This document shows, in pieces, positions 1 to 64,000 of a stretch of 64,000 nucleotides of DNA. The number at the start of each line of letters is the position of its first letter. The stretch's first letter is position 1. Both the position numbers and the translations under genes were made by a program. The stretch is from Heterodontus francisci (Eukaryota): contig NC_090399.1 in NCBI RefSeq assembly GCF_036365525.1, forward strand, positions 15,313,558 through 15,377,557, in the 5' to 3' direction. The notes below the pieces were generated by a model. It had not been told where the DNA came from. It made no database searches and saw only the letters and a program-made list of their open reading frames with translations.

Positions 1-2840
1 AACCTCTTGGTGTTCTCCTTGATCACCTCCCACCAGTGCACTGGAGACTCAAAGAGGGGTTTCACGGTTCCCCAACATTTGTAATCCCTTTTGAGTTCCT
101 CAATGTTCTCTGGTGTTAGCAGTGTGGCATTGAGCTTCCATGTCCCCCTGCCAACCCACTGGTCATCCTGTAAGTGACAGTCCGCCAGTAAGAGGCAGTG
201 GTCGGAGAAGAACACTGGTTTGACATTGGTGGATCTGACCGTGACAGCACAGGACACAACAGGAAGTCAATCCTGGAATGGGCAGACCTGTCCGATCTTG
301 ACCAGGTGTATCGACGCTGTGCTCCGTCTGCAGGTTTGCTGAAGACGTCGTGCAGCTTGGCATCTTTTACTGTTTCTATTAGGAATCTGAACGTCGCGTC
401 CAGTTTGCTGTCGTCACTGCCGGATCATCCAGCTGCATTGATGATGCAGTTGAAGTCACCGCCTAGGATGACCAACCCGGATGTTGCCAGCAGCAGTGGG
501 AGCTGCTGGAAAACGATCAGCTGCTCACTGCAGTGAACTGGGGCGTACTCGATGATCAACCAGAGCAGAGCATTGTTCTACATTACATCTGCTACGAGGA
601 CGTGACCGCCCACCACCTCCTTAACCTCGGAGATGATGAAGTTACCTCCCCGCAGCAGAATACCTAAGCCAGAGGAACGGGAATCATTACCCCCTGACCA
701 AATCGATGGCCCGTGGGACCACAACCTCAACCATTGTCTGTAGGTGCTGAGGTGTGGTATTTCACACTCCTGCAGAAACAGTAGGTTGGCTTTGACCTTG
801 GCGAGGTAGTCCAAGGTTGAAACACATCGCATAGTGGATTTAATGCTACACACGTTAATTGAAGCAATCCTTATACCCATTTTTAAGTTAGTTGTTGCTT
901 CCCACACCATTTGTCCTTGCTAGACCCAGTCCTTTGGTATGTTCCTGCATACGCATAGTGTACGCATGCTGTTTCACGTTTGTTGGGCTCAGAAACACCT
1001 CCTGGTTTCTCATGCAGGGTTTGTTCCACTGGGGTGACATCGGGGGTGGGGGGGGCGGTCGTGTACATAGCAAGGATTGGGCTGTCCTCTGCTGTTGTTT
1101 CCTCCTCGAGAACATCACTGCTCCCAGCTTCCCGGAGCTGGAGCACACCAGATGTGTCATTGCTCTCGGTGTCCCGGAGCAGGGATACACTGGTCATGTT
1201 GCTAGATTTGGCGCTTTGGGTTTGAGGCGTGCTGGGCCCATGACAACTTTCAGTGCCCAGGGGCTGGGAGGCTTCATCTTCCAGCTCCTTTGAGTTATTC
1301 CGCTTCTTTTGTAGGTGTGGTCATTCCGACACGTCCTTGTCCAGTGAAGAGGAGCTGCTGTAGTCTTTCTCAGACGGTAGGCTCCTCTTGCCATTGGTTT
1401 GGGTGGTGACCTGTTCCGCTTTGGGCAGATTTTTCCTTGTGGTTTTCTTTTGTGCCACTTGCCACTGACCTGTTTGCCCATCTGCTGCCTCCTCCTCCAT
1501 TGATTCTGTCTGTGCAGGAGGGGTTTCTGGGCACAGGGTATGTGTTGGGTCGCTGGTTTCAGCTGCCTTCCCTTTCTTCTCCTTCTCAGGTAGGCTTTCC
1601 TTGCTACGGAGAGGATTGCTTGCCTCCTTCCCAGCACCAGACGCATTCATTGTTCTTTCTCCTGGCCTTTCCTTGGGCCTTGCCACCTGAGCATAGCTGA
1701 GGCAACTTTTGGGGCAGGTTTTCTAGAGTTGGCCTGCCTCACCACACAGGTTGCAGCACTTACTCTGTTACACTCTTTGGTCTGATGGCCTTCCTTCCAG
1801 CAGTTCATGCAGTCGACGGTACTGCAGTTTGCTGCCATGTGACCAGATTTGCCACAGGTGCAACAAACTCTGGGCTGCTCCGCACAGACTAAGAAGCCTC
1901 GATTTCCCCTGATAGTGAAGCTGGAGGGAGGGTGGATGATGGCTGCATTGGCATCGACCTTCAAGGTCACCTTGACCTGCCACGTACTTGTCCAAATCCC
2001 AAACGAGTCCCTGACATCAGTGCTGCCGCCAGCCACCTCGATGTACCTGGCTAGCAAGGTGAGTGCATCCACGAAAGGAACATGGGGGTTGTAGCGGTGA
2101 ATTTAATTAGATTAGATTTTGATTAGAGATACAGCACTGAAACAGGCCCTTCGGCCCACCGAGTCTGTGCCGAACATCAACCACCCATTTATACTAATCC
2201 TACACTAATCCCATATTCCTACCAAACATCCCCACCTGTCCCTATATTTCCCTACCAGCTACCTATACTAGTGACAATTTATAACGGCCAATTTACCTAT
2301 CAACCTGCAAGTCCTTTTGGCTTGTGGGAGGAAACCGGAGCACCCGGAGAAAACCCACGCAGACACAGGGAGAACTTGCAAACTCCACACAGGCAGTACC
2401 CGGAATCGAACCCGGGTCCCTGGAGCTGTGAGGCTGCGGTGCTAAACACTGCGCCACTGTGTGTAATTGTCACCAGCCAATCACGTTGTGTCGGCATTGT
2501 GAAGAGTGGCTCCACTGTGAGAATGGACAGCGGCGCCTGGTTCCCCTTCTTTTTGAAGACCTTTAGGAACTTGATGAATCTAACCACGTTCTTAAATGTC
2601 ACATCGAAATATCCACTGCTGGGGAGGTCCTGCAGGCAGAAGATGTCTGCAGCTTGGAATCCAGAGCAATGGATGAGGATTCTCTTGATGAGGAAGGTAC
2701 GGTCAAATGGTACACCTACATCCTTATCCTTCACAACCACCCGAACGCTGTTACGCACTCCCTGGCCTGAAGCTCTAGAATTGGTTATAGCCATTTGCTC
2801 AAAAAGTACCCAGGACAGGATCATGGTTTCTCCCTTGCCA
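1..2840 (-). mobile_element. Tx1/L1-clade non-LTR retrotransposon, 5' part, decayed: ORF1 (ZCCHC3-like with CCHC knuckles) and start of ORF2 AP endonuclease
   Basis: ORF1 pieces MAITNSRASGQGVRNSVR...FDVTF (ATG 2794) and CTCGKSGHMAANC / CMNCWKEGHQTKEC knuckles. ORF2 begins MGIRIASINVCSIK...LFLQE (~881) with APE motifs. Stops and frameshifts present; interrupted by a SINE. Confidence 0.9.
2104..2464 (-). mobile_element. tRNA-derived SINE (shark HE1-like) inserted in Tx1 ORF1
   Basis: Minus strand starts with box A TGGCGCAGTG and box B GGTTCGATTCC. The 3' end GGGCCGAAGGGCCTGTTTCAGTGCTGT matches the CR1 tails in this window. Short AATT duplication at the flanks; removing the SINE rejoins Tx1 VTI|HRYNPHVP. 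Confidence 0.9.
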
Positions 2841-2929
2841 GGTAAGTATCATGGCTCACTTGTACCTTAACTTGCCTCGGTTCCGTAAGCTTTAATTTTC
2901 CAACATAAGAAGAATCAATTGACCCCAAT

Positions 2930-3175
2930 CCTAAGCAGCCTTTTGGTAAAGGAATGCACTTGACATCACCCCTGCACAGTCCAGCTCTAATTTTATTCTC
3001 ATGCCCCTTTTCTGGACTTTCCCACCTGAGGAAATAGTTTCTCCCTATTTACCCTTTCATCTCCTTTCATTACCTTAAACACTTCAGTTAGATCACCGCT
3101 TCACTTTCTATACTTGAGCGAATGCAAGCCTAGTCTATACAACCTATCCTGATAGTTTAACCCTTTTAACTCCGA
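2930..3175 (-). mobile_element. old CR1 3' fragment
   Basis: Degenerate similarity to the CR1 ORF2 C-terminal region seen in younger copies in the window. Confidence 0.55.
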
Positions 3176-3199
3176 TATCAATTGTTTAGAGAGGCAGTT

Positions 3200-3560
3200 G
3201 GTAACCGAAAACAGAAGCATGTGTCTTTAAGAATGATATAGTAAGCCGCTTTAGTGGAAGATGTAGAGGCCCAATAGACGGTGGTGTGATCAAACTGGAA
3301 CTCGGACTGGACGGCTACGCCAACTGCATAACAGGCAAGCTCAGGTCTGTGTCCTATAATAGAAACTGCGTGTATGAACTTGTCGCACTGCAAAATACAA
3401 CCTTCATCAAGTAGTGGCGCTGCAGCTAAGTTTCCTTGTAAGCCTGAAGAGCATCTTGGCTTTGTGCAAATCCTCTCCTTGCTTTCTAGTACAAGTCCGT
3501 GTTACGCACTTACTTTAAGCTGCTCTGTTCAGTTAATGGAGAGAGAATTTAGACCATCGT
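3200..3560 (-). pseudogene. candidate decayed leader + IgV exon
   Basis: Donor GTAAGT (3513-3508), 126-bp intron, acceptor TTTTGCAG (ends 3388), then SIIGHRPELACYAVG...FDHTTVYW and GLYIFH* in another frame. Shares the ACYxVG and GLYxFH blocks with the 4284 relic. Confidence 0.4.
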
Positions 3561-4144
3561 GCTTCTAGCATCACACAATATAACCTCAGGGCCTAGATTA
3601 TTGGCGTATAAAAATAGAAAGTGCGAGTATAGTACAGTAGATCAAACAGCAGCTGAAAATTAACCAAAAATGTTAGTGCTTACAAGTGGAACCTTTGGTC
3701 AGATCCATTAACCGAAATATCAACCCATATCTTTCTTCTAAATAATGGGTTGACGGTTCTGCATGTCCCACAATTTTCGATTTTATCACAGATTTTCTAA
3801 TATCTGCGTTTTCTCCACTTTCTTCTTTTGGAATGCTAGATTATTTGTTAATCAGTTTAATTGCATGGGAGAAGGTTTCCTCCATGTCCTTCATGATGTA
3901 AAAGTAATTCATAAAGACATTTGCGATTTTCTAACAGTAACGAACGTTCCTTTTAGTTGCATTTTTCCTGCTTCTCCATCAAATTACAACCTGTTGCTCT
4001 AAAGATCGAGTTTTAGTCATGCAGCTAGAAGTTTAAATAAATATATAAAATTTCCTTACAATCCAAAAACGAAACCTATATTCAGAAACTTGACTTTGCT
4101 GTTCAGGCCAAAAGCCAACTACTACAGTTAACCCATCTGCTAAC

Positions 4145-4560
4145 CCATCTGTTCCAGATTCTAGTTGCCTCTTCAATTGTACAAATGTAAGCAAATAATA
4201 GTGATAAAGTATATTTAATGTCTCCATTGGATATCTATCTCAAAACTGCACATGGGGCATTAATTTGGGTGTACTCTTCACAGATGTTGGTGCAACTGCA
4301 CAACTACGTTCATCTTACTGTGTCTATTCATCAGACTGGCGATGTGACTATAATATTTGCTTGTTATGGGGTTGGTGCGGGGTTATACCTATTTCACCGA
4401 GATCTGATATTTAGGTTAACCGTCACTGGAAAGAAGAGGGGATTGGAATTCGGATTCGAGAGGTGCGCCTTGCTTTATTGAGCTATGACAGCCATTGTTG
4501 TCGTCCACGTTTGTCTGGATGGCAAGTATAGAAGGGCAGCGGGTAAATGCAGTGAGGTTT
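4145..4560 (+). pseudogene. candidate decayed leader + IgV exon
   Basis: Hydrophobic LFQILVASSIVQ, donor GTAAGC at 4187, 97-bp intron, acceptor CTCTTCACAG (4283), then DVGATAQL / LTVSIHQTGDVTIIFACYGVGAGLYLFH(R)(D)...GKKRGLEF. Frameshifted, and the F strand is not clearly preserved. Confidence 0.4.
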
Positions 4561-5730
4561 TCCTTTGTAATATCGTTTCCTTTGTAAAAACAAAACCCCT
4601 CTCAGTCGAGCAAACCGTCAGCACTGGCGGAGCAGGTGTGGATGAGACAATCATGATGATGCATACCATCTGGCACACCAGAGGAATTTAAATCTTGCAA
4701 CAATCCCGTTGAAGCATTAGAAAACAGCAACTGCCTCCACACTGTTAACGTTGAATTATTGAAGCGATCAAGTCATTCAGGCTCCAACCACGGACCGCAG
4801 CGGAGATATAGATCGATTTACTAATGAGCAACTCGCAAGGAAATTATCAGGTCAAAATTCTGTTTAAAATCAGTTTAGTAACCATGGCGCAGATCATTTC
4901 GTTGACCGGATAATCTATTTGGAATTTAGATTAAACATTTGGGCAAACCAGAGTTAATCAGTAAAGATTCGTGCTGTTCCTGTGTTTTTAAGATGTTTAT
5001 ACCCACAATAGGATGTTTTGAGCACTCTCAGAGGCCTGGTTTTCGGTACAAGTCAATCCTATTTTGAAAGGAGGATATTCAACAGAACTTTAAAGTGCAG
5101 CTTGTGTTTAGACTTTTCACACAGAAGGTAATTGTTAAGTAACTACGCTGTTACTATGGTTGGGGTGGGGTGGGTGATTTAACCTGGCTTTGGAAGCACT
5201 GTCGGAATATTTCACAGGTTTACTCTTTCTAGCGAAATTTCAAAATCTCTCTGGAATAATGCAGTAAATCAGAAAAATTATCAGAGGATAATTTTGGCTC
5301 TCTGTCTACCACGTGGCGCAAAGACCGGTAGAATTATCTCCCTATACTTTTGTTAGGTAAGGGTCGAAATTAATTCTACAGGATGCTTCATATGTGGGTA
5401 TCGTAACATACTTTATATGTTAATGCCAGTTCCTCTTTCTGTTTTTCTTTCAACTGCATTACCTCTTCTGCTAAAACAGGGGGACGAGTAGTTTGGTCCG
5501 AGCGCGTTAAGTGTTCCTGTCATAATATGACAGACTGTAATTACCACGCTGTAATACCTTAAGTTTGACAGATGCAAATTTAATATTCAAAATAAACAAA
5601 GTAGATGTGACCAATTCCTTCCAAATAATACTTGAACACTGCCGAAAACCATGCACCGCTAGATTCTTATTCAACAGGGTTCCATGCCCTCAAGTTCATT
5701 ATCATCCAATCGTCATATTTGTATTCTTAC

Positions 5731-6283
5731 AAAGAACAAAGAACAAAGAACAGTACAGCACTGGAACAGGCCATTCGGCCCTCGAAGCCTGCGCCGATCT
5801 TGATGCCTGCCTAAACTAAAACCTTCTGCACTTCCGGGGTCCGTATCCCTCTATTCCCAACCTATTCATATATTTGTCTAGATGCCTCTTAAACGTCTCT
5901 ATGGTACCTGCTTCCACCACCTCCCCCGGTAACAAGTTCCAGGCACTCACCACCCTCTGTGTAAAGAACTTGCCTCGCACATCCCCTCTAAACTTTGCCC
6001 CTCGCACCTTAAACCTATGTCCCCTAGTAACTGACTCCTCCACCATGGGAAAAAGCTTCTGACTATCCACTCTGTCCATGCCGCTTATAACTTTATAAAC
6101 CTCCAGCATGTCGCCCCTCCACCTCCGTCGTTCCAGTGAAAACAATCCGAGTTTATCAAACCTCTCCTCATAGCTAATGCCCTCCAGACCAGGCAACATC
6201 CTGGTAAACCTCTCTGTACCCTCTCCAAAGCCTCCACGTCCTTCTGGTAGTGTGGCGACCAGAATTGCACGCAATATTCTAAG
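5731..6283 (-). mobile_element. young CR1 LINE 3' fragment with (GTTCTTT)n tail
   Basis: ORF 5816-6274 [16 protein letters not shown]...FFTQRVVSAWN. Closely matches 42820-43355. Confidence 0.95.
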
Positions 6284-6979
6284 TACGTTCCTTTAGACAG
6301 GAAATTTGTTCTATGGAGCTCTCTAAGCAGTTAAAATTTAATTTAAAACTACAACGTTTGGAATACAGAAACCAATCGATCGCTTTTGGAGATATTACAA
6401 GGTTATCTGCCAAATTCACTTAGTTCAATTGCGTTTCTGGATTGCTTGCGCCGTACTTCTAAAGTCCCATCATTTGTAAGAATATAATTTTCCCTTTGTA
6501 CAAAGCGAAAAAAAGTTGCTGAACTATCGTTATAAACTAATGAGAGTTCATTACAAGTATTTATCAATGAGATTTATTAGTTAGATACCTGGCTAGCTAG
6601 ATAAATAGAGCGGTAGATGAACCTCAAACCGACAGGTAGACAGAGCGACGCAGGATAGACGGAGAAATAGAATGATAGAAAGTGTAAACAATTTTATAAC
6701 TTTACATTCGCTATAATGTTCCATTTAAGTACTAATTTTAAGGGATATCAATGTTTTTAGATTGATTTCTTGTACGAACTAATCCGTACTAAAGCGCCAC
6801 CTCCAGTATATTAGTTGTTTTCTCCAGCAATGGACAATTGACGACACCACATAATGTACAATCTAAAACTAAATTGGAAGTGATTTTAAGAACCTGGTGT
6901 CTGATTTGTAGTTACTTCTTATGCGCGAAGAACAGTTCGATCTTTTCTTTTCACATCCTGTCTAAATATCTGGGTAAGG

Positions 6980-8010
6980 AATTATAACACGCTTTGTTAC
7001 TGGAAGGCTGTTTCTATTGGGGTTCTGCAGGGCTCAGTATCAGGTGCCTTACTTCTTTGATATATATCTACAATTTGAACTTGAATATAGGGGGTAGATT
7101 AAGAATTTTGCAGACGATATAAAAAATGGCCATGTGATTAATAATGAAGAAGAAAGCTGTAGACTACAGGAAGATATCAATGGACTAGTCAGGCAGAACA
7201 GTGGCAAATGGAATTCAATCTGGAGAAATGTGAGGTTATGCATGTTGGAATTGCTAACAAGGCAATTGAATATACAATAAATGGTAGGATTCTGCGAAGT
7301 GTAGAGGAGCAGAGGAACCTTGGAGTGCATGTCCACAGATCCCTGAAGGTGGCTGGACTGGTAAATAAGGTGGTCAAGAAGGCATACGGGATATTTGCCT
7401 TTATTAGCCCAGGCATAGAATATAAGAGGTTGGAGACTATGCTGGAACTGTATAAAACACTAGTTAGTACACAACCGAAGTACTGCTATAGTTTTGGTCA
7501 CTACACGACAGGAAAATGTGAATGCACCAAAGAGAGGAGATTTACGAGGATGCTGCCTCGATTGGAGAATTTTATTTATGAGGAAAGATTGGATCGGATA
7601 GGGCTGTTTTCGTTGGAACAGAGGAGGCTGAGGGGAGACCTAATCGAAGTGTATAAAATAATGGGAGGTCTAGATAGAGTGGATAGGAGAGCCCTGATCC
7701 CCTTGGTTGAGGGGTCCATATCTAGGGGGCATTGATTTAGGGCAACAGATAGGAGGTTTAGAGCGGATTCGAGGAGAAACTTTTTCATCCAGAGGGTTTT
7801 GGGGTTCTGAAACTCACTGCCTGAAAGGACGGTACAGGCACAAACTCGCATAAGATTTTAAGAAGTACTTGGATATGCACTAGAAGTGACGTAAGCTACA
7901 AGGCTACAGATCAAGAGCTGGAAAGCGAGATTCGGCTGAATGAGTACTTGCCGGCCAACGCGGACACGATGGGCCAAATGGTCCCCTTCCGTGTTGTAAA
8001 TTTCTATGTT
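6980..8010 (+). mobile_element. CR1 LINE RT/3' fragment
   Basis: FADD motif near 7107; ORF 7208-7735 MEFNLEKCEVMH...RRLRGDLIEVYKI. Confidence 0.9.
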
Positions 8011-8650
8011 GCAGTATAGAAGGAGGCGTTCTGCCCATCGTCTTTTTGCAGTCACTTTGTAAGAGAGGTGCAAATCTTATCCTACTGCCAGTTTTCTCTC
8101 CCACAGCCCTGTATATATCTGTGATTCAAATATGTATCCAATGTTCCTTCATAAGATGTTATTGCTGTTGCTTCAGCTACTTCTGGGGACAAAGCAATTG
8201 ATGCTCCAAAAACGTGTTGTGTGAAGAACTTTGCTCACCTCACTCTCTTAATGACAATTTTAAATGACTGAATCCTTCGCACTGACTCTGCAACCAGAGA
8301 AAATAGTATACTTCCTTTCCAGAATCTTTTGTTTTAAAAATCCCTATTAAATTCCCTCAGCCTTCTCTATCCCATTAGATAGAACCCCGCTTTCTCAAGC
8401 CTCTCCATATCATTATAATTTCTCCTTCATAGCATCGTGCTGGTAAGCCTAAGCTGCGGGTTCTCTCTGTATTCAATTTCTATAAGGAGATATTATAACT
8501 GTGGCCTGGTCAATGTTTTGCATAAATGTATGGGTAATTGTTTAACCTTGTGCTCTATGCCCCTCCTTATAAACTTGGAAATGCTGTTAGTTTTTTTTTT
8601 TTCCTGACTTTAGCTCCTAGCACTAGAACTTTCAGGTAATTGTACATTTC
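8010..8650 (-). mobile_element. old CR1 3' fragment
   Basis: Degenerate reverse-strand similarity to the CR1 3' region. Confidence 0.5.
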
Positions 8651-8869
8651 AATTCGAGTTGTCGATGATCATCCACATCATGGGCGTCTTTCCACTGAGT
8701 ATATGCTCCCATTCCTCAGGTTCATTTTGTTCCGTGATTTTGTTTTTGCTTTTTGGGTGTTTTCTTTTGTTTCTTAATCCTTTTACTTTGCGTCTGGACT
8801 ACTGCTATCATACCATTCACACCTCATCGAGACACATCTTTTTGCTTCTTTACTTGTCCCTTTTCTTAT

Positions 8870-9750
8870 TCTTTCATGGTATGTGAGCATCACTGGCAAG
8901 GCCAGCATTTATTGCCCGTCCCTATTTGACCTTGAGAAAGTGCCAGTGAGTTCCCTGCTTGAACCGCTGCAGTCCGTCTGGTGTAGGTACACCCACAATG
9001 CTATTAGGAAGGGAGTTCCAGGTTTTTGACCCATTGACGGTGAAGGAACGGACAGTTCCAAGTCATGATGGTGTGTGGCTTGGAGGGGAACCTGCAGGTG
9101 GTGGTGTTCCCATACATCTGCAGCCCTTGTTCTTCTAGGTGGTAGAGGTTACGGGTTTGGAAGGTGCTGTCGAAGAACTCTTGGCACGGTGCTGCAGTGC
9201 ATCTTGTAGATGGTGCACACTGCTGCCACTGTGTGTCAGTGGTGCAGGCAGTGAATGTTTGTGGATGGGGTGCCAATCAAGTGAGCTGCTTTGTCCTAGA
9301 TGGTGTCGTGCTTCTTGAGTGTTGTTGGAGCTGCACTCATCCAGACAAGTGGAGATATTCCTGACTTGTGCCTTGTGGACAGACTTTGGGAGTCAGGAAG
9401 TGAGTTACTCGCCACAGAATTCCCAACCTCTGACCTGCTCCTGTAGCTATAGTATTTATGTGGCTGGTCCTGTTAAGTTTCTTGTCAATGGTAACCCCGA
9501 GAATGTTGATACTGGGGGATTCAGCGATCATAATGTAAGTTTTCAGGTAGATGTTACCGAAATAGAGGTGATACTTGCAGTAATACCGTTGAATATCAAG
9601 GAAAGATAGTTAGATTCTCTCTTGTTGGAGATGGTCATTGCCTGGCACTTATGTGGGGCGAATGCTACTTACCACTTATCAGCCCAAGCCTGAATGTTGC
9701 CCAGATTTTGTTGCATGTGGACACGGACTGTTTCAGTATCTGCGGAGTCA
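8870..9750 (-). mobile_element. LINE family B (APE-RT non-LTR element) 3' fragment
   Basis: IAESPSINILGVTIDKKLN and the 3' tail GGGCAATAAATGCTGGCC shared with the 35-38 kb copy. Confidence 0.9.
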
Positions 9751-9759
9751 CTGAACACT

Positions 9760-10030
9760 CTATTTGGCGTTGTACCATGAATCCTTTTGTCATTAATCTC
9801 TCCTGTCCTCCACCCTATCACAGGCCTTCACTTTTTCCCTCCCACCCTCCCCATTTTCACTTGCTCACAACCTTTTACATTGCTAACTTTTCTCAATTCT
9901 AATGAAATGTCACAAACCTGAAATGTTAGCTTTGTTTCTTTTTCCACAGATGCTGCCTGACCAGATGAGTAGTTCAGGCAATTTTCTGTTTTTATTTCAG
10001 ATTTCCAGCATCCACAGTATTTTGCCTTTG
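9760..10030 (+). mobile_element. Penelope-like terminal repeat remnant
   Basis: CACAGATGCTGCCTGACC...TTCAGATTTCCAGCATC motif, recognised from memory as a common elasmobranch Penelope-associated end. Confidence 0.55.
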
Positions 10031-10394
10031 TTCCTATTCCTTTTTTTTCCCCTTCAAAAATAGTTTTCCTCATGCATCCACATCGTTACGCCTTCCACTT
10101 GGTTGCCCCTTCTGACAAGCTATCTGTGACCTCCTTTACATTACTCCACACTGTTATGTCATCAGCAAATTTCGAGATTTTGAGTAACACGTACATTTTT
10201 GATGTTTACTTACTTTTAGCTGGATTTATGATTGATTTATTGCAACAACGGATACTAGACTACCTGGGCTACATGGCTTATCTAGATTTCCTAGCATCAA
10301 CGAAAGTGTTAAATTAGCAACTCTCAACCAAAAGGTACTATTTAGATATTTCACATGGATTTAGAAATATGACAGGAACTTCTGCCGTCTTCTC

Positions 10395-11200
10395 TTTGAC
10401 TAATTACTAAATCCCAGGGACCCATGTTCGCTGTTCTAATACACTCCCATCACCATGTCCCCCACATGCACCACCACCACCAAATCAATTCCTTTTCTAT
10501 AGCTAGTTCTGGGCAATTTCTCCATATCGTCCTCGAGTACATTTCTGTTCTTGTTTCCACCACTGATGCCGTTCAGTAAAGAGAACCTATCACGTCCACC
10601 AGGTCTGGTCTACATCTGATTGCAATTCCACAAAAGAGTCGTTTTCTCTTCGTGCTCTCTGATATGCAGTATCGGGGCCATTGTGTTGTAGAGCAGATAT
10701 AACAGAACAATGAAGACAAACATGAAATAACCCATCGGCAATGCACCACACATTGGATCAGAATAGCATTCAGCTATCCCAGTCCATGCAATCTCCTAAA
10801 ATCTTCTTCATCAATATTACAGAACTCGTGACATTGACGGACTCTCACAAGCATGTCCTTCAGCCAACATCCCTGGGTATGTTCCGATTAACAGAGCTGG
10901 GGTCACAATAGTATCAATTTGTGTGGTGGTGGCCTGGGATACTTCGGGGTTGACTCTGGACCCCACAAGAGGTTTCATGGTTTCAGGCGAAGCAAGGGCA
11001 CCTGCTGATTACCACAGACCACCTTTAAATTGGCAACTAGCTACTCCTTCACATGGGAAACAATTTTTCAGAAGCACTGTGGAAAACAAGAGCACAGAAT
11101 GAACTAGGTTGGGACTTTAGTATCCACTAGCAACAGTGGTTCAGTAGTTATACACTATTTCAGCTAACCATGTGTGGAAGGGCACAGCTACCAGATTGGG
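10395..11200 (+). mobile_element. old LINE family B 5' part (5' UTR and AP endonuclease)
   Basis: 10560-10665 aligns by eye to the 5' UTR of the 35-38 kb copy (GGTCTGGTCTACAT vs GGTCTGGCCTACAT) and is followed by degenerate APE sequence. Confidence 0.6.
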
Positions 11201-11249
11201 CCTCGCCCTCCTTGTCTCGTTTTCTGTAAATTAAATGTGCAATATGGGG

Positions 11250-11960
11250 CCTTCAAGGGATATAGCTCGGACACAAACTGAACACATTCCAATAAGGGGG
11301 AAGGGAGGATATCCAAAGCTATAGTTGCCTGGATGACCAAAGATATTGAGATTAAAATAAAACAGAATAAGGAAGCCTATGATAAATGTTCATAATATAG
11401 AGAGTCAAACAAAATACCGAAAATGCGAGGAGAACAGTAAGAGGACAAAGAGTGTGCATGAAAGTAGATGGGCAGATAAAATAAAAGGGAGTACTAAATC
11501 TTATAGAAAGAATCAATTAGTAAAATGATATTCAATGGGAGGATTGGGTCAATTAGGGACCAATAGGAGATATTCCTGTGGAGGCAGTGGGTTTCGCTGA
11601 GGTCCTCAATGACTACTTTGCATATGTCTTCACAAAAGAGAGGTTGATGCCTATGTCACACTAAAGCGGAGGGATGTGCAATAATTGGCAGAATAAAACA
11701 GATAAAGAGGACGTACTTCAAAGGTGAGCAGTGCTAAAGCAGAAAAATCACCTGGCCCGGATGGGATGTATTCAAGGCTCTGAGATTGTTGGATTTATAA
11801 ATGGAGACATATAGAACAAAAGAACGGAAGTTACACAAAAGCTTTACAAATTGCTGCTTAGGCCTACATTAGAGTATTGCATCAAATTCTGCGCACCACA
11901 CTTTCGGAAGGACGACACGGACTTGTAGAGGGTGCAGAGGAGATTTCCCTGAACGCTGCC
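11250..11960 (+). mobile_element. old CR1 ORF2 fragments
   Basis: Degenerate PW-T-DI, KSPGPDG and RPTLEYC segments. Confidence 0.7.
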
Positions 11961-11969
11961 AATGCATTT

Positions 11970-13145
11970 TGTATGGATTCATGGGATGTGGGTGGTGCTG
12001 GCGAGGCCAGCATTTATTGCCCAACCCTAAATGCCCTTGAGAAGGTGGTGGTGAGCTGCCTTCTTGAACCGCTGCAGTCCATTGGAGGTAGGTACACCCA
12101 CAGTGCTGTTAGGAAGGGATTTCCAGGATTTTGACCCAGCGACAGTGAAGTAACGGCGATATAGTTCCAAGTAAGGATGGTGTGTGACTTGGAGGGTAAC
12201 TTGCAGGTGGTGGTGTCCCCATGCATTTGTTGGTCTTGTCTTTCTAATTTGTAGAGGTCGCGGGTTTGGAAGGTGTTGTCTAAGGAGCCTTGGTGCATTG
12301 CTGCTGTGCATCTTGTAGATGGTACACACTGCTGCCACTGTGCGTCTGTGGTGCAGGGAGTGAATGATTGTAGATGGGGTGCCAATCAAGCGGGCTGCTT
12401 TGTCCTGGATGATTTCGAGCTTCTTGAGTGTTGTTGGAGCTGCACCCATCCAGGCAAGTAGAGAGTATTCCATCACAATCCTGACCTATGCCTTGTAGAT
12501 GCTGGACAGGCTTTGGGCAGTCAGGGGGTGAGTTACTCACCGCAGGATTCCTAACCTCTGACCTGCTCTTGTAGCCACCGTATTTATATGGCTACTCCAG
12601 TTCAGTTTCTGGTCAATGGTAGCCCCTATGCATTTGATAGTGGGGGATTCAGCGATGGTAATGCCATTGAATGTCAAGGGGAGATAGTTAGATTCTCTCT
12701 TGTTGGAGATGGTCATTGCCTGACACTTGTGTCGCACGAATGTTACTTGTTACTTCACAGCCCAAGCCTGGCAATTGTCCAGGTCTTGCTGCATTTCTAC
12801 ACGGATTGCTTCAGTATCTGAGGAGTCACAAATGGTGCTGAACATTGTGCAATCATCAGCGAACATCCCCACTTCTGACCTTATGATTGAAGGAAGATCA
12901 TTGATGAAGCAGCTGAAGATCGTTGGGCCTAGGACACTACTCTGAGGAACTCCTGCATTATTGTCCTGGAGCTCAGATGATTGACCTCCAACAACCACAA
13001 CCATCTTCCTTTGCACTAGCTATGACTCCAATCAGTGGAGGGTTTTCCCCCTGATTCCCATTGACTTCAGTTTTGCTGGGGCGCATTGATGCCATATTCA
13101 GTCAAATTCTGCCGTGATGTCAAGGGCAGTCACTCTCGCTTCATT
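11970..13145 (-). mobile_element. LINE family B RT/3' fragment
   Basis: ORFs 12750-13016 (GVPQ.SVLGP, MFADD) and 12027-12476. Confidence 0.92.
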
Positions 13146-13179
13146 TACTATTGAACTACCTGTAATGTGGGGACGTAGG

Positions 13180-15380
13180 ACCATAAGAAATAGGAAATAG
13201 GAGCAGGAGTAGGCCATTCGGCCCCTCTATTCTACTCCACCATTCAACTAGATCACTCTACCCATATCCCTTTATATCTTTAATAGCTAGAAATCTATTG
13301 ATCTCTGTCTTAAATATACTCAATGACTGAGCCTCCAAGGCCCTCTGGAGTTGAGAATTCCAAAGATTCACTGCCCTCTGAGCGAAGAACTTCCTCCTCA
13401 TCTCAGTCCTAAATGTCCAACCTCTTATTTTGAGACTGTGTCCCCTGGTTCTCGAACCCACCACCTCCCCCCTCCCACTCCACCCCTCCCCCAGCCAGGG
13501 GGGCCCTGTAAGAATTTTGTATGCTTCAATGAGATCACCTCTCATTCTTCTAAACTCGAGAGAATATAGGCCCAGTCTCCGCAATCTCTCCTCATCGGAC
13601 ACTCCTACCATCCCAGGGATCAGTCTGGTGAACCTTCGTTGCAATCCCACTATGGCAAGTCTATCCTTCCTTAGATAATGAGACCAAAACCATACACAAT
13701 ACTCCAAGTGCAGTCTCATCAAGGCTCTATACAATTCAGCAAGACTTCTTTATTCCTGAACTCAAATCCTCTTACAATAAAGGCCAACATATCATTTGCC
13801 TTCCTAATTACTGGCTGCACCTGCATGTTAGCTTTCAGTGACTTATGAACAAGGACACCCAGGTCCCTTTGGAGTTCAACACTTCCCAATCTTTCACCAT
13901 TTAAGAAATACTATGCATTTCTGTTTTTCTACCAAAGTGGTTGACTTCATATTTTCCACATTTTTTTCCTTTTGCCATGCTCTTGCCATTCACTTAGCCT
14001 GTCCAAATTCCCTTGAATCCTCTTTGCATCTTCCTCACAACTCACATTCCCACTTAGTTTTGTATCATCAGCAAACTTGGAAATATTGCATTTAGTCCCC
14101 ATATCCAAATCATTGATATAGATTTTGAATAGCTGGGGCCGAAGCACTGATCCATGCTATACCTTGCTAGTCACAGCGTTCCACCCTGAGAATGACCCAT
14201 TGTTTCCTATTCCCTCTTTTTTGCCTGTTAACCAATTCTCTATCCATGCCAGCATATTATCCCTCATCCCATGTGTTCTAATTTTGCTTACTAACCTCCT
14301 GTGTGGGACCTTATCGAAAGCCTTCTGAAAATCCAAAAACATGCCACCCACTGGTTCTGCCTTATAAATTCTGCTATTTACATCTCAATAAACTCCTTCT
14401 CATAAATCCACGTTGACACTTCCCAATCTTACCATTATTTTCTCAGTGTCCAGTTATCAAAACCTTTATAATAGATTCTAGCATTTCCCCTCCTACTGAC
14501 GTCAGGCTAACATGTCTGTAGTTCCCTGTTTGCTCTCTCCCTCCTTTCTTAAATAGTGGGGTTGCATTTTCTACCTTCCAATCTGCACGAACCCTCCCCC
14601 CCGCCCCCCCCCCCCCCCACCACCACCACTACCACCACCACCCACCCCCCACTGCCCCCCATACCAGAATCTGTAGAATTTTGCAAAATGCCCACCAGTG
14701 CATCCACCTCTCCAGCCACCTCTTTCAACACTCTGGCATGTAGATCATCAGGCCCAGGGGATTTATCACGTTCAATCCCATTAATTTGTCCAATAATACT
14801 TTTTTACGAATACTAATTTATTTCAGTTCCTCATTCTCACTCGTCCCTTAATTCTCTGGTATTCCTGGGAGGTTTGTTGTATCTTCCTCCATGAAGACAG
14901 ACGCAAAGTATTTCTTTAGCTTCTCTGCCATTTCCTTATTCCCCATTATAAAATACCCTGTCTCTACCTGTAGTGGGCCCACATTTGTCTTTGCTAATCG
15001 TTTCCTTTTTACATACCTGTAGAAGCTTTTACATTCCATTTTTATGTTTCTCACTAGTTTACTTTCATGTTCTATTTTCTCTTTCTTTATCACTTTTTTG
15101 GTCCTCCTTTGCTTCAATCTAAAATGCTCCGAATCGTCAGACTTACTTTTTTGGCAATTTTATAAGCCTCTTCCTTTGAAGTAATGCATCTCTTGTTAGC
15201 CGTGCTTGGGTTACCTTTCCTGTTGTTTTTTTGTGTCTCAAGGGAATGTAAATTTGTTGTAAACCATGTATTAATTCTTCAAATGCTAGCCATTGCCTGT
15301 CTATCCTCATACCTTTGTTTAGATTTAAGGCCCTAGTTTCAGATTGAGCTACATCACTTTCAAACTTAATGCAAAATTCT
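13180..15380 (-). mobile_element. CR1 LINE ORF2/3' fragment
   Basis: LDFQKAFDKVPH, SKFADDTKL, RRMRGDLIEAYKI. Confidence 0.92.
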
Positions 15381-15384
15381 ATCA

Positions 15385-15750
15385 GACTTCAGAGTTTACA
15401 AACTTCAGTTATATGGAGAGGGTTGAGAAGCAAGGACTGTTCTTCTTAGAGCAGAGACTGTTAAGGGAGATTTAATAGATGTGTTGAAAATTGTAAGTGG
15501 TTTTGAGAGAATAAATATGGGGAAATTATTTCCACTGGCAGAAGGCCCGTAACCAGAGAACACAAATATAAAATGATTGGCAAAGGAACCAATGTGGAAA
15601 TGAAGAAATTCATTTTTATGCCGTCAGTTATTAAGATCTGGAATGCGCTGCCTGAAAGGGTGGTGGATGAAGGTTTAAAAGTAGCATTCATAAGGGATTA
15701 AATATATAGGCACGATTGGTCGTGAGGCCTGTTTCTGTGCTGTATAGATT
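15385..15750 (+). mobile_element. CR1 3' fragment
   Basis: GLFFLEQR.LRGDLIDV...IWNALP and a CR1-type tail. Confidence 0.75.
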
Positions 15751-16030
15751 CTCTAGTTACTTGAATGTAATTTTGCTACTCTTAGGTGCAATGACGTTTG
15801 AGGTTACAGAGTGCGCGTGAATCAGCTGGCATTGGCAGTTAAGCTAAAGAGTTCAGTAGCTCCTTTCAAGAATAGGGTCACGTAGTGCATACATCAGCCA
15901 GTACACAGCTATTCGGACTGTGTATGTTTATTTAGATCAGGTGATGATTGCACCTAGGCGTAAACAACACACCAAGAAACGGGTCTTGATCTGCAATGCA
16001 GTTGTATAAATTAATGCAATCCAGCTTGCC

Positions 16031-16053
16031 TGATAACAACCACATAACAGGAA
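16031..16053. promoter_or_regulatory. clustered GATA-RUNX-ETS motifs upstream of the receptor gene
   Basis: TGATAA (16031-36), AACCACA (16038-44) and ACAGGAA (16047-53) within 23 bp, ~0.8 kb upstream of the ATG. Confidence 0.35.
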
Positions 16054-16187
16054 AACAACAACATGAATGTTTTTTTGCAATCGTTTCTAGTGTAATAATC
16101 CAACATGATCTCTGCTGACTACAGCCTCGTCGCAGCACACGTGTTGTTTTAATTTTATTTACTGCTGCAGGATAAAAAGGACGAACA

Positions 16188-16700
16188 ATGGCTTTAATAT
16201 TCTTTATCGTCCTTCTTCCTTTTATGTATGTAAAACCCTGCGATATATTGTATTTAGTTTGGCATTCCGTTTAAAACCAATCTAATTTGGTGCACTTTCA
16301 TATGTGATGACAAAAACTGTAGTATGTTCATAGCCTCGTTTGCATTTGTAAATGCAAGGATGTATATTTTACAGATGTGAGCGGGTTAATAGCCAAACCC
16401 CAGACCACTTTGAATTATAGCCACCTCTAAGATTGCAGAGCAGAGCACTTCATCATAAATGATGAAGTGCTGAATGCGCAATATTCCCTTTACTACAAGA
16501 GGATTGGAAGTCTGGGGGAATTTCCATGGAGTTCATACCCGCTGCTAAGCAGGTTTGCTTATCAGAATGTCCAGTATTTTGCTTCAGCTCTCAGAAATTA
16601 GAACTGGAACTCATATTTATCTCGCCACTTTACTACTTCCGTTCTTGGGCAGGCTCGTTAATTTCGTTAACGCTTCACATCCTGTCAGATGCGGGCCTCT
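16188..16700 (+). pseudogene. weak candidate decayed leader + IgV exon
   Basis: MALIFFIVLLPF, donor GTATGT (16226), acceptor TTTTACAG (16374), then DVSG / VNSQTP, L*DCRAE, MEFI, SILLQLSEI, AT-YYFRSW spread across frames. Confidence 0.25.
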
Positions 16701-16873
16701 CAATCAACAATGTTCTACAAACCTACGTTGCATGAGGACCAGCAAACCGCGGTTCATGCTGTACCAATTCGTGTCGAAAGCTCAACACTGTCCCACGCTA
16801 AAGGCTGATCTTATCTCACGCTGCAATTCAGACTAACGAAATTTGTTTTCCTGTTTCAAACCAGTCTGTACCA

Positions 16874-16934
16874 ATGGCGATAGAACGGTGGACAACAACC
16901 TCTGTTTTCCTTCTGATTTCAATCTTTCTAGCGG
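16874..16934 (+). CDS. NKp30/NCR3-like receptor, coding exon 1 (signal peptide MAIERWTTTSVFLLISIFLA)
   Basis: ATG in good context (CCAATGG), 20 codons with a hydrophobic core, phase-1 donor G|GTAAGT matching the V exon phase. An upstream ACTAAC branch point and CAG acceptor (16864) hint at a 5' non-coding exon. Confidence 0.8.
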
Positions 16935-17719
16935 GTAAGTGAATTGTCCCAATTTTATTGTTTAAATATTATAAGAAAACCATGATCATTAATCAGACTA
17001 AATGAATGATTGCAAGTATTTTTTTTTAAATACTAGAGATGCATGGCTTAACAAGTTCCTATATTGTCTATAGCGGTGGCATAAATCAATACCAGTTGCA
17101 ACATTAGTTTTAATGTTTTTGTAATTATCCCCAAATGAGTACATTTTGTAATGCTTTTAGGCACGAAAGTGATTAATTCACCATAGACGCATCTTCTTAA
17201 CGGCATTTCACTTGTTGTTCCTGCTTTTCCCCAAATGCCTGCTTTGCTTCGTTACCGATATGGAACTAGAGTAAACAATTGCTAGGCATGTTTGTTAGCA
17301 GGTTTGTTATTTCTGGAAATGAAGGAGTGCATCCAACGTAGTAACAGCAGGAGGAGACTGCCGGTTCATTTAGCCCAGCTAGCCATAATATTCCCTTAGT
17401 GCGTTTCTGATATTCCTGAATCTTAATTGTTGACAAGAAATTTATAGGTCTTCTTGAAACCTATTAAGTTTTCTTGTTCCACCACCTCTACGACTAACCA
17501 GTTCCACGTCTTTAGCACTCATAATAAATAACGTCCTCCCTCATTTCCTATTTTCTTCTGCTATTTTTAATTTGTAAATATGCTAAAATCCTGTAACTGA
17601 CAGACAAGCTTACTTGGGTTCGATTTGTCCAATTCTTTTATAATTTTAAATAGTTCCATCAGATCTTGTTCAGATATTCTTATCAAAAAATCCTAATATC
17701 ATCAATCTTTTTTCCAGAA

Positions 17720-18170
17720 ATTTGAAAAAAAAATACAAAAACAGTTCAAATTTTACATTTCTGAAAGTGCAATAGAGATCAGATTCCTTCGATACAGAGT
17801 GTCTCACAATTCTTGCCATTCCATTTTATATGCAAAGTACATTTGCATTACACAGCATAAACATTTTGGTGCATACAGCACTTTGGGTTTTACATAGGTT
17901 CCAGCCCCTCAGTATATTATGGCGGGAGAGCCTTACACAGTGGCCTTTCCCCATTGAGCCTTAGCGGCAGTTGCCCAAGCTTTAGTGCATCCCTCAGCAC
18001 GTAATCTTGGACCTTGGAATGTGCCAGTCTGTAGCACTCGGTCGTGGACAACTCTTTGCACTGGAAGACCAGCAAGTTTCAGGCAGACCAAAGTGCGCCT
18101 TTCACCCAGTTGATGGTCCTCCAGCAACAGTTGACGTTTATCTCGGTGTGCGTTCCTGGGAACAGCCCAA
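17720..18170 (-). mobile_element. Tx1-like LINE 3' end, nested in an old CR1 fragment (~17340-18320)
   Basis: ORF2 end AKAQWGKATV* plus a 3' UTR homologous to 54510-54775. Confidence 0.75.
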
Positions 18171-20213
18171 GATCATCAATATTTCCTCACAAGTCATTCC
18201 CTTAAGTTCAGGGGTCAACCATGCACCCCTTCTGTGTACCTCTTGAAATTACTGAAATAGCCTTTTTGATACAGTGAACAAAGACAGCACTCCGGATATG
18301 GTCTCACCAGGACTAAATATATCATTAAAATTATCACTCCAGATTTATTTAATTTACTTCTCGCAATGCAACCAAACAGATGCATACTTTACACAAATGA
18401 TTGATGTAAATGATTCCATTAACCACACACTACAGAGCCATACATTTCCTAATAATCTCTTAATCCAACCTTGAATTTAGCATCGAGATATGTTTTAACT
18501 CAGGATTTGCAGAGCACTACCGGTAATAATATCCCGTTATATCCAACTTCAGACGTCTGGTAGTAACAGTTCAAATCAACATTGGACTCCAAATGCGCTG
18601 GTATTTTTGGAATTAACATTCGGTGCCATTATGCAACTGTATTAATATATTTGCAAAATCAGCCAATACAATCACTGAATTACTTTGCCCAAAACATCTG
18701 CAGCCACATGTACCAAATTTAAGCATAATAACTATAACACTCTATTGTTGCTCCTGGAAGAATGGTTTTACTGGTGTTAGAAATATTGTGGACACATATT
18801 TCGGGTAGCGATCAGATTTATATGTCTTGCTTGTTAGTTGAATACTACTGTTCATAATATTTGCTCAATGATGCCACATACACCTGAAAATCTATCATTT
18901 CTATGCCTCAACCTTATTGAACTTAAATGAATAAATCATCCTCGGGAATTCGTGGAAAACTAATGATGAGGTTTTTTATGTATGAGATCATTACAATAAA
19001 TATATTTTACTCACATCCAATATATCTCAACATAGCTATATTTTGTTTTGAGGTGAGCAGCTAAAGGAAATAATCACGCCATTAAGTACGGTTGGGATAC
19101 GAGATAATAATCTTCACATCAAGGAAGTAAACGGGATTGATTTATTTATTGGCATGGTGTTAAAAAGTTGATCCTCGATTGAAGTCCGCAGTATGCAGAA
19201 AACCTGGTATAACATTAATGTTTACAAGAGCGAAGTGTGCATGGCTTCAATATTTGAACAGAGGTTCGAACAGGTTCACAAACTCATCATAATGACCATA
19301 TTTTCATTGACAAATTCTTTTTCTGATGGTTGTTTGGTAAATAAAACTCGATAATTATTGTCGAACAGGTCCCTTAATTAACACGGGTCAATGTTTTAAT
19401 TTCCATGAATTTAAGATATATACAGTGTTCTGTGATCTACTGCGCATCTTACAGCTTATTTTTGAATTTGGGCAACGAGCTAATATGGAATACCAGCATG
19501 CCCATCATATTCCGCCCCTATACATTCCTCCATATGGAAATCAGACACCTGTAGATTACTATGTAAGGATAAAAAGTGTATTGCATTGATCTGTTACTTG
19601 ATAATACTATTAATGAATCAATAAGGAATGCATCATTTACTTTCTTCCTCTCCATCTTTCTTTCGTTCCTTTGCATTCGTTTTTCTTTCTATCGTTCATT
19701 CTTTGTGTCTTTCTCTAGTTCTTTCTCTCCTCCTTTCTTTCTTTCTAGCATTCATATAATAATTTCCTTTGGAATTAATAATAGCATACTATGGAATTAA
19801 AACAACTCAAGCCATCTCAAAGCTCTTCGTGGCCAATGAATAAGAAGTGAACAGTAGTCTTTGTTGCTTTCTAGGACAACTCACCAATGACTTTGCTCAC
19901 AGCCCGGTTCTACAAACATCAATGAGATGAATAGCTCATAATATATTTTTGTGCTGTTTTCTGAAGGCTAAATTTTGACTACCGCACCGGGAGAACTTTC
20001 TCTACTTTGGAGGGGGCGGGGGGGGGGGGGGGGTGGGTGTGGGGTGAGGGTGAGAAACGCTCTCTCAGTTGCTGCATTAAAGTGTCAAATCCACGCTTAG
20101 AAGCAACAACCAGGCGATGCTGCGACAACTAAGCCAAATAGTTCTGGTTCACGGTGATGCATCAACCATTTACAGTGGCTAATTAATGCTTGTGTTTCTT
20201 TCTGCACCACTAG

Positions 20214-20540
20214 ATAACGAGGCTGCTACTTCCCAAATAATACAAAGGCCCATTTCAGTTCGTGTGTTCCAAGGTGATAGTGTGATTTTGAATTGCACCT
20301 TTCGTTTGGAAGGATTGGGCACCTACAGCTGGAGAAGAGATAATAGTGTCATAGACTTTGAATCTCCGAAATACAAGAAAAGAGTAATAAAAGCCGACTA
20401 TAATGCGTTCAAATTGAGACGAGATGCATCCATCCAAATTAATAATATGACAGAATGCGACTCTGGCATATATTACTGCGAGATTGATATAATGGGCAAG
20501 CAGAAGCTTGTCGGTAATGGAAGCTCGGTTATCGTACAGC
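20214..20540 (+). CDS. NKp30/NCR3-like receptor, exon 2: VJ-type IgV domain
   Basis: Acceptor CACTAG, donor C|GTAAGG, phase 1-1. IQRP..V..GDSVILNC...GTYSW...DASIQINNMTECDSGIYYCEIDIMG...GNGSSVIV has the canonical C-W-C, DxGxYxC and an in-exon J-like GxG. Resembles NKp30 (IYVCRVEVLG..GNGTRLVV). Confidence 0.95.
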
Positions 20541-20887
20541 GTAAGGAAACCTAACATTGTAACTTGAAAGCATTGTGATATTGTTTCCTGATTTAAACCT
20601 TCCCTTCATCCTTTCCTTCATGCTGTTGTTGTGCAGCTCTCCCTCTGTCTCCACCTCTGTCTTTCTGCCCACGGGCGGTGAATGTCTATTTCTGTCCCCC
20701 ACCACCCCCCCCCCACCCCGCCCCACCCCACTCCCCCATACCCCCCACACCCCCCCCCCCCCCCCCCCCACCTCCCACACCCTCATGTCTATCTTGTTTG
20801 TATTTCTTTGCGTTTCTCACTGTGTCCCTGTCTCTCTATCCATTTCTGGACTTATAAATAAATAACATTTTTTATTTCTTTTTGCAG

Positions 20888-21019
20888 ATTCTTGTGACAA
20901 ACCAAACCGTTCAAGTCTTCAGTTTGAGTGGTTGTGGATTGCAGTAGCAGGTGGTGTCACGTTGCTGGTTACTCTGCCACTCCTTGTTGTGATAATAGTC
21001 CTTGCTCAAAGAAACAAAG
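20888..21019 (+). CDS. NKp30/NCR3-like receptor, exon 3: stalk + transmembrane
   Basis: Acceptor TTTTTGCAG, donor G|GTATTT, phase 1-1. HSCDKPNRSSLQFEWLWIAVAGGVTLLVTLPLLVVIIVLAQRNK. Confidence 0.92.
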
Positions 21020-21204
21020 GTATTTTAAATACTAAAAGTGGTCGCCATGCTATGGAATCGTCAGAATTTCTATCTCATGCCTCAGAATGACAAAAAAAAT
21101 TATAATACAATGCAATTTTCTTTTTTGCAATTTTGTGGTTAACTTTTAACACATTTTTCATTTTGCGATGAATTAGAGTCTATATGATCCGGATGATTTT
21201 TACA

Positions 21205-21725
21205 CTTGGAGTATGTAAGCAGTTCTGGTCTCCACATTATTTAAACAAAAGATATAGAGGCGCTGGAGAAAGGGCAAAAAAGATTTGCTAAGATGATACC
21301 AAAACAGAGATGCCTGTCAGGAAAGATTGAAGAGACAGGAGCTCTTTTTTGTAGTAAAGAGAAGACTGAGGGGTGGCACGATCTTTATGATTATGTAGAC
21401 TTAAAGAAGGTATTTCCATTTACGAGAAAGACCAGAACTAGGAGCCAAGAATATAAAATCGTCAGTAATAAACTCAAGAGTGAATTCAGTAGAAACCTCT
21501 TTACCCGGAGAGTGGTTAGAATGTCGAACTATTACCACAAAGCGTAGTTGAGGTGACTAGAATAGATACATTTAAGGGGAAGTTAGGTAAGCAAATGGGG
21601 GAGAAAGTAATCGAAAAACATATTGATGAGGTTAGATGAAAAAGGGTTCGAGGAGGCCGGTGTGGAGGACAAACAACGGCCTTGACCTGTTGAGTCGAAC
21701 AACCTGTTTCTATGCTGTAACTACT
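21205..21725 (+). mobile_element. CR1 3' fragment (intronic)
   Basis: FWSPH..KDIEALE, RNLFTRRVVRM and a CR1 tail. Confidence 0.8.
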
Positions 21726-22088
21726 CCGCAACTTTTCAAAGGCACCTTTCATTTTTCAGGGAATTAAGGATAACAATTACGCTTGTCTTGATAATATGAC
21801 TTGTCATCCACTTCCCAAATATAGGGAAAGTTAATGTAAATCGGGAGACATTAAAAACAGTAAACGAAAATATATTAGGAACACCAAATATTGTTATTAA
21901 AATCCTAATGTTAAGTCACAATTTATATGAATAAACACATTTAAAGTAATTGCACTTCAGCGGATATACAAGTACATTTAGAGGATCTTCATAATTTTGA
22001 GATATGATGTTATTGAAGTGCTGCTTTAATCGACAATATCAACAACAATATTAACCACAACTATATTTCACCATTTTCTTATTCACAG

Positions 22089-22107
22089 CTTATGCGTTGC
22101 TTGTCAG
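22089..22107 (+). CDS. NKp30/NCR3-like receptor, exon 4 (19-nt micro-exon, AYALLV)
   Basis: Acceptor TTCACAG, donor AG|GTGAGT. Phase 1-2 fits both neighbours. Confidence 0.8.
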
Positions 22108-22223
22108 GTGAGTCAATCAATAGTTTCCTTGTAATCATGGAATGATTTATTCTAAAAGATTGTACACGACAAAAAAAATTACAGTCAGGTAACACTTTTG
22201 CTAAACATCTTCTTGTTTTGCAG

Positions 22224-22258
22224 AGAATGTTCTTCTTTCGATTCTGCAAAAGAACCAG
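22224..22258 (+). CDS. NKp30/NCR3-like receptor, exon 5 (35 nt, RECSSFDSAKEP)
   Basis: Acceptor GTTTTGCAG, donor CAG|GTAAGT, phase 2-1. Confidence 0.8.
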
Positions 22259-23779
22259 GTAAGTGATTCATATCTTTATTTTGCTCACTCGAGAGACTGT
22301 GGGCTGCTTGCATTACGATGAAGAATTCGTGGATGTGGTGTGTGTGCGCTGGCATTGTTTCAATTTAACAGCTTCTGATGCCTCTGGGTTAGAAAGCTCC
22401 AGCGTAAATGGAACCTGCTATTATTTGAAAAACTAAAGTTTTGTATGCATAATTTTATGCAAATATAAACCCATCTTGGACCACCAATTGTCATTCGTAA
22501 GAGAGGTATTCATGTGCTACAAATTTCTCCTTCCTCGGAGCAGCAAGAAATATTCATGACGTCCTTTAAATCTGAAAAGAAATAACTCTCCACACGGGTT
22601 CGAATTTAATCAGATATCAACTAAATTTTTGAAACTTTAAGAAGCTGTTTTTCAATGATTGGTCCCCTGAAAAGATTCAATAGCAATGCTTTGTTTCACC
22701 ATATCAGTCACTGAGGAAAAGTAGACGTATTTCGGAGATTTTCTTTCATGATCAGTTATGGCGTTAGATTTCAAAAGTCTTTAGTTCTCGTAAACACAGT
22801 CCCTCCAATTGCCATAAAATACCAAGTTATTTTAAGATGTCAGTCTCACTCGAACTCGCTTCGAATTTTCCTCAGCATAGTTGTAACTATTTGGAGCCAT
22901 CCAGCACAACAACAGATTCAAACGTACCCACTAAAGAAATTTTAAAACTGAAAATGTTTGAATTGTACCTTTGTATTTTTCCAAAGCTGTGTTTACCTTT
23001 TACAGACAAAAAGCTGTGCATTTGAGAAGTGGTATAGTATAAATTACAGTCAAAATAAATCTGTACTGCACGCCTTTAACTCAAAAGATTACAACCAAAC
23101 AGTTCTTAGGAAAGCACAGAGGTTTTCTTAAATCTCTCATTCCTTTGCGGGAACAAACTTTAGTTAAAAAGAGCATGCAGTAATTGTAACAACAACATTC
23201 ACGCTCTCATAACAACTCCAGATATCTTAAACACATTCAGTCATTCAAATCTTATTTCCTCTCACCCACTTTAAAATGTGAATTCCTTGTTATGGTCTGA
23301 TCAACTTAAAATTTCCAAATTCTATGCACAATCCCAGCCGTACGCACAAGGATGTCAACATGGGTTAAATAGGAGCAATAGAACATAAGGATTATGAGCA
23401 GGAGTGGACCATACGGCTTCTCGAGCCTGTTCCACTATTCAGTGCAATCATTGACGATCTTCCACCTCAATTCCACTTTCCCTTTAAATAATTAGCATTT
23501 TGTAGGTGCCAGCCGCAAAAAAAAAAACCAGCATTCATAATTTGTTAATTTGATCAGTCTCTCTAACCCTTGGCCTGCCGCGTTAGGAAGCTGTCAGTTG
23601 CAATTGAACCAGTATGACCCATAATCATCCATTCATTGTCAATGCGTCATCTCAATCTGAGCGTTCTCTTCGAATGGATCATTTACTCTATTTTCACTTA
23701 TCTGGTTGCAAAAGTGAACCACCTGGCATAATAAATGCCTCGCAACTCTTAAGTTCCTCTTTTTCTGATTTTCTTTCTT

Positions 23780-24460
23780 CTTTCTTTTGGGCCTCCTTAT
23801 CTCGAGAGACAATGGATAAGCGCCTGGAGGTGGTCAGTGGTGTGTGAAGCAGCGCCTGGAGTGGCTTAAAGGCCAATTCTAGAGCGACAGGCTCTTCCAC
23901 AGGTGCTGCAGAGAAATTTGTTTGTCGGGGCAGTTGCACAGTTGGCTCTCCCCTTGCACCTCTGTCTTTTTTCCTGCCAACTACTTAGTCTCTTCGATTC
24001 GCCACATTTTAGCCCTGTCTTTATGGCTGCCCGCCAGCTCTGGCGAACGCTGGCAACTGACTCCCACGACTTGTGATCAATGTCACAGGATTTCATGTCG
24101 CGTTTGCAGACGTCTTTAAAGCGGAGACGTGGACGGCCGGTGGGTCTGATACCAGTGGTGAGCTCGCTGTACAATGTGTCTTTGGGGATCCTGCCATCTT
24201 CCATGCGGCTCACATGGCCAAGCTATCTCAAGCGCCGCTGACTCAGTAGTGTGTACAAGCTGGGGATGTTGGCCGCCTCGAGGACTTCTGTGTTGGAGAT
24301 ACGGTCCTGCCACCTGATGCCAAGTATTCTCCAGAGGCAGCGAAGATGGAATGAATTGAGACGTCGCTCTTGGCTGGCATACGTTGTCCAGGCCTCGCTG
24401 CCATAGAGCAAGGTACTGAGGACACAGGCCTGATACACTCGGACTTTTGTGTTCCGTGTC
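23780..24460 (-). mobile_element. RTE-clade LINE 3' fragment (intronic)
   Basis: YQACVLSTLLYGSEAWT...FHLRCLWRILGIRWQDRISNTEVL, RIPKDTLYSEL..G.RPTGRP, C-terminal CxxC. Confidence 0.92.
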
Positions 24461-24834
24461 AGTGATTTCTGATTTACCAACCCCTTTTCATGGGTCATCA
24501 CCGTCACCTGCGACTTGTCTCTTTTGAACATTACGGTGGCCAACAGCTCACTAACTGCTCTGTCAATTAGTTTCTTTTGAAGGGTTTCCCTGACAGTCAC
24601 CATGGTTAATTCAACGATTGGAGACAGTACCCCCAACGGTTTCCTAACCAATTGAAATTCGGTTTTGTACAAGTCTAGACTGTCATAAGTACTTGGTATC
24701 ACAAAAACAAGATTACTGCTAGTCAGATCCTTCCCCGTTCGTCAATTGCAAGACAGGTTGACTCTGACAAACTAAATGTGATGGCAACATCATACTGTTA
24801 TTGTGATCGACCAAATCGAGACACTTGTGATGTA

Positions 24835-25625
24835 GGAACATAGGAACAGGAGTAGGCAATTCAACTCTTCAAGCCTGTCCCGCCATTCAATGAGATCGTG
24901 GATGATCCACAGCCTAACTCCATATACCTGCCTTTGGCCCATATCCTTTAATATCTTTGCTTAACAAAAATCTATCTATCTCAGATTTAAAATTAACAAC
25001 TGTTCTAGCTTCAACTACTGTTTGTGGGAGAGAGTTCCAAAGCTCTACCACCCTTTGCTTGAAGAAGTACTTCCTAACATCTCTCCTGAATGGTCTGGTC
25101 CTAATTTTTAGACTATGCCCCCTAGTTTTAGAATCTCCAACCAGTGGAAATAGTTTATCTTTATCTAGCCTGTCTTTTCCTGTTAATATCTTGAAGACTT
25201 CAATCAGATCATCCTTAACCTTCTAAATTCGAGCGAAAACAGGCCTAATTTGTGTAATCTCTCCTCATAACTTAACCCCTGTAGTCCATGTATCATTCTT
25301 GTCAAGCTACGTTGTACTCCCTCCAAGGCCAATATATCCTTGCTGAGGTGTGGTGCCCAGAACTGCTCACAGTACTCCAAGTGGGGTCTAACCTGGGTTT
25401 TGTACAGCTGCAGCATAACCTCTGTGTCTTTATACTCCAACCCTCTAGATGTAAGGGCTAGCATTCCATTAGCTTTATTGGTTATTTTCTGCACTTGCTC
25501 GTGGCATTTTAAAGATCTATGCACCTGAACCCCCAATTCTCCTTGGACATCCACTGTACTTAACCTCTTCCCATTTAGAAAGTATCATGCTCTATCCTTT
25601 TTTTGGTCCCAAATGGATAACCTCA
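24835..25625 (-). mobile_element. CR1 3' fragment (intronic)
   Basis: ORF 25204-25554 [13 protein letters not shown]...GLFSLEFRRLR. Confidence 0.92.
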
Positions 25626-25989
25626 AGTCTTTAACTAGTAGGCATGCAGAGAAATAAACAATATTAGTCCTTTTTTCTCTGGGTGGAGACGTAAACTTCA
25701 TGAATTATTTTGATCTTGACCGGCTCTATAAACTGTTGAGAAAGCTCAAAATCTTTATAGGTCTCTAGTCAGACACAGTCTTTGCTAATTCATTACAGCA
25801 TGACAATTGCAATTGTGAAGAAGATCCTCAGAAATGAGAGAGTCCCTACAAAAGACTAGATGCCAGCTTGTTCATCATCCTGGCTTATTGTCCCACTTCC
25901 TATCTCAAGACTGTCTTGGCTATCTACTTTAACAATGTGGCAACAAAAAGAATAAAGCAAAATAGCAATAATTAGTTTGTAAAGTTAAA

Positions 25990-26630
25990 GTATGGAAGGG
26001 CAGCTTGGCCGAGTGGAATGTGCCTCCTGTGGTATGTGAGAACTTGTAAACGCACCATGTGTCCTTGATAAACACATCTGCAGGAAGTGTCACCGCATCT
26101 GCAAGGCAGAGAACTACGTGGATAGTACGTTTAGGGAAGTGGCCTCACCACAAGTTAAAAATGTGCAGACAGAAAAGGAATGGGTGGCTGCTAGACAGTG
26201 TAAGAGAACCAGGCAGGTAGTGCAGGAGTCCCCTGAGTCCATCACGCTTGCTAACCAATATCCATTTTGAATACTGGTGAGGGCAATGGTTCCTCAGAGG
26301 AGTGCACCAGAGCCAAGTCTGTGGCACCACGGGTGGCTCAGCTGCACAGGAGAGAAGGAAGAAGAGTGGAAGGACAATAGTGATAGGGGATTCATTAGTT
26401 AGAGGAACAGACAGGCGTTTCTAAGGCCGCAGACGTGACACCAGCATGGTATGTTGCCTCCCCGGTGCCTGGGTCAAGGATGTCACAGAGCGGCTGCAGG
26501 ATATTCTTCTGGAGGAGGGTGAACAGCCAGAGGTCGTGGTCCACATTGGTACCAACGACATGGGTAAGAAGAGGGATTAGCTCCTGAAAGCAGACTTTAA
26601 GGAGTTAGGAAAGAAGTTAAAAAGCAGACA
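25990..26630 (+). mobile_element. CR1 ORF1 (SGNH esterase-like) fragment
   Basis: IVIGDSLVRG, CCLPGA.VKDV, VVVHIGTND. Confidence 0.88.
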
Positions 26631-26787
26631 GCATAACTGAAATGTTACCTGCCAGAAACTTGTCTATAAATGCACCCCAAGGAAAGATTTCGAGAATGGA
26701 GTTATTAATCACCCAAAAAAATCAGAATTTTTAAAGGACTTTTCCGAAACAGTCCATTAACTGTATTCCTGTTTTCCCCCCAAATAG

Positions 26788-26831
26788 AGTTGTCAAACAG
26801 AAACAAAGCGCAAAATCATGCCACACACCAG
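26788..26831 (+). CDS. NKp30/NCR3-like receptor, exon 6 (44 nt, ELSNRNKAQNHATHQ)
   Basis: Pyrimidine tract plus ATAG acceptor, donor CAG|GTAAAT, phase 1-0, open frame. Confidence 0.7.
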
Positions 26832-27544
26832 GTAAATGCACGTTTGTCTATGTAGTTGCATGAGTTGTGTTTGTAACGTGTAAAACTATTGCATAGGCAC
26901 GTTTTTGTGTCATTGTATTGATTACATGAAAATGCTTATCAAAAAATGCGTCATGCAATGCCTTTGGAATAACGATGATTTGAAATGCAGAAATATCTGA
27001 ACAACATGTGATAAAGCAAAATGCCGATACATGTTTTTAATTGAAGTAAAAGGAAGAACATGCGAGAAACACAAAGGAAATTGAACCCGAAAGCAATTTC
27101 AGGTGGTTCACCTCTCTAACTCTTCCAAATTTCCAGTCGTCATGTCTTTTCTTTGAATTTCTACATTTTTATCTATTCTGAGCTTTCATGATGGGTCTGT
27201 ACTTCAGACAAAGGGGGCAATGTTAACTTTGAATGGGTAATAGCGAATGTTATAACTCGTTATACACCTCGTCCGATTGTCTTTTCAATTCGAAACAACA
27301 CTCTGAATATTTCACTATTTTGAGACATGATTTTCATAATTTCAGCAAAAGCTTCTGTGTACGAAAATCGAAAAGGTCACTGTTGAATCATGCGTGTTTT
27401 TTTTAATGTATATAGACAGATAAGTTAAGTGGAACAATGTGACCTACAATCTCCAGCAGCCAAGGCTTCACAACTTATTTCATCATCTTACTTTTAACCA
27501 CAAGATGTAATTATATAGCTCCTTTCATGTAAACCTGCCAGTAC

Positions 27545-27945
27545 GGGTGGTGGTGCGAGGCCGTGGGGGAGTTGAAAATGAAGATGAGAAATTTAAAATT
27601 CGAGGCGTAGCTGTACCGGAATCCAAATTACGTCAGTGAACACAGGGATGATGGGTGGATGGAACTTGGTTCGAATTAGGATATGGGCAGCAGAGTTTTG
27701 GATGAGCCCAGGTTTCCAAAGGGTGCAAGGCGGGAGGCTGACCAGGAGAACATTGGAATAGTGGAGTCTTGAGTTAACAAATGCATGGATGAGGGTTTCA
27801 GCAGCAGAGAGGCTGAGGTGGGGGCGGATATTGGAAATGTGATTCAGGTGAAAGTAGGAGGTCTTGGTGATGCTGAAGAGATATGGCCAGAAGCTTAACT
27901 CAGGGGAAAATAGGTTACTAAGATGGTGAACAGCCTGGTTCAGCC
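27545..27945 (-). mobile_element. L2 LINE RT C-terminal fragment
   Basis: YFHLNHISNIRPHLS..AETLIHAFVNSRL.Y.N...IQNSAA. Confidence 0.85.
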
Positions 27946-28460
27946 ACATAGAATGTACAACACAGCAACAAACTGTTCAGCCCAACTAGTCTATGCCGGT
28001 GTTAATGATCCATCGGAGCCATACTGCTCATCTATCAGCATAACATTTAATTTCTTTCTCTGTCATTTACTTATCTAGATTTCCCTTAAATGTACCTGCG
28101 ATATTCGCTTCAAATCTGTATGTGGTAATTCTATGTTCTTCCACTCTCTCGGTATAGACGTTTCTCCTGAATTCCTATTTATTAACAACTATTTTGCATT
28201 TATAGTTCCTAATAGTAGACGCCCCACAAATGGAAACATCTTCCTACATCTCCCCTATCGAATTCTTTCATAATTTAAAGCTCTGTTAGGTTACCTCTCA
28301 GCCTTCTGTTTTTCAGCAAAAAAGAGCCCCAGCCTGATCGGTCTTTCCTGATAGTCAAAACCTTTCATTTCTGATATCATCCTCGTAATTCTTTGCAATA
28401 TTTTCTCCAGTGCTTCTATTTCATTTTTGCAATATGCAGACCAGACCCGTGCACCAAATG
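27945..28460 (-). mobile_element. old CR1 3' fragment
   Basis: Degenerate CR1 3' region, similar to the reverse complement of 21205-21725. Confidence 0.65.
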
Positions 28461-29898
28461 GGCGCTTTTAAACCACCATGAAGTGTACGTTAACCTGGTA
28501 ACATCCATAGGTGTATGTAGATTGAGTTTAACTGCCGTGCTGCTCTTGTTACGTGACTCCGCTGTGAAAGCTTTTGCTGTTAAACTGAAAATTTCTAATT
28601 GTTCACAATTGTAATGGACTATCGAGAGAACTTTCAGAAACCCCGCTATTTTATCGCGTCCTAAACATTCCCCAGGCAGTCTGAAATTAAAAACAAACTA
28701 AAAATAAAAATGTCGAAAATCACGACAGGTAGCAAAATTGAAAACTAAGTTTAAAAAGTTAATAGCATTGATACTGAAAAGTGTCAGCAAAAAGATTTAT
28801 TTCAGCCTTTCATCCCACAGTCTTTGCAACTGTTCTACAATGGAGACGAATAGACGTCCATTGCTAAGCGATTTTCATCCGTCTTAGATGGCAAATAGTG
28901 CGGTACCTTATTTCGATTAATTTCACTTTTTTGATGCAGTTCCCCAAAGTTCTCCTATGAAAACTCTTTAAGTTGGACTAAAATGGCAAGAAAAAGTTTG
29001 AGCAGCGCATGAATCAGTGATCCCACCAGAAGACTTCCCGTCCATTTTGTGGCCTTAGCTCGCAAATTGGGCACTAAATCCTGTCCCAAAATACGGAATA
29101 ACGCTTCTAGAGACAGCGGTGTGTTTCTTAATCTGACCCATTAATTGTATGGGGTTTGCTTCGCGACCATGGATGATACACGCATTAGCATGTTGAGCAG
29201 TGACTTCTTTTTGGTTGAATAGCAGCTGATCGACAGTGTGGGCTTAAGCTGGAATCGCTAGTTTTATGTTTGGCAATGCACAGAGGGTAAATCCCAGTGG
29301 AGAGAATTTTGCTTTTCAAAGTGCACAGGAAGTTGTTTGGAGATCTTTGGCACGTTCTTCCCAAGATAGCGAGGCCTTATCTAAATGTTTTCGAAATAAG
29401 GATTGTTCCTCGGAGCTTTCTACATAGAGAAACTCTGTGCACGGATATGGCTGAGACCTGTAAATACAGTGTAATTGTATCTCGGCAATGTAACCTAGCA
29501 TTACGTTAATATGAATCTTTTTTTTCTGCCTGATGTCGCTCCAGTGTGAAGCCTTTTTCCTCATTTTATTCATACTAACACCGTTCCTATGAACTTAAGC
29601 GTCTTCTTTAACTCCATATTTGTTCTACGCCTACTCTCGACGTCCTCGCTCTACAAACATCCATGGGCACCGTCCCCATGGCAACTCATGTGTCAAAAAA
29701 ACTGTTAAAATTCTACGCTTGCCTTACAAAAGACTAACTTTGCACAGCATAATTTCAGGCTGGTACACCTTAAGACTGCTTCTGAAAGGACGCAATAGTT
29801 ACGACAAAGCTCTTGCTGTATAAAATTAAATGGGTGAAAAAACGTTTTCTTTATATCGTGGTGCTAACCAATGTAATGTTTGTGTCCTTGCTTCAAAG

Positions 29899-29985
29899 CA
29901 TGAAGATGCTTACCTTCACTGTCACGTTAATGAACCCAAGGCCAAGAAAAAACGTCCACTACCGGCAAGAAGGAACATGCAGTAG
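29899..29985 (+). CDS. NKp30/NCR3-like receptor, terminal exon 7 (HEDAYLHCHVNEPKAKKKRPLPARRNMQ*)
   Basis: Branch-like GCTAAC and a pyrimidine tract before an AAG acceptor; phase 0 matches exon 6. Followed by AT-rich sequence with AATAAA at 30302 and 31742. Confidence 0.65.
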   Translation, partial: HEDAYLHCHVNEPKAKKKRPLPARRNMQ

Positions 29986-30774
29986 ACCTCATTCAGTACC
30001 GCATTATTATTATCTTATATCCATTTCACCACCCGGTTTTATCAGAACAAATGTAAGATAAAAATAATCTGATTTCAATTTTTCGTATTTGTGTGGTAAC
30101 CAGTTTTTGAAAATTGATGTACATGTTGTATGAAGCTTTAATTATGTGGCACTGCTTGTTTTTCAGTTAAAACCCACTCCTCTCTTTGAATTTGCTGTTA
30201 CCAATTGATGGCCTATTGTCAGGAATAATTAAATATAATTCCTATGCAATGAAACGGTGCATTCCACTGAAATGTTTTCCAATAACCAAATATCAGAAGA
30301 AAATAAACTTGTACAGATTTTCTTTTGGTTCTAGCTTTTGTCACTTCTATTTTATCGATACCACGGCTTTCATTGTTTCTATGAGTTTCTCTTGTTACTG
30401 TCATACTACAAGGTCTACGCTTTCTTCCTCCTCCCTGTACCGTCATCATTTTCAAACATAGGCCAATGATCTAATGTGCAGTTTGAAATTATTCTTCCCC
30501 ATGGCCTTAGAACTGCGAGGCTTCCCGTTTCTGTCCGTCCACCCAACTTCCCACAGGCCTATAAAACGGAAGCTTGCCACCAATTAAACACTTCACTTGA
30601 TTCTGTTCAATCTTTGTCTTTTGTGCTGTGGGTTTCAGCCCTACACCTAGGCTTCCCAATAATAGAAGTAACCCTTGCTCTGCGTGTATTATGCTGTACA
30701 ATTGCTTGTTGGAGGTGGCATAGGAGACAATATTCACAGGTCGGTGTCCAAGGGCTTGCACTCCTGATATACGA

Positions 30775-30955
30775 ACGTACGAATTAGGAGCAGGAGTAGG
30801 CCACTTGACCCCTCGAGCCTGCTCCGCCATTCAATAGGTTCAAGGCTGAACTGATTACTCCACATTTCCACCTACCCCCACCCACCCCCCCCCCCCCCCC
30901 GATAACCTTCCACTCCCTTGCTTATCAAGAATCTATCTACCTCTGCCTTAAAAAT
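30775..30955 (-). mobile_element. CR1 3' tail fragment
   Basis: GAATTAGGAGCAGGAGTAGGCCA...CCCCTCGAGCCTGCTCCGCCATTCAAT read on the + strand. Confidence 0.75.
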
Positions 30956-32035
30956 ACATCTGTTGACTGGTGATAGTCTTCCATAGCCTAACCTTTTTCA
31001 TCGTTAATCTGGAAGGTGTTAGCCTTGATAATGACACCCTTAATTGGGAAACGAGTTCCATACAATGTGCATGCCTGTACGTTGCCTCTAACTAGCAAAT
31101 GAAAGTATGCAGCAGAGGACAATTGAAAGGAATATATGTGTACAAATATCTCACTGTATATCAAATAGGATTTTTAGTCCTTCAGAAGAACATACACAAC
31201 CTATAAGTAAAGAAGAAAATAAAATTATTAGAATATGTAATATAATGCATGGTATGAATGCATATATGCATACATGTACTGAAAACAACTCGTCAGATTG
31301 TGCTCCTTTCACTGTTATTTTTAAATTATGTCACATGATAAGTAGTATCAGTTTAACAGAGTTTTGTTTTTCCATATAAATGTAGTTTTTTCTGGAGATC
31401 AAAATGTTGTAGATATATAATTAATGATCTGTACTTATAGGTAAACCTCCTATTGTGCAGCAAGAGTTTGTTCAAATATAGATAGGCGGACTGAAATGCA
31501 TGATTTGTTGATTGAAACAGTTATGCAGTCTCGCATTGTGAAATGTAACTTTCTAGCTCTTTTCAGTAAAACCGCATTTCGGGCCAACTATTTGTTGTTT
31601 TTTCCATCTCTGTTCATTTTAATTGTTGCTATGCAGTTAAATAATTCGAGCATATGTGTCAATAATAGTCTATGTGCCTACAGAGCCTCTCATCTACTGA
31701 ACAATGTCTCAGAGAATGTCGCAAGGCGGAGTTGAAAATACAATAAACACTGAGTATTAGGGGGCAGCGATGGAGGGAAGGACAAAAGGGAACATAGGTA
31801 CTACGTGGTAAGAAGTAGGTTTATTTACTGATGACAGGAAATACCACCGATACAAAAGAGTGCAGGTACATGTAATTATTCTGCACGTTCATTAGTGGAG
31901 ACAAAACTGTCAGGTCATTCCAAAAACAATTGAAATATTGCTGTCGGCAGGGGAGAAGTCGGTTTATATAGAAGAGTGACATGGTTTGACCGCATGACTC
32001 CGCTCATCGAAAAATTCTTTGGAACTGAAGTGTTT

Positions 32036-32370
32036 TAGTTTAGTTTAGAGATACAGCACTGAAACAGGCCCTTCGGCCCACCGAGTCTGTGCCGACCATC
32101 AACCACCCATATATACTAATCCTACACTCCTACCACATCCCCACCTGTCCCTATTTTTCCCTACCACCTACCAACACTTGGGGCAATTTTATAATAGCCA
32201 ATTTTCCTACCAACCTGCAAGTCTTTTGGCTTGTGGGAGAAAACAGGAGCACCCGGAGAAAACCCACGCAGACACAGGGAGAACTTGCAAACTCCACACA
32301 GGCAGTACCCAGAATTGAACCCGGGTTGCTGGAGCCGTGAGGCTGCAGTGCTAACCACTGCACCACTGTG
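32036..32370 (-). mobile_element. tRNA-derived SINE (HE1-like), second copy
   Basis: Closely matches 2104-2464. Box A TGGTGCAGTGG, box B GGTTCAATTC, (CTAAA)n tail. Confidence 0.92.
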
Positions 32371-34149
32371 CTTGGCTGCTTTTAAGAGGAAGAATGCAAC
32401 AAGGTGTTAGGAATCATGGAGTGAGTCCCTGAGGAGCGGGACATGGTAGCAGAATAAATAGCCATCAGTGGCAAAGCCATATCATTCCAGCATTGTGGTG
32501 AACATTTAGATGCTAAGACGGAGCCTTACCCATTGTTCCCTTTGTGTTTTGTTGCATTCCCTAAGTGAAATATTTGCCGAATGTGTGAGATGCGTTTAGG
32601 AGAGATTTGGCTTACAACCTTCTCCAAAACTTGAGCCCAGGCAAATGTAAATGTGTGCCTAGTATCAACATGAACAGATTCGTTTGTAAATTACATGCAA
32701 GCAAGCAATGCCTTATACTTTTTTTTTACTAACTTCTTATATATCAATGTAATCATTTGCATAAATGGAGAGGAACAACTCATTCATTTATTTTTTGGTT
32801 GCTGAATGACATAAATCATCAAACTAATGTCTAAGTAGCGCCATCGCAGTATATTTAAGCAAAAAGTATTTCTGCAAGCAGAAGTTAACTACATGCAGAT
32901 AAAATACTGTCTCACACACCCTATAAATATCGAAGCAGAAAGCAAATACAGCAAATGCACTTTGAATAAAAAAGTTTATATGTGTGGCCAATGATGATGT
33001 TACTATTACTAGGAAATACAATGAAGGGAGAGTAGCTATAATTTTTCATAAAGATATTGTTCCTGACATCAGACAATAAATCTTTTTTTAACAGTTAGTA
33101 CTTATTATTCCAATTATTATTCCACCAATCTCTGGCCACCTTTTTTCCTTCCTGCCAGGTGAAATTCTCTGAGACAATGTTCTCTAGGTGAGCAGCTCTG
33201 GAGAGAAAAAGACTATTAAAGACTTGAAGCCAGTTAATTCATATTTTAGCAAATGATGGTTAAAATGTAATGAGTCTGCAACACAAATGAACTGCTGAGT
33301 AATGTGAAATGTAGTGAAGCAGAAAGCATTCAAATTATAGATATCGGGGAAATATTAACTCAACCTACCCCACTTGAAATTGATGCGATACTGTGCAACG
33401 TTGGTTTTATAGGCAGCTCAACATTACTCTCCATCGCTGTCTCTGTATCAAAGTGAAATATTGTATTCTGTAATGCTCCCGTGCAGCGCCTTGGACATTT
33501 TATAACGTTAAAGGCGCTGTATTTTGTAAAATGGTATTATTGAAATATGCTGTAATGTGCATTTTAATAGAATATTAAAACCACACTAGAATTCATCTTC
33601 TAATAAAGTTAATGTTATCACCTTAGAGTCACTTTAAGCTTGAAAAATACATGATCAAAAGATAAATAATTTGCTTTACATTTTTTCTGTCTCATAAAAA
33701 TATCTTGTTTTGCAACACGTTGGCTCAATATTTGTAAATGATATTTTATTCAATCTGTCTTGCAGATTGCTGCTCTCCTCAATCAGCAATGGAAAGCATT
33801 ACTTCACTATCAGGCTTATAAAATTGTCTTGTGGTTTCAGTTTGTTACCAGTAAATGACACCCACGCAATTCATCTATCTGCTCCTCCAACGCTCAAAGC
33901 TGGAGTGGTATTTCATTTAGTCATCTTGCGAAATATATGGTTCTAATACACGTGAACAAGTAACCTTAATCTACACTCAAAGGTGGACATAATCACAATG
34001 GTTAAAGCTTTTAGTGGTATAGTCACATTCCGGCGTCTGCAATAAAAATGCAACATGTACAAACGTTAGATGGTTTTGTAAACTTTAAAACCAAAACCAC
34101 CTTATACCTTTCAATTTAAATTACCCCACTGGTCTATAGAAGATACTTT

Positions 34150-34580
34150 GCCGGTGGAAGAAATGCTCTGGTCCGGTTGTGCATTGGACGCTCTCGGATT
34201 GTTCCCATTAGAGCAGAGAAGGTTAAGGGGGCGTTTACTAGTGGTCTTCAACATGGTTTTGATAGACTGCATAAGGAGAAATTGTTTCCACTGGTCGGGC
34301 AGTCGGTAACTAGCGGGAATAGATGGAATATAATTAACAAAAAAAGAAACAGAAACAAGATCAGATTTGTTTTTCATAGGGAGTTGTTCTGATCTGGAAT
34401 GCGCTGCCTTATAGGATGTTGGAAAAAGTTTCGGTGGAAACTTTCAAAAGGGAATTGAATATATATTTGAACAGAACAAATTTTCAGGGCAATGGAAAAA
34501 GAGTGCTGATGTGGGCTTAATTTACTAGCTCTTTCCAAGACACTAATGGGTACAATGTTCTTCTTCGTCGTAACATTCGG
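34150..34580 (+). mobile_element. old CR1 3' fragment
   Basis: LGLFPLEQRRLRG, IWNALP. Confidence 0.7.
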
Positions 34581-34858
34581 GGCCTATGTAGCAGCATTGG
34601 CAATTAATAGAAAGTGTTTATGATGTAAGTGAATATAACCAAAAGAACTATTTTCCCCTCCAGTTCAGAATAGTTTTCTTCCGTCCATGTTCTGTACCCA
34701 AAATTAACCTGCAAAGTAGCTCTTCAGTAACAGTGGACAAGGTTTCAGGGAAGGTTAGGGTTCTGACAATAGCCTTTGCTCCCCATCCTTGCAGCTTCAT
34801 GGTGACTACACCTTTTGACAAAAGAACCTACCTTTGGAACTGGATGGAACAGTCGTTC

Positions 34859-34979
34859 AAGAGTAAGACTATTATGTGGCTTTGGTCATGTGTGGAATAT
34901 CCCATTAAGTCAAAGGCCATGAGCCGTGGAAAATATTAGTTCTGAGGCAGAAGCCACAGCAATTTACAAGGCCACAAAT
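34859..34979 (-). repeat. short structured interspersed repeat, copy 1 (internally deleted)
   Basis: Same two ends as 43797-43955 (AAGAGTAAGACTATT...GGCCACAAAT). Confidence 0.8.
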
Positions 34980-35019
34980 GTAAATACGCATCATAATGAG
35001 AACAGTGATTAATAACTTT

Positions 35020-38000
35020 TTTTAAAATTCTTTCATGGGATGTGGGCTTCGCTGGCCAGGCCAGCATTTATTGCCCATCCCTAATTGCCCTTGAGAAGGT
35101 GGTGGTGAGCTGCCTTCTTAAACCGTTGCAGTCCATGTGGGGTAGGTACACCCACAGTGCTGTTAGGGAGTTCCAGGATTTTGACCCAGCGACAGTGAAG
35201 GAACGCCGATATAGTTCCAAGTCAGGATGATGTGTGACTTGGAGGGGAACTTGTAGGTGGTGGTGTTCCCATGTATGTGCTGCCCTTGTCCTTCCAGTTG
35301 GTAGAAGTCGCGGGTTTGGAAGGTGCTGTCTGAGGAGCCTTGGTGCATTGCTGCAGTGCATCTTGTAGATGGTACACACTGCTGCCACTGTGCGTCGGTG
35401 GTGGAGGGAGTGAATGTTTGAAGATGGGGTGCCACTCAAGTGGGCTGCTTTGTCCTGGATGGTGTCGAGCTTCTTGAGTGTTGTTGGAGCTGCACCCATC
35501 CAGGCAAGTGGAGAGTATTTCCTCACACTCCTGACCTGTGCCTTGGAGATGGTGGACATGCTTTGGGGAGTCAGGAGGTGCGTTACTCGTCTCAGGATTC
35601 CTAGTCTCTGACCTGCTGTTGTAGCCACGGTATTTATATGGCTACTCCAGTTCAGTTTCTGGTCAATTGTAGCCCCTAGGATGTTGATAGTGGGGGATTC
35701 AGCGATGGTAATGCCGTTGAATGTCATGGGGAGAGGGTTAGATTCTCTCTTGTTGGAGATGGTCATTGCCTGGCACTTCTGTGGCGCGAATGCTACTTGC
35801 CACTTATCAGCCCAAGCCTGGATATTGTCCAGGTCTTGCTGCATTTCTACACAGACTGCTTCAGTATCTGAGGTATCACGAATGGTGCTGAACATTGTGC
35901 AATCATCAGCTAACATCCCCACTTCTGACATTATGATTGAAGGAAGGTCATTGATGAAGCAACTGAAGTTGGTTGGGCCCAGGACACCACCCTGAGGAAC
36001 TCCTGCAGTGATGTCCTGGAGTTCAGATGATTGACCTCCAACAACCACAACCATCTTCCTTTATGCTAGGTATGACTCCAAACAGCGGAGGGTTTCCCCC
36101 TGATTCCCATTGACCTCACTTTTGCTTGGGCTCCTTGATGCCATACTCGGTCGAATGCTGCCTTGATGTCAAGCGCAGTCACTCTCACCTCACCTCTTGA
36201 GTTCAGCTCTTTTGTCCATGTTTGAACCAAGGCTGTAATGAGGTCAGGAGCTGAGTGGCCCTGGCGGAACCCAAACTGAGTGTCACTGAGCAGGTTGTTG
36301 CGAAGCAAGTGCCGCTTGATGGCACTGTTGATGACACTTTCCATCACTTTACTGATGATTGAGAGGAGGCTAATGGGGAGGTAGTTGGCCGGGTTGGATT
36401 TTTCCTGCTTTTTGTGTACAGGCCATACCTGGGCAATTTTCCACATTGCAGGGTAGATGCCAGTGTTGTAGCTGTACTGGAACAGCTTGGCTAGGGGCGC
36501 GGCAAGTTATGGAGCACAGGTTTTCAGTACTATTGCCGGAATATTGTCAGGGCCCATAGCTTTTGCAGTATCCAGTGCCTTCAGTCGTTTCTTAATATCA
36601 TGTGGAGTGAATCGAATTGGCTGAAGTCTGGCATCTGTGATGCTGAGGACTTCAGGAGGAGGCCGAGATGGATCATCAACTCAGCACTTCTGGCTGAAGA
36701 TTGTTGCAAATGCTTCAGCCTTATCTTTCGCACTGATGTGCTGGGCTCCCCCATCATTGAGGATGGGGATATTTGTGGAGCCACCTCCTCCAGTTAGTTG
36801 TTTAATTGTCCACCACCATTCACGGCTGGATGTGGCAGGACTGCAGAGCTTGGATCTGATCCGTTGGTTATTGGATCGCTTAGCTCTGTCTATCGCATGC
36901 AGCTTACACAGTTTGGCATGCAAGTAGTCCTGGGTTTTAGCTTCACCAGGTTGAAACCTCATTTTGAGGTATGCCTGGTGCTGCTCCTGGCATGCCCTCC
37001 TGCACTCTTCATTGAACCAGGGCTGGTCTCCTGACTTGATGGTCATGGTAGAGTGGGGGATATGCCGAGCCATGAGGTTACAGATTGTGGTTGAGTACAA
37101 TTCTGCTGCTGCTGATGGCCCACAGCGCCTCATGGATGCCCAGTTTTGCATTGCTAGATCTGTTCGAAATCTATCCCATTCAGCACGGTGATAGTGCCAC
37201 ACAACACGATGGATGGTATTCTCAATGTGAAGGCGGGACTTCGTCTCCACAAGGACTGTGCGGTGGTCACTCCTACCAATACTGTCATGGACAGATGCAT
37301 CTGCAGCAGGCAGATTGGTGAGGACGAGGTCGAGTATGTTCTTCCCTCGTGTTGGTTCTTCCCCCACCACCTGCCACAGGCCCAGTCTAGCAGCCATGTC
37401 CTTTAGGACTCGGCCAGCTCGGTCAGTAGTGGTGCTACTGAGCCACTCTTGGTGATGGACATTGAAGTCCCCCACCCAGAGTACATTTTGCGCCCCTGCC
37501 ACCCTCAGCACTTCCTCCAAGTGGTTTTCAACATGGATGAGTACTGAGTCATCAGCTGAGGGAGGGCAGTAGGTGGTAATCAGTAGGAGGTTACCTTGCC
37601 CATGTTTGACCTGATGCCATGAGACTTCATGGGGTCCGGAGTCGATGTTGAGGACTCCCATGGCAACTCCCTCCCTACTGTATACCACTGTGCCACCACC
37701 TCTGCTGGGTCTGTCCTGCCGGTGGGACAGGACGCACCCGGGGATGGTGATGGTTGTGTCTGGGACATTGTCTGTAAGGTATGATTCCATGAGTATGACT
37801 ATGTCAGGCTGTTGCTTCACTAGTCTGTGGGACAGCTCTCCCAACTTTGGCACAAGCCCCCAGATGTTAATAAGGAGGACTTTGCAGGGTCGACAGGGCT
37901 GGGTTTGCCGTTGTCGTTTCCGGTGCCTAGGTCGATGCCGGGTGGTCCATCCAGGTTCATTCCTTTTTTTAGACTTGGTAGCGGTTAGATACAACTGCGT

Positions 38001-38306
38001 GGCTTGCTAGGCCATTTCAGAGGGCATGTAAGAGTTAAGCACATTGCTGTGGGTCTGGAGTCACATGTAGGCCAGACCAGGTAAGGACAGCAGATTTCCT
38101 TCCCTGAAGGACATTAGTGGACCAGATGGGTTTTTACAACATTCGACAATGGTTTCATGGCCATCATTAGACTAGTTTTAATTCCAGATTTATTAATTCA
38201 AATTCCACATTCTGCTGTGGAGGGATTCAAACCCATGTCCCCAGAGGAATACCCTGGGTCTCTGGGTTATTAGTCCAGTGATAATACCACTACGCCACCG
38301 ACTACC
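35020..38306 (-). mobile_element. near full-length LINE family B: tRNA-like head + 5' UTR + single APE-RT ORF (disrupted)
   Basis: ORF pieces 37994-36681 (APE: NIWGL, ILMESYL, GDFN, LDLVLTN, SDH), 36446-36066 (PISLL, QFGFR, LDIKAAFD) and 36054-35068 (GVPQG, LADD). Box A at 38297-38286 and box B at 38233-38223. Confidence 0.9.
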
Positions 38307-38472
38307 CTCCCTTAGTGCAAATTAAAAAGTGCAGAGAACAATCTAAAATAATGTGCATGTATTCTAGTACACTTCAGATCATCTATTTCAGAACATCTAT
38401 TTCAGAACGATACTCAGCCTTTTCAGAACCTCCAAATTTCCAACTCGAAGGACATTTATGCCTTTAGATATA

Positions 38473-41400
38473 AGAACAAAGAAAAAAGAACAAAGAACAA
38501 AGAAAATTACAGCACAGGAACAGGCCCTTCGGCCCTCCAAGCCTGCGCCGATCCAGATCCTCTAGCTAAACATGTCGCCTGTTTTCTAAGGGTCTGTATC
38601 TCTTTGCTTCCTGCCCATTCATGTATCTGTCTAGATACATCTTAAAAGACGCTATCGTGCCCGTGTCTACCACCTCCGCTGGCAACGCATTCCAGGCACC
38701 CACCACCCTCTGCGTAAAGAACTTTCCACGCATATCCCCCCTAAACTTTTCCCCTCTAACTTTGAACTCGTGACCCCGAGTAATTGAATCCCCCACTCTG
38801 GGAAAAAGCTTCTTGCTATCCACCCTGTCTATACCTCTCATGATTTTGTACACCTCAATCAGGTCCCCCCTCAACCTCCGTCTTTCTAATGAAAATAATC
38901 CTAATCTACTCAACCTCTCTTCATAGCTAGCGCCCTCCATACCAGGCAACATCCTGGTGAACCTCCTCTGCACCCTCTCCAAAAGCATCTACATCCTTTT
39001 GGTAATGTGGCGACCAGAACTGCACGCAGTATTCCAAATGTGGCTGAACCAAAGTCCTATACAACTGTAACATGACCTGACAACTCTTGTACTCAATACC
39101 CTGTCCGATGAAGGAAAGCATGCCGTATGCCTTCTTCACCACTCTATTGACCTGCGTTGCCACCTTCAGGGAACAATGGACCTGAACACCCAAATCTCTC
39201 TGTACATCAATTTTCCCCAGGACTCTTCCATTTACTGTATAATTCACTCTTGAATTGGATCTTGCAAAATGCATCACCTCGCATTTGCCCTGATTGAACT
39301 CCATCTGCCATTTCTCTGCCCAACTCTCCAATCTATCTATATTCTGCTGTATTCTCTGACAGTCCCCTTCACTATCTGCTACTCCACCAATCTTAGTGTC
39401 GTCTGCAAACTTGCTAATCAGACCACCTATACTTTCCTCCAAATCATTTATGTATATCACAAACAACAGTGGTCCCAGCACGGATCCCTGTGGAACACCA
39501 CTGGTCACACGTTTCCATTTTGAGAAACTCCCTTCCACTACTACTCTCTGTCTCCTGTTGCCCAGCCAGCTCTTTATCCATCGATCTAGTACACCCTGGA
39601 CCCCATGCGACTTCACTTTTTCCATCAGCCTACCATGGGGAAACTTATCAAACGCCTTACTGAAGACCATGTATATGACATCTACAGCCCTTCCCTCATC
39701 AATCAATTTGTCACTTCCTCAAAGAATTCTATAAAGTTGGCAAGACATGACCTTCCCTGCACAAAACCATGTTGCCTATCACTGATAAGCTCATTTTCTT
39801 CCAAATGGGAATAGATCCTATCCCTCAGTATCTTCTCCAGCAGCTTCCCTACCACTGACGTCAGGCTCACCGGTCTATAATTACCAGGATTTTCCCTGCT
39901 ACCCTTCTTAAACTAGGGGACAACATTAGCAATTCTCCAGTCCTCCGGGACCTCACCTGTGTTTAAGGATGCTGCAAAGCTATCTGTTAAGGCCCCAGCT
40001 ATTTCCTCTCTCACTTCCCTCAGTAACCTAGGATAGATCCCATCCGGACCTGGGGACCTGTCCACCTTAATGCCTTTTGGAATACCCAACACTTCCTCCC
40101 TCCTTATGCCGACTTGACCTAGAGTAATCAAACATCTGTCCCTAACCTCAACATCCGTCATGTCCCTCTCCTAAGTGAATACCGATGCAAAGTACTCGTT
40201 TAAAATCTCACCCATTTTCTCTGACTCCACGCATAACTTTCCTCCTTTGTCCTTGAGTGGGCCAATCCTTTCTCTAGTTACTCTCTTGCTCCTTATATAT
40301 GAATAAAAGGCTTTGGGATTTTCCTTAATCCTGTTTGCTAAAGATATTTCATGACCCCATTTAGCCCTCTTAATTCCTCATTTCAGATTGATCCTACATT
40401 CCCGATACTCTTTCAAAGCTTCGTCTTTCTTCAGCCTCCTAGACCTTATGTATGCTTCCTTTTTCCTCTTTGCTAGTCTCACAATTTCACCTGTCATCCA
40501 TGGTTCCCTAATCTTGCCATTTCTATCCCTCATTTTCACAGGAACATGTCTCTCCTGCACGCTAATCAACCTCTCTTTAAAAGCCTCCCACATGTCAAAT
40601 GTGGATTTACCTTCAAAGAGCTGCTCCCAATCTACATTCCCCAGCTGCTGCCGAATTTTGGTATAGATAGCCTTCCCCCAATTTAGCACTCTTCCTTTAG
40701 GATCACTCTCGTCTTTGTCCATGAGTATTCTAAAACTTACGGAATTGTGATCACTATTCCCAAAGTAGTCCCCTACTGAAACTTCAACCACCTGGCCGGG
40801 CTCATTCGCCAACATCAGGTCCAGTATGGCCCCTTCCCGAATTGGACTATTTACATACTGCTCTAGAAAACCCTCCTGGATGCTCCTTACAAATTCTGCT
40901 CCATCTAGACCTCTAACACTAAGTGAATCCCAGTCAATGTTGGGAAATTTAAAATCTCCTATCACCACCACCCTGTTGCTCCTACATCTTTCCATAATCT
41001 GTTTACATATTTGTACCTCTATCTCACGCTCGCTGTTGGGAGGCCTGTAGTACAGCCCCAACATTGTTACCACACCCTTCCTATTTCTGAGTTCTGCCCA
41101 TATTGCCTCACTGCTCGAGTCCTCCATAGTGCCCTCCTTCAGCACAGCTGTGATATCCTCTTTGACCAGTAATGCAACTCCTCCACCCCTTTTACCTCCC
41201 TCTCTATCCCGCCTGAAGCATCGATATCCTGGGATGTTTAGTTGCCAATCAGGCCCTTCCCTCAACCAAGTCTCAGTAATAGCAATAACATCATACTCCC
41301 AGGTACTAATCCAAGCCCTAAGTTCATCTGCCTTACCTACTACACTTCTTGCATTAAAACAAATGCACCTCAGACCACCAGTCCCTTTGCTTTCATCATC

Positions 41401-42790
41401 TGCTCCCTTCCTGCTCTTTCCCTTAGTCACGCAGACTTCATTATCTAGTTCCTTACAGGCTTTAGTTACTACCTCCTTACTGTCTACTGACCTCCTCATT
41501 TTGTTCCCATCCCCCTGCCACATTAGTTTAAATCCTCCCCAACAGCGTTGGCAAAAGCACCCCCAAGGACATTGGTTCCAGTCCGGCCCAGGTGTAGACC
41601 GTCCAATTTGTAATAGTCCCACCTCCCCCAGAACCGGTCCCAATGTCCCAAAAATCTGAACCCCTCCCTCCTGCACCATCTCTCAAGCCACGCATTCATC
41701 CTGACTATTCTTTCATTTCTACTCTGACTATCACGTGGCACTGGTAGCAATCCTGAGATTACTACCTCTGAGGTCCTACTTTTTAACTTGGCTCCTAACT
41801 CCCTAAATTCTGCTTGTAGGACCTCATCCCGTTTTTTACCTATATCATTGGTGCCTATGTGCACAACGACAACTGGCTGTTCACCCTCCCCCTTCAGAAT
41901 GTTCTGCAGCCGATCTGAGACATCCCTGACCGGTGCTCCTGGGAGGCAACATACCATTTGGGAGTCTCGTTTTCGACCACAGAACCGCCTATATACTCCC
42001 CTTACAATCGAATCCCCTATCACTATAGCCCTTCCACTCTTTTTCCCGCCCTTCAGAACAGCAGAGCCAGCCACGGTGCCATGAACCTGGCTACTGCTGC
42101 CTTCCCCTGGTGAGCCATCTCCCTCAACAGTATCCAAAACGGTATACCTGTTTTGGAGGGAGATGACCGCAGGGGACACCTGCGCTGCCTTCCTGCTCTT
42201 TCTCTGCCTTTTGGTCACCCATTCCCTTTCTCCCTCAGCAATCCTAATCTGCGGTGTGACCAATTCGCTAAACGTGCTATCCACGACGTCCTCAGCATCG
42301 CGGATGCTCCAAAGAGAGTCCATCCGCAGCTCCAGAGCCGTCATGTGGTCTAACAAGAGCTGCAGCTGGACACACTTCCTGCACGTGAAGGAGTCAGGGA
42401 CATCAGCCGTGTCCCTGAGCTCCCACATTGAGCAAGATGAGCAGAACACGGGTCTGAGATCTCCTGCCATTTTTAATCTTAAGCTTAACTTAGATAAATG
42501 AAAAAGGGACGACAAGTGTTTACCAATCTCACGATAAAAAAAAAGAGAAATAGAAAAAGCCTTACCTTATCTACACACCACCGAGTCCTTTTTTTTGGTT
42601 AGAGGAGGACGGCGGGTGGGAGACACTACAGGTGTAGTGTCTCGGGTTCAGAAGCAGCCCAAATATATAGGTTTTTACTTACCCAGCAGCCCCCTGGTCC
42701 GCCGAAAACAAAAGGAAAATTAAGTTTAAGTTGAAACTGACCTTCCCAGCTGATCACTCGCTCAGCACTCTCTGCTTCCGAATAAGCTGC
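38473..42790 (-). mobile_element. near full-length young CR1 LINE (ORF1 zinc finger + SGNH esterase; ORF2 APE-RT, lightly disrupted)
   Basis: ORF1 ATG 42470 to stop 41523 is intact (CxxC...CxxC, GDS, GTND, DGLH). ORF2 starts at an overlapping TAATG (41523) and runs in pieces to 38566. (GTTCTTT)n tail. Confidence 0.97.
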
Positions 42791-42794
42791 TCCA

Positions 42795-43385
42795 ACAAAA
42801 CAACAAAACAAAACAACAAGAAACAGTACAGCACAGGAACAGGCCATTCGGCCCTCCAAGCCTGCGCCGATCTTGATGCCTGCCTAAACTAACACCTTCT
42901 GCACTTCCAGGGACAATATCCCTCTATTCCCTTCCTATTCATATATTTGTCAAGATGTCTCTTAAACGTCGCTATCGTATCTGCTTCCACCACTTCCCCT
43001 GGCAGCAGGTTCCAGGCACTCACCACCCTCTGTGTAAAAAACTTGGCTCGCACATCTCCTCTAAACTTTGCCCCTCGCACCTTAAACCTATGTCCCCTAG
43101 TAACTGACTCTTCCACCCTGGGAAAAAGCTTCTGACTATCCACTCTGTCCATGCCACTCATAACTTTGTAAACCCCTATCTTGTCGCCCCTCCACCTCCA
43201 TCGTTCCAGTAAAAACAATCCGAGTTTATCCAACCGCTCCTCATAGCTAATGCCCTCCAGACCAGGCAACATCCTGGTAAACCTCCTCTGTACCCTCTCC
43301 AAAGCCTCACATCCTTCTGGTAGTGTGGCGACCAGAATTGTACGCAATATTCTAAGTGTGGCCTAACTAAGGTTCTGTACAGCTG
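42795..43385 (-). mobile_element. young CR1 3' fragment
   Basis: ORF 42889-43347, closely matching 5731-6283. Confidence 0.95.
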
Positions 43386-43509
43386 AGGTGGTGGAAATTC
43401 AGCTAAACTGCTTTGTGTGTTCTGCTCACCTGGCATGTGTTGCTGGTATCTTCTTTCCCACTAGAGAAGTTTCAAAGCGGTGACTGGAAGTTGTTAATGA
43501 CCAATGGTG

Positions 43510-44090
43510 ATGATCATATCCACCGGTCAAGCAACACCTCGATTTTAAAATTCTCATCGTTGCTTTCAAATCCCTCCATAGCCTCCTCCCTCCCTATCCT
43601 TGCAATCTCTTCCAGCCCCACAATCCTCTGAGATAAAGGTGCTCATCTAATTCTGCTCTCTTGAGCATCCACGATTTTAATCGCTCCACCATTGGTGGCC
43701 GCATCTTCAGCAGCCTAGGCTCTAGGGTCTGGAATTCCCTCCCTAAACCTCTCCACCTTGCTACCTCTTTTTCTTACGTTAAGACTCTCCTTAAAAGTAA
43801 GAGTAAGACTATTGTGTGGCTTTGGTCATGTCCAGAGCATCTAGATAGCTGCCACATGGTATACACTCATGAGTGGAATGTCCCACTTATGGCAATGGGC
43901 CATGGGAAATATTAGTTCTGAGGTAGAACCCACAGCATTTTACGGGGCCACAAATCTCCCTCCTTGACCAAGATTTTGGCCATCTACCCAAATATCACCT
44001 TTTGAGGCTCCGTGTCAAAGTTTCCATTACAACGCTCTCGTGAAGTGCCGAGAGACGTATTTTTGGAGCTAAATGAACATAAGTTGCTGT
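43510..44090 (+). mobile_element. L2 LINE 3' end, interrupted by the short repeat
   Basis: DFKILIVAFKSLH, GGRIFSSLGSRVWNSLPKPL, KTLLK. Confidence 0.8.
43797..43955 (-). repeat. short structured interspersed repeat, copy 2
   Basis: ~160-bp insertion splitting the L2 KTLLK|..LDQ codons. Three hairpins; ends in (TCTTAC)n on the minus strand. Confidence 0.8.
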
Positions 44091-44616
44091 TAGCCATGGT
44101 GGATAATCAGAGCCTCTTTGGAATCAGTGTGACTCTAGCAGGACAAGCCTGGCGATGGGAAGCTGGGTTGACCCTTTGTGACAGACATGGAAAACCAATC
44201 AGCCCGTATGTAACACAGAATAAAGAGGCCATTCGGCCGGTCGTGATGGTGTCGGAGCTTTGAAAGAGTTATCCAGTTAGTGTCACCATCTGCACTTTTC
44301 CCCAAAGCCCTGAAAATTTGTCCTTTTCAAGTATAAATTCAATTGCCTTTTGAAAGTTATCATTTAATCCGCTTCCACCATTCTACATTTCTGATCATTA
44401 CAAATCGCTAAGGTTATTTATCATGTCGCTTCTGGTCATTTTGCCAATTACATTAAATCGGCAGTCCTTTGGTTACCAACTCCCCTGCCACTTGAAATAG
44501 TGTATCTACTTTCAAGATTTTGAACGCCTAATCAAATCGTCCCTAATCCTTCTTTGTTCTAAGTAGAACAATTCAAGGTTTTCTACCGGCTCCATGTAAC
44601 TGAAGTCTTTCATTTC

Positions 44617-45128
44617 TGATGGAATACTCTCCACTTGCCTGGATGGGTGCAGCTCCAACAACACTCAAGAAGCTCGACACCATCCAGGACAAAGCAGCCC
44701 GCTTGATTGGCACCCCATCTACAAACATTCACTCCCTCTACCACCGACACACAGTGGCAGCAGTGTGTACCATCTACAAGATGCACTGCAGCAATGCACC
44801 AAGGCTCCTCAGACAGCACCTTCCAAACCCGCGACTTCTACCAACTAGAAGTACAAGGGCACAAAATATATGGGAACACCACCACCTGCAAGTTCCCTCC
44901 AAGTCACACACAATCCTTACTTGAAACTATATCGGCGTTCCTTCACTGTCGCTGGGTCAAAATCCTGGAACTCCCTTCCTAACAGCACTGTGGGTGTACC
45001 TACCCCACATGGACTGCAGCAGTTCAAGAAGGCAGCTTACCATCACCTTCTCAAGGGCAATTAGGGATGGTCAATAAATGCTGGCCTGGTCAGCGATGCC
45101 CACATCCCATGAATGAATTAAAAGAAAA
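44617..45128 (+). mobile_element. LINE family B 3' fragment
   Basis: MEYSPLAWMGAAPTTLKKLDTIQ...HHLLKGN* plus tail. Confidence 0.92.
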
Positions 45129-48100
45129 GTCAGGAGGTGAGTTATTCACCGTAGAATTCCCAGCACCTGTCCTGTTCTTGTAGCCAAAATACTGATGTAA
45201 AAGCTGCAGGTCAGGTTTCATTCAATAATGACCCCCACAGGATATTGATAGTGGGGGATTCAGCAATGGTATTGCCATTGAATGTCCAGGGGGGATGGTT
45301 AGGTTCTCTTTTCTTAAAGATGGTCATTGCCTGGCAGTTTCGCAGCTCGATTGTAACTTACCACTTAGTAACCCAAGCCTGAATGTTTTCCAGGTCTTTC
45401 TGCATCTGGACATGAACTGCTTCAGTATCTGAGCAGTTGTGAACGGCACTGGACATTGTATAATCATCAGAGGACATCCCCAGTTCTGACATTATGATGG
45501 AGGGAAGATCAATGATGAAGCAGCTTAAGATGGTTGGGCCTAGGATACCACCCTGAGGAACTCCTGCAATGATGTCCTGGGGCTGAGAATATTGGCATCC
45601 AACAACCACAACCATATTCCTTTGTGCTAAGTATGACTCTGACCAGCAGAGGGTTTTCCCCCGATTCAAATTAACTCCAGTTTTGCTGGGGCCATACTCG
45701 GTCAAATGCTGCCTTGATATCACTCTCACCTCACCTCTGGATTTCATCTCTTTTTTCCATGTTTGGACCAAGGCTGTAATGAGGTCAGGGGCAGAACTCA
45801 AACTGAGCAGCAGTGAACAAGTTATTGTTGAGCAAGTGCCGGTAGATAGCACTGTCGATGACACCTTCCATCGCTATGCTGATGATTGAGAGTAGACTGA
45901 TGGGGCAGTAATTGGCCAGAATGGATTTGTCCTGCTTTTTGTGGAAAGGACATACCTGGGCAATTTTCCACATTGTCGAGTAGATGCCAGTGTAGTAGCT
46001 GTACTGGATCAGCTTGGCTATGGTGCAGCTAGTCCTGGAGAACAAGTCTTCAGTACTACAGCCAGGTTGTTGTCAGGGCCCATAGACTTTGCAGTATCCA
46101 GTGCCTTCAGCTGTTTCTTGATATCACATGGAGTGAATCGAATTGGCTGAAGACTGCCATCTGGGGGACCTCAGGAGGAGGCCGAGTTCGATCATCCACT
46201 CAGCACTTCTGGTTGAAGGCAGTCACAAATGCTTCAGCCTTTTGTTTGCACCAATGTGCTGGGCTCATTATTATTGAGGTTGGGGATATTTGTGGAGGAT
46301 CCTCCTCCAATTGGTTGTTTAATTGCCCACCACCATCCGTGACTGGACGTGGCAGGACAGGAGAGCTTTGATCTGATCTGTTGATTGTGGGATCACTTAG
46401 CCCTGTCTATTGCATTCTGCTTCCACTGTTTGGCGTGCAAGTAGTCCTGTGTTGTGCTTCAGCATGTTGGTACCTCATTTTTAGGTGTGCCTGGTGCTGC
46501 TCCTGACATGCCCTCCTGTACTCACTTGTCTCGATGACAGTGGTAAAGATTGCAGTTTGTAAATTGCACACACTAATCCCACTGTGCGTCGGTGGTGGAG
46601 GAGGTGACGTTTCAGGTGGTGGATGGGGTGCCTATCGAGCAGACTGCTTTGCCCTGGACCGTGTCGAGCTTCCTGAGTGTTGTTGGAGTCGCAATCATCC
46701 AGGCAAGTGGAGAATATTCCATCACACTTGTGCCTTGTAGTTGGTGGACAGGCTTTGGCGAGTCAGGAGGTGAGTTACTCGTTGCAGAATTCCCGTCTCT
46801 TTCTTGCTCTTGCAGGCACAGAATTTATATGCCTGGTCCAGTTAAGTTTCTGGTCAATGGTAACCGCCAGGATGTTGATAGTGGGAGATTCGGCGATGAT
46901 AATGCCGTTGAATATCAAGGGAGATAGTGAGATTCTATCTTATTGGAGACAGGTCATTGCCTGGCACTTGTGTGGTGAAAATGTTACTTGCCACTTATCA
47001 GGCCAAGCCTGAATGTTTTCCAGGTCTTGCTGCATGCACACACGGACTGCTTCAGTATCAGAGCATTTGCAAATCGCACTGTGCAATCATCAGTGAACAT
47101 CCCCACTTCCGACCTTATGATGGAGGGAATATCATTGATGAAGATAGTTGGGCCTAGGGCATTACCCTGAGGAACTGCTGAAGCGATGTTGTGGGGCTGA
47201 GATGATTGGCCTCCAACAACCACAATCATCTCCCTTTGTGCTTGGTAAGAATCCAACCAATGGAGAATTTTACGCCGAATCCCACTGACTTCAATTTTTC
47301 TAGGCCTACTTAATGTGATATTTGGTTAAATTCTGTCTTGATATCAATGGCTGTCACTTTCACCTCACCTCTGGCATTCAGCTCTTTCATCCATGTTGGA
47401 CCAAGGGTGTTATGGCCCATGGAACTGAGTGCCCAAATGGAGCGTCAGTGAGCAGGTCATTGCTGTGTAAGTGCAGCTTGATAGCACTGTCAGAAACATC
47501 TTTCATCACTTAACTGATGATTGCGAGTAGACTGGGCTGTAATTGGTTGGTCTGGACTTGCTCTGCATTTTGTGGACAAGTCATACCTGGATAATTCTCC
47601 ATATTGTCGTGTAGGTGTCTGTGTTGTAGCTGTGCGGGAACAGCTTGGTGAAGGGCGCAATTAGTTTTGGAGCATAAGTCTTCAGTGCTACAGCTGGAAT
47701 GTTATCAGATTCCACAGCCTTTGTTGTATCCAGTCATTTCTTGATTACTATTGGAGTGAAAGAATTATCTGAAAACTGGCATCTATGATAGTGGGGACCT
47801 CAGGAGGAGGCCGTGATGGATCATCCAAATAGCACTTTTGGCTGAAGATGGTTGAAAATGATTCAGCCATGTCTTTTGAACTGTCCTACTGGGATCCCCG
47901 GTCATTGAGGATCGCAAAACTTATGAAGACTCCTTCTCCCGTTAGTTATATTATTGCCCACCAACATTCATGACTGGATGTGGCAGGACTGCAGAGCATT
48001 GATCTGATCCATTGGTTGTGGGATTGCTTTGCTCTGTATATAGCATGTTGCTTCCACTCCTTATCATGCATGACGTCTTGTGTTGTAGCTTCACCATGTT

Positions 48101-49518
48101 GGCACCTCTGTTTTAGGTATGCCTGGTGCTGCTCCTCGCATGCTCTCCTACATACCTCATTGAACTAGGGTTCGTCCTTTGGTAATGCTAGAGTGAGGGA
48201 TATGTTGGGTTGTGAGGGTACTGATTGTGGTTGAATGTAATTCTGCTGCTGCTGATGGCCCACAGCACCTCATGGATGCCTAATTTTGAACTGCTAGATT
48301 TGGTCTGAGTGTATTCGATTTAGCATGAGGGTCATGCCACACCAACTCTGGATGGAGTCCTCATGTGAAGATGGGATTTCATCTCCACAAGGCCTGTGAG
48401 GTGGTCACTCCAAAATTACTATCATGGACATAGACATCTGCGACAGCTAGATTGGTGAGGACGAGGTGAAGCATATGTTTCCCTCTTTTCTGGTTTAATC
48501 ACCACCTGCTTCAGGCCCAGTCTGGCAAATACTCGGTCAGCTCAGTCAGTAGTATTACTACTGAGGCACAGTGGGGTTTGGTGAAAACGCATCTGGAAAT
48601 CTGGAATACTGTGCTCAATTTTGGTCTCCATAGTTAAGAAAGGATATAGCTGCATTGGAGGTGGCATAGTGAAGGTTCATTAAATTGGTGCCTGGAATGA
48701 GGGGGTTGTTTATAATGAGAGGCTAAGTAAATTGCATTTATCTTTTCTGGAGTTTAGAAGAATGAGAGGTGATCTCATTGAAACATGCAAGATTGTGAAG
48801 GGGCTGGACAGGGTAGACACTTCGAGATTGTTTCCACTGGTTGGGAATCTAAAACACAGGGGGTACAGTCTCAGGATAAGGGGCTGATCATTTAGGACTG
48901 AGCGAGGAGAAATTACTTCACTCTATGGGTTGTGAATATTTGGAATTCTCTACCCCAGAGGGTTGTGGATGCTCCATCGTTGAATACTTTTGAGGCTGGG
49001 ATAGACGGATTTTTGGTCTCTCAGGGAATCAAGGGATATGTGAGTGGGCGGGAAAGTGAGGCTAAAGCCTAAGACCTGCCATGATTATATTGAATGGCGG
49101 AGTTGACTCGATGGGCCATATGATCTACTCCTGCTCCTATTCGTTGTGTTCTTGTATGATGGACATTGAAGTCCACATCCAGAGTATATTTTGTGCCTTT
49201 GCTATCCTCAGTGCTTGTTCTAAGTGGTGTTCAACATAGAGGAGCACTGATTCATCAGCTGTGGGAGAGCAGTAGGTGGCAATCAGCAGTAGATTTCTAT
49301 GCCCGTGTTTGATCTGATGCCATGAATCAATGTGGAGGAATACCAGGGTAACTCCCTCCTGACTGTATGTCACCATTCCGCCACCTCTGGTAGATCTGTC
49401 CTGCTGGTGGGACAGGACATACCCAGCAATGATGATGGAGGAGTCTGGGACATTGTCTGTAAGGTATAATTCGGTGAGCATGAATATGTCAGTCTGTTGC
49501 CTGACTGGTGTGGGACAG
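45129..49518 (-). mobile_element. two tandem older LINE family B copies (~45129-46525 and ~46540-49518)
   Basis: Repeated RT (GVPQG, MFTDD) and APE (LTELYLTDNVPD) segments. The second copy is split by a CR1 insertion. Confidence 0.88.
48570..49140 (+). mobile_element. CR1 3' fragment nested in LINE family B
   Basis: LEYCAQFWSP, EFRRMRGDLIE, IWNSLP and tail. Confidence 0.85.
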
Positions 49519-49519
49519 C

Positions 49520-49651
49520 AGTGCCGATAACTGCAATAGTTTCCCTTTTAACATTATCGAATAAATTTTCAGAAAATGTCGACATGACGGTGCAGAATGA
49601 AGACATGCTAAGTATGCTCAGACAGTTAGACATAAAAATCTTGACAAGGTT
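49520..49651 (-). pseudogene. candidate decayed Ig C1 exon (5' part), truncated by a LINE
   Basis: Strong acceptor TTTTTCGCTGTTGCAG (ends 49652), then (E)P / LVKIF...SSFCTVMSTFSENL, resembling P-x-V-x-I-F...C-x-V-x-x-F. Lies 0.7 kb downstream of the VJ relic. Confidence 0.4.
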
Positions 49652-50349
49652 CTGCAACAGCGAAAAACGGGCAAGATATAAAGAGAATTTAAGCGATAGG
49701 CGAACAGTAGAAAGATTGCTTCACCATATGACACAGTTGATAGACATAAGTTAGAATCATTTGAAGCTGGAAATAGTTTATGATTGACGTGCCCAGTGTT
49801 TTATATCATTAATTTGCCTATCAACCCGAAGAGGTCAACACTAAATTTTGACGAGGAGTCCAACAATCAGTTAAGGGGGAAATGGAAAGGGGGAGTCCTG
49901 TTAAGTCTCGCCCAATTGGCGACAAAGGTAATGCAATATCACAATAAATACAAGTAATTAAAATGGAAGTATTGCACCAATATAGGTAAAATATGGCAAA
50001 TGGAACAGTAGTATCGCGACTAACAACGGAATTTAGTGGTTCATGTTAAAATAAGATATTCAAACATTGCGTTAAAAGTAAGCAAACTGTATCTCGAGTT
50101 TAAATACAATACTACTCCATTTTGTTTAGGATTTTTTTTCTCTTACTCTTCAAACATACTTTTAGCAGCTGAACCCGACCACATAAGTAAACCATAATCT
50201 TCACCTAGATCGATGTGAGATTACGTTGCCCTCAATCTGCACAAATTCAAACTACTGACTGATGGTTGAATAAACTTCGAACGACTGAAACCAGCCTTTT
50301 AATGCACTTCAGCCATATTCACAATGAATTTCGGCAATGAATGTGACTG

Positions 50350-50839
50350 TGAGGACATCGCAACCGAGTCTCGTGTTGCCAAATATCCACACGAGGACTT
50401 TTGTGTCCAGTTGTCACCAAACCTGATTGGGAGAGGGACTGATAGTTGGCATTTGCCATCCTTATCCCGAAACACTAAGAAAATTGCCACTTCCCCATTG
50501 AGATCCAGAGTAAGCAGACTAGAAATCCAATCTAGTGCACAACTCTCCTGCTTTACATTCACCGGACATTGTACGCCCTACCCAGTACACATTTCCAATG
50601 ACTTCAAACGGGCCTGATCTAAAGTTGACATTGAAACCGTCAGCTTTTCCCTTCGCGTGAAATGTTGTCCTGAACAGGAGTGTACACTAAGCGAAAATAA
50701 TTTTAACTTTAATGTCGTAATCTGAATCAGAAGGAAGTCTCTCAGTAGTCCGTTTACACCTCATCTTATTTTATCTTTCAGTGAAATCATTCGCTTTTAC
50801 CCGTTTCTTGACCAGGAATAAATGCTAAAATGACCCCAT
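50350..50839 (-). pseudogene. decayed leader + germline-joined VJ Ig exon
   Basis: Leader relic M/GVILAFIP (50839-50813), ~126-bp intron, acceptor TTTTCGCTTAG (50687). Then in order across frames: VHS, VQDNISREGKS*RFQCQL (Cys 50630-28), NVYW (Trp 50584-82), KQESCALDWIS, FLVFRDKDGKCQLSV, VWIFGNTRL (50392-50366). Confidence 0.65.
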
Positions 50840-51249
50840 GTCAGTTTTGTGCCTGGCCGGCAAATTGAAAATATATGGGAATGAAATCCAACTCTGGTGA
50901 GGTCAGAAAACGAGCGGCAGTGTTTAGATTAAGGCGTCAAGTAGATGTCCACTTTTGAACTCAGTAAGGAGGAAAATGAAGCTGGGTATCTAAAGGTCTG
51001 CTGATCCCATAGCGTGTGTTTCACGACCCCAGCCGAAGTTGAATGTTATCGGGGGGGGGGGGGGGAAGTTTTAACTTTGGACGATTGTGTTATTTTAATG
51101 ATAGCGAATAAGCTGATCATTGTGCACCACTCCCAATTTAAGTGAATGGAATGAAAATTCAGCCGGATGCATAATAATTGATCAATTCTATATCATCCAT
51201 TTTGCACTATTGCCCAAAGCTAAGAGTCAGTGGCCCGAATTTTGCATTA

Positions 51250-52780
51250 GCTATGGGGCCTGACAACATTCCGGCAATAGTACTGTAGACCTGTGCTCCA
51301 GAACTTGCCACACCCCTAGCTGAGCTGTTCCAGTACAGCTATAACACTGGCATCTGCCCAGCAATATGGAAAATTGCCCAGACAAAAAGCAGGTCAAATC
51401 CAACCCAGCCAATTACCGCCCTATCAGTCTACTCTCGATCATCAGTAAAGTGATGGAAGGGGTAATCAACAGTGAAATCAAGTTGCGTTTGCTCGGCAAT
51501 AACCTGCTCACTGGCACTCAGTTTGTGTTCCACCAGGGCCACTCAGCTCCTGACCTCATTACATACAGCCGTGGTTCAAACATGGGAAAAAGAGCTGAGC
51601 TCCAAAGTGAGGTGAGAGTGACGACTCTTGACATCGAGGCAGCATTTGACTGAGTGTGGCATCAAGCAGCCCTAGAAAAATGGAATTAATGGGAATCAAG
51701 GGGCAACTCTCCGCTGGCTTGTGTCCTTTATAGTGCAAAGTAAAATGGATGTGATTGCTGGAGATCAATCAACTAAGTCCCAGGATTTCACTGCAGGAGT
51801 TCCTTAGGGTAATGTCCTCGGCGCAAATATCCTCAGCTGCTTCATCCATGACCTTCCCTCCATCAAAAGGTCAGACGTGGGGATGTTCGTTGGTGATTGC
51901 ACAATGATCAACACCATTCACGACTCCTCAGATACTGAAGCAGCCCATGTCAAGATGCAGAAAGACCTGGAAAACATTCAGACATTGCCTGATAAGTGGC
52001 AAGTAACTTTTGCACCACAAAAGTGCCAGGCAATGACACCTCAAACAAGAATGAATCTCACCATCTCCCCTTGACGTTGAATGGCATTACCACTGCTGAA
52101 TCGCCCACTATCAACATCCTGAGGGTCACCATTGACCCAGAAACTGAACTGGACCAGCCGCATAAAAGCTGTGGCGTCAAGAGTAGTTCAGAGGCTGGGA
52201 AATCTGCGGCGAGTAACTCATCTCCTGTCTCCCCAATGCCTGCCCACCATCTACAAGGCACAAGTCAGGGGTGTGATGGAATACTCTCCACTTGCCTGGA
52301 TGGGTGCAGCTCCGACAACACTCAAGAAGCTCGACACCATCTAGGACAAAGCAAACCACTTGATTAGCATTCCATCCACCACCATAAACATTCACTCCCT
52401 CCACCAACAACACACAGTCGCAGCAGTGTGTACCATCTACAAGATGCACTGCAGTAATGTACCAAGGCTACTCAGGCAGCACCTTCCAAACCCGCGATCT
52501 CTACCACCTCGAAAAACAAGGGCAGCAGATGCATGGGAACGCCACCTCATGAAAGTTCTCCTCCAAGCCACACACCATCCTGACTTGTCTTCCTTCACTG
52601 TCACTGGGTCAAAATTCTGGAACTCCCTTCTTAACAGCACTTTGGGTGTACCTACCCCACATGGACTGCAGCGATTCGAGAAAGCAGTTCACCACCACCT
52701 TCTCAAGGGCAATTAGGGATGGGCAATAAATGCCGGCCTGGCCAGCGACACCCACATCCATGAAACGAATTTTAAAAAGT
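51250..52780 (+). mobile_element. LINE family B RT/3' fragment
   Basis: NPANYRPISLLSIISKVME, LDIEAAFD, HHHLLKGN* plus tail. Confidence 0.92.
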
Positions 52781-53298
52781 GCAAAACGTAGGTTCTTCTG
52801 GGATTGAAGCGCCCTCACTAGCTGAAAGACAGCAATGCAGCTGTGTGCAGGTGGTAATATGAAGACTCATAATACAGGACATTAAAAGATGTGTTACTTT
52901 AATGATATTATTTCTTTCTTCAATGGGTATCTAAGACTTCAGTCATATCCCGATTCAGGTATAGCATGTAAACGAAAGAGATGTGACTTAGATTGTGTGA
53001 TACAACCATACATCATGTCAGAGAGTGCACAATTGATCCTGTCATGAACCCATAATGCCTATCTTTTATGAGTTTATTTCTATCCCGAGCTCCATGATCT
53101 TTTCTTTAATGAAGGTTTTTATAATTTTACCCATAATGGATGTCAACTCCCATGATTTGTAGTTTCGTTGGGTCACTTTCGTTGCCATTAAAAGGAAATA
53201 TCATTAGCATTTTCAGTTCACCCATGTCCAGGAACATATTTTATATCGGCAAGAGTATTTTTAGGCTATAGACCAGTAGATAAAGCCAGCTAGATTAC

Positions 53299-53603
53299 CT
53301 GCTCATGCTCAATATGAATTGACTCCTGTTGGAAAATGGATTTGCATGGCCCAGTGTGAGAGCAATATCAAGTACTCCTTCCATCCCACCCACGGCGAAT
53401 GCCAGTGCTCATTGTTTAAAATCATGCATAGAAAATGTTTGTATCGTTAAAGCACTGAAGGCTATCGACACCAGTGGGAGTCAATGGGTCGAGAGAGTGA
53501 AAATTCTGGGGGACATAAAAGTATGATCTGGAACTTGCTATTGGTAATCGAGAGGTAATGAGATGGTTTTGTCGTGTTAATTTTAAATTGGGCAACACAT
53601 CCG
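53299..53603 (-). pseudogene. decayed Ig C1-set exon
   Basis: 305 nt between acceptor ATTTTAG and donor CAG|GTAATC. ADVLPNLKL...IA[S=AGT]SRSYFYVP keeps C-x4-FY spacing with TGT>AGT; PIDSHW in a shifted frame; WDGRST*YCSH. Confidence 0.55.
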
Positions 53604-54340
53604 CTAAAATAGCAGACGAAATAATGTCAAAGGAATAAATAAGGTTGGACCTGAGATATATGTACACACACACCTGTAAGCTATTGCATGGTATTACAAA
53701 TTGCAGGGAGAAGTTGACCCACTTGTTGAAATACTCAAAATTAAATGAAATGCACCATTATTTTAAATACTGGCATAGAACTAAATTGACGATAATGGAC
53801 TTTATCAACAATATTTTATGCAATATCAACAATGGGTGTGAGTTACATAATCACGAGGCGCATTGGGGTTGAATGAAATTTATTTTTGGCCTTGAATTTA
53901 CTAGCTAAGAGGATACATTTTCAACGTGGCGCTCGGGCTTTTCAGTCATTGTACATCATGCCCCATAATAGAAACCACCCAATTTTAATTTCCATTAATG
54001 TAAATGAGAAACGGATGGTTCCTTTAAAGTGGCACAACGCCTATATAATACCAGGAGGCAAATTCAACATGTATCCTGTGGCAAATCTTTATCAGTGAAT
54101 CACATCTTTATTGGATTACAGTTAAATCACTCCGCGTAAAAGTGCAAATTCAACCTAAAGATGCCCACACTATTCTCGTGGTTATATTTCATATTGGGGA
54201 AGAACCCGGGGTTGTATCCAAAATTGTGCCTGAGACCGCGCAAATATGCGTTCACGTTACGTGCAAAATTCCCGACAACAATTAGTATACGCCTGAGCAT
54301 AACGCGGCTATAAATCAGCGACCTTTGGCCAGAGTGGCCT

Positions 54341-54421
54341 GACCATAACCGGAACATAATTACTGGGGTCTCAAGGAAGGAGGACCATAACCGGAACATA
54401 ATTACTGGGGTCTCAAGGAAG
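54341..54421. repeat. local tandem duplication (39-bp unit, period 42)
   Basis: GACCATAACCGGAACATAATTACTGGGGTCTCAAGGAAG at 54341 and 54383. Confidence 0.95.
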
Positions 54422-54509
54422 TGTCGGGAAAGGAGGAATTCCTTCAGAGTGAGGCTGGGAAGTGCAAGTTAAATGTCACTAGGTCTCCCCCATAAAGGCT
54501 TCATTAATT

Positions 54510-54775
54510 ATTACTGTGTAAGGTCCTCCCACCATAGTGAACTGAAGGGGCTGGACCCATGGGAAACCCCTCGGACTGTATACATCAAACATGCGTTTGC
54601 TGTAAAATGTACATTGCATGTAAAATGGAATGGAAGGGTTGTGAGGCAATTCACTCCTGTGTTGAATAAAACTGATTTCCTTTGCACTTTTTGGAATGTC
54701 AACTTGGTGCTGCTTTGAACTGTTTTGTGATTTTATTTTACAGATTTTTATGAATAAAGTATATTTTTGAGAAAA
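54510..54775 (+). mobile_element. Tx1-like LINE 3' UTR
   Basis: TGTGTAAGGTCCTCCCACCATAGTG...GGGGCTGGACCC is homologous to the reverse complement of 17900-17940. Ends in AATAAA and an A-rich tail. Confidence 0.7.
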
Positions 54776-55644
54776 AGAAATTAACTAATTTAAGCTGCCA
54801 GGAAGAAAGTCTCCCTTGCGCCAGTTTTCTTTCCTTCTCACAGATGGCAGATTCATTGGAGACAGCTACCAGGAAGAGAAACGTCCACTTAGTGGAAGAT
54901 GCCCTGCTGACTTCTTTCAATGAAATAGAGCATCCCCAGGGTCTGAGCCTTATCCTAGCCAGTCCCCTGGAATATCACAACGCTGCCAAAGGCCTTAACC
55001 TTCGATATTTCCCACCGCGCCCCGCACAGGCCATTGAAAGCAGCAGAAAGCGGTCAGTGATGGAAGAGGGGCTCAGGAGGGGGATCTGCATGAGGGGCGA
55101 GGCTGGGTGAGAGAGAGGGGGAACACATTCCCAAGAACTTCAGAATGCAGACCTTGCCAAATTGTCTCCCCATTGAATAAGTTGAGGGGTCGGTGAAAGC
55201 CAGAGCCGCGCATTTGCGTTCTTTGCTGGGAATTCACTCTCCCCCTCACTGTCAGGCTACCCACAAGCAGAGAAAAAGTCTCTCAACAATTGGGTAGCAG
55301 ATTGGACCCATTCCATCGAGGCGAGTGGGTGCTTCAGCGTATAAGATTATGATTTATTTTCAACTAATCCATTTATTCATTCTACTAGTGTTTTCCTTAT
55401 TTCATGGAAATCTGTCTTTGATCATGCAGTAATCTGAGTAAATTTTAAAGATGCAGTAACCATAGTAATTTTAGAAATGCTTGAGTAATGTTTAAGTGTA
55501 AACCGCATGCCTGCATCAGGGGCTGTTAAAACCCCACTGTTCAGACTGCTTGCTGATTTTTAGGGAAGTGTTTATGATTCATGACTAGCTTAAACTTTCA
55601 GGCTGTCACGGCTGTTGCATTGTTAATGCCAAATTGTTAAATTA

Positions 55645-56430
55645 AGCTGGAGCCGCACTCATCCAGCCAAGTGGAGAGTATTCCATCACACTTCTGAATT
55701 ATGTCTTGGAGATGGTAGACAGGCTTTGGAGAGTCAGGAGGTGAGTTACTCGCCACAGAATTTCCAGCTTCTGACCTGCTCTTGCAGCCATTGTATTTTT
55801 ATGGCTACTCCAGTTCAGTTTCTGGTCAATGGTAATCGCCAGGATGTTGATAATGGGGGATTCAGCAATGGTAATACCATTGAATGCCATGGGAGATGGT
55901 TAGATTCTCTCTTGTTGGAGATGGTTATTGTCTGGCACTTTTGTGGTGCGAATGTTACTTGCCACTTATCAACCCAAGCCTGAATGTTGTCCATGTCTTG
56001 CTGCATGTGGACACGGACTGCTTCGATATCTGAGGATTTGTGAATGGTACTGAACACTGTGCAATCATCAGTGAGCATCCCCACTTCTGACCTTATGATG
56101 AAGGGAAGGTCATTAATGAAGCAGCTGAAGATGGTTGACCCTAGGACACCACCCGGAGGAACTCCTGCAGCCATGTCCTGGGACTGAGATGATTGGCATC
56201 CAACAACCACAACCATCTTCCTTTGCGCTAGGCATGACTCCAGCCTGTGGAGAGTTTTCCCCCTGATTCCCATTGACTTCAATTTTTCTGGGGCTCCTTG
56301 ATGCCATATTCGGTCAAATGCTGTCTTGATGTCAAGGGCAGTCACTCTCACTTCACCATTAGAATTCAGCTCTTTTGTTCATGTTTGGACCAAGTCTGTA
56401 ATGGGATCAGGAGCCGAATTGCCCTGGCGG
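55645..56430 (-). mobile_element. LINE family B RT fragment
   Basis: ORF 55815-56351 LDIKTAFDRIWH...MLTDD. Confidence 0.92.
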
Positions 56431-56464
56431 ATGTTATCCACCATTCTTTTTTCTCCAGCAATCT

Positions 56465-56603
56465 TAATGAAATGCAATTTCTGCAGCTTTTCCTTGTTGA
56501 CCAGCAGAGTGAAAAGTACACTTCAAGTAATTGCCACCAGCAAATAAGAAATTATTTCAATTCCAAGGAGGGAAGCAACATTTCAATTCTGCTGACTTGT
56601 ACC
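56465..56603 (-). pseudogene. candidate decayed transmembrane exon
   Basis: NVASLLGIEIISYLLVAIT*SVLFTLLVNKEKLQK: a long hydrophobic run with one stop, followed by Lys-rich residues. Confidence 0.3.
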
Positions 56604-57089
56604 ACACATTTACCCCCTGATATTACTTGGTTGCCTTGTTGCTTGTTGCTTAATATTAAAAATCATTTCAATAAAAACTTACCTATCATTGAGCTGAACA
56701 CAGACCTCAAGGGGCGTGTTCTTGTCTGAACTGTAGGCCCTGCTACAGGAAGAACAGGAAGTTCTCCCTGCAAACTACGAACCAGGAAAGTTCGAATTTT
56801 ATTGTACAGTCAGGGGCGTAAGCCATAGCTTCGTCACTGACAGGAAAATCCGGGTCAATAAGAGTTACTGTGTACGTAATGGCTTCAGATATTTTTGAGA
56901 CACATGATAGGGTGTGATATAGAGATGCAGTTAGTTTTGTTTCTTTCCATGATAGTTATTTGTTGCAAATCCCACATATCTTCAATTTCCATGCTGCAAG
57001 TTTCCTGAGCAAAACTTGCGTTAACGTATTTTTAAAAATGAAACTTGTAGGGATTGACTGCCTAATCATTAGACAGTCACCTACATTTA

Positions 57090-57510
57090 GGAACACAGGA
57101 ATGGAGCTAGCTATTTAACCCATCGAACCTGTTGCGTCATTCAATTAGATGATGGCGGATCTGTGAGCGGATTTTCCCCATGTCCCTTAATACCTTTGGT
57201 TGACGAAAATCTATCCAGCTCAGATTTAAAATTAATAATTGACCCAGGACGAATAGTCGTTTGCAGAGGAGAGTTCCAAACTTCTACTGCCCTTTGTGTG
57301 TAGAAGTGTTTCCTAACTTCACTCCTGAAAGGTGACCTCTAATTGATGACCAATGTCCCCTAGCCCTAGACTCGCCAACCAGTGGATTTTTCCCCCTACC
57401 TATCCTGTTGTTTCCCTTTAATATATGAAAACTTCGATCAAATTATCCCTTCACCTAAATTTCAGGGAATACAATCATAGGTTATGTCATCTCTCCTGGT
57501 AACAACCCGT
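57090..57510 (-). mobile_element. older CR1 3' fragment
   Basis: Homologous to 24835-25270 and 60205-60640. Confidence 0.8.
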
Positions 57511-57550
57511 GGAATCTGTCTATCGGTCAGTCTATCTCTCTCTCTTTCTG

Positions 57551-58470
57551 GACACTAAGATTGGTGGAGTAGCAGATAGTGAAGGGGACTGTCAGAGAAT
57601 ACATCAGAATATAGATAGATTGGAGAGTTGGGCAAAGAAATGGCAGATGGAGTTCAATCTGGGCAAATGCGAGGTGATGCATTTTGGAAGATCCAATTCA
57701 AGAGTGAATTATACAGTAAATGGAAAAGTCCTGGGGAAAATTGATGTACACAGAGATTTGGGTGTTCAGGTCCATTGTTCCCTGAAGGTGGCAACGCAGG
57801 TCAATAGAGTGGTGAAGAAGGCATACGGCATGCTTTCCTTCATCGGACGGAGTATTGAGTACAAGAGTTGGCAGGTCATGTTACAGTTGTATAGGACTTT
57901 GGTTCGGCCACATTTGGAATACTGCATGCAGTTCTGGTCGCCACATTACCAAAAGGATGTAGATGCTTTGGAGAGGGTGCAGAGGAGGTTCACCAGGATG
58001 TTGCCTGGTATGGAGGGCGCTAGCTATGAAGAGAGGTTGAGTAGATTAGGATTATTTTCATTAGAAAGACGGAGGTTGAGGGGGGACCTGATTGAGGTGT
58101 ACAAAATCATGAGAGGTATAGACAGGGTGGATAGCAAGAAGCTTTTTCCCAGAGTGGGGCATTCAATTACTCGGGGTCACGAGTTCAAAGTGAGAGGGGA
58201 AATGTTTAGGGGGGATATGCGTGGAAAGTTCTTTACGCAGAGGGTGGTGGGTGCCTGGAACGTGTTGCCAGCGGAGGTGGTAGACGCGGGCACGATAGCG
58301 TCTTTTAAGATGTATCTAGACAGATACATGAATGGGCAGGAAGCAAAGAGATACAGACCCTTAGAAAATAGGCGACAGGTTTAGATAGAGGATCTGGATC
58401 GGCGCAGGCTTGGAGGGCCGAAGGGCCTGTTCCTGTGCTGTAATTGTCTTTGTTCTTTGTTCTTTGTTCT
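57551..58470 (+). mobile_element. young CR1 3' fragment
   Basis: Open frame DTKIGGVADSEG...RPLENRRQV*, near-identical to the reverse complement of ~38500-39400. Confidence 0.97.
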
Positions 58471-59349
58471 CCATCTATCTATTTGTTAAATCTACGCTGC
58501 AGTCTTATTTGGAGACTTTCTTACAGTCGACGAGTGATAGCCTTTTCAGTTCTGATAGATAGTATCGCTTTTTCCTATTTAGATGGCGATTATTACCAGC
58601 AAGTTTCTTTTATCTTGGCGTGTACATGTACTCATCAAAGTCAAGATCTAATTGTTGGGGAACCGAAACTTTAACCTTTCTGGCACTCAATGTCAACATT
58701 CCACAATCAGCTAACTCGTGGGTTGCTTACATTAAAATGGTCATTTACACTTCCTCAATAATTCACCCCAATCCTAACCTCAGATGCGGATAAATGGCTG
58801 CATCGGTGTGAAAATTTCATCTGCTACGTCAGTAATCTTGTGTCTTCTCTAGATAGGAATGCTAGTTCATTGTCAATTAGCGTATGAAATGTGGGCAATT
58901 TTATACAATGGCCTACACTTACTGGGAACAAACTCTCGGCTGCCTAAACTGATTTCTCTCTGTCCTATGTCATAAAAAGGAAGCATTCATCTCGTGATTT
59001 TCTGTTTTTTATCCTCCGTATTCCGAGAACCTATTTGGCATTCAAATGAACTTTAGCTCATTACCCAAATTTAGGTGTCTACTTCTTAATGTTATGTATG
59101 ACCTAATTTCTTCTACCATAGGGAATGGCCAGTCAAAAAAACCACCTTATTGGGCTAACAACCGAGTAATTTCCACGTTGGTTATCCGAGGCAGAACTGT
59201 TTTTCATAATACATCGGCCATTTCAAATAATTCATCTTCTACATAGAGCTCTTTCGAAATAGTAAGCGTGATTTGATGAGTATTTCTCATTTGGATTGCA
59301 AGATCCGCTTTCTAATCATTCAGTTTGACCTGGCTTAGTGTTATTGGTT

Positions 59350-59674
59350 CACAAATTTTCCCGTTGGTACGTAACTCCTTCAAATGTAAGTAATCCTATG
59401 CGGAAGTGATCCAGAATATTGTGAGCAGACAGTGCGCCGAACGGTAAGTGACTCATGATTATTTCCCTCTTTGTAGAGGTTACAGTTTTAGTTAGTTCTG
59501 TAGCTTTCTTTTTAAAATGTAACCGAAGCATCGATATCCTTAGATATATTTGCTGTACGTGAAAATAGCTAAAATGGAAGGTTATCTCTGCAACTAGAGA
59601 GCAACTTGGAATGCGAGAATCACCCCGTACACACGTCTGTCCAGCTCGCGTTTGATCATAAAACCCACAACCAT
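59350..59674 (-). pseudogene. decayed IgV exon, probably paralogous to the intact NKp30-like V
   Basis: DQTRAGQTCVRGDSRIPSCSL (cf. IQRPISVRVFQGDSVILNCTF), IDASVT/FKKKATEL (cf. IDFESPKYKKRVIK), NNHESLTVRR..YSG, TNG near the end. Trp and second Cys lost. Confidence 0.45.
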
Positions 59675-60204
59675 CTCTTGTCAAATAAGCCTATGCCAAT
59701 ATTTCATTATTCATTTTTATACTTGGGCCTTCTTCTGCGTAACCAGTCAACTTCATCATGGCATAATTTGTTTCACTTCTATAGGTTTATCTATTGTTAA
59801 ACTCGATGGCAGCCGAGCAGAAATATGTTCTACATGCTATCGAGATCATATTGCAGAACAATTACCAGAAATGTTCGGTTTTCCTTTACGAATTCATTTC
59901 AAATGAACGTTTAGACGTTTGATAAGAAATGAACTTCTACCATGAAACGGTGGAATTAAATTGTTCACTGAAACAATATGATGAATGTATCCCAAGTATA
60001 AACGCCAGCCAGGCAACAGGAGACAGACGGAATGCTGCTTAGAAACATTTAATCACACGCGACAAAGCAACAACCCATGGAATATTCTCATCCATTCCAG
60101 TTTTAGTGGGCGTAAGCACCTCTTGAAATCTTGTTGCGACTCCGGATGAGAACGCCTACCTTAATGGACGGGTTTTAATGTACACATAGACAGACCTTAA
60201 GAGG

Positions 60205-60800
60205 TCATAAGAACATAGGAGCTGGAGGAGGTCACTTGGAGCCTTAGGCTTGTTCCGCAGCCATTCAATAGGATCATGGTTGATCTGTGATCTAACTCCA
60301 TATCTCGTAGTGCCTTTGGTTAACAATAAGCTATCAATCTCAGTTTTTAAATTAACAATGGATCTAGTATCAATTGCCGTTGTGGAAGACAGTTCCAAAC
60401 TTCTACCATCCTGTGCGTGCACAAGTGCTTCCTAACTTCACTCCTGAAAGATCTGGCTTTAATTTTTATACTGTGCTCCACTAGTCCTAGACTCCCCAAC
60501 GTGCCAAAACAGTTTCTGTCCATCTGCCCTCACTGCTCCCCTTAATAGTTTGAAAACTTCGATCAAGTCATCTCTTAACCTTCTAAATTCCTGCGAAGAC
60601 AGCCCTAGTTTGTGCAATCTCTCCTCTTAATTTAACCCTTGGAGTCCAGGTATCATTCTGGTAAATCTACACTGCCCTCCCTCCAAGGCCAGTACATCCT
60701 TTGTAAGGTGTGGTGCCCATACCTGGTCTCAGTACTGCAGGTGTGGTCTAACCAGGGTTTGCATAGCTGAAGCATGACTTCTACCCCTTGTATACTACTC
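60205..60800 (-). mobile_element. older CR1 3' fragment
   Basis: LVRPHLQY, DVLALEG and tail. Confidence 0.85.
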
Positions 60801-60809
60801 CTCGTTTAT

Positions 60810-63800
60810 CTAGTATAGATAGTTAGGGGAACAGAAAGGAGGTTCTGTGGGAACGAGAGAGACTCACGGTTGGTGTGTTGCCTCCCAGGTGCCAGGGTTC
60901 GTGATGTCTCAGATAGTGTTTTTGGGATCCTTAAGGGGGAGGGGGAGCAGCCCCAAGTCCACATAGGCACCAACGACATAGGTAGGAAGAGAGATGGGGA
61001 TTTAAGGCAGAAATTCAGGGAACTAGGGTGGAAGCTTAGAGCGAGAACAAACAGAGTTGTTATCTCTGGGTTGTTGCCCGTGCCACGTGCTAGCGAAGCG
61101 AGGAATAGGGAGAGAGAGGAGTTGAACACGTGGCTGCAGGGATGGTGTAGGAGGGAGGGTTTTGGTTTCCTGGATAATTGGGGCTCTTTCTGAGGTAGGT
61201 GGGACCTCTACAAACAGGATGGTCTTCACCTGAACCAGAGGGGTACCAATATCCTTGGGGGGAGATTTGCTAGTGCTCTTCGGGGGGGTTTAAACTAATT
61301 CAGCAGGGGGATGGGAAGCTAAATTGTAGTTCCAGTGTACAGGATGTTGAGAGTAGTGAGGTCAGGGGTAAGGTTACAAGGACGCAAGAGGGCACTGGCA
61401 AGCAAGAACTTGGTTTAAAGTGTGTCTACTTCAACGCCAGGAGAATCCGGAATAAGGTGGGGGAGCTTGCAGCATGGGTTGGTACCTGGGATCTCAATAA
61501 TGTGGCCATTTCGGAGACATGGGTAGAGCAGGGACAGGTATGGATGTTACAGGCTCCGGGATTTAGATGTTTCAGTAAGAACAGAGAAGATGGTAAAAGG
61601 GGGGGGGGGGGGGGGGGGTGTGGCATTTTTAATCAAGGAGAGTCTTACGGCGGCAGAAAGGACGTTTGAGGACTCGTCTACTGAGGTAGTATGGGCCGAG
61701 GTTAGAAACAGGAGAGGAGAGGTCACCCTGTTGGGAGTTTTCTACAGACCTCCGAATAGTTCCAGAGATGCAGAGGAAAGGATAGCGAAGATGATTCTCG
61801 ACAGGAGCGAGAGTAACAGGGTAGTTGTTATGGGGGACTTTAACTTTCCAAATATTGACTGGAAACACTATAGTTCGAGTACTTTAGATGGGTCTGTTTT
61901 TGTCCAGTGTGTGCAGGAGGGTTTTCTGACACAGTATGTAGACAGGCCAACCAGGGGCGATGCCACATTGGATTTGGTACTGGGTAATGAACCCGGCCAG
62001 GTGTTAGATTTAGATGTAGGTGAGCACTTTGGTGATAGTGATCACAATTCGGTTAGGTTTACCTTAGCGATGGGCAGGGACAGGTATATACCGCAGGGCA
62101 AGAATTATAGCTGGGGGAAAGGAAATTATGATGTGATTAGGCAAGATTTAGGATGCGTAGGATGGGGAAGGAAACTGCAGGGGATGGGCACAATCGAAAT
62201 GTGGAGCTTATTCAAGGAGCAGCTACTGCGTGTCCTTGATAAGTATGTACCTGTCAGGCAGGGAGGAAGTTGTCGAGCGAGGGAGCCGTGGTTTACTAAA
62301 GAAGTTGAAGCGCTTGTCAAGAGGAAGAAGAAGGCTTATGTTAGGAAGAGACGTGTAGGCTCAGTTAGGGCGCTTGAGAGTTACAAGCTAGCCAGGAAGG
62401 ATGTAACGGGAGAGCTTAGAAGAGCGAGGAGAGGACACGAGAAGTCATTGGCGGATAGGATCAAGGAAAACCCTAAGGCTTTCTATAGGTATATCAGGAA
62501 TAAAAGAATGACTAGAGTTAGATTAGGGCCAATCAAGGATAGTAGTGGGAAGTTGTGTGTGGAATCAGAGGAGATAGGGGAAGCGTTAAATGAATATTTT
62601 TCGTCAGTATTTACAGTAGAGAAAGAAAATGTTGTCGAGGAGAATATTGAGATTCAGACTACTAGGCTAGATGGAATTGAGGTTCACAAGGAGGAGGTGT
62701 TAGCAATTTTGAAAAGTGTGAAAATAGATAAGTCCCCTGGGCCAGATGGGATTTATCCTAGGATTCTCTGGGAAGCCAGGGAGGAGATTTCAGAGACTTT
62801 GTCCTTGATCTTTATGTCGTCATTGTCGACAGGAATAGTGCCGGAAGACTGGAGGATAGCAAATGTTGTCCCCTTGTTCAAGAAGGGGAGTAGAGACAGC
62901 CCTGGTAATTATAGACCTGTGAGCCTTACTTCAGTTGTGGGTAAAATGTTGGAAAAGGTTATAAGAGATAGGATTTATAATCATCTTGAAAAGAATGAGT
63001 TCATTAGCGATAGTCAGCACGGTTTTGTGAAGGGGAGGTCGTGCCTCACAAACCTTATTGAGTTTTTCGAGAAGGTGACCAAACAGGTGGATGAGGGTAA
63101 AGCCGTGGATGTGGTGTATATGGATTTCAGTAAGGCGTTTGATAAGGTTCCCCACGGACCTTATCAAAATACGGAAGTATGGGATTGAAGGTGATTTATT
63201 GCTTTGGATCAGAAATTGGCTAGCTGAAAGAAGACAGAGGGTGGTGGTTGATGGCAAATGTTCATCCTGGAGTTTAGTTACTAGTGGTGTACCTCAAGGA
63301 TCTGTTTTGGGCCCACTGCTGTTTGTCATTTTTATAAATGACCTGGATGAGGGTGTAGAAGGGTGGGTTAGTAAATTTGCGGATGACACGAAGGTCGGTG
63401 GAGTTGTGGATAGTGCCGAAGGATGTTGTAGGTTACAGAGGGACATAGATAGGCTGCAGAGCTGGGCTGAGAGATGGCAAATGGAGTTTAATGCGGAAAA
63501 GTGTGAGGTGATTCACTTTGGAAGGAGTAACAGGAATGCAGAGTACTGGGCTAATGGGAAGATTCTTGGTAGTGTAGATGAGCAGAGAGATCTTGGTGTC
63601 CAGGTACATAAATCCCTGAAAGTTGTCACCCAGGTTAATAGGGCTGTTAAGAAGGCATATGGTGTGTTAGCTTTTATTAGTAGGGGGATCGAGTTTCGGA
63701 GCCACGAGGTCATGCTGCAGCTGTACAAAACTCTGGTGCGGCCGCACCTGGAGTATTGCGTGCAGTTCTGGTCACCGCATTATAGGAAGGATGTGGAAGC

Positions 63801-64000
63801 TTTGGAAAGGGTGCAGAGGAGATTTACTAGGATGTTGCCTGGTATGGAGGGAAGGTCTTACGAGGAAAGTCTGAGGGACTTGAGGTTGTTTTCGTTAGAG
63901 AGAAGAAGGAGAGGTGACTTAATAGAGACATATAAGATAATCAGAGGGTTAGATAGGGTGGATAGTGAGAGTCTTTTTCCTCGGATGGTGATGGCAAACA
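60810..64000 (+). mobile_element. young 5'-truncated CR1 LINE (end of ORF1 and most of ORF2), running off the window
   Basis: ORF1 CCLPGARVRDV..IGTND. ORF2 61590-63188 (YRPP, GDFN, SDHN, NYRPVSL, DFSKAFDKVPH), continuing with FADD. Confidence 0.97.

Follow-up and report, generated by a model that had tools for sequence, protein, structure and literature searches.

Organisation of the gene

The window, by which we mean the whole 64,000-nucleotide stretch of horn shark (Heterodontus francisci) DNA that was analysed, carries on its forward strand a spliced gene whose seven coding exons encode a protein of 234 amino acids. Exon 1 (16874..16934) encodes the signal peptide, and exon 2 (20214..20540) a single, NKp30-like IgV domain of VJ type with a GxG motif in its G strand and an extra cysteine, Cys102. 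The third exon (20888..21019; symmetric, phase 1-1) contributes a stalk with Cys132, an uncharged transmembrane segment (residues 144-169) and a QRNK stop-transfer sequence. Four small exons then follow: exon 4 (22089..22107; 19 nt) encodes AYALLV of the juxtamembrane segment, exon 5 (22224..22258; 35 nt) encodes RECSSFDSAKEP, exon 6 (26788..26831; 44 nt) encodes a variable linker with His202 and His205, and the 87-nt coding part of exon 7 (29899..29985), which has one genomic copy, encodes EDAYLHCH, a basic stretch, RPLPARR and the stop. Exons homologous to the 19-nt exon are found in the paralogues L018 and L016, and one homologous to the 35-nt exon in L018. The 3' untranslated region (29986..30802), covered by the same contigs as the exons, includes an AATAAA at 30302 and may extend further.

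Several lines of evidence indicate that this gene is real and spliced. The exons have compatible phases (1,1,1,2,1,0) with AG/GT ends throughout, and the horn shark RefSeq protein XP_067865603.1 (NCR3-like) is identical to the 234-residue product. Of the six introns, five show GT..AG joints in contigs from all four runs examined; these runs represent one sample, and that they are RNA is a guess, none being recorded as such. A 1534-nt contig has exactly the expected 98 letters between exons 3 and 7, and the exon 4-5 joint is absent among the contig rows listed. The seven-exon model put forward in the preliminary description is thus confirmed by the exon join, the RefSeq protein and the contig joints. 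RefSeq isoform X1 (P0005) uses an optional upstream exon, to which its N-terminus maps; the coding part, nine codons on the forward strand (4824..4850), would splice to 16865, giving the gene at least eight exons in the X1 model. On the exon-1 side, contigs match 72 letters, as expected if the acceptor lies at 16865 and a CAG is shared.

An NKp30-like V domain in a clustered family

The V domain finds its best single-domain solved match in NKp30. In line with this, a family profile run against solved structures scored 80.8 bits for NKp30 vs 65.6 for SIRP-alpha, and Foldseek ranked NKp30 first to fourth, at a structural identity of only 22-24%; VIA-align placed NKp30 level with VNAR and TCR-delta. 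A helix alpha2 of NKp30 type is predicted at model residues 62-68, and the broad, non-mammalian NCR3/NKp30 layout, a single-exon VJ-type IgV with a GxG in the G strand followed by the transmembrane segment, is present. The protein is therefore very probably a member of the NCR3/NKp30 family, and the earlier reading of its V domain as NKp30-like holds by solved match, profile and Foldseek. Human NKp30, which is likewise MHC-linked, is a paralogue of the shark gene and not its functional orthologue; the shark receptor differs from it in having no transmembrane arginine and in possessing a 65-residue tail encoded by several exons. At the 11 positions named as B7-H6 contacts of NKp30, three residues are identical and four similar (7/11). 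The other four differ, including Leu86, which is replaced by Lys (Leu86 belongs to a residue pair whose loss reduced binding by human NKp30 53-fold), and Gly56 varies among rays in the orthologue alignment. The predicted alpha2 helix and the seven shared or similar contacts nevertheless leave a B7-family ligand, as suggested earlier, plausible.

This single-copy gene belongs, according to our analyses, to an NCR3/NKp30-like family that is expanded and lies on the MHC chromosome. Contig C29 holds all 20 V-domain matches, all 23 matches of a bichir NCR3-like query and most MHC class I matches, the nearest of which lies about 16.7 Mb from the gene cluster. In the chr34 table of PMC10751288, the sawfish orthologue LOC127586044 comes next after three NCR3-labelled genes. 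The paralogues share 28-37% V-domain identity with the gene described here. Of 18 loci considered, four (L013, L014, L015 and L030) yielded no transmembrane exon within about 9 kb; the candidates at the remaining 14 contain Arg or Lys in five cases, only Glu in two and no charge in seven, so that nine of 14 are free of Arg and Lys, with the proviso that those assigned to L020 and L023, being some 6 kb away from the respective V exons, may be part of another unit. Some of the uncharged paralogues carry ITIMs. We took the labels 'SIRP-beta2-like' (a paralogue) and 'myelin protein zero-like 1' (the white shark orthologue) as automatic annotation names.

Clear orthologues were identified in 15 named sharks and rays. 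None was found outside this group among proteins of 128-420 amino acids in word-limited searches, which is weak evidence of absence, and ESM Atlas matches covering the transmembrane segment and tail all scored below 0.9 (best 0.84). Kinlein et al. 2021 is said to be a study on the shark NCR3 family. Our gene resembles that family in its single VJ-type V exon, its location on the MHC chromosome and its membership of a multigene cluster, but differs in having no ITIM-type distal exon and in possessing a near-invariant juxtamembrane block. Nurse-shark genes of the family (MT914154-914161) are cited in PMC12227049. Two nurse-shark NCR3 proteins in GenBank (QTT61898.1 and QTT61901.1) likewise have tail tyrosines and transmembrane segments without Arg or Lys; neither is an orthologue of this gene, a comparison covering two proteins where eight subtypes are published. 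NCR3-like receptors of horn shark (XP_067865381.1), lungfish (XP_043938374.1) and sterlet (XP_058852856.1) also combine an NKp30-like V domain, an uncharged transmembrane segment and their own tyrosine tail, but bear canonical ITIMs, of which this gene has none. Our literature search found no paper on the gene. The PMC11599192 supplements contain no KAYALL, white-shark accession, Heterodontus, NCR3 or NKp30, and an elephant-shark supplement no NKp30, NCR3 or B7H6 text. Kinlein 2021, Janes 2023, Flajnik 2012 or their supplements may already describe the subtype, and we therefore do not claim it as unpublished.

The relationship to the CD28 family requires separate consideration. The family of CD28, CTLA4, ICOS, CD28H (TMIGD2), CD28HL, CD28X and PD-1 (PMC11599192) shares with this protein an IgV-transmembrane-tail layout, a GxG G strand, a stalk cysteine, an uncharged transmembrane segment and tail tyrosines, and passages in PMC3135353 and PMC6514059 place NKp30 structurally within it. 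The marks that PMC11599192 gives for the family are PPP or EIP in the CDR3 loop, YxxM, YxN or an ITIM/ITSM in the tail, and a transmembrane YxxxxT. In our protein, by contrast, the CDR3 loop reads CEIDIMGKQK, with neither PPP nor EIP, the transmembrane segment holds no Tyr and hence no YxxxxT, and the tail has none of the listed motifs. The shark CD28 trio lies on contig C7, and the five V genes of EIPP type are distributed over C1, C10 and C36; this gene is on none of these contigs. V-domain trees built without human NCR3, CD28, TMIGD2 and CD7 gave no firm separation of NCR3 from CD28 (support of 82/93 and 91/88, a third tree being unresolved), and AU tests (p 0.17 and 0.20) leave a grouping with CD28-family V domains unrejected. 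The CD28-family membership proposed at first, if taken strictly, finds no backing in the marks or in the genomic location, even though the trees do not reject it.

An uncharged membrane anchor and a conserved juxtamembrane segment

The transmembrane segment is uncharged in all 13 orthologues in which it is complete, and the arginine of mammalian-type NKp30 is absent from each of them. According to a passage in PMC6514059, this arginine pairs with CD3zeta/FcRgamma in NKp30 proper; an anchor without Arg or Lys thus excludes charge-based pairing with these chains. To this extent the idea of an adaptor-independent receptor stands, and any wider independence is something that we infer. The uncharged anchor had also been presented as the special feature of the gene. 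With nine of the 14 paralogue candidates and two nurse-shark proteins sharing it, it proves to be common in the family, and because such receptors were already known from GenBank and from many neighbouring genes, it changes the picture little.

What does set this gene apart within its family is the near-invariant juxtamembrane segment, residues 170-191. Its mean pairwise identity among sharks and rays is 0.889, vs 0.667 for the transmembrane segment and 0.545 for the V domain, and Tyr175 and Leu178 are conserved in all 15 orthologues. The segment is encoded by the 19- and 35-nt micro-exons, which are common to the nearest paralogue, L018, a Tyr-less sister gene with Cys in place of the tyrosine and for which distal tail exons were looked for but not found; in sister genes, this position of the YALL exon is occupied by Cys or Ile. 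AlphaFold2 predicts a single helix spanning residues 139-185 and a disordered distal tail. The helix is that of the highest-scoring model among five, which reached a mean pLDDT of 68.6 (59 at residues 171-180) against 41-46 for the rest. Tyr175 lies six residues from the membrane, and Tyr175, Leu178, Cys182 and Phe185 follow one another at 3-4-3 spacing, the hydrophobic moment being modest (0.45 at most). Since residues 174-181 are nearly invariant throughout, their conservation is no particular pointer to YxxL as a sorting motif.

The motifs listed for the protein in the preliminary description are all there: a transmembrane segment free of Arg and Lys, and YALL, EDAYLHC and KRPLP in the tail, with no MYPPPY and no canonical ITIM. 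It is less evident that they work like those of CD28. A scan of the tail for YxxM, YxN, ITIM and PxxP found none; the tyrosine contexts are YALL and YLHC, and neither KAYALL nor DAYLHC fits the ITIM consensus (S/I/V/L)xYxx(I/V/L). Tyr211 (EDAYLHC) is kept in 11 of 14 orthologues, the remaining three having Leu, His or Phe. Together with the loss of the YALL tyrosine in sister genes, these findings speak against Tyr/Pro signalling of the CD28 kind.

Possible modes of action

The near-unchanged juxtamembrane stretch makes a damping or partner-binding receptor likelier than a CD28-style activator. We therefore favour, with a probability of roughly one half, an elasmobranch-conserved NCR3 member with an uncharged anchor that serves as a non-activating modulatory receptor for a predicted B7-family ligand and whose working part is the juxtamembrane segment, not motifs of the CD28 type. 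A B7H6-like ligand would be bound, as in NKp30, in the groove that the FG strands form with helix alpha2. With no transmembrane arginine, charge pairing with ITAM adaptors would not occur, and residues 170-190 may prolong the transmembrane helix, presenting a docking or sorting surface on which YxxL is a candidate internalisation signal. The absence of adaptor pairing, combined with such a surface, leads us to suggest that the receptor would compete with the Arg/Lys-bearing paralogues of the cluster, or strip their ligand, and so raise the threshold for activation. As a joint proposal, the lack of charge pairing, the helix-borne surface and the raised threshold are put forward tentatively, at a little under even odds.

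Alternatively, the conserved helix could be an assembly surface through which the chain dimerises, either with itself or with a paralogue from the cluster or a different signalling chain, the partner doing the signalling. This is unlikely, even though L018 matches the 3-4-3 array with Cys, Leu, Phe and Tyr, the stalk cysteine Cys132 occurs in 13 of 15 rows and Gly151 of the transmembrane segment in 14 of 14: Cys132 may form an intrachain bond instead, Cys102 being present in all seven shark rows and a cysteine at position 65 taking its place in all eight ray-side rows. A co-stimulatory receptor resembling CD28 or TMIGD2, in which phosphorylated tail tyrosines and the proline stretch recruit SH2/SH3 proteins, would be in keeping with the invariance of Tyr175, the acidic residues preceding Tyr211 (as at many kinase sites), the retention of Arg225 (14/14) and Pro226 (13/14), PxxPxR in two orthologues, and both the structural placement of NKp30 and the unrejected V-domain grouping described above. 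It is rather improbable, however, in view of the missing CD28-family marks, the absence of PxxP from this protein, the substitutions of Tyr211 and the separate location of the shark CD28 trio and EIPP-type genes.

A broader proposal, which we regard as doubtful, is that this long-fixed member of a fast-evolving NKp30 family uses the juxtamembrane helix and a His/Cys cluster to dock a cytoplasmic partner that is itself conserved, perhaps a kinase held by a zinc clasp; it would then be a shark NK/T co-receptor that is neither activating nor ITIM-bearing, with a signalling route undescribed for the family. It is very unlikely that KAYALL serves as a non-canonical ITIM recruiting SHP-1/2 in a weak inhibitory receptor. 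Its YxxL is invariant among orthologues, uncharged paralogues do have ITIMs, and LAG-3 has ITIM-like motifs short of the full consensus, according to a passage in PMC10768021, but position -2 is Lys, the motif is solitary and very near the membrane, and the family's true ITIM exons (VQYSAL, VEYATI) are distal and missing here. Least probable of all is a clasp in which His202, His205 and His213-Cys214-His215 bind zinc and a Src-family kinase, like the CD4/CD8 tails with LCK: for all the conservation of His213 (14/14), Cys214 (13/14), His215 (12/14) and His or Cys at 205 (13/14), and the possible use of His in place of Cys in the CD4/CD8 clasps of fish and sharks mentioned in part of PMC10768021, the defining Cx(C/H) spacing is missing (Cys214-His215-Val216, with 216 Cys in one of 13 rows, itself without Cys214, and never His), each of the ligands apart from His213 is missing from at least one orthologue, the site lies about 45 residues from the membrane, and the reading was conceived only after the alignment had been seen.

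A tail segment that is conserved above the ligand-binding domain, among divergent paralogues, marks a specific and testable candidate site for partner binding in the favoured modulatory receptor. The gene is thereby a good candidate for asking which signalling modes the NKp30 family had before its reduction to one activating gene in mammals.

Gene structure and family assignment

The seven coding exons of the NCR3/NKp30-like gene, all on the forward strand (window positions 16874-16934, 20214-20540, 20888-21019, 22089-22107, 22224-22258, 26788-26831 and 29899-29985), join into one open reading frame whose phases (1,1,1,2,1,0) and 234-aa product reproduce the preliminary description; in RefSeq, isoform X1 has a further exon upstream, at 4824-4850 (+). 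A scan of 16.9-33 kb for strong splice-site pairs returned just five candidates (exons 3, 4 and 6, plus exon 4 twice more in longer read-through forms), and thus the micro-exons were not drawn from a large pool of look-alikes. Read contigs carried GT..AG joints at five introns in 4/4 runs, and length explained the sixth intron in one contig; these runs represent one sample, RNA by guess, and, as possibly the source data of the RefSeq model, are not independent of it. The TM exon (20888-21019) is phase-symmetric. In Mobula, the RefSeq isoform P0171 lacks this exon with the frame preserved and would be soluble; the contig joints listed for horn shark include no such skip.

As claimed, the V domain, a Pfam V-set, is NKp30-like. 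NKp30 was its best single-domain match among solved structures (34 bits). It was also the best single-domain match to a profile built from 19 horn-shark V domains, at 80.8 bits versus 65.6 for SIRP-alpha, with no CD28-family chain among the best 60 matches listed. For the AlphaFold2 model (pLDDT 90.6) it took Foldseek ranks 1-4; VIA-align tied NKp30, VNAR and TCR-delta (Z 14.4-14.8). In V-domain phylogenies (~110 columns throughout), the gene grouped with NCR3-like sequences in trees of 63 rows (82/93) and 31 rows (91/88); 37 rows did not settle the split from the CD28 family, and a grouping with CD28-family rows survived AU testing (p 0.17 and 0.20). The nearest paralogue, L018, was its sister in 2/3 trees (92/89, 89/83). 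Structural papers place NKp30 itself in the CD28 family; our gene falls outside that family as delimited by Quiniou et al. (PMC11599192).

All 20/20 V-domain matches in the horn shark genome (G000) lie on the same contig, C29, in two clusters (14.83-15.38 and 31.0-31.96 Mb), at <=38% identity apart from the gene itself, whose last exon is single-copy. MHC class I matches also fall mostly on C29 (32-67 Mb). Locus L022 (C29:31.47-31.48 Mb) holds three tandem V exons. Two occur in the gene that directly follows the window on its right (C29:15378486-15379976), whose candidate leader exon starts ~390 bases beyond the window end. The CD28/CTLA4-like trio of V exons is on C7 (131.43-131.79 Mb), and 5/7 EIPP pattern matches are V exons of CD28H-like type (C1:42.56 and 265.94 Mb; C10:82.30 and 82.52 Mb, a pair; C36:37.26 Mb). 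Within the window, LINE remains at 35068-42566 (-), 55815-56378 (-) and 61527-63188 (+) encode endonuclease and reverse transcriptase, one ORF bearing a GDSL esterase domain.

The gene belongs to the known shark NCR3 family as a new member, one that RefSeq already annotates; the main paper on that family may already include it. The sawfish orthologue, unlabelled in Verissimo et al. (PMC10751288), adjoins three genes that these authors label NCR3. In a Pristiophorus database model (P0006), the orthologue of this gene and an ITIM-type paralogue form one fused protein, which suggests that the two are neighbours there.

Transmembrane charge across the family

Mammalian-type NKp30 has a TM Arg, whereas this receptor lacks one and is therefore not of that type. 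Its TM is uncharged, as described, but not special in this: a TM candidate was found in 14 of 18 paralogue loci fetched, with Arg/Lys in five (one reading YIRAG), Glu alone in two and no charge in seven, and two GenBank nurse-shark NCR3 proteins are likewise uncharged, one with a canonical ITIM. NCR3-like proteins of lungfish, sterlet and horn shark combine uncharged TM with ITIM; others, from sterlet and bichir, have a TM Arg and are nearly tailless. The family is paired-receptor-like, a pattern confirmed for the horn shark genome. Locus L016 (protein P0081; C29:14.82-14.83 Mb) mixes activating and inhibitory features: a TM Arg, an ITIM-like LEYSTI and further tail tyrosines.

Pairing by charge with ITAM adaptors is NKp30's route (PMC6514059) and would be impossible here; assembly with a signalling partner is unlikely.

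The conserved tail block and a putative ligand

The 18 homologues represent 15 named sharks and rays and one further record; the alignment keeps 15 rows, leaving out an aberrant model (P0002) and extra isoforms (P0172, P0173). Mean pairwise identity is 0.545 in the V domain, 0.667 in the TM and 0.889 across residues 170-191, falling distally to 0.485 (exon 6), 0.70 (207-215) and 0.558 (216-234). Tyr175 and Leu178 of YALL are invariant (15/15), as are Ala174, Ala176, Val179, Arg180, Glu181, Ser184, Lys189 and Glu190. The functional roles of YxxL, PxxP and ITIM consensus motifs are general knowledge.

CD28-like co-stimulation through the tail is rather improbable. The proposed KRPLP motif lies in a stretch that varies among orthologues, PxxP is absent from the protein, and Tyr211 of EDAYLHC, also proposed for signalling, is kept in 11/14 rows, below His213 (14/14) and Cys214 (13/14). 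That YALL acts as a weak ITIM is very doubtful. L018 has matching 19- and 35-nt exons reading ACIVLQR-QFVAYITEKST (9/19 and 17/35 bases identical) and L016 a 19-nt exon reading AIRRLK; the YALL exon is thus a juxtamembrane exon inherited within the family, with Cys or Ile elsewhere at the Tyr position. A zinc clasp in the tail is the least credible reading. The AlphaFold2 prediction, of low confidence, extends the TM helix as far as residue 185, with the remainder disordered.

Eleven NKp30 contact residues from the table of Li et al. were placed by eye via sterlet NCR3-like; three are identical (Gly51, Phe85, Gly114), four similar (Ile50, Ser52, Glu111, Leu113) and four different (Val53, Leu80, Ser82, Leu86). 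The V-domain model contains an NKp30-type alpha2 helix, and Phe86 of the shark protein is kept in 15/15 rows. From these comparisons and the model, a B7-family ligand appears plausible. An extra V-domain Cys102 occurs in 7/7 shark rows and a Cys at position 65 instead in 8/8 ray-side rows, possibly an intrachain disulfide relocated, as judged from the alignment; stalk Cys132 is kept in 13/15.

Most likely, then, the gene is a non-activating NCR3 paralogue. Its V domain would engage a B7-like ligand, its juxtamembrane helix would serve as a surface for docking or sorting, and the receptor would damp its Arg/Lys-bearing paralogues. One conserved block of its tail is worth testing.

Follow-up and report, generated by a model that had tools for sequence, protein, structure and literature searches.

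On the minus strand of a 64,000-nucleotide stretch of horn shark (Heterodontus francisci) DNA, referred to here as the window, we find what is probably a real and ordinary pseudogene. In our judgement there is an even chance that it is a long-decayed joined-VJ pseudogene and a dead paralogue of the MHC-linked NCR3/NKp30 cluster, a reading that follows from its position beside an NCR3-like gene and from its NKp30-like motifs. Its membership of the NCR3 family is not firm, and we infer the family, the nature of its third exon and the location in the MHC. An earlier note on this DNA had described a dead single-exon VJ gene of the immunoglobulin superfamily, with a split leader and without an RSS, from a cartilaginous fish, and this description is supported by our analysis. 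The more striking part of that first reading, a UrIg-like VJ-C1 gene, is unsupported.

The remnant begins with a piece of a leader exon (50813..50839, minus strand) that retains a hydrophobic end, VILAFIP (50834-50814), and a donor in phase 1. The leader is split by a GT-AG intron of 126 nt in phase 1 (50687..50812, minus strand; GT at 50812, AG at 50687), the donor of which, GTCAAG, is weak. The leader end is not in frame with the ATG at 50839. The sequence VHS, previously taken as the continuation of the leader, is out of frame with the REGKS that follows, and the phase-1 join gives VYT straight into REGKS. The decayed VJ exon (50360..50686, minus strand) is recognized by motif order and V-domain spacing, and all the motifs that the earlier note had listed on the minus strand are in place and in order. 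REGKS*RFQCQL (50657-50622) holds the B-strand Cys at 50630, and IGNVYW (50599-50582) holds the C-strand Trp at 50584. They are followed by KQESCALDWI (50553-50524), in which ALDWI is C'-like, by FLVFRDKDGKCQLSV (50481-50437), in which F..RD..C.L is D/E-like, and by VWIFGNTRL (50392-50366), which is J-like when read as WIFGN-TRL with a one-codon gap in the G strand. A TGA at 50416 lies 12 codons ahead of the Gly in FG and would occupy the position of the F-strand Cys. No 3' donor of the VJ exon was identified, and neither a strict nor a lax scan revealed an RSS between V and J (the best lax site had 6 mismatches in 16). An intron of about 0.7 kb (49652..50359, minus strand) with a pyrimidine-rich acceptor would lead to a candidate exon 3 (49520..49651, minus strand), either a stalk-transmembrane exon or the start of a C1 exon, neither of which is significant. 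The acceptor ending at 49652 is one of four such sites in 1.7 kb.

The remnant encodes no protein now: it carries stops and, because the motifs are spread over three frames, at least three frame switches. One DNA contig from the same sample spans all of it and differs by a single 1-nt gap, without any substitution, and the lesions are thus probably real and no assembly error, although this contig is not independent, as the window may have been built from its run. The contig has one base fewer in a run of C at position 51051, upstream of the leader. None of three runs guessed to be RNA gave a contig over the remnant exons, which has no bearing on expression either way.

The interval 49520-51242 occurs only once in the window, with LINEs on either flank. 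On the 3' side lies a 5'-truncated LINE with a nested repeat (46551..49519, minus strand; 76-77% identical to the best-kept copy in the window), the first of a stack of LINEs that reaches down to about 44300. It starts at about 49519, 132 nt past the acceptor, and is there 77% identical to the copy at 37453-37836; the divergence of about 23% from its best-kept relative suggests an old insertion. Upstream of the leader is a LINE fragment (51243..52778, plus strand) that is 83% identical to the same reference copy. More broadly, 44300-52800 is densely filled with LINE fragments of either orientation, which share 76-93% identity with the copy at 35000-38480; self-repeats make up 43% of the window. 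Positions 1-2870 on the minus strand belong to a different retroelement, in which a zinc-knuckle-like ORF and the beginning of an endonuclease-like ORF can be read and into which a short repeat intrudes at about 2110-2460.

Whether the V exon amounts to more than chance has a mixed answer: chains of V-domain motifs that were tuned separate it from shuffled sequence, and untuned chains do not. The successful chains were adjusted after the sequence had been seen, in that a one-codon gap in the G strand was allowed and blocks were shortened, and their significance is overstated because of this post hoc tuning and because the generic motifs were taken as general background. With these adjustments, a generic antigen-receptor chain scores 87 on the VJ exon, the top site in the window, compared with 80 on the intact NCR3 gene nearby; this score is reached by 0 of 500 local and 0 of 60 whole-window shuffles (maximum 79), and in a four-block form by 1 of 10 window shuffles. 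A four-block chain derived from NCR3 scores 66, second to the intact gene, and is reached by none of 1000 local and none of 20 window shuffles (maximum 57). Its three-block form also ranks second in the window behind the intact gene (0 of 1000 local shuffles); when three blocks are scored without gaps, 6 of 20 window shuffles attain the score. The six-block form is weak, with 21 of 1000 local shuffles reaching a score that lies below those of all 20 window shuffles. Two different tuned chains converge on one set of Cys, Trp and G strand, spaced as in a V domain. Untuned rigid V-set chains rank the intact NCR3 exon first and do not separate the remnant from shuffles (287 of 500 and 71 of 500), and the 92-codon open frame is at chance level (220 of 2000 shuffles).

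Sequence searches identified no relative of the remnant. Pfam found no Ig family in any of the six frames of the exon. Single frames searched against the PDB gave 0, 1 (unrelated) and 0 matches, none of them spanning the V domain, and NKp30 is absent from the 60 matches listed of 62 for the IGNVYW frame. Single frames against a set of 5.8 billion sequences left 0 of 14 candidates at an E value of 10, while a set of 1.84 billion returned 15 matches, all of them long proteins aligned over several stretches. The ESM Atlas yielded no usable match for one frame, which was not the IGNVYW frame; none of 509 and none of 8 candidates from metagenome contigs was confirmed; and plasmids and phages contained no match for the NCR3 domain. 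In the part of the literature covered by our search, no paper on the remnant's locus was found. One frame resembled the CDR3-J ends of antibody heavy chains (best E 0.003, PDB), a match that we rejected because it would leave only about 29 codons between the C-strand Trp and the G strand. MAFFT alignments of the remnant frames were meaningless and were discarded.

The simplest source of a VJ exon, overlooked in the first reading, is an intact NCR3/NKp30-like VJ gene with seven exons (16874..29985, plus strand), already annotated in the horn shark. It lies tail to tail with the remnant, whose 5' end is 21 kb from the stop of the intact gene. Its exons encode the leader (16874-16934), the VJ domain (20214-20540), the stalk and transmembrane segment (20888-21019) and, in four short exons, the cytoplasmic part. 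The V domain is 99% identical to the Heterodontus francisci NCR3-like protein XP_067865603.1, and relatives at 63-69% identity were found in five other shark clusters (6 matches among 43 candidates), one of which includes a nurse-shark protein named NCR3. Searched with the family profile of this gene, the PDB returned human NKp30 as the top 4 of 106 matches (best E 4e-10). In several sharks the orthologues go under the names 'myelin protein zero-like 1' or 'uncharacterized'. A catshark gene model, GCB69712.1 (P0034), is extended at its N-terminus by a part that contains a hydrophobic stretch and a tyrosine motif resembling an ITIM. This part has no match in the window and is probably a paralogue from upstream that gene calling joined to the model.

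The white-shark relative of the intact gene sits on a contig of 115,848,844 bases, and the last gene listed for the white-shark MHC chromosome 19 ends at 115,613,256 in the covered part of PMC10751288. Together with the gene lists this makes it likely, as an inference, that the horn-shark locus is the NCR3 cluster of MHC class III. The same part of that source gives five NCR3-labelled genes in the white shark, oriented +,+,-,-,+ between AIF1 and DDAH2, three NCR3-like genes in the AIF1-DDAH2 interval of the sawfish, and a second NCR3 site near C4 in the catshark. It also contains, for both white shark and catshark, a tail-to-tail pair with a gap of 21-24 kb in which at least one gene is labelled NCR3. 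The layout of the horn-shark pair matches these and may reflect orthology of the pair, although the second catshark site near C4 tempers this as well as the placement in the MHC cluster.

The remnant shares several features with the NCR3/NKp30 family, in which V and J strands likewise lie in one exon without an RSS. Human NKp30 has IGSVTW and GNGTRL where the remnant has IGNVYW and GN-TRL, and 16 codons from Cys to Trp compared with about 15 in the remnant. The distance from the TGA to the Gly, 12 codons, equals that from Cys to Gly in the neighbouring NCR3-like gene, and a Cys is found at codon 3 both in candidate exon 3 and in the stalk-transmembrane exon of the neighbour. Differences from the neighbour are also apparent: from the Trp, the remnant has 56 codons to the putative Cys position and 68 to the Gly, against 49 and 61, and its leader intron is far shorter than the 3.3 kb of the neighbour. 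ALDWI, F..RD, the Phe before the Gly and the short leader intron look antigen-receptor-like. Direct comparison with the neighbour's subtype gave no signal with a frameshift-tolerant profile (249 of 300 shuffles reach the score), with hhalign (which returned a very low match probability) or at the DNA level (239 of 1000 shuffles), nor do the two leaders resemble each other as DNA (403 of 1000). This family comparison rested on one shark subtype only; nurse-shark NCR3 genes MT914154-914161 are cited in the covered part of PMC12227049.

As a member of the NCR3 cluster, the living gene would have been built like its neighbour, with a single VJ domain that does not rearrange behind the leader, then a short stalk carrying a Cys, a transmembrane helix and a tail for signalling. 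In this it would resemble the MHC-linked VJ genes without rearrangement that are already known. Its likely origin is a tandem duplication with inversion, after which stops, frameshifts and deletions would have accumulated and LINEs would have filled the DNA on either side.

A different origin, which we regard as possible but doubtful, is a dead non-rearranging antigen-receptor-like VJ-C1 gene of the PRARP/VJC1 type (and not UrIg) beside NCR3 in the MHC, with exon 3 as the 5' half of C1. PRARP/VJC1 genes, reportedly described by Fu et al. in 2019 and Ohta et al. in 2019, are said to be non-rearranging. The remnant has in common with them a joined VJ exon, a J-like FG motif, a split leader and MHC association, and the reading stays alive because of the long V domain, the antigen-receptor-like C', D and J motifs and the short leader intron; the motif set that captures these was, however, tuned on a sequence already seen. 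NKp30 and PRARP are both named as VJ genes in the MHC in the covered part of PMC10751288.

Candidate exon 3 bears most directly on this alternative. It has an open frame of 44 codons with VKIF and a Cys, which would suit C1, but the acceptor that the earlier note had placed 0.7 kb on does not open a C1-like start that can be told from chance: C1 chains are reached by 271 of 500, 187 of 1000 and 23 of 1000 shuffles, the last with blocks shaped on that note's own AYLACL. The conserved FYP-type proline of C1 is absent from exon 3. A LINE was also thought to have cut a C1 exon in two; no 3' half of C1 is present beyond the LINE stack, and no C1 exon is found downstream of the remnant down to position 30000. 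The one candidate, YTCSVSH at 42636-42616, with a score of 44 that 1 of 30 shuffles attains, was rejected as a chance match because it sits between the tail of one LINE and ORF1 of the next and coincides with a hairpin. The latter LINE (38475-42793, minus strand) is near full-length with two ORFs, and the hairpin in its 5' region (42620-42643) happens to translate as YTCSVSH. As a stalk-transmembrane exon, exon 3 fares no better: it has no transmembrane signal (607 of 1000 shuffles, compared with 0 of 1000 for the neighbour's real transmembrane exon), and its DNA likeness to that exon is reached by 493 of 1000 shuffles.

We consider it unlikely that the remnant represents a third, non-rearranging lineage next to NKp30 in the MHC of sharks, a TCR-like VJ-C1 gene of the PRARP type apart from both NCR3 and UrIg; intact orthologues of such a gene might then hide among NCR3-labelled or uncharacterised genes of other sharks.

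An immunoglobulin light-chain (IgL) or TCR orphon, joined in the germline, moved into the MHC and then decayed, would account for the J-like WIFG, the split leader and the lack of an RSS. Shark IgL-lambda is wholly germline-joined according to the covered part of PMC12227049. Both it and the remnant have V and J joined in the germline and a WIFG-type J. Ig clusters are, however, multicopy, whereas the remnant is a single copy without an Ig cluster around it: the 64 kb contain neither a further Ig or TCR exon nor a good RSS, and one DNA run gave no paralogue of at least 80% identity across the exons, bearing in mind that contigs prove presence and not absence. The C exon is unsupported, and the antigen-receptor genes described in the covered part of PMC12227049 map to another region. 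In view of the missing close paralogue and the missing Ig or TCR cluster, we find such an origin improbable.

That the motifs came to stand in this order by chance, in unique non-coding DNA that never held a gene, seems to us similarly improbable. The lack of a Pfam Ig match in six frames, of relatives in database searches and of significance for the untuned chains would all be expected of such DNA. On the other hand, the two tuned chains that agree on Cys, Trp and G strand beat all window shuffles, the splice sites and the hydrophobic leader end lie where expected, and the remnant is the window's top site for the antigen-receptor chain.

Another VJ-transmembrane receptor (CD8-like, of the CD28 family or similar) or a copy of UrIg is very improbable: the long C-C' loop and the F..RD strand presumably recall CD8 beta, but CD8 maps outside the MHC. 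UrIg, to which the earlier note had likened the remnant, is MHC-linked, and UrIg/UrIg2 and the remnant have in common their occurrence in elasmobranchs, a single VJ exon and a split leader. We exclude UrIg/UrIg2, since the V-domain motifs differ and the run of at least three C1 exons is lacking. A chain of UrIg/UrIg2 blocks taken from fig. S2 of PMC12227049, to which the remnant also shows no fit by eye, is reached by 83 of 500 shuffles and scores below every window shuffle, and the CxCG/GCG motifs of UrIg G strands given in the covered part of that source are absent from the remnant. UrIg also occupies another place in the MHC, about 6.3 Mb from the NCR3 genes in the white shark (covered part of PMC10751288).

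As a dead paralogue of the NCR3 cluster, the remnant would be an ordinary instance of the birth and death of genes in a receptor cluster that evolves fast, and would be useful only for annotation of the horn-shark MHC. Within the literature covered, UrIg is the only gene in the shark MHC described as VJ-C1. If instead a syntenic VJ-C1 gene were present in other sharks, it would be a further candidate relative of the exon that was split by the RAG transposon, and this would matter because the ancestor of Ig and TCR is sought above all among the non-rearranging VJ-C1 genes of the MHC.
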